Shown in pieces: positions 1-64,000 of a stretch of 64,000 bases of DNA. The notes beneath the pieces were generated by a model that was not told the origin of the DNA, did no database searches, and saw only the letters and a program-made list of their open reading frames with translations. Origin of the DNA: Aplysia californica (Eukaryota); the NCBI RefSeq assembly GCF_000002075.1, contig NW_004798005.1, forward strand, positions 266,099-330,098. The letters are read 5' to 3'. Both the position numbers and the translations under genes were made by a program. How positions within the stretch are numbered: position 1 is the stretch's first letter; each line of letters opens with the position of its first letter.

Positions 1-12401: not shown

Positions 12402-13056
12402 AATCATTGGCTGTATTACCGCTTTCATCGCGGTCGAAAGATGCTTATGTATCACCTTACCTATGAAGACAAAGAGGATTCTGACTCTTCGAAGAGCAAA
12501 GATCACAATTGTTTCTATCTTTATCCTCATGATTTTGAGTCTTTTCTTCTTTCTACTACTCGACCAGACTGTCGTGGTTACCGGATCCAGCCAGAAACAC
12601 TTCACTACTGATAGACAAATTTTGCTGAAGAAAGAGAAATTGTGGATTCCATTGTGGTTATGAAGCAGGGCGTAATTTTGATCGCGCTTTCCTTCATCGC
12701 TGCAATATGTTGCACCATCATTCTAGTTATTAGATTGAACAGTAAGACAAAATGGCGTCAAGCCACGGCTAGCAAATGGGGTAAGTGGAAAAGAGGAGTT
12801 AGGGGCCAAAGAAAACAAGACTGTGAAAACAGTCATCCTCATCTCTACAACCTTTATATTTTTTTTAATGCCAGGGGCGGTGACTTTTCTTCTATGTTTC
12901 TGGTAACAGAATTCAAAGCCGGAGGGAAATGTGAAAACTTAAGTATTGTCGCAGCCTCATTTATGTTCAGAATAGAAATGGTTAACTCTAGTGTTAATAT
13001 TTTTCTATATGTGAACAAAGTACAGAGAAATGTTTATGAAAATCTGTAAAAGGTAA
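12402..13056 (+). pseudogene. GPCR pseudogene (gene 2), exon 3 only
   Basis: Acceptor TTTTCCACAG, then IIGCITAFIAVERCLCITLP...LNSKTKWRQATASK...VNSSVNIFLY with several frameshifts (first near 12533). No exon 1 or 2 recognisable upstream. The 3' flank is homologous to those of genes 1 and 3. Confidence 0.9.
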
Positions 13057-14399
13057 TAGACACTAGATTAAAATAACACGATCGCTCTGACAGGAATACA
13101 GACACCTGTGAAATGCTGGAAAGAAAATAATGTCGCCATGGCTGGATGAATGGCAGGGTGAAGAGCTTTTCCCTAAAGCCTGTTCATTGTAATAGCCAGC
13201 TGTTTTTGATTAAGTATGAATTCAACGGTTCTGGCAATTGCATACCATTAATCACAAGCTAACGTCAAGAAATCTCGCCCCCAAATAATAGAGGACTGAT
13301 AAAACGTATTCACTGTCAAAAGTAGCATATTGGAGGCTAGGAACTTATAAGTTAAGCTGCTTTATTTAGCATATGAAATTACCACAGCCCTCTTCTCCTG
13401 TTTTCCCCCTTTGTGCTATTTCTTTGCTCAAGTCTATCTATCTATCTTTCGATGACAAAAAGGTTAGTGTCTAAGTTAGGGATTATTCTAAAAAAAAGTT
13501 AAGACCGTGGAGATGGTAGATCGTAATATGAGAAATGAACAATGGGTGCAATCAGTCACAGGATTATAGTTATTACATGTGCTCATTATCAGTTTGTTTT
13601 GGTTTCGTGTAGATTTGGACAGAATCATCTCTCAGTGAGGAACAGAGGCCAAGAAACTACCACAGCTATGGGCGGTCTGAGCTGGAAGGAACAAATCCAC
13701 CTTTGAGAGAATCAACGGAAGGCTTGGTTTAGTGGAAATAGCCCCATGAAACAGCAGCAGAAGAAAAGCGACTTTGCTCCAAATTCAAACGCTTTGTTTG
13801 CAACTCTTTGTGACATTTGAGATGAAGTGATAGAAAATTATATTCAAAATTTAATATAGCCCAAGCTCAAAGAGTCCGTGATGTACACAAAACCAATGAC
13901 TACTATACAAAATAATAGTGAGCAGAATTAATCAAATCCACGTTTTGCGTGGTATTTGTGAGCAAACTGTTTTCTTATCTGTTTTTTATTGTCGTAATAA
14001 AGCTTTATTTATTGTAGAGGCAGACTTCTCCATCCAATGGACACGCAACGTACATTTATTCTATCAATATTGATGCACCTCAATTTTCAAAGCGTATTAC
14101 AACATGAACTGAGCTAATGGTGCGACCCGTACCACAGAAGTTAAAAAAGAAATTTGCAATATTTAAAGACAGCTTTTACTTAGTAAATCCAATCCTGAAA
14201 ATTAAAAACATCACAATGGCAACAGATGAGAGTTTTAAAGGGCTCTGTATTGTCAAACATGTTATATGGATGTGAGTGCTGGACAGCTACATCAGATAAT
14301 GAAAAAACAAAACAAAACAACAACAAAAAGGCAGCGAAAGCAGAGTTTCATGGAAGGTAAGGAAACGTTTTTTGGTAGCGCTTAACAGCAAACTCCACC

Positions 14400-15782
14400 C
14401 CGATAAGGAGTTGCAGAGATGCCCACAGTCACCATCAAAGGCAGGCTCCTGAAGTGTGAGCACTCACTGAGGTGTCTGGATATTACTTTCGACAGATCGC
14501 TCTCAGGTAAAGCTCACATAACAGGGATCGTCGCAAGAGCGAGAAAACGTCTGACTGCACTGAAAACCGTGACGTGTAACAGAATGCCACAGACAATTTT
14601 AACAATACTGTACCAGACTCTTACGCTGTCGGTGATAGACTATGGCCCCCCATCTCCTCACCTTTTCAATGCTGCAGCTGAAACGAACGCTTTGAATGAA
14701 TTCGGAATGAAGGTATGCAGACTGTTCTCGGATGCACACGAGACACACCCTGCGAGGCTATGCGCTCTCTCCTGGACCTTTCAGACATGGTAGAACGTCA
14801 CAAGATTGCTCAGAGGAAAGTGTTTCTGAGAGTCAGAGCCGAGGATCAGCACCCACTACACGACAACGTGGGAAGAATGGTACGCACACGTCTGCTTAGA
14901 GAGACTGAATAAAGTAGCGATGACCTTGGCTAAATGCTACGACGTGCAAGATATCCGAAGGGGCAGTGAATGAGTTTGCGTCACTGACAAACTTGGGCGG
15001 TATACTCGAGTGGTAGCAACCTTAGGCAGAGAATGTCGTGAGAAGCCAAAGGGGGCAGCCAATGCAGAAGTAGAGGCCATGATAGAGAACAGTGAATAGG
15101 ACGACGTTGTCATATACACAGATGGATCAGTAAAAGTTGAGGTCAAATCTGGATGGGCTCTCAGCGCCCGAGTAAACAGTACCATATAGAAAGGGCATTC
15201 AGGTGCAAAAATCATAGCAACGAAGATCATGTCTAGGGAGACGAAAGCCATCACAGAAGCTCTAAACTGGATTAAGGCGACCAAGCATCAATCTGCCATC
15301 ATCGTCATTGACTCAATACCTTGAAAAGGTGAAGAAGCACTTGTATGCAGACTGGCGAGAGGCTATACGAAGCAACAGACTCACAAAGATTGCATGGATG
15401 TTTAACCCTAGTCATGCAGAGGTTCGAGACAATGAACGAGCTGATAAGCAGGCCAGTCAGGTTGAGATTGGCAGCACCATGTCACTCGATCCACCAAAGG
15501 TCATGGCACCACTGACAGCTCGGGCCAACAACCATTGAGACGACGAAGGCTCCACATTACACACAATGGAAAGACTAAGGGAAGCTGGTGTCTCAAGAGG
15601 GTCAGGGAGAGACAGCAACCTGCGTGAAAAAGCCAGAAGAATATCAAACCAGCTGATAACTTGCACGATCAGCAAACCAACCTTTTCTTGGATCCAGGAG
15701 ACGAATGGGAGCAGCTATGACTTTTCACCGTCCGCAATGATACCTATTTATTCTCAACCAAGTAAGTAGGTAATAAGTAAGG
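14400..15782 (+). mobile_element. Decayed RNase-H-bearing LINE (I group, Ingi/Nimb-like), 3' part
   Basis: LRCLDITFDRSLS (RT thumb), VIYTDGSVK and HAEVRDNERADKQA (RNase H), stops and frameshifts, (AAGT)n tail at about 15760-15781. Confidence 0.8.
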
Positions 15783-15969
15783 ATAGTGCTCAAGGTAACC
15801 CACATGGAGCGCCCACTCAGATTACAAAAAGAACAACAAAACACCATCAGCATCAACAACAACAACAATAACAAAAACAAAAACAAACAAAGAAGCCCAA
15901 AAACAGGAACAGACCATTGCAGTATCTGGGACACTTGAATCGACATAAAAGTCTTGGACATCTTGATCT

Positions 15970-16340
15970 CATTTTAGAAACAGGAGGTAAAAGAGGCGGA
16001 CATACCGTTCAAAAATTGTCCGACAAGCCTCCTTCTACAAACTTAATGATCTTCTGTCACTTGTTTCGGCACCCAGCGAGCCGAATCTGTACGAAATCCG
16101 AACTTTTCACACAAATTCCCTCACAAACCAAAGCATCAACACCTGCAATGTTCTTGTCTGTCACAGAAGACTGGGGACGTCCACGTCCTGGATCATCTTC
16201 AAGATTTGAACTCCCTTTTTTGAATACGCGACAGTGTTGATAAACCTGTTTTCCTGCTCTGTAGATCTTTGCTGCAAACATTAAAAAGTTCAAGACAAAT
16301 TTCAGTTGAATTTCTATATTTCCAGTATAGCTTTTTAAAT
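15970..16340 (-). mobile_element. mariner transposase N-terminal relic
   Basis: FKKGSSNLEDDPGRGRPQSSVTDKNIAGVDALV matches the mariner GRPR/AT-hook region. Paralog at about 56590-57000. Confidence 0.7.
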
Positions 16341-16553
16341 GTTCTTAAGCTTTGTAGATGGTGGGGTAAAAATATTATGCTCAAAAAGAAAATAATAGAT
16401 AGTCTCAAATCAGCAGTCGTGAAAGAAGAACAAAATGCATATTGGCAAGGAATTATATAAAATGTACATAGGAAGTATTAAAAAGTCGAAAGGAGTAAAC
16501 AAAAGTGACAATGAACTGTAGTTCGTTTTTTTCTTCATGCACATGTACTGATA

Positions 16554-16560
16554 TCATCAC

Positions 16561-16636
<76 letters not shown>
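16554..16636. repeat. (CAT)n microsatellite
   Basis: Directly visible. Homologous tracts at 29170-29250 and 57178-57255. Confidence 0.95.
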
Positions 16637-16637
<1 letters not shown>

Positions 16638-17860
16638 ATCTCATCAATACCTCTTTCGACCTGAATCAGGGTATAAGTCACAAATAAATGCTTCTTTGTT
16701 TCCCTTATGTCGTGCTAGCTTCTATCTCGGGCTAGATCTAGAATGAAACAGCCGATTTAATAGAAAAAGAAACATCTCGATCAGAACAGCCTGAAAAAAG
16801 GACAAATTATGAGCGTACTTGGAGGTTAAATCTGTCATCAAATTATGACCAGACGCAATGTTATAGCCACCCTGACCCCTACTACCTTTGCTCCCGTCAA
16901 AATCAGGTTGTTCTTTTCAGACTCAGAGCAGGAAAAGACATCATCTCTACACATAGTTTAGGATCGGCAACTTATAACAGTGTTTATGCGAAACCGTCAG
17001 CCAAACAGCAAATCATAAAAGCGAGAGAGCCACTAGACGCCAGAATCCTTCTGTTTTCTTAAATATCACGTGGGATCCCACTGTACTGGACAAATAATTT
17101 ATTATCTGTCTTATCTATATTTGTTGGAGATTTAAAGTCAAACAAAAATTCTCCTAACAGAAATCACAAAGAAACAAAAAAATATTTAGAAACAACCAAA
17201 CAAAAGAAAACCAAAGGACATGTCGGAAAAATTCTCCTGATGTCCGTTTTCAATTATGAATCAATTAAGTTTTACATGTTACCTCTCGCAAAACACATGG
17301 AAAGCGTCAACTTTCGACTTTCGTTTATTTCCGTTGTCTACCTCTGCTGGACAAAATAATATGATATTTATGGTAGATTTAAATCGTATTTTACAACAAA
17401 AGAATTGAACCTGGTGTTCAGATAATAAAGTGCACGGGGAGTACCGATTTGATTTACTACGTAGGTCACATCCGGTTTAATGGCGGCTGAGGTCAGTCGC
17501 TGTTTCTTAGCTCCTGTGTTATCGGTGATTTTGATACGGATTTCAGTGGAGAAAAGTGGTTGTAAGTGGTGGTAAGAGGTATCATTCGTATACTCAAGTA
17601 AGTTTTGATATTTTTGTTGTAATTTGTGCACTGTATACTGTCTTTTCTACTGTCTGCATAATTTTTTCTTCTCAGTGAACCTTGCTTCGAGCACGGTTTC
17701 ATTGTTGTTTTTTCTATTCCTTCTCGCCTGGCTATCGCGCTGTGTTTTTTTCACTCCCTATCTCACTCTTACTCTTACTTGTTCTTTTCTGTATCCTGAT
17801 ATTACAGTTTCCTTGTTTTAATCATTCTTCTTAGGAATAACCGTCTACTGCTAAGTGAAC

Positions 17861-18804
17861 ATGATGGCAAAAAATAACAGTGAATCTGTCCCAGCCTGTT
17901 TTTTCTTTGCAGAGCATATTGACCGCTCTGTCACAGGCTACCAAATATGTAAGGCCTGTGAGCAAGTTGTCGGCGAGGGAAGTATTATCGGAGCCCAAAA
18001 GCTCTATGGACTGTGGAGGATATACCCTGCTACGGTTCAGGCAAGAAACCAACTAATCATTAAGGGCATCATAATTAACAAAATGTTTGTCGCTATCCTC
18101 AGCGCCAGCCCGACGGTGACGAAAGGAACCAAGGACTCCCCCACATTGAAAGTCATCATTGGTAACATACCGTTGTCAGTGTCCAATGATGAAATAGGAA
18201 AAGAGTTTAAGAAACTAGAGGGAGTGGCCATTCTTTCAAAGTTTTATGAAGAATGTTATAGGGACAACGAAGGAAAGTTGACCTTGTTTAAATCTGGTAG
18301 ACGTTTTGTCTACATTAATGTCCCCCCTCACCCTCTCCCCAAAGATTTTCAGGTTGGACACTGGAGGCCAACGTTGTATCACTACGGCCAGAAAGAAAAA
18401 AAAGAGACGATGGGACCAATACAACCGGTGGAGATCAGCCCGCCCCCGACACCAATGTTCAAGCGACAATCCGTGAGGCTAACGCTGACACACAGGCGGA
18501 GACACAGGCAGAGACACACACCCTGCGTGCTGTAAGGCAAACAAATATGGACTCTTTTTTCCCGCAGCCTGACCGCTCCCGCCCCCCAGTACGCTCACCC
18601 CGAAGCCAGGACACAAGGTCTCCAAGTGTCAAGACGAGGAGACATAAAAGACAGGTGAGCGACGAGCCAGCTCGGTCACCGAGCGTGAAAGCTCGAAAAC
18701 AGGAGGTGAGTGGCACGAGAAAAAGGCAAGATACGGTAGATTATTTTGATTATGAGGAGCCAGTGACTACCGAAACGTGTGAGCACGAAGAGGTCGGTGC
18801 GTGA
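17861..18804 (+). CDS. Tx1-like ORF1 (RNA-binding), interrupted by a -1 frameshift near 18396-18403
   Basis: Frame 1 gives GAQKLYGLWRIYP...KVIIGNIPLSVSNDEI...SGRRFVYI...YHYGQK. The -1 frame is open from the A8 run to TGA at 18804 and is RS-rich. The joined product is about 314 aa. Confidence 0.8.
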
Positions 18805-18891
18805 GTGGTGTGTCCACGTTTCGGTAGCCATTGGTAACGACTTGGACAGGTAAAAGGACTTTGAGTTTGGTTTTGCGTCTGACTGTTTTGG

Positions 18892-21800
18892 ATGTCTATA
18901 AAAATTGCCTCCCTTAATTGTCGGGGCCTCAACAAAAAACTAAAAAGAAGAGCAATATTCCGTAAATGTACACAGTATGACATAATTTGTTTGCAAGAGA
19001 CTTATGTCACCAATACTACTGCACGTGAGTGGAGTTTAGAATGGTCTGGGGATTTCTTTTATAGTGAAGGGACAAACAAAAGCAAAGGGCAAATTATATT
19101 AGTTAATAAACACTTTAAGTATAAAACAGTGGAATTATGTATAAAAACTGAGAGAATACTTGGGTTGTCTTTCAGTATTGATGATGTTTCATACGTAGCA
19201 ATTAATGTATATGGTCCAGTAGTTAAAAATGATAAATTGGATTTCATTGATAAGCTCTACTCTGTTCTTAAAGATGAAAAGGCAGACCACACGATCATAT
19301 GTGGAGATTTCAATGTTGTTCATAACAATACCCTTGATATTGTGACAGGAGAGAAACACGACGACATGTCCACACAAAAATTCAGGGACTGGATCGCCAA
19401 CTGTCAGATCGTTGATACCTGGCGGGGTGTGCACGGTGAAGAAAAGGATTTCACCTGGTCCAGGCCTACACCCTTTACAGCACGGCGGCTGGACTACATA
19501 TTTTGTAATACTAAGTTATTTCCCTTTGTTATAGACTCTAAACACACATTTGTATATGGTACGGATCATAAAGCAGTCATAACTACTGTTCGAACTGAAC
19601 AATTTAAAAGGGGGCCTTCATACTGGAAATTTAATAATTCATTACTAAAAGACAAAGAGTACGTTAACTCAATGGAGAAATGCATAGACGAATATTTAGA
19701 ACGGACTTTAGATGAAACAGATAAAACCATAAGATGGGAACTTTTGAAAGTCATGATAAAGTCACATACAATTGACTATTGTATTAGAAAGTGCAGAGCA
19801 CTCAAACTAAGGGAAATTCTAATAACGGAAGAACTTTTGAAATTAAATGATCAAGTAGTGAAAACCCCCCATGACCTTACATTGCTTAAACAGTTTGAAG
19901 CCAAAAAGAAAGAATTAGAAATATATCAACTACATAAGGCCAGGGGAGCACAAATACGATCAAGACAAAAATGGATTGAGGAAGGGGAAAAGAATACGAA
20001 ATACTTTCTTCGGATGGAACAAATGAGAGGTGGTAGTAATGTTATAACTTCTTTACAGGATGACAAAAACAACAATCTGTATGGTCATGTAGATATTGTG
20101 GATAGCATTAAAAATCACTTTGAACGTTTATATAAGAAAGACCATAATATTGAAACAAACAAAGTTGATGATTTCATGCAAGGATGTAGCTTTCCAGTAC
20201 TCGATGATGTTGATAAAGAAATATGTGATAGCGAACTAAGCATTGTTGAATTAGATGCCATTGTTAATAAGTTGAATATTGATTCAGCACCTGGAATCGA
20301 TGGAATTACCACCCCTTTTTACAAATTTTTCTGGAGCAAACTGAGGAAACCTTTATTTACAAACTTCCAGCAGTGTCTAGAGACGGGAGAGTTATCTCCC
20401 ACTCAAAGAAGAGGCGTTATTTCTTTATTACATAAAGGGAAAAATTTACGAAGGGACAATATAAAGAACTGGAGACCGATAACGTTAACAAACACGGACT
20501 ACAAAATCTTCTCCAAAATATTAGCTATACGGCTACAGCGTGTTATGCCAATTTTAATAAATGAAAACCAAACTGGCTTCTTGAAAGGCAGGTCCATTTC
20601 GGAGCACATTAGGACACTTGACGACATTATCTACGTAGCATCTGAAAAAAATCTACCAGGTATGGTGGTATCTCTGGATTTTCAACGCGCATTCGACACT
20701 GTAGAAAAGGGAACAATATTGGCCACATTGAAAAAGTTTAACTTTGGAGAAGGATTTATAAATATGGTGGGAGTTTTAATGGCTAACACAGAATGTTGTG
20801 TACAAAATGGGGGATGGTTGTCAGAATGGCTCAACACAGAGCGAGGAATAAAACAAGGTTGCTGCACAAGTCCACTTCTTTTTGTACTTGTTGCTGAGTT
20901 GATGTCAATAAAGTTAAGAAACAATAGCAGCATATCTGGAATGAGCACAATTTTGTCAGGGGAAATAATTAATTTTTGCAAAGTTTTGCAGTATGCTGAT
21001 GACACCACTCTGATTCTAAAAGACCAAGAAGACCTTGCTTCAGCCTTGTTGGACATCGATTCTTTTGGTAGCATCTCTGGGCTCAGGCTGAACAAGGATA
21101 AATCACAAGGTATGTGGATTGGAAGTGATAGAACACGCACTGAAAAATTAGGAGGAATCAGTTGGGTCCCTAATGGGAATACAATTAAGATACTAGGTAT
21201 TCACTTTAGTGCAACAGAGGAAGCATCTCGCATAGAACTTAATTGGATAGACAAAATAGAAAATATGAAAAATATCATGAAAATGTGGATGAAAAGGAAT
21301 CCATCCCTATATGGGAAAGTAATTATTTGTAAAACCTTTCTGCTGTCTCAAATATCCTATATAATTCAGTCACTATCTTTACCCGAAAGAGTTTTGAATA
21401 CAATTGATACTTTGTTCTTTAAGTTTCTGTGGCAGAAGAGGCACTCAAACAAGAAAGCACGCGAGAAAGTAAAAAGAACGGTAATGTGTAGATCGATTGA
21501 GGAAGGAGGTTTGGGTGTTATAAGTGTTAAAGATCAACAGAAAGTTTTTCTATTAAATTGGTTAAAACGTATGGCAACTGTTACCGAAGGCAGACCCAAC
21601 AATATTCCCAACAGAATTTCAGACTTAGCTTTTACGGAGGTAGGAGGGTGTGATTACTTTTTTTCGGCTACAGCAAACTGCAAGAAAACGGGAAAATTGT
21701 GTCATGCCTCTAAGTTCTGGGAGAGTGTGATGGATACATGGATCGAAATGGCTTCTATAAAAAAAGAACCAAGCTCCACGATAGAGATACTTATGGAACC

Positions 21801-24800
21801 TTTGTTCAATAACCGAAACATAAAATATAAAGGAAAATCATTGTACCTAAAAAGATGGATGAACTCGGGTATAAAATATGTATATCATCTGTATGATAGG
21901 AGAATATTAAAAAGTAAGGAGGAATTGTCTCATATCACAGGGACATATGCTGCCTTTGATTTTGACTATTATGCGTTGATGAATGCTCTTCCTACACAGT
22001 GGAAGCAAGACGTCAGTGACAACAACACCGAGGAACTTTTGGTAAATACCAGAGAGGTAATAAATACGAATGGTAAGAAAACTGTTCTAGAGATACTGAG
22101 CAAATCGAACAGAGAGATCAGACAACTTCTAAAATACAGAAGACATGCAGAAATTTGTGGTCGGAATTTTTGGATGAGAAAAATGAACATTGACATAACA
22201 TGTAAATACAACATAGCACACAGGTCAACGAAAGAATCTCGACTTAGATTATTGCATTTTAAAATCCTCCATAACATCTTCCCAAGTAACATTCTACTCA
22301 ATCGCCTAGGCATTAAAAATACTGAACTATGTGAGCACTGTGGTGTCAAAGACGTTATTGAGCACATGTTTATTCATTGTACCTTATTAAAAAACTTCTG
22401 GAAATACGTATTTCATACGATTTGTCTCAAAACTTCCTCCCGTTTTCCCATGACTGACTGTAACATACTTTTTGGTTTCAGTGAACGAGGGCAAGAGTGG
22501 AGTTTAGAATGGTCTGGGGATTTCTTTTATAGTGAAGGGACAAACAAAAGCAAAGGGCAAATTATATTAGTTAATAAACACTTTAAGTATAAAACAGTGG
22601 AATTATGTATAAAAACTGAGAGAATACTTGGGTTGTCTTTCAGTATTGATGATGTTTCATACGTAGCAATTAATGTATATGGTCCAGTAGTTAAAAATGA
22701 TAAATTGGATTTCATTGATAAGCTCTACTCTGTTCTTAAAGATGAAAAGGCAGACCACACGATCATATGTGGAGATTTCAATGTTGTTCATAACAATACC
22801 CTTGATATTGTGACAGGAGAGAAACACGACGACATGTCCACACAAAAATTCAGGGACTGGATCGCCAACTGTCAGATCGTTGATACCTGGCGGGGTGTGC
22901 ACGGTGAAGAAAAGGATTTCACCTGGTCCAGGCCTACACCCTTTACAGCACGGCGGCTGGACTACATATTTTGTAATACTAAGTTATTTCCCTTTGTTAT
23001 AGACTCTAAACACACATTTGTATATGGTACGGATCATAAAGCAGTCATAACTACTGTTCGAACTGAACAATTTAAAAGGGGGCCTTCATACTGGAAATTT
23101 AATAATTCATTACTAAAAGACAAAGAGTACGTTAACTCAATGGAGAAATGCATAGACGAATATTTAGAACGGACTTTAGATGAAACAGATAAAACCATAA
23201 GATGGGAACTTTTGAAAGTCATGATAAAGTCACATACAATTGACTATTGTATTAGAAAGTGCAGAGCACTCAAACTAAGGGAAATTCTAATAACGGAAGA
23301 ACTTTTGAAATTAAATGATCAAGTAGTGAAAACCCCCCATGACCTTACATTGCTTAAACAGTTTGAAGCCAAAAAGAAAGAATTAGAAATATATCAACTA
23401 CATAAGGCCAGGGGAGCACAAATACGATCAAGACAAAAATGGATTGAGGAAGGGGAAAAGAATACGAAATACTTTCTTCGGATGGAACAAATGAGAGGTG
23501 GTAGTAATGTTATAACTTCTTTACAGGATGACAAAAACAACAATCTGTATGGTCATGTAGATATTGTGGATAGCATTAAAAATCACTTTGAACGTTTATA
23601 TAAGAAAGACCATAATATTGAAACAAACAAAGTTGATGATTTCATGCAAGGATGTAGCTTTCCAGTACTCGATGATGTTGATAAAGAAATATGTGATAGC
23701 GAACTAAGCATTGTTGAATTAGATGCCATTGTTAATAAGTTGAATATTGATTCAGCACCTGGAATCGATGGAATTACCACCCCTTTTTACAAATTTTTCT
23801 GGAGCAAACTGAGGAAACCTTTATTTACAAACTTCCAGCAGTGTCTAGAGACGGGAGAGTTATCTCCCACTCAAAGAAGAGGCGTTATTTCTTTATTACA
23901 TAAAGGGAAAAATTTACGAAGGGACAATATAAAGAACTGGAGACCGATAACGTTAACAAACACGGACTACAAAATCTTCTCCAAAATATTAGCTATACGG
24001 CTACAGCGTGTTATGCCAATTTTAATAAATGAAAACCAAACTGGCTTCTTGAAAGGCAGGTCCATTTCGGAGCACATTAGGACACTTGACGACATTATCT
24101 ACGTAGCATCTGAAAAAAATCTACCAGGTATGGTGGTATCTCTGGATTTTCAACGCGCATTCGACACTGTAGAAAAGGGAACAATATTGGCCACATTGAA
24201 AAAGTTTAACTTTGGAGAAGGATTTATAAATATGGTGGGAGTTTTAATGGCTAACACAGAATGTTGTGTACAAAATGGGGGATGGTTGTCAGAATGGCTC
24301 AACACAGAGCGAGGAATAAAACAAGGTTGCTGCACAAGTCCACTTCTTTTTGTACTTGTTGCTGAGTTGATGTCAATAAAGTTAAGAAACAATAGCAGCA
24401 TATCTGGAATGAGCACAATTTTGTCAGGGGAAATAATTAATTTTTGCAAAGTTTTGCAGTATGCTGATGACACCACTCTGATTCTAAAAGACCAAGAAGA
24501 CCTTGCTTCAGCCTTGTTGGACATCGATTCTTTTGGTAGCATCTCTGGGCTCAGGCTGAACAAGGATAAATCACAAGGTATGTGGATTGGAAGTGATAGA
24601 ACACGCACTGAAAAATTAGGAGGAATCAGTTGGGTCCCTAATGGGAATACAATTAAGATACTAGGTATTCACTTTAGTGCAACAGAGGAAGCATCTCGCA
24701 TAGAACTTAATTGGATAGACAAAATAGAAAATATGAAAAATATCATGAAAATGTGGATGAAAAGGAATCCATCCCTATATGGGAAAGTAATTATTTGTAA

Positions 24801-26109
24801 AACCTTTCTGCTGTCTCAAATATCCTATATAATTCAGTCACTATCTTTACCCGAAAGAGTTTTGAATACAATTGATACTTTGTTCTTTAAGTTTCTGTGG
24901 CAGAAGAGGCACTCAAACAAGAAAGCACGCGAGAAAGTAAAAAGAACGGTAATGTGTAGATCGATTGAGGAAGGAGGTTTGGGTGTTATAAGTGTTAAAG
25001 ATCAACAGAAAGTTTTTCTATTAAATTGGTTAAAACGTATGGCAACTGTTACCGAAGGCAGACCCAACAATATTCCCAACAGAATTTCAGACTTAGCTTT
25101 TACGGAGGTAGGAGGGTGTGATTACTTTTTTTCGGCTACAGCAAACTGCAAGAAAACGGGAAAATTGTGTCATGCCTCTAAGTTCTGGGAGAGTGTGATG
25201 GATACATGGATCGAAATGGCTTCTATAAAAAAAGAACCAAGCTCCACGATAGAGATACTTATGGAACCTTTGTTCAATAACCGAAACATAAAATATAAAG
25301 GAAAATCATTGTACCTAAAAAGATGGATGAACTCGGGTATAAAATATGTATATCATCTGTATGATAGGAGAATATTAAAAAGTAAGGAGGAATTGTCTCA
25401 TATCACAGGGACATATGCTGCCTTTGATTTTGACTATTATGCGTTGATGAATGCTCTTCCTACACAGTGGAAGCAAGACGTCAGTGACAACAACACCGAG
25501 GAACTTTTGGTAAATACCAGAGAGGTAATAAATACGAATGGTAAGAAAACTGTTCTAGAGATACTGAGCAAATCGAACAGAGAGATCAGACAACTTCTAA
25601 AATACAGAAGACATGCAGAAATTTGTGGTCGGAATTTTTGGATGAGAAAAATGAACATTGACATAACATGTAAATACAACATAGCACACAGGTCAACGAA
25701 AGAATCTCGACTTAGATTATTGCATTTTAAAATCCTCCATAACATCTTCCCAAGTAACATTCTTCTCAATCGCCTAGGCATTAAAAATACTGAACTATGT
25801 GAGCACTGTGGTGTCAAAGACGTTATTGAGCACATGTTTATTCATTGTACCTTATTAAAAAACTTCTGGAAATACGTATTTCATACGATTTGTCTCAAAA
25901 CTTCCTCCCGTTTTCCCATGACTGACTGTAACATACTTTTTGGTTTCAGTGAACGAGGGCAAGGTGTAACAGAAGCCCAGTTAAACATCGCTAACCACAT
26001 TCTTTTGATCGCAAAGATGTGTGTTAGCAAGTTACGCTACAGCAAAGCGACAAATATACAAATCTTGTTTGAATCGGAGCTGGAGCTGAGAGAAAGTAGG
26101 TGGTCGTAA
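18892..26109 (+). CDS. Tx1-like ORF2 with tandem duplication: APE endonuclease-RT-CCHC fused to truncated EN-RT-CCHC (2405 aa)
   Basis: EN motifs SLNCRGL, CLQET, GDFN, RLDYIF, TDH. RT motifs NWRPITL, LDFQRAFD, QGCCTSP, YADD. Zinc finger CEHC..HMFIHC. Unit 19027-22494 is repeated at 22495-25962. Confidence 0.93.
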   Translation: MSIKIASLNCRGLNKKLKRRAIFRKCTQYDIICLQETYVTNTTAREWSLEWSGDFFYSEGTNKSKGQIILVNKHFKYKTVELCIKTERILGLSFSIDDVSYVAINVYGPVVKNDKLDFIDKLYSVLKDEKADHTIICGDFNVVHNNTLDIVTGEKHDDMSTQKFRDWIANCQIVDTWRGVHGEEKDFTWSRPTPFTARRLDYIFCNTKLFPFVIDSKHTFVYGTDHKAVITTVRTEQFKRGPSYWKFNNSLLKDKEYVNSMEKCIDEYLERTLDETDKTIRWELLKVMIKSHTIDYCIRKCRALKLREILITEELLKLNDQVVKTPHDLTLLKQFEAKKKELEIYQLHKARGAQIRSRQKWIEEGEKNTKYFLRMEQMRGGSNVITSLQDDKNNNLYGHVDIVDSIKNHFERLYKKDHNIETNKVDDFMQGCSFPVLDDVDKEICDSELSIVELDAIVNKLNIDSAPGIDGITTPFYKFFWSKLRKPLFTNFQQCLETGELSPTQRRGVISLLHKGKNLRRDNIKNWRPITLTNTDYKIFSKILAIRLQRVMPILINENQTGFLKGRSISEHIRTLDDIIYVASEKNLPGMVVSLDFQRAFDTVEKGTILATLKKFNFGEGFINMVGVLMANTECCVQNGGWLSEWLNTERGIKQGCCTSPLLFVLVAELMSIKLRNNSSISGMSTILSGEIINFCKVLQYADDTTLILKDQEDLASALLDIDSFGSISGLRLNKDKSQGMWIGSDRTRTEKLGGISWVPNGNTIKILGIHFSATEEASRIELNWIDKIENMKNIMKMWMKRNPSLYGKVIICKTFLLSQISYIIQSLSLPERVLNTIDTLFFKFLWQKRHSNKKAREKVKRTVMCRSIEEGGLGVISVKDQQKVFLLNWLKRMATVTEGRPNNIPNRISDLAFTEVGGCDYFFSATANCKKTGKLCHASKFWESVMDTWIEMASIKKEPSSTIEILMEPLFNNRNIKYKGKSLYLKRWMNSGIKYVYHLYDRRILKSKEELSHITGTYAAFDFDYYALMNALPTQWKQDVSDNNTEELLVNTREVINTNGKKTVLEILSKSNREIRQLLKYRRHAEICGRNFWMRKMNIDITCKYNIAHRSTKESRLRLLHFKILHNIFPSNILLNRLGIKNTELCEHCGVKDVIEHMFIHCTLLKNFWKYVFHTICLKTSSRFPMTDCNILFGFSERGQEWSLEWSGDFFYSEGTNKSKGQIILVNKHFKYKTVELCIKTERILGLSFSIDDVSYVAINVYGPVVKNDKLDFIDKLYSVLKDEKADHTIICGDFNVVHNNTLDIVTGEKHDDMSTQKFRDWIANCQIVDTWRGVHGEEKDFTWSRPTPFTARRLDYIFCNTKLFPFVIDSKHTFVYGTDHKAVITTVRTEQFKRGPSYWKFNNSLLKDKEYVNSMEKCIDEYLERTLDETDKTIRWELLKVMIKSHTIDYCIRKCRALKLREILITEELLKLNDQVVKTPHDLTLLKQFEAKKKELEIYQLHKARGAQIRSRQKWIEEGEKNTKYFLRMEQMRGGSNVITSLQDDKNNNLYGHVDIVDSIKNHFERLYKKDHNIETNKVDDFMQGCSFPVLDDVDKEICDSELSIVELDAIVNKLNIDSAPGIDGITTPFYKFFWSKLRKPLFTNFQQCLETGELSPTQRRGVISLLHKGKNLRRDNIKNWRPITLTNTDYKIFSKILAIRLQRVMPILINENQTGFLKGRSISEHIRTLDDIIYVASEKNLPGMVVSLDFQRAFDTVEKGTILATLKKFNFGEGFINMVGVLMANTECCVQNGGWLSEWLNTERGIKQGCCTSPLLFVLVAELMSIKLRNNSSISGMSTILSGEIINFCKVLQYADDTTLILKDQEDLASALLDIDSFGSISGLRLNKDKSQGMWIGSDRTRTEKLGGISWVPNGNTIKILGIHFSATEEASRIELNWIDKIENMKNIMKMWMKRNPSLYGKVIICKTFLLSQISYIIQSLSLPERVLNTIDTLFFKFLWQKRHSNKKAREKVKRTVMCRSIEEGGLGVISVKDQQKVFLLNWLKRMATVTEGRPNNIPNRISDLAFTEVGGCDYFFSATANCKKTGKLCHASKFWESVMDTWIEMASIKKEPSSTIEILMEPLFNNRNIKYKGKSLYLKRWMNSGIKYVYHLYDRRILKSKEELSHITGTYAAFDFDYYALMNALPTQWKQDVSDNNTEELLVNTREVINTNGKKTVLEILSKSNREIRQLLKYRRHAEICGRNFWMRKMNIDITCKYNIAHRSTKESRLRLLHFKILHNIFPSNILLNRLGIKNTELCEHCGVKDVIEHMFIHCTLLKNFWKYVFHTICLKTSSRFPMTDCNILFGFSERGQGVTEAQLNIANHILLIAKMCVSKLRYSKATNIQILFESELELRESRWS

Positions 26110-27044
26110 AGCTCATCGATAGCACCTGCGGTGGTAAGATAAAATATATATATATATAAATATCCTGTTTCCAGCAGCTCATATCTGAAAGAAACGGATG
26201 GGAAAAGTGTGGTTTTACTTTTTTTTAAATATTAAAAAAATATCTATATACTTTTCTGGCAGTATATTGCATGATAACATTGTTCAATACCCCATTAGAC
26301 AAAGTTAACGGACGCCTTATGTTTGGGAGAAAAGATGGCCAGTCTCTATAGTATAACCATTCCCTCAGCACCCTACTCATCATAATAATAATGTTNNNNN
26401 NNNNNNNNNNNNNNNNNNNNNNNNNNNNNNNNNNNNNNNNNNNNNNNNNNNNNNNNNNNNNNNNNNNNNNNNNNNNNNNNNNNNNNNNNNNNNNNNNNNN
26501 NNNNNNNNNNNNNNNNNNNNNNNNNNNNNNNNNNNNNNNNNNNNNNNNNNNNNNNNNNNNNNTCTTACTTTCCTTTTCCCTCCCTACCTCCCTCCCTTTC
26601 TCCTGTTCCTCTCTCTATTTCTTTCCTTTTCCCTCCCTACCTCCCTCCCTTTCNNNNNNNNNNNNNNNNNNNNNNNNNNNNNNNNNNNNNNNNNNNNNNN
26701 NNNNNNNNNNNNNNNNNNNNNNNNNNNNNNNNNNNNNNNNNNNNNNNNNNNNNNNNNNNNNNNNNNNNNNNNNNNNNNNNNNNNNNNNNNNNNNNNNNNN
26801 NNNNNNNNNNNNNNNNNNNNNNNNNNNNNNNNNNNNNNNNNNNNNNNNNNNNNNNNNNNNNNNNNNNNNNNNNNNNNNNNNNNNNNNNNNNNNNNNNNNN
26901 NNNNNNNNNNNNNNNCTGTCAGTACTAGATCTATATGTTATTATCTAGATTTAGCTGGTAGCATATACACAGTTAATGATTTGTCAAATTTAAGATTCAT
27001 TTTCAAACGTCATTTTGGAAATTACACAAATGTATGACGAGACC

Positions 27045-27176
27045 GTGTAGATGCAGACACAGGGTGCTTGATTGGGGAGTTTGAGGCCGCTCCCCCCGAG
27101 GCGAGGGGATACAATATTGTGTGTAAATTGTTCCCTCTCGACTCGGGTTCGAGGATCCTGTGTCGGAATCTCCGCA
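27045..27176 (+). other. Predicted Y-shaped RNA structure in the LINE 3' UTR (copy at about 36191-36322)
   Basis: GACACAGGGT-G-CTTGA pairs with TCGAG-G-ATCCTGTGTC and encloses hairpins GGGGAG/CTCCCC and CCGAG-CGAGGGGA-ACAAT/ATTGT-TCCCTCTCG-CTCGG. Paired by eye. Confidence 0.6.
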
Positions 27177-28724
27177 ACTTCATATATAAATAAGTATAAA
27201 GTCTTTAACCCAATTGTGAATTGCTGCCTGCAAACCCCTTACGAAACCCCAAAAATAATCTCTACCACTGTACTAGCTACCTACTAAGGTCCTCTCTTCA
27301 CTTGTCTTGGTCCGCTAGAATAGGCTAATACTAACAAGGTCACCATAGCAGAGACTGTGCCCACCATTTCGGAACTTCACGGTGACATTAAAGATGGTTC
27401 CAGTAGGGAACGGGATAGCGGGTGCCCACATCCCTCGTGACTCATCAGAGCAGAGGAAGATAGGACTAACGCTAACATTATTTTTTTTTAAACAACAACA
27501 ATCAAATAACAGAAGCATGTTTTCTTATAATTATAAACGTAAGCACCATCCCACATCATCACTTACCACCACCATCACCGTCATTTCTAAGGTCATCATT
27601 GCTCTCAGATCCTTCACAAACATCTATAATTATCTTAAACATCTATATGTAACAGTTATATGTCATAACAAATTTGTACGTTATACATTATTGGGCACTC
27701 TCATACGCACATTTTTCTACTAATCAGATGGCGTCAATATCATAGACATGGGCAAGGGACCAAAAAAAAAAAAAAGATTTACTACGTAGGTGTCTTGTAG
27801 ACAAAGAAGATAAACCTTTTTCTTCATTTTCAGCAGCCAGTTCTCGTGTTTTTGGGATGGATTTGCGGGTTGGGATGGGAGTGGGTGTGAGGAGGTGTTA
27901 ATTACTGGTTTCACCCCATTCATTTAGACAAGTCTTGAACACTGCAACTAGTTAGTGTAAAAGAAATAGTTACTCTTGTAATTGCTTTTGGTAATGAAAA
28001 GGTAGACTTGTGAGTTATTGTAACTGATGAAATATAATATCTGTCTTAAAAAATTAGTCGAAGTCACCCCTTAATTTAACAGTGACAAATGTTAGTTTCT
28101 TTTGTACCACTCGAAAAGCAAAGCAGATATTCATATAAGAAACCTTTTACGAGCAAAGAAAAAGAATAATTTCGAGTTACGAGTAGACAAAAAATTTATA
28201 TAGAATTACTTTGTTCATAAACCCGCACTCTAACACATCTATAATTGTCGCTAAGAACAGACATACTGTTACAGAGACTGTAAAGCACATTATTATAGCT
28301 TGCCTTTCGGGTGGAATTTGGGCTAAACAATAATTGCTAGGGAACATGTCATAATAATAATATATCATAGTATAAAAAAAATAATTGGCCAGATAAACGT
28401 AGACTGAAACCGTCACTTTGAAGAAAACTGTAATTTGTTCTTAAAACGTGGAAAGCTGAACAAAGCCAGGCGAAACACTGATGTAAATAAGGCAAGTTGA
28501 GCGTCTCAGACAACATTCTTTCTGTATTTCTTTTTTATTATTGAAGGGACACCTTCAACAATGAAGTGAAGCATATCTGTGAGCATCATACCATTCCAGG
28601 CCTTCCTGGTCTTTGTTTATTTTGAATTGTGCAATTGAGAAAAAAAGCTATACTAGTAAATAAACATTATGTGCGTAAAAAACCCGTAGAAATAGACTCA
28701 TCCTAAGCTCCCCAACTGCATAAG

Positions 28725-28977
28725 ATGGTATCGTCCACGTCTGGAACAATTAACCATGTCACTTTCTCTTCGAATGAGAATACGATGGAGGCCATGACGT
28801 CTTCTTCCGTTAAGTTTGTACCTTTTCTCAGTAATGAAGAGCGGGGAGCCATAGCAATACTGAACTTCGTGGTCATCTGTGGACTTGTCAGTTTGATGGG
28901 CATTGTAGCCAACGTCATCAATATAGTGGTATTTGCGAAGCTTGGGTTCCAAGACTCCATGAATATAAGTCTTACCG
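28725..28977 (+). pseudogene. Orphan GPCR exon 1 (probable allelic duplicate of gene 3 exon 1)
   Basis: Nearly identical to 37868-38120 (one S/P change seen). Intact donor, but followed after 30 nt by the 100-N gap and no exons 2-3. Confidence 0.75.
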
Positions 28978-29007
28978 GTGAGAATGATATGATAGAGTGG
29001 CTTGAAA

Positions 29008-29107
29008 NNNNNNNNNNNNNNNNNNNNNNNNNNNNNNNNNNNNNNNNNNNNNNNNNNNNNNNNNNNNNNNNNNNNNNNNNNNNNNNNNNNNNNNNNNNNN
29101 NNNNNNN
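29008..29107. other. Scaffold gap (exactly 100 N) between the two near-identical blocks
   Basis: 100-N run at the junction of block copies A and B. Confidence 0.85.
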
Positions 29108-29177
29108 AAACAAAAGTGACAATGAACTGTAGTTCGTTTTTTTCTTCATGCACATGTACTGATATCAATATCATCAC

Positions 29178-29251
<74 letters not shown>

Positions 29252-30474
29252 ATCTCATCAATACCTCTTTCGACCTGAATCAGGGTATAAGTCACAAATA
29301 AATGCTTCTTTGTTTCCCTTATGTCGTGCTAGCTTCTATCTCGGGCTAGATCTAGAATGAAACAGCCGATTTAATAGAAAAAGAAACATCTCGATCAGAA
29401 CAGCCTGAAAAAAGGACAAATTATGAGCGTACTTGGAGGTTAAATCTGTCATCAAATTATGACCAGACGCAATGTTATAGCCATCCTGACCCCTACTACC
29501 TTTGCTCCCGTCAAAATCAGGTTGTTCTTTTCAGACTCAGAGCAGGAAAAGACATCATCTCTACACATAGTTTAGGATCGGCAACTTATAACAGTGTTTA
29601 TGCGAAACCGTCAGCCAAACAGCAAATCATAAAAGCGAGAGAGCCACTAGACGCCAGAATCCTTCTGTTTTCTTAAATATCACGTGGGATCCCACTGTAC
29701 TGGACAAATAATTTATTATCTGTCTTATCTATATTTGTTGGAGATTTAAAGTCAAACAAAAATTCTCCTAACAGAAATCACAAAGAAACAAAAAAAAATT
29801 TAGAAACAACCAAACAAAAGAAAACCAAAGGACACGTCGAAAAAATTCTCCTGATGTCCGTTTTCAATTAGGAATCAATTAAGTTTTACATGTTACCTCT
29901 CGCAAAACACATGGAAAGCGTCAACTTTCGACTTTCGTTTATTTCCGTTGTCTACCTCTGCTGGACAAAATAATATGATATTTATGGTAGATTTAAATCG
30001 TATTTTACAACAAAAGAATTGAACCTGGTGTTCAGATAATAAAGTGCACGGGGAGTACCGATTTGATTTACTACGTAGGTCACATCCGGTTTAATGGCGG
30101 CTGAGGTCAGTCGCTGTTTCTTAGCTCCTGTGTTATCGGTGATTTTGATACGGATTTCAGTGGAGAAAAGTGGTTGTAAGTGGTGGTAAGAGGTATCATT
30201 CGTATACTCAAGTAAGTTTTGATATTTTTGTTGTAATTTGTGCACTGTATACTGTCTTTTCTACTGTCTGCATAATTTTTTCTTCTCAGTGAACCTTGCT
30301 TCGAGCACGGTTTCATTGTTGTTTTTTCTATTCCTTCTCGCCTGGCTATCGCGCTGTGTTTTTTTCACTCCCTATCTCACTCTTACTCTTACTTGTTCTT
30401 TTCTGTATCCTGATATTACAGTTTCCTTGTTTTAATCATTCTTCTTAGGAATAACCGTCTACTGCTAAGTGAAC

Positions 30475-31418
30475 ATGATGGCAAAAAATAACAGTGAATC
30501 TGTCCCAGCCTGTTTTTTCTTTGCAGAGCATATTGACCGCTCTGTCACAGGCTACCAAATATGTAAGGCCTGTGAGCAAGTTGCCGGCGAGGGAAGTATT
30601 ATCGGAGCCCAAAAGCTCTATGGACTGTGGAGGATATACCCTGCTACGGTTCAGGCAAGAAACCAACTAATCATTAAGGGCATCATAATTAACAAAATGT
30701 TTGTCGCTATCCTCAGCGCCAGCCCGACGGTGACGAAAGGAACCAAGGACTCCCCCACATTGAAAGTCATCATTGGTAACATACCGTTGTCAGTGTCCAA
30801 TGATGAAATAGGAAAAGAGTTTAAGAAACTAGAGGGAGTGGCCATTCTTTCAAAGTTTTATGAAGAATGTTATAGGGACAACGAAGGAAAGTTGACCTTG
30901 TTTAAATCTGGTAGACGTTTTGTCTACATTAATGTCCCCCCTCACCCTCTCCCCAAAGATTTTCAGGTTGGACACTGGAGGCCAACGTTGTATCACTACG
31001 GCCAGAAAGAAAAAAAAGAGACGATGGGACCAATACAACCGGTGGAGATCAGCCCGCCCCCGACACCAATGTTCAAGCGACAATCCGTGAGGCTAACGCT
31101 GACACACAGGCGGAGACACAGGCAGAGACACACACCCTGCGTGCTGTAAGGCAAACAAATATGGACTCTTTTTTCCCGCAGCCTGACCGCTCCCGCCCCC
31201 CAGTACGCTCACCCCGAAGCCAGGACACAAGGTCTCCAAGTGTCAAGACGAGGAGACATAAAAGACAGGTGAGCGACGAGCCAGCTCGGTCACCGAGCGT
31301 GAAAGCTCGAAAACAGGAGGTGAGTGGCACGAGAAAAAGGCAAGATACGGTAGATTATTTTGATTATGAGGAGCCAGTGACTACCGAAACGTGTGAGCAC
31401 GAAGAGGTCGGTGCGTGA
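30475..31418 (+). CDS. Tx1-like ORF1, copy B (same frameshift)
   Basis: Matches copy A except V>A in EQVVGE/EQVAGE. Same A8 run at 31010-31017. Confidence 0.8.
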
Positions 31419-31505
31419 GTGGTGTGTCCACGTTTCGGTAGCCATTGGTAACGACTTGGACAGGTAAAAGGACTTTGAGTTTGGTTTTGCGTCTGACTGT
31501 TTTGG

Positions 31506-34500
31506 ATGTCTATAAAAATTGCCTCCCTTAATTGTCGGGGCCTCAACAAAAAACTAAAAAGAAGAGCAATATTCCGTAAATGTACACAGTATGACATAAT
31601 TTGTTTGCAAGAGACTTATGTCACCAATACTACTGCACGTGAGTGGAGTTTAGAATGGTCTGGGGATTTCTTTTATAGTGAAGGGACAAACAAAAGCAAA
31701 GGGCAAATTATATTAGTTAATAAACACTTTAAGTATAAAACAGTGGAATTATGTATAAAAACTGAGAGAATACTTGGGTTGTCTTTCAGTATTGATGATG
31801 TTTCATACGTAGCAATTAATGTATATGGTCCAGTAGTTAAAAATGATAAATTGGATTTCATTGATAAGCTCTACTCTGTTCTTAAAGATGAAAAGGCAGA
31901 CCACACGATCATATGTGGAGATTTCAATGTTGTTCATAACAATACCCTTGATATTGTGACAGGAGAGAAACACGACGACATGTCCACACAAAAATTCAGG
32001 GACTGGATCGCCAACTGTCAGATCGTTGATACCTGGCGGGGTGTGCACGGTGAAGAAAAGGATTTCACCTGGTCCAGGCCTACACCCTTTACAGCACGGC
32101 GGCTGGACTACATATTTTGTAATACTAAGTTATTTCCCTTTGTTATAGACTCTAAACACACATTTGTATATGGTACGGATCATAAAGCAGTCATAACTAC
32201 TGTTCGAACTGAACAATTTAAAAGGGGGCCTTCATACTGGAAATTTAATAATTCATTACTAAAAGACAAAGAGTACGTTAACTCAATGGAGAAATGCATA
32301 GACGAATATTTAGAACGGACTTTAGATGAAACAGATAAAACCATAAGATGGGAACTTTTGAAAGTCATGATAAAGTCACATACAATTGACTATTGTATTA
32401 GAAAGTGCAGAGCACTCAAACTAAGGGAAATTCTAATAACGGAAGAACTTTTGAAATTAAATGATCAAGTAGTGAAAACCCCCATGACCTTACATTGCTT
32501 AAACAGTTTGAAGCCAAAAAGAAAGAATTAGAAATATATCAACTACATAAGGCCAGGGGAGCACAAATACGATCAAGACAAAAATGGATTGAGGAAGGGG
32601 AAAAGAATACGAAATACTTTCTTCGGATGGAACAAATGAGAGGTGGTAGTAATGTTATAACTTCTTTACAGGATGACAAAAACAACAATCTGTATGGTCA
32701 TGTAGATATTGTGGATAGCATTAAAAATCACTTTGAACGTTTATATAAGAAAGACCATAATATTGAAACAAACAAAGTTGATGATTTCATGCAAGGATGT
32801 AGCTTTCCAGTACTCGATGATGTTGATAAAGAAATATGTGATAGCGAACTAAGCATTGTTGAATTAGATGCCATTGTTAATAAGTTGAATATTGATTCAG
32901 CACCTGGAATCGATGGAATTACCACCCCTTTTTACAAATTTTTCTGGAGCAAACTGAGGAAACCTTTATTTACAAACTTCCAGCAGTGTCTAGAGACGGG
33001 AGAGTTATCTCCCACTCAAAGAAGAGGCGTTATTTCTTTATTACATAAAGGGAAAAATTTACGAAGGGACAATATAAAGAACTGGAGACCGATAACGTTA
33101 ACAAACACGGACTACAAAATCTTCTCCAAAATATTAGCTATACGGCTACAGCGTGTTATGCCAATTTTAATAAATGAAAACCAAACTGGCTTCTTGAAAG
33201 GCAGGTCCATTTCGGAGCACATTAGGACACTTGACGACATTATCTACGTAGCATCTGAAAAAAATCTACCAGGTATGGTGGTATCTCTGGATTTTCAACG
33301 CGCATTCGACACTGTAGAAAAGGGAACAATATTGGCCACATTGAAAAAGTTTAACTTTGGAGAAGGATTTATAAATATGGTGGGAGTTTTAATGGCTAAC
33401 ACAGAATGTTGTGTACAAAATGGGGGATGGTTGTCAGAATGGCTCAACACAGAGCGAGGAATAAAACAAGGTTGCTGCACAAGTCCACTTCTTTTTGTAC
33501 TTGTTGCTGAGTTGATGTCAATAAAGTTAAGAAACAATAGCAGCATATCTGGAATGAGCACAATTTTGTCAGGGGAAATAATTAATTTTTGCAAAGTTTT
33601 GCAGTATGCTGATGACACCACTCTGATTCTAAAAGACCAAGAAGACCTTGCTTCAGCCTTGTTGGACATCGATTCTTTTGGTAGCATCTCTGGGCTCAGG
33701 CTGAACAAGGATAAATCACAAGGTATGTGGATTGGAAGTGATAGAACACGCACTGAAAAATTAGGAGGAATCAGTTGGGTCCCTAATGGGAATACAATTA
33801 AGATACTAGGTATTCACTTTAGTGCAACAGAGGAAGCATCTCGCATAGAACTTAATTGGATAGACAAAATAGAAAATATGAAAAATATCATGAAAATGTG
33901 GATGAAAAGGAATCCATCCCTATATGGGAAAGTAATTATTTGTAAAACCTTTCTGCTGTCTCAAATATCCTATATAATTCAGTCACTATCTTTACCCGAA
34001 AGAGTTTTGAATACAATTGATACTTTGTTCTTTAAGTTTCTGTGGCAGAAGAGGCACTCAAACAAGAAAGCACGCGAGAAAGTAAAAAGAACGGTAATGT
34101 GTAGATCGATTGAGGAAGGAGGTTTGGGTGTTATAAGTGTTAAAGATCAACAGAAAGTTTTTCTATTAAATTGGTTAAAACGTATGGCAACTGTTACCGA
34201 AGGCAGACCCAACAATATTCCCAACAGAATTTCAGACTTAGCTTTTACGGAGGTAGGAGGGTGTGATTACTTTTTTTCGGCTACAGCAAACTGCAAGAAA
34301 ACGGGAAAATTGTGTCATGCCTCTAAGTTCTGGGAGAGTGTGATGGATACATGGATCGAAATGGCTTCTATAAAAAAAGAACCAAGCTCCACGATAGAGA
34401 TACTTATGGAACCTTTGTTCAATAACCGAAACATAAAATATAAAGGAAAATCATTGTACCTAAAAAGATGGATGAACTCGGGTATAAAATATGTATATCA

Positions 34501-35254
34501 TCTGTATGATAGGAGAATATTAAAAAGTAAGGAGGAATTGTCTCATATCACAGGGACATATGCTGCCTTTGATTTTGACTATTATGCGTTGATGAATGCT
34601 CTTCCTACACAGTGGAAGCAAGACGTCAGTGACAACAACACCGAGGAACTTTTGGTAAATACCAGAGAGGTAATAAATACGAATGGTAAGAAAACTGTTC
34701 TAGAGATACTGAGCAAATCGAACAGAGAGATCAGACAACTTCTAAAATACAGAAGACATGCAGAAATTTGTGGTCGGAATTTTTGGATGAGAAAAATGAA
34801 CATTGACATAACATGTAAATACAACATAGCACACAGGTCAACGAAAGAATCTCGACTTAGATTATTGCATTTTAAAATCCTCCATAACATCTTCCCAAGT
34901 AACATTCTTCTCAATCGCCTAGGCATTAAAAATACTGAACTATGTGAGCACTGTGGTGTCAAAGACGTTATTGAGCACATGTTTATTCATTGTACCTTAT
35001 TAAAAAACTTCTGGAAATACGTATTTCATACGATTTGTCTCAAAACTTCCTCCCGTTTTCCCATGACTGACTGTAACATACTTTTTGGTTTCAGTGAACG
35101 AGGGCAAGGTGTAACAGAAGCCCAGTTAAACATCGCTAACCACATTCTTTTGATCGCAAAGATGTGTGTTAGCAAGTTACGCTACAGCAAAGCGACAAAT
35201 ATACAAATCTTGTTTGAATCGGAGCTGGAGCTGAGAGAAAGTAGGTGGTCGTAA
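31506..35254 (+). pseudogene. Tx1-like ORF2 (EN-RT-CCHC, about 1249 aa) split by a 1-bp deletion
   Basis: C5 at 32479-32483 versus C6 in both repeats of copy A splits it into 341-aa and 919-aa ORFs. May be a homopolymer sequencing error. Confidence 0.88.
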
Positions 35255-37867
35255 AGCTCATCGATAGCACCTGCGGTGGTAAGATAAAATATATATATAT
35301 ATATAAATATCCTGTTTCCAGCAGCTCATATCTGAAAGAAACGGATGGGAAAAGTGTGGTTTTACTTTTTTTTAAAATTAAAAAAATATCTATATACTTT
35401 TCTGGCAGTATATTGCATGATAACATTGTTCAATACCCCATTAGACAAAGTTAACGGACGCCTTATGTTTGGGAGAAAAGATGGCCAGTCTCTATAGTAT
35501 AACCATTCCCTCAGCACCCTACTCATCATAATAATAATGTTNNNNNNNNNNNNNNNNNNNNNNNNNNNNNNNNNNNNNNNNNNNNNNNNNNNNNNNNNNN
35601 NNNNNNNNNNNNNNNNNNNNNNNNNNNNNNNNNNNNNNNNNNNNNNNNNNNNNNNNNNNNNNNNNNNNNNNNNNNNNNNNNNNNNNNNNNNNNNNNNNNN
35701 NNNNNNNNTCTTACTTTCCTTTTCCCTCCCTACCTCCCTCCCTTTCTCCTGTTCCTCTCTCTATTTCTTTCCTTTTCCCTCCCTACCTCCCTCCCTTTCN
35801 NNNNNNNNNNNNNNNNNNNNNNNNNNNNNNNNNNNNNNNNNNNNNNNNNNNNNNNNNNNNNNNNNNNNNNNNNNNNNNNNNNNNNNNNNNNNNNNNNNNN
35901 NNNNNNNNNNNNNNNNNNNNNNNNNNNNNNNNNNNNNNNNNNNNNNNNNNNNNNNNNNNNNNNNNNNNNNNNNNNNNNNNNNNNNNNNNNNNNNNNNNNN
36001 NNNNNNNNNNNNNNNNNNNNNNNNNNNNNNNNNNNNNNNNNNNNNNNNNNNNNNNNNNNNNCTGTCAGTACTAGATCTATATGTTATTATCTAGATTTAG
36101 CTGGTAGCATATACACAGTTAATGATTTGTCAAATTTAAGATTCATTTTCAAACGTCATTTTGGAAATTACACAAATGTATGACGAGACCGTGTAGATGC
36201 AGACACAGGGTGCTTGATTGGGGAGTTTGAGGCCGCTCCCCCCGAGGCGAGGGGATACAATATTGTGTGTAAATTGTTCCCTCTCGACTCGGGTTCGAGG
36301 ATCCTGTGTCGGAATCTCCGCAACTTCATATATAAATAAGTATAAAGTCTTTAACCCAATTGTGAATTGCTGCCTGCAAACCCCTTACGAAACCCCAAAA
36401 ATAATCTCTACCACTGTACTAGCTACCTACTAAGGTCCTCTCTTCACTTGTCTTGGTCCGCTAGAATAGGCTAATACTAACAAGGTCACCATAGCAGAGA
36501 CTGTGCCCACCATTTCGGAACTTCACGGTGACATTAAAGATGGTTCCAGTAGGGAACGGGATAGCGGGTGCCCACATCCCTCGTGACTCATCAGAGCAGA
36601 GGAAGATAGGACTAACGCTAACATTATTTTTTTTTAAACAACAACAATCAAATAACAGAAGCATGTTTTCTTATAATTATAAACGTAAGCACCATCCCAC
36701 ATCATCACTTACCACCACCATCACCGTCATTTCTAAGGTCATCATTGCTCTCAGATCCTTCACAAACATCTATAATTATCTTAAACATCTATATGTAACA
36801 GTTATATGTCATAACAAATTTGTACGTTATACATTATTGGGCACTCTCATACGCACATTTTTCTACTAATCAGATGGCGTCAATATCATAGACATGGGCA
36901 AGGGACCAAAAAAAAAAAAAGATTTACTACGTAGGTGTCTTGTAGACAAAGAAGATAAACCTTTTTCTTCATTTTCAGCAGCCAGTTCTCGTGTTTTTGG
37001 GATGGATTTGCGGGTTGGGATGGGAGTGGGTGTGAGGAGGTGTTAATTACTGGTTTCACCCCATTCATTTAAACAAGTCTTGAACACTGCAACTAGTTAG
37101 TGTAAAAGAAATAGTTACTCTTGTAATTGCTTTTGGTAATGAAAAGGTAGACTTGTGAGTTATTGTAACTGATGAAATATAATATCTGTCTTAAAAAATT
37201 AGTCGAAGTCACCCCTTAATTTAACAGTGACAAATGTTAGTTTCTTTTGTACCACTCGAAAAGCAAAGCAGATATTCATATAAGAAACCTTTTACGAGCA
37301 AAGAATAATTTCGAGTTACGAGTAGACAAAACATTTATATAGAATTACTTTGTTCATAAACCCGCACTCTAACACATCTATAATTGTCGCTAAGAACAGA
37401 CATACTGTTACAGAGACTGTAAAGCACATTATTATAGCTTGCCTTTCGGGTGGAATTTGGGCTAAACAATAATTGCTAGGGAACATGTCATAATAATAAT
37501 ATATCATAGTATAAAAAAAATAATTGGCCAGATAAACGTAGACTGAAACCGTCACTTTGAAGAAAACTGTAATTTGTTCTTAAAACGTGGAAAGCTGAAC
37601 AAAGCCAGGCGAAACACTGATGTAAATAAGGCAAGTTGAGCGTCTCAGACAACATTCTTTCTGTATTTCTTTTTTATTATTGAAGGGACACCTTCAACAA
37701 TGAAGTGAAGCATATCTGTGAGCATCATACCATTCCAGGCCTTCCTGGTCTTTGTTTATTTTGAATTGTGCAATTGAGAAAAAAAGCTATACTAGTAAAT
37801 AAACATTATGTGCGTAAAAAACCCGTGCGTAGAAATAGACTCATCCTAAGCTCCCCTACAGCATAAG

Positions 37868-38120
37868 ATGGTATCGTCCACGTCTGGAACAATTAACCAT
37901 GTCACTTTCTCTTCGAATGAGAATACGATGGAGGCCATGACGCCTTCTTCCGTTAAGTTTGTACCTTTTCTCAGTAATGAAGAGCGGGGAGCCATAGCAA
38001 TACTGAACTTCGTGGTCATCTGTGGACTTGTCAGTTTGATGGGCATTGTAGCCAACGTCATCAATATAGTGGTATTTGCGAAGCTTGGGTTCCAAGACTC
38101 CATGAATATAAGTCTTACCG
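37868..38120 (+). CDS. Chemosensory-type GPCR gene 3, exon 1
   Basis: MVSSTSGTINHVTF...GIVANVINIVVFAKLGFQDSMNISLTG, phase-1 donor G|GTGAGA. Confidence 0.9.
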
Positions 38121-38415
38121 GTGAGAATGATATGATAGAGTGGCTTGAAACCTCCAAATCTAGATACATCNNNNNNNNNNNNNNNNNNNNNNNNNNNNNN
38201 NNNNNNNNNNNNNNNNNNNNNNNNNNNNNNNNNNNNNNNNNNNNNNNNNNNNNNNNNNNNNNNNNNNNNNNNNNNNNNNNNNNNNNNNNNNNNNNNNNNN
38301 NNNNNNNNNNNNNNNNNNNNNNNNNNNNNATCACACACATAGATACTAATACATACGAAGCACCTTCAAGTGTCTTGCTCAGTTCCATCTTTAATTTCTT
38401 TCTGATATTACTTCA

Positions 38416-38944
38416 TGGGGGCTCTCGTGGCCTAGAGGTTAAGGTGTTGGCCTCTCATTCAAAGGTCCAGGGTTCGATTCTGGGTAGCGACCAAAAAAAT
38501 TTTCTTCTCTAAAATTGTCTCCTTTCACATCCTTTCCTGATCTCTAACAATGTTCTGTTGTCTGCTTTCCTTTCCACTTTCTGCCCCCACCCCCTCACAT
38601 CCTTTGCCCTCTCCTCTGGGCTCCTGACTCTTTCTGCAGCCTTTCTACTGCTACTCCTTGGCTCCTCCTAACTGCTGTCTTTCTGCCACACCCCTGATCT
38701 TCTGGTAGGAAAGATCTACACCTAGCCTTCTCGGACAAGGGCAAAAAATCTCGGAGGGCCCGTGTGCAAGTTGCGCACGTTAAAAATCCCTTGGTGGTCT
38801 AAAATCGATAAGAGGAGGCTTCGGCCGCCACCCGGGCAAAATTCAAAATTTCCTACCAACGAAAAAGTATTAGGTGTGTCCCGCGCGCTCATATGACCTT
38901 ATGCAGTTGCGAACGCCGTAAAACCCTATACTAAACAAACAATA
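38416..38944 (+). mobile_element. Full-length tRNA-derived SINE in intron 1 of gene 3
   Basis: A box TGGCCTAGAGG, B box GGTTCGATTC, (AAAC) tail. 14-bp TSD CTGATATTACTTCA at 38402-38415 and 38945-38958. Empty paralogous site near 60258. Confidence 0.9.
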
Positions 38945-39169
38945 CTGATATTACTTCAGACCTACAGAGTACAAACAAAAGGGTCCAAGAACGTTGTAAC
39001 CCTATATCTTACCTTCTCTTTGTCTCCCACTCTGTCTCTCTCAAGTTTCCTTTTGTTTCTCTCTGACTATCTCTGTCTCTGAACAGAAAGGAACTGCTGT
39101 ACTATTCTCCTTATCGATAACCTGACCGGTCTATTTTATTTTGTTCCAAGAAGTTCATACCAGCATGTC

Positions 39170-39277
39170 ACAGACACACACATACACGTATAAGTCTGCA
39201 CATACACAAACACTCACACACACAGGCACACACACACATACATACAGACACGAGCACACGCATCTATCTATCTACAT

Positions 39278-39333
<56 letters not shown>

Positions 39334-39445
39334 GCACACACACATACACATAGAAACCTACACAGACATACACACGTATACAAACTTACCCACAAATGCA
39401 CACACATTCACAAACACACACACTGACACACTTACACACATACTT
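39170..39445. repeat. (CA)n-rich and (TATC)n microsatellite
   Basis: Directly visible. Confidence 0.9.
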
Positions 39446-40209
39446 CAAGCGTTTCCAGAACAGTCTTTTTTGCAATTTCTTTTCAGGTTATTTATTGGAT
39501 CTCTTTGAGCACCCACCGCCCGAACCAAAATGAATGAATTTTATCTGCCTCTCTTTATTTGTATATTATAATAATATGCTTTCCACGTTTCAGTTTTTGC
39601 CTCGAAAGATATGTATCTACATTCAAAATATAAACGCAAAAGTTATATACATTCCCAACTGATATTGGGCTCAGGGTACTAATTTTGAGTTACATACGTC
39701 GGAATCAAAATGAAGAAGCAAAGACTGTATTAAGATAACTTCAATTTGAGAAACAAAATCGTCATCATAGCAGTCATTGCGATATGTATGTCACTGCATT
39801 ACGCTTACATTGCAGTATAAACATAATTATTTTCACAACAAATGAGATAACTCACAATAACGGGAGATGCAGTACTTCAATAGTTAAACTGAGACACATG
39901 AACATCTAATCTGAGATTCACATGTGTGGTGCATCGATGTCTGTTTTTTCGATTCCTTCATATTGTTTCTTACTCTAACAAGTGATCAGGTGCTCCGCTT
40001 TTAAAACACCACATTTGTGCATACTACTTGTATTGCGATGACGGATTCCGAAATTTGAAAAAAAATGTGTTCAGGTCTAACGGACGCAATCCTTTTCGAC
40101 AATGGTGTAGAAATCAAGATAATGGGGGAAAAAACATAATACAATTTAAAAATCACCAACACAAACAGAAACTACACAGCTACTCAAAAATATTTTTTTC
40201 TGGTTTCAG

Positions 40210-40357
40210 GCCTTGCTGTATCCGACCTGTGCTCATTACTGCTCATGTTGTGGTGCAGTCTTAATAACAACCCGGTTATTGACAACTTTGGCCTGCCTGC
40301 TGTGCCTCATGATTTCGTACACTTGACTGGTGGCTGGCCACATGCTTGCTTCGTCAG
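40210..40357 (+). CDS. GPCR gene 3, exon 2
   Basis: TTTCAG acceptor and AG|GTAGG donor. The 148 nt read GLAVSDLCSLLLMLWCSLNNNPVIDNFGLPAVPHDFVHLTGGWPHACFVR. Confidence 0.92.
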
Positions 40358-41229
40358 GTAGGATATTAATTTCTTTGTATTACAGTTTAAAATTTCAGAG
40401 AGATCGCATTTTGCTTTTCCTCATTTTTGTGTCTCGGTATTAGTGGGTGATAATATCTTCTTGAGCCAAACAACGGCCTCGTGGATGGCTTACTTTAAAT
40501 GAACTTTATCCACCCCTTTGTATCGTTAGATATCGAGGAGAGGTGTATTGTTCGGCCAATGGTTACGTGAGTTGCTTTTGTTGTTGATACGTTATTCTTT
40601 TAAAACCTTCATTATCATTAGGCCTACAATACTTTGGTTTAAAGGAAGTTAAAGATTATTTCCTATCTCCCTCACAATTTCATATCTCTGTAGATAGCAT
40701 CGTCGTTTCCTTGAATGGATATACGTGCGGTAGCAACAAATGACATGGAAGCATCATAGAAGCGGAGTTCATTGCTGTTGCTTACCTTTGATGCCATTGC
40801 GTTGAAGCAAGTGTTTGGAGAAATCAAGGCACATGTAGAGAATTTTTTTTTCTAAACTTACAGTAGGCTAAACTCCTGCATGCCTCGTGTTTAATCTATT
40901 TTCGATGTGTTTCTGTCTGCTATCTATAACTTTCTCTTCAGCAGTTACTTTGGAAATATTTGTCCCACAGCAATGATACCCGCCCCCCTAAAAAAACAAA
41001 AAACCCCCCCAAAAAAACACAACAAAACAACACACCTTTTCACGCCACGGTTGAAGCCGTTTACATCATTCAAGGCTGCTCGACACACCTGCAGACAATC
41101 CTTCCTCCTACTCACCCGCACGCACAACCAAATCAAACATCTTTTTCATAAATATTTTAAACCACTTATTTAGTTTTTTGTTGAAATGATGAATCCACTA
41201 AACGTTTAATCTGTCCTATCTTTCCACAG

Positions 41230-41890
41230 AATTACTGGCTGCATTACCGCTTTCATCGCGTTCGAAAGATGCTTGTGTATCGCCTTACCTCTGAAGATCA
41301 AGAGGATTCTGACTCGACGAAGAACAAAGATCACAATTGTCTCTATCTTTATCCTCATGATTTGTGTCTTTTCCCCTTTCTACTACTCGACCAGACTGTC
41401 TTGGGTACTAGATCCAGTCAGAAACACCTCACTACTGTCAATAACCTTTGCTGAAGAAAGAGAAATTGTGGATTCCATTGTGTTTATGATCCAGGGCGTA
41501 ATAATTAACACGTTTACCTTCATCACTGTCATCTGTTGCACCATCATTCTCGTTATTAAGTTGAACAGTAAGACAAAATGGCGTCAAGCCACGGCTTGCA
41601 AAGGACTCGGTGGAAAAGAGGAATTTGGGGCCAAAGAAAAAAAGGTTGTGAAGTCTGTCATCCTCATTTCCACAATCTTTATAGTTTGTTTCATGCCAGC
41701 GGCGGTGACTTTTCTTGCCATGTTTCTAGAACCAGAATTCAATGCTGGAGGGAAATATGAAAATTTATGTATTGCCGCTGCCTCATTTGTGTTCACAATG
41801 GAAACAGTTAATTCCAGTGTTAACATTTTTGTATATCTGAACATGAGCTCAAAGTACAGAGAAATGTTTATGACAATCTTCAAAAGGTAG
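41230..41890 (+). CDS. GPCR gene 3, exon 3
   Basis: TTTTCCACAG acceptor; FERCLCIALP, FIVCFMP, VNSSVNIFVY; stop TAG. Spliced CDS is 253+148+661 = 1062 nt, 353 aa. Confidence 0.93.
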
Positions 41891-42629
41891 TGGACCCTAG
41901 ATTTAAAAAATCCAAACAAAATACAATCAATTTGGCGAGAATAAAGACAGAGTGTGTGAAGAGCTAGAAACAAAACTGATGTCGTCGCGGCTGGATAAAT
42001 GGCAGGGGAAAGATCTTCTCCCACACAGCCTGTGCCGAATACTAGCCTACTGGTTTTGGTTCAGCAAGAGTTTTACAGCACTTACAACTGCACAAAGCCT
42101 ATTCTTTGGTACGGACATGTTGCTTTAAAGAAGAAATCTGACCTCTGACCCCCAGATGAAAGAGGGCCATTGAAACCTTTTTATTGTCCAAAATGGCATA
42201 TTGGAGGCCTAGAAAACAAAGTTAAGGTGCCTTATTTTGCATATAAAACTACTGAAGCCCCCCCTCCTGTTTCCCCATTTGTGCTATTTCTTTGCTCAGG
42301 TCAGTCTCTCTTTTGATAACGAAAAAGTTAATGTCCAACCACCCCACCCCCCCTCCCCGTGAAAAAAGAATAACAACAACAACAAAACCAAACAGACAAC
42401 CCCCCACAAAAACAAACAAACCAAAAACATTATCAGCACCAGCAATAAGACATACAAAGAAAAGCATGAGAGAGGAGGGAGGAGGGAGAGGTATCTGTAT
42501 GGAGAATGAATAAACAGAAGTCAAAACAGAACCACAGAGATAAACAATTCACAAATGAAACGATGACGCACAACGGGTGCCTATTCATCCCTGATAGACT
42601 GAAAGCTGTTGGGACACACTACTCTAATA

Positions 42630-43070
42630 GGGCATGAGAGGATATAACAGTGAATAGAGCGCTGTAACAGCGGCTAAGGGAACTAAGAACAACTCCGAGA
42701 GAGGCTCAAACCGATTTCACAATCACTCAGCGTCGTCGTCTCCAAAATAATAACCCGACGCCCCCCCCCCCCAATACCTTCCTTTTAAATACCAAGGTCC
42801 CGAAGCCCTAGAGAAGCTCATCACCATCATCTTCAACATGACCGTCTGCTCAGCAGACGTGCCACAAATGTGGAAGGACGCCATCATTGACAATCTTCTG
42901 AAATCTAGTAAACCAACAACCAACAATACACCTTGCGGACCAAAAAATCCTCAAGTTCTGTATCATTGAGACGATGATGCCCAAACGACTGCATGACTTG
43001 GCTGCCTGAAAAGGACAGTTTTCAAAACTACAGGCCGGTTTCTGAATGGGTGGAAGAGGTGTGGAAGACC
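42630..43070 (+). mobile_element. Degenerate LINE RT fragment (paralog of 5480-5965)
   Basis: Colinear homology with 5480-5965. Confidence 0.65.
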
Positions 43071-44609
43071 AAAGTTAAAATACGGCTTCAGAGTGATCCT
43101 GCGTTTTATTTTTACTGTACCTTTGTAATTGTAGATAAGGTAATGACGTCATAACCATGATATTTGAACTGTTGAACTAGTTTGATTTTTTTTTAACCTT
43201 TACTTTTGGCACTACTAAAATGGTTTGTTTATCTTCTTTAAAGATATTACGGGATATTTTGTTTTATTGAAACATAAAACCATTATTTTCACTTTCGTCA
43301 CAGCAACGGGCTATCTAGAAGCAATTAACGGCCTTCCTTTGAATTTGCAATTAAAACTGTTTCATCCGCATACAGATGTTATTGGTACTTTTTCCATTCT
43401 TTTTGAGACTTCGACATTTCTTTATATTGTGACAATGACCCTGTAGTATAGTCATGTTTAAGCATACCTGGATACTTGGAGGTGACATCTCTGACTCAGA
43501 GGTTGACGTGAAATGGCTATCTTTCACGATGGTGAAGTGCCGTTGCACATTCTGCCATATCCAAGCCAGTCTATGTTTAAACGTTGTCCATCTATGATAT
43601 TTATCGCCTTCCTCTGGCTCTCCTGCCCTACATCTTTCCTTCAAGCACCTCTTTCACAATAGTCTTTGTCGTTTTAAGTGGCTGTAGTATTGTATTTTTC
43701 TACATTTTAGTTTGTTTAGCAGGGTTTGTCTTGTGTGTAGAATCCGACACACCTCTATGTTGGTCTTTTTGTTTTCCAACTTATTCTTGTCATTCTACGG
43801 TAGCATCACCTCTCAAACACTTTTGTTTTGTTTTCTTCGTTCCTTTTCAAAGTCCAGGTCTCTTCGCCATATTAGAATATGGGGAAGATGTAGCATGTTG
43901 TTTATCCAGAAGATTTTGATAGGACTATTGTTTTTGCTTTCTTGGCGTTTATGTCGAGGCCTGCCTTGTTACAGTTCACTTTTACTACTTTCACAATTTA
44001 GGAAAAAATATTCTTTCGTCAAAGCACCAATCCATAATATGAAAAAGACGTTTCCAAGGCAAGCCAAGCATTGAAATAAGCAATAGATTTAACTCCTTAT
44101 AGGACATTACTAAGTCGGAAGAATTATGAGAATGATAAAGGTTTCGACATTTGAATCTGTTGAATACGCAACAACCCTCCNNNNNNNNNNNNNNNNNNNN
44201 NNNNNNNNNNNNNNNNNNNNNNNNNNNNNNNNNNNNNNNNNNNNNNNNNNNNNNNNNNNNNNNNNNNNNNNNNNNNNNNNNNNNNNNNNNNNNNNNNNNN
44301 NNNNNNNNACACCGATGATAGCAAAAAACAAAGTGCATTATCCCTGGACATAACAAATCAAAGTAAAAAACGTACAATAAATAATATGTTTTGAACTGTC
44401 CCGCGGTAATTTGCAAATTGCAACACTAAAATTGGCAAAACTTTGCCCCCCAATATGCCAATATTTGCCCAAATTTACCAAGAAATCGGCATTCAGAATC
44501 CATACAGACAATTGCTGCTTACCCCATGAAACAGACATACTGAAAAAGACCTGCATTTTGGGGGGCTATTTTGAAAATTCATACATTCTTTTATCAAAAG
44601 AATATTAGA

Positions 44610-45140
44610 AAGCTTTATATAAACACCATCTTTACACAGGAATAGTTTATCAAGAAACATCACAATGGAACTGAAACTAAGGCTTGTGAACTGCAACATT
44701 ATTCCAATCGTGTCCTATGTCGCGGAAACTTGGACAATGTACAAAAATTAAGTGAGCAAGATTGAGGCTCAGGAAATGTGGATCTTTCGTAGACTAGGCT
44801 GAATCAGCTGGAAAGACAAAATCCCAAATGAAGCTGTGATGCAAAGACGTAAAGTCAAAAGAGAAGTACTACGATACCCAAACGAAATCAGTAAAACTTA
44901 CATACTGAGGGAACACCAAGCGCCATGACTCACTACAAAGGACAATTCTCACTGGTTGGATGAAAGGGAAAAGAGCTAGAGGCAGACAACGGGTTATTAT
45001 AAACTGATGATGTAAAAGCCGGGATGGGTAACAGCTTGGCTATGTGCATGCTCAGATCACACAACTGAACTGGTTGGAGACTCATGGTAAGATGACCTCC
45101 GAAAGTCAGGGATGATTCCTAGGCAAGGCAAGGCAAGTCA
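44610..45140 (+). mobile_element. RTE-clade LINE 3' fragment
   Basis: LKLRLVNCNIIPIVSYVAETWTM...EMWIFRRLG.ISWKDKIPNE...KRARGRQ, with an (AGGCA)n tail at about 45121-45137. Confidence 0.75.
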
Positions 45141-45736
45141 TGCATTTGAAAAATAAATCTGCAAAAAGAAAATACAATCAAATTTACATCCTTCTCGAGA
45201 GCAATGAAGTTATTGCAACATAGAAACACTAATGCCTTCAAGTTTTCTTTATTGAGGTGTCATCTCCTCCCAGAAAAAAAACAAGATTGTAAATCTACTG
45301 GTTGCTACAGTTAATGCTCCAACAGTGTACCAGTGTCAGCGGCAAAAACTAGTAGCATAAATTGAATAGTATTATAATAAAGATCTAGACTGCGAATTAA
45401 GTTCAGAACGAAGGGAAACAAACCTGGCAGACTTCCAAGGGCCTGATGTGAAATTTGAGTTCGAGAACGGCTCAAAAGAAGGAAAATATTTATGAAAACT
45501 ACGATTTTTGTCAAATTTGCGGAAGTTTGCCGAGAGCTGAGAAATTTGCGGCCGCAAATTTGCATTTGCGACGGCGAAAAACCGAGATGACAGAATTTGG
45601 ATGGTGAAATTAAGGAAACGTGTTATGAAGCAGAGGATACGTAGATACAATCAATGATCATTGCTAAGATAAATATTGAGAAGAAACTAAACAAGACAGC
45701 AAAATCCGCGAGTTACGAAATCTATTACTGGATGTA

Positions 45737-46323
45737 CAGACTTAAACATAAGGTAAGGAACACTTGCAAACACTCTGAGTTGTCTTCTTGGATCGACCTG
45801 CACGTGGGCGTTCTTGGACTGATCTATTGGTCTGATGGCACTGCCTCAAGCGGACAACGTCCGAATGTGACACTGCAAACCTTCTAAAAAATTCTCTGGC
45901 TCCAACTCCATCCTGCAGCCATGTCATAGCTCTGGCATGATCAAAGTCTCTCAGCTTTCGTCTCCGTGCCATATTGATGCGATACTGGATTTTGCGCAGA
46001 CGGCCGCTTATATTGCCACCAAAGTGAGCACAGTTCGAGACCATACGTCCGTTTGTGACGTGCACCAGAAATGTTAACTGAGAAATGTCCGTGGTGTTGC
46101 ACACAAGTCGATAAAAAAACAGCAAATTTGGCCAAAATTCCCCGAGGATTTCCATGCTGCACCTGGTGGTTATGCCCTTTAAGGAAGCTTTGCAGTACGC
46201 ATTGGTAACCCATTAACACTTTCAGACAAAACAATTTGAAACATTCCTTGCAGGCTTTTCTCGGAATGAAAAAATAACACAGGGCTGTCAGTTAAGGTGG
46301 TCCTTAACTTATGTTGAAGTCTG
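45737..46323 (-). mobile_element. Internally deleted Tc1-like transposon
   Basis: Imperfect ~27-bp TIRs CAGACTTAAACATAAGGTAAGGAACAC and GTGGTCCTTAACTTATGTTGAAGTCTG, with TA on the left. Minus-strand paired-like HTH and RPRAGR motif. Confidence 0.8.
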
Positions 46324-46576
46324 CATCATTATCAGAGCAGCACACAGTTACCAAACAAAGTAAATCTCTACATGACAATTCAGGAACAGATTTCTTATTT
46401 TTCTCAAACTAAGGGAGGATACCAAAAGAATATCAAATCTGTTTCAGTTGCATAATTCTCTCCCTTGACTAGCTCAGTTTTCATTCACCCATTAAAAAAA
46501 ATTATGTCCGACCCCCCCCCCCCCTCTTCCTTCTCTTTTCTTTTTCTCTCACTCACTCTCGCTCCCCTGCCACCCT

Positions 46577-46652
<76 letters not shown>

Positions 46653-47279
46653 GTCTTCCCGTATCCTCCCCGCCCACCCAAGCTGAAAACCTTAAACAAA
46701 ATTACAGCACATAAAGAAGAGCAGCCGCCCCCCCCCTCTTTCAAAAAGAACCAACAGAAAACCCCCCAAACCCTCCAACCCCCTCCACCCCAAAAAAACA
46801 AAAACAAAAAAACAACAACAACCGAACACGCAACACCCCCCTCCTCCCCCCAAAAAAACCCAACAACAAACAAACAAAAAAACAACAAAAAACAACAAGC
46901 CCTCAACAAGTGAACGACAAAGAAATTCAACAACAAAATACAAAAGTTAGTTTGCAAACTGTTTGAAAAAGTAATCTGTCACCCTTCTAGTAATAATATT
47001 ATTGTGCTCACACAGACGTCGCGTTCAGTAATAATTAATATAGGTACCCAACGACTATATAAAGAAAACGAGGGAGATCTAAACGATCCTTGGTAACCAC
47101 TGACCACAGGGCATGATTTTTCTCGTCACCAAAGTGAATGCTAATTATTTCATCGCTTCAGGAGCTGGCTAGCTACTTCTGGAGACTTTATTCCAGTGGC
47201 AGTTTTGGGGCTAAAGAAACTTATTGTTGAAAGCATGATGTTTCCCACGAGAGAAAAATGTTGATGTTCATTGACTGTA

Positions 47280-48050
47280 CTATAAGATAAAAGAAGACAA
47301 GATAAGATGCATCTTAATTGTCCGGATCCTGGCACATTGGTTTGGTGTTCCATCACGTATACACGCGCGCGCACACACATACACCCCCCCCCACACACAC
47401 ACATAGACACACACGTACACACGTACACATACACACACACGCACACGCAAACACACACACACACACACACACATACACACACATGCACACACGCAGGCTT
47501 ACAGTCCTAAGCATAATATTAATGAATAGTAATATAAACAATAATAATCTTAAGCTAGATACATACTCAAGGTTATTTTGATGCATACTCAAAGGCCATA
47601 TGAATACTTGTAACAAGATAGGAGAATTTTGATGGATGATGGTAAAAATGACTTTCTGTATCTTTCTTTGTTACAGATCAAAAGCCCAGGTCTTTAACTT
47701 CTGACTGATGTTTTTATTTGTGGGAACACGGGATGTTTATTGTCTAAAAAGATGGAACTGATGTTTTTAAAAAAAGTGCAAGCTATTATGCATAATTCAT
47801 CCAAGTAGGGGAATGTAGATGATGAAAATTTGCATGTTTTCCGTATTAATTGATTTAAATTTTATTTTTTTGTTGTTAGTGTTCCCGGCCCATGCTATTA
47901 TATAGAAATTGATCATACTTTCTATGGTTAAATGAGAGAATATGAACATCAATGTTTTACCAAATTTAAAATTCATGAGTTTCCTTAGTAAAAAATAGTT
48001 TTGTGTTCACTTTTTAAGGAGGAGAGAAGTGTGGACGCTATGATAACATT
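47280..48050 (-). mobile_element. Rex-Babar/L2-group LINE 3' fragment (inverted paralog of 10135-11036)
   Basis: Reverse-complement colinearity with 10135-11036. Lacks the 99-bp duplication. Confidence 0.7.
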
Positions 48051-48057
48051 ACAACGA

Positions 48058-48216
48058 AGGTGACCTAGTAGTTTGGCTCACAGACTTACAACCGTAGGGT
48101 CGTGGGTTGGAATCCCGCCAGGGGCACGACGTCGTGTCCTTGTTTTAGTAAGCGTTTTTCCGAAACGTGCAACAAAGGAGTCATATCTGTGCCGAAGATC
48201 AGCGGTGTTACAAAAG

Positions 48217-48272
<56 letters not shown>

Positions 48273-48687
48273 GAAGGAGGACAGATAAGGACGATAAATG
48301 TTTCGAAGGAAAGAAGGAGCAAATCACACCAGAAAACCCGCCAACCACCCACAATTGTGTCCTTGGGAAAAGCATTTTACATGAATTCTCACTTCCCCCA
48401 GGTGGGAATGGGTACCCGGCTATACACAGCGAAAGATCTTGTCAGTTTGTTAGTGTTTGAACACGTTCAATCCCCAGCTTGCACTGTATGCTTCTTAGAA
48501 AGTTGAGAATGTTGCTGAGAGTACTACGGTCTGCTGGGATAATAATAGTTATAAAACGCACAGAATATTCTGTAAAGCGTGGATATAATAAATATGCTGT
48601 ATAAGTGCAAGCATTAGTATTGTCGTTACTTTTGTTTATAACACCATTATTATTGCAATTTTTGTTATCGCTTTATTAATTTTATTA

Positions 48688-48742
<55 letters not shown>

Positions 48743-62420: not shown

Positions 62421-64000
62421 CGCGTCGCGAAAGGAGCATTTTCTCTGTCGCTCCTGCGTCGTTTCCTTTTTTGATTTTTTAAACTTTTGCTCATGCTTGG
62501 TTTTTCTTTGTTAGGGACGACAACTTTGCCCTGACTGATACCTTTACCAGGGAAGGGACAGGAGATATTTTTACAGAGTTTATACGCCTGGCGACGTCCC
62601 TCTCGCTTACCAGACGCCCACATTAGCGACTACTGAGTCCTGTAACCATTCATCCTATTAGCACGTAGGTACACCGTGAGATTAGGATTTGTGTAAGGCT
62701 GATTGACCCACAGTCTTGCATCCCTTTGGCAGACGCTGACCCACAAGACTGGTGTCTCTTTATCGAGGTATCGCTCCTCTAGATCAGTTGTGTTCTGTTC
62801 CAGAACCGCATGGTTTAGATAAACAGGTGACACCTCATGAAGGATGTGACGTTTCGCTCCTCATGCACAAGGGTCTTGAGAAGTATAGAGGTTTGACAGA
62901 TCAAAGTGGACTAACAGCTAAAGATGCGCGCCACTACCACCAGAACCTTGAAGAGAGTGGGGGAGAAGCAACTGTGCTCACTGCTCATAATCCTTTGTGC
63001 GTTCTGCTCTTGGCATCACCCAAACCATACAGGAAACAAAAAGTTAGTTTTTAATTCACACCTCAGTTGTCACGCTACGACAGTCACACTAATACTCGGC
63101 GAACAGAAACCAAACAGAAATACTCAATGAATGTTGATGCTGAACTGAATGACAAACCAAAATCCTGAGGAGACAGCCTAGGGAAGGACTTTACTCTTAA
63201 CTTGTTTGAGCATTAAATTGTGTATGCATGTACAACTATGCAGCATTTGCTCTCCTCAGCTGATCTTACCACATGATAAATGATTTATAGTGGTCATAAA
63301 CAACAGTAGCTCTGATCGTATTATAAGGGCAGATAGTAGGCCTACTCAGTGAGCAAATAATTTAAGCTATGGAACCAGTCGCATTGTTGACTGTTAAGCG
63401 GATGGCAGATAACAGAAACATTTATAATTTGTACCAAACTGTTTGAATATCATTTATAATGTGACTTGAATCATATTCCTTAACCGTGCCATGTTATGGC
63501 AGTCGCTCTTGCCCTCCGTAAAAACTTCAATGCAAAGCGCGCTCACATAGGCGCCCAAATGAAGTGCTAAACATCAGTCTCCCTGTGTCCTTATAGTAGA
63601 GAGTAGGCACAACTCTACGTTACTCTTAATTTTGTTCCAAATAATTTTGTCAAATGGATGGTGCGCACCATAGTGAACCTGGATATATTTTAGTATAATA
63701 ATTGCTAATACATCTTGGCCTATGCTAGCCTAGCACACAACTCCTAGCCTTTGGTTTGTTTTGATTGCAAAGTTTAAAATCAAAGTCGTCTCTTTTCTCA
63801 CGAGAACATGTCATATAAATGCAGTTTTTTCATTTTTCAACTTTTGAACTGTAAGCATGTGCACTCAGTTATTTATGTGAATTTTAATAATAATAGTAAT
63901 ACTATCTCTCTAGTACATCCTTGAGTAAAGACAATCCCACACAGCTTACCCAGACACCCTCGCACACATTAATGAATTCACACAGTTATAAATTCTTACA

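What the first reader, a model, noticed from the sequence alone, without database searches (positions are those of the whole stretch)
18892..26109. LINE ORF2 with two complete reverse transcriptases in one 2405-aa open frame
Seen: a 3468-bp (1156-codon) unit, 19027-22494, is repeated head-to-tail at 22495-25962. The junction GGGCAA|GAGTGG has only 1 nt of microhomology and keeps the frame. The product is EN-RT-CCHC fused to a second EN lacking its first 45 aa, then RT-CCHC and the normal C-terminus. I noticed one difference between the repeats (synonymous CTA/CTT at 22296); the comparison was not exhaustive. Established: the lost residues include the catalytic Asn and Glu of APE endonucleases (SLN, QET), so the second EN should be dead. 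Inference: if real, this is a covalent RT dimer with one nuclease, an unusual ORF2p architecture, and the only open ORF2 at this locus. Frame preservation has a 1-in-3 chance, so selection is not shown. An assembly artefact is a serious alternative.
Basis: partly seen in the sequence, partly recalled or inferred. Interest (0 to 1): 0.7.

Follow-up and report, generated by a model that had tools for sequence, protein, structure and literature searches.

The report
Doubled LINE gene, likely assembly error
A young jumping gene (LINE) appears here with most of its enzyme gene written twice in a row, but the same insertion is assembled a second time next door with a single copy and no sequencing contig crosses the join, so the doubling is likely an assembly error, or at most a one-off variant, and not a new kind of element.

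Summary
In detail: a 2405-codon frame, a 3468-bp unit twice, one difference. It lies in a full-length L1-group LINE (17467-27775, 16-bp target duplication). The whole locus is assembled again after a 100-N run (29108-38150) with the same target duplication, the same ORF1 frameshift and one ORF2. Flank depth is single-locus (ratio 0.82-1.14; 0.9 expected for alleles, 1.8 for true copies), so these are two alleles laid in tandem. The junction occurs once in the 927-Mb assembly, and 0 of 47 contigs from four DNA runs bridge it. That test is weak: 0 of 13 single-copy variants inside this ~50-copy family were recovered. The interior looks filled from pooled family sequence: alleles differ at 2 sites where ~32 are expected, and the one repeat difference is a family polymorphism. 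So the open frame says nothing about selection. Verdict: probably an assembly artefact (~0.68); a real private variant remains possible (~0.28); a working double-RT element is unlikely (~0.04).

The parts
17451..17466 (+). 5' target-site duplication, 16 bp (last base could belong to the element)
   Evidence: identical 16-mer at 17451, 27776, 30065, 36921
17467..27775 (+). full-length L1-group LINE, version A, with 5' UTR, ORF1, doubled ORF2, 1.7-kb 3' UTR and poly(A)
   Evidence: 5' and 3' ends shared with copies on other scaffolds
17864..18535 (+). ORF1, frameshifted near 18403 (223 aa; 313 aa in the C134 copy); same break in version B
   Evidence: family majority differs at 18403 in contigs
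18892..26109 (+). 2405-aa ORF2 frame: EN-RT-CCHC (1-1201) fused to residues 46-1249 of a second ORF2
19027..22494 (+). repeat unit 1 (A1), 3468 bp; carries the older-family base A at 22296
22495..25962 (+). repeat unit 2 (A2), 3468 bp; junction at 22494/22495 with 1 nt shared
   Evidence: unique in G000; bridged by 0 of 47 contigs
27776..27791 (+). 3' target-site duplication after the poly(A) tail
29008..29107 (.). run of exactly 100 N separating versions A and B; inferred to be a scaffold gap
   Evidence: 19 such runs on this scaffold, 4 with sequence repeated across them
29108..38150 (+). version B: second rendering of 16497-29007 with a single ORF2 (element 30081-36920; ORF2 broken at a C run near 32479); inferred to be the other allele
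28725..28977 (+). likely first coding exon (N-terminus and first membrane helix) of an Srw-type 7TM receptor gene downstream of the LINE; repeated at about 37868-38120 in version B, with only one second exon (41210-41890) for the two; exon limits inferred
   Evidence: translation and paralogy; second exon matches 7tm_1 and 7TM_GPCR_Srw; exon 1 alone has no receptor Pfam hit

Best explanation
The doubled ORF2 is likely an assembly artefact inside a young, roughly 50-copy L1-group LINE: the locus is assembled twice, likely once per allele, and one rendering likely took a wrong path back into the element. Shown: same target duplication and same ORF1 frameshift in both versions; single-locus depth of the flank; both flank alleles in one sample; one ORF2 in version B and in every other assembled copy that covers it. 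Inferred: the interiors were filled from pooled family sequence, so the open frame is the family's majority frame. Not shown: how the junction entered the assembly. With 1 nt shared it cannot be an ordinary repeat loop; it needs a chimeric library molecule (an unmarked mate-pair circle of 3468 bp would give exactly this head-to-tail join) or a butt-join of two overlapping pieces. The real element works as an ordinary EN-RT-CCHC LINE by target-primed reverse transcription (established knowledge; 14-16-bp target duplications and poly(A) seen here).
For: Versions A and B share the 16-bp target duplication and the ORF1 frameshift absent from the family majority. Flank contig depth over median single-locus depth is 0.98, 0.82, 1.14, 1.02 in four runs; 0.91 expected for alleles, 1.82 for real tandem copies. 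Sequence is repeated across 6 of 25 100-N runs examined on four scaffolds, once inside an old copy of this family. The junction occurs once in G000 (1 of 38 matches spans it). 0 of 47 contigs bridge it, and the main family contigs run straight through both would-be branch points. A and B differ at 10 of 2018 flank bases but 2 of 6396 element bases (p=2.5e-5; ~32 expected). The only A1/A2 difference is 1 of 16 old-versus-young diagnostic sites in the unit, i.e. a family polymorphism. Family depth is 23-62 times single-locus depth, and four other young 5' ends run into gaps or the contig end within 0.4-0.8 kb.
Against: The read test is weak: only contigs were available, they follow SPAdes-like graph simplification (PMC12424806, passages), and 0 of 13 single-copy variants known from the assembly inside this family show; even for eight low-depth variants that did show, the chance of missing one in all four runs is about 0.29. 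Sample S1 may not be the assembled individual. The junction has no homology, so something physical or a butt-join must have supplied it. A real heterozygous 3.5-kb variant is a classic reason for two alleles to stay unmerged. The A at 22296 lies 198 bp from the junction, within read-pair reach, which fits a junction molecule from one particular copy. No second gap-free head-to-tail duplication of 1 kb or more was found in about 617 kb scanned, so no pattern of such errors is shown.
Confidence: 0.68

Rival explanations
1. The junction is real on one allele and arose after insertion as a 3468-bp tandem duplication by non-homologous repair; it kept the frame by chance (1 in 3) and is neutral.
For: 1-nt junction fits end joining. 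A large heterozygous variant would explain why the two alleles were not merged over 9 kb, a far longer overlap than the 0.2-2.3 kb at other gaps. Contigs cannot exclude a half-depth edge between high-copy nodes.
Against: No bridging contig (0 of 47). A copy of one template should give identical units, yet the one difference is a family polymorphism; this needs pooled filling anyway. ORF1 of this copy is frameshifted. No descendant copy.
Confidence: 0.15
2. The junction is real and joins two different family members: a 5'-truncated copy starting at 19027 inserted into the resident copy at 22494 (with the second tail and leftover 1.8 kb collapsed by the assembler), or a template switch between two RNAs during reverse transcription.
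For: LINE 5' junctions are commonly direct joins or short microhomologies (PMC4245944, section 10 read). The two units differ at a site polymorphic in the family. The family is strongly 5'-truncated: depth rises from ~24 to ~57 single-locus units along the element.
Against: No poly(A)-tailed loose end and no record starting near 22478-22484 among the contigs listed. The family covers a tiny share of a 927-Mb genome, so a same-strand self-insertion is rare a priori (inference). Internal duplications reported for somatic L1 insertions come with 5' inversions and have a median of 22 bp (10.1101/2024.08.27.596794, passages).
Confidence: 0.13
3. The doubled frame is real, translated and useful: one active endonuclease tethered to two reverse transcriptases, which would let one chain make both cDNA strands or raise processivity.
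For: The frame is open over 2405 codons with both YADD and both CCHC motifs.
Against: Single occurrence; the other allele has one ORF2; ORF1 broken in cis; units 99.97% alike, so no time for selection to show; the first unit lacks its last 48 residues and the second endonuclease its first 45; none of the 120 listed best homologues exceeds 1277 aa, the 8 hits of 1343-1954 aa and the single 3989-aa hit match at most one ORF2 length.
Confidence: 0.04

Closest known systems
L1-group non-LTR retrotransposon ORF2p (human LINE-1 ORF2p, PDB 8uw3/8sxt; L1 clade including the Tx1 subgroup as described in PMC5203782)
   Same: N-terminal APE endonuclease, RT, C-terminal CCHC; best solved match E=4e-68 over residues 3-869; two ORFs, poly(A) tail, 14-16-bp target duplications, 5' truncation.
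   Different: ORF1 has no Pfam hit, neither Transposase_22 nor a zinc knuckle; 1.7-kb 3' UTR. No member with two RT units was found in the protein searches or in one literature search.
False heterotype duplication in scaffolds (Rhie et al., 10.1101/2020.05.22.110833; passages read)
   Same: Two diverged allele contigs placed in tandem with a gap between; both allele states present in one sample; single-locus depth.
   Different: It accounts for the A/B pair, not by itself for the gap-free 3468-bp repeat inside A.
Unmarked junction chimeras of Illumina mate-pair libraries (PMC3253782; passages read)
   Same: Self-ligation joins the two ends of a fragment of up to 5 kb with no linker, which gives a head-to-tail join without homology.
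   Different: That such a library fed this assembly, or that such a read made this junction, is not shown.
Internal duplications in somatic L1 insertions (10.1101/2024.08.27.596794; passages read)
   Same: LINE insertion can create internal duplications and template switches.
   Different: Those go with 5' inversions and have a median of 22 bp; here 3468 bp, direct, no inversion.

Membership tests
L1-group LINE | ORF2 with N-terminal APE endonuclease and RT | tested here: met
   Pfam Exo_endo_phos and RVT_1; human L1 ORF2p best PDB match, far above R2
L1-group LINE | C-terminal CCHC / zf-RVT region | tested here: met
   CX2CX7HX4C at 1147; zf-RVT hit, below the curated cut-off for a single unit (22.8 against 27.5 bits)
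L1-group LINE | poly(A) tail, variable target duplications near 15 bp, 5' truncation | tested here: met
   16 bp here, 14 bp in L031 and L033; depth gradient
L1-group LINE | ORF1 with Transposase_22 or RRM/zf-CCHC domains | tested here: inconclusive
   313-aa ORF1 upstream of ORF2, no Pfam family at E<=1; the Atlas look-up gave no result
Tx1 subgroup | RT phylogeny with named Tx1 elements | not tested
   no named Tx1 reference among the tool results; the Tx1 resemblance is recalled only
Tx1 subgroup | sequence-specific target (typical of many Tx1 families; recalled) | tested here: not met
   flanks of the copies examined are unrelated beyond a G-rich start after the poly(A)
False heterotype duplication (A/B pair) | near-identical copies in tandem around a gap | tested here: met
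   the 100-N run is inferred to be a gap
False heterotype duplication (A/B pair) | single-locus depth with both alleles present | tested here: met
   ratios 0.82-1.14; all 5 left-flank SNP alternatives seen in S1; S1 may or may not be the source
Misassembled junction (3468-bp repeat) | junction absent from raw reads of the source individual | tested here: inconclusive
Transposed double-RT LINE lineage | more than one insertion bearing the junction | tested here: not met
   1 match in G000; most young copies are unassembled inside, so this is a lower bound

The most novel reading that the evidence does not exclude
One allele carries a real, transcribed LINE whose ORF2 is a natural single-chain RT dimer (one endonuclease, two reverse transcriptases), made by a self-insertion or template switch: a ready-made test of whether tethering two ORF2 units changes second-strand synthesis or full-length insertion.
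Probability: 0.04. Interest if true: 0.6.

Novelty: not a real feature. Interest (0 to 1): 0.14.

Why it matters
If the artefact reading holds, it is a caution: in this assembly the inside of young repeats is not allele-resolved, so open frames and odd domain orders there cannot be taken at face value, and a receptor exon is falsely doubled too. If the junction is real it is a private variant of little consequence, unless it is expressed: then it would be a natural tethered ORF2 dimer, bearing on how many ORF2 units a LINE needs for second-strand synthesis.

Tried and rejected
Homologous or graph-loop origin: rejected, the breakpoints share 1 nt and no wider likeness. Real tandem duplication of the whole locus (A+B): rejected by depth. 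Empty allele in S1: not seen, flank contigs run into the element unbranched in 4 of 4 runs. Site-specific insertion: rejected. Only 4 of the 24 listed runs were laid, all from one sample. Search for other gap-free loops: none of 1 kb or more in about 617 kb, too little to give a rate. ESM Atlas gave no result for ORF1, ORF2 or a homologue, which leaves the Tx1 question open. Literature search for two/duplicated/tandem reverse transcriptase domains with LINE or non-LTR: 0 papers (one search, open-licence library only). A search on ORF2p dimer versus monomer listed 2 papers, seen as listing only. Earlier findings by place gave eight notes, none on this question; by sequence, none. No fold or complex was predicted: it could not decide whether the DNA exists.

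Full report
Observation. The frame 18892-26109 is open for 2405 aa. The unit 19027-22494 recurs at 22495-25962 with exactly one difference in 3468 bp, 22296 A against 25764 T. Pfam sees two stretches each of endonuclease, RT and zf-RVT. Unit 2 starts at residue 46, so it lacks N9 and E36, which align with the conserved asparagine and glutamate of the human L1 endonuclease; unit 1 lacks the last 48 residues of the normal 1249-aa protein. The breakpoints share one base and nothing more.

The element. It is a full-length LINE, 17467-27775, with a poly(A) tail and a 16-bp target duplication. Its single-ORF2 form is closest to human L1 ORF2p among solved structures (E=4e-68; R2 proteins E>=5e-26). 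A copy on C134 has ORF1 (313 aa) and ORF2 (1244 aa) both open. Target sites differ between copies. Contig depth is 23-25 single-locus units at the 5' end and 53-62 at the 3' end of ORF2, so the family has some tens of near-identical, mostly 5'-truncated copies. The assembly holds few of them whole: four other young 5' ends run into gaps or a contig end within 0.4-0.8 kb. Earlier AI notes call the genome a sea hare (not checked here). Whether the family is Tx1 was not tested.

The locus is written twice. 16497-29007 (A) recurs right after a run of 100 N as 29108-38150 (B). B has the same target duplication, one ORF2, and a one-base shortfall in a C run near 32479. A and B share a one-base ORF1 frameshift near 18403 that the family majority lacks, so they are one insertion. 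A has the upstream sequence and B the downstream sequence of one repeat of a 7TM receptor gene array; there are two first exons but one second exon. In sample S1 all five left-flank SNP alternatives appear, the flank runs unbranched into the element in 4 of 4 runs, and its depth is 0.82-1.14 of single-locus depth, against 0.91 expected for alleles and 1.82 for true tandem copies (the yardstick is 4-5 diverged single-locus contigs per run, assumed homozygous). Sequence is repeated across 6 of 25 100-N runs examined (4 of 19 on this scaffold, 1 of 2, 0 of 3, 1 of 1). This matches the false heterotype duplications described in 10.1101/2020.05.22.110833 (passages read).

The junction in other data. 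It occurs once in G000; 1 of 38 matches to a 200-bp probe spans it. Laid on 22445-22545, 47 contigs of runs X1-X4 matched (10, 12, 12, 13); 32 were listed, the longest laid piece was 52 letters, a bridge would be at least 59, and depth does not change between 22521-24 and 22525-28 where a junction piece would end. The main family contigs continue past 22495 into the normal 3' sequence and reach 22495 from the normal 5' sequence. Against this: the contigs are simplified after SPAdes-like rules (PMC12424806, passages). Of 13 single-copy variants known from the assembly (5 substitutions and a 15-bp deletion of L031, 5 substitutions of L033, T17970 of A, the short C run of B) none shows. For 8 low-depth variants picked from tables 3-4 (one contig, depth 50 or less) retention was about 0.27 per run, so a miss in all four has a chance near 0.29. 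Single-copy junctions into unique flanks did survive. The negative result therefore moves the odds only modestly, and S1 is one sample that may or may not be the source.

The interior is not allele-resolved. A and B differ at 10 of 2018 flank bases and 2 of 6396 element bases (p=2.5e-5); about 32 would be expected at the flank rate. Other young copies carry 0.13-0.28% private changes against B. The simplest reading (inference) is that the inside of both versions was filled from pooled family sequence. The single difference between the repeats is 1 of 16 sites in the unit that separate young from old copies; A1 has the old base there and the young base at the other 15; in X4 only 632 of 998 depth carries T at that site. 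It is a family polymorphism, not a fresh mutation. The open 2405-codon frame is then the family's majority frame twice over and says nothing on selection.

Mechanism. Most likely (0.68) the assembler rendered the locus once per allele and one path jumped from 22494 back to 19027. Without homology this needs a chimeric molecule or a butt-join; unmarked self-ligation junctions of mate-pair libraries of up to 5 kb are a known source (PMC3253782, passages), but their role here is not shown, and no second such loop was found in about 617 kb. A real variant on one allele remains possible: a post-insertion duplication (0.15), or a nested 5'-truncated copy or template switch (0.13); LINE 5' junctions are often direct or microhomologous (PMC4245944, abstract and section 10), while reported internal duplications of L1 are short and tied to inversions (10.1101/2024.08.27.596794, passages). 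A working double-RT element (0.04) has nothing for it beyond the open frame: ORF1 is broken in cis, there is no daughter copy, and protein searches gave 120 listed best relatives of 770-1277 aa out of 352, 8 hits of 1343-1954 aa and one weak 3989-aa hit, the last two searches being weak evidence by the tool's own account. One literature search found no paper on doubled RT domains in LINEs. PMC5203782 (passages) was used for L1/Tx1 definitions. No supplements were read.

Verdict. Observation confirmed; as biology probably not a real feature. The underlying family is an ordinary young L1-group LINE. Interest 0.14.

Noticed in passing
window 168-465 and 4020-4757; 12342-13474; 28725-28977; 37868-38120 and 41210-41890; 59605-59934; further paralogous blocks on G000:C735 at 186-265 kb: Tandem array of two-exon 7TM receptor genes (7tm_1 / Srw-type). 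The exon-1 copy in version A is likely an allelic false duplicate, so gene counts here would be inflated.
   Followed up: partly
L031 (G000:C134:1258529-1265100): Full-length family copy with ORF1 (313 aa) and ORF2 (1244 aa) both open and a 14-bp target duplication; has a 15-bp in-frame deletion in ORF2 and a deletion of about 120 bp in the 3' UTR; the 15-bp one is not seen in S1 contigs.
   Followed up: partly
L041 (G000:C542:459088-462389): 1.6 kb of an old family copy is written on both sides of a 100-N run, the same kind of overlap as A/B.
   Followed up: yes
window 16497-17466 and 27792-29007 against B: A young insertion sits on two haplotypes whose flanks differ by 0.5%, the nearest SNPs 210 and 135 bp away, with no empty allele in S1. 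Explained here by pooled filling of the interior; transfer of the insertion between homologues by gene conversion is not excluded.
   Followed up: partly
G000:C735:74732-77634: 789-bp direct repeat at 99.5% around 1.3 kb of other sequence, just after a 100-N run; could be a small LTR-type element or another assembly overlap.
   Followed up: no
G000:C3:779110-792050 (L035, L036): Two family copies 10 kb apart, 96% alike, with different flanks: separate insertions, not alleles.
   Followed up: partly
window 13740-16629 and 54328-57255: Decayed stretch with fragments that look like another non-LTR element's RT, shared by two repeats of the receptor array (77% alike).
   Followed up: no
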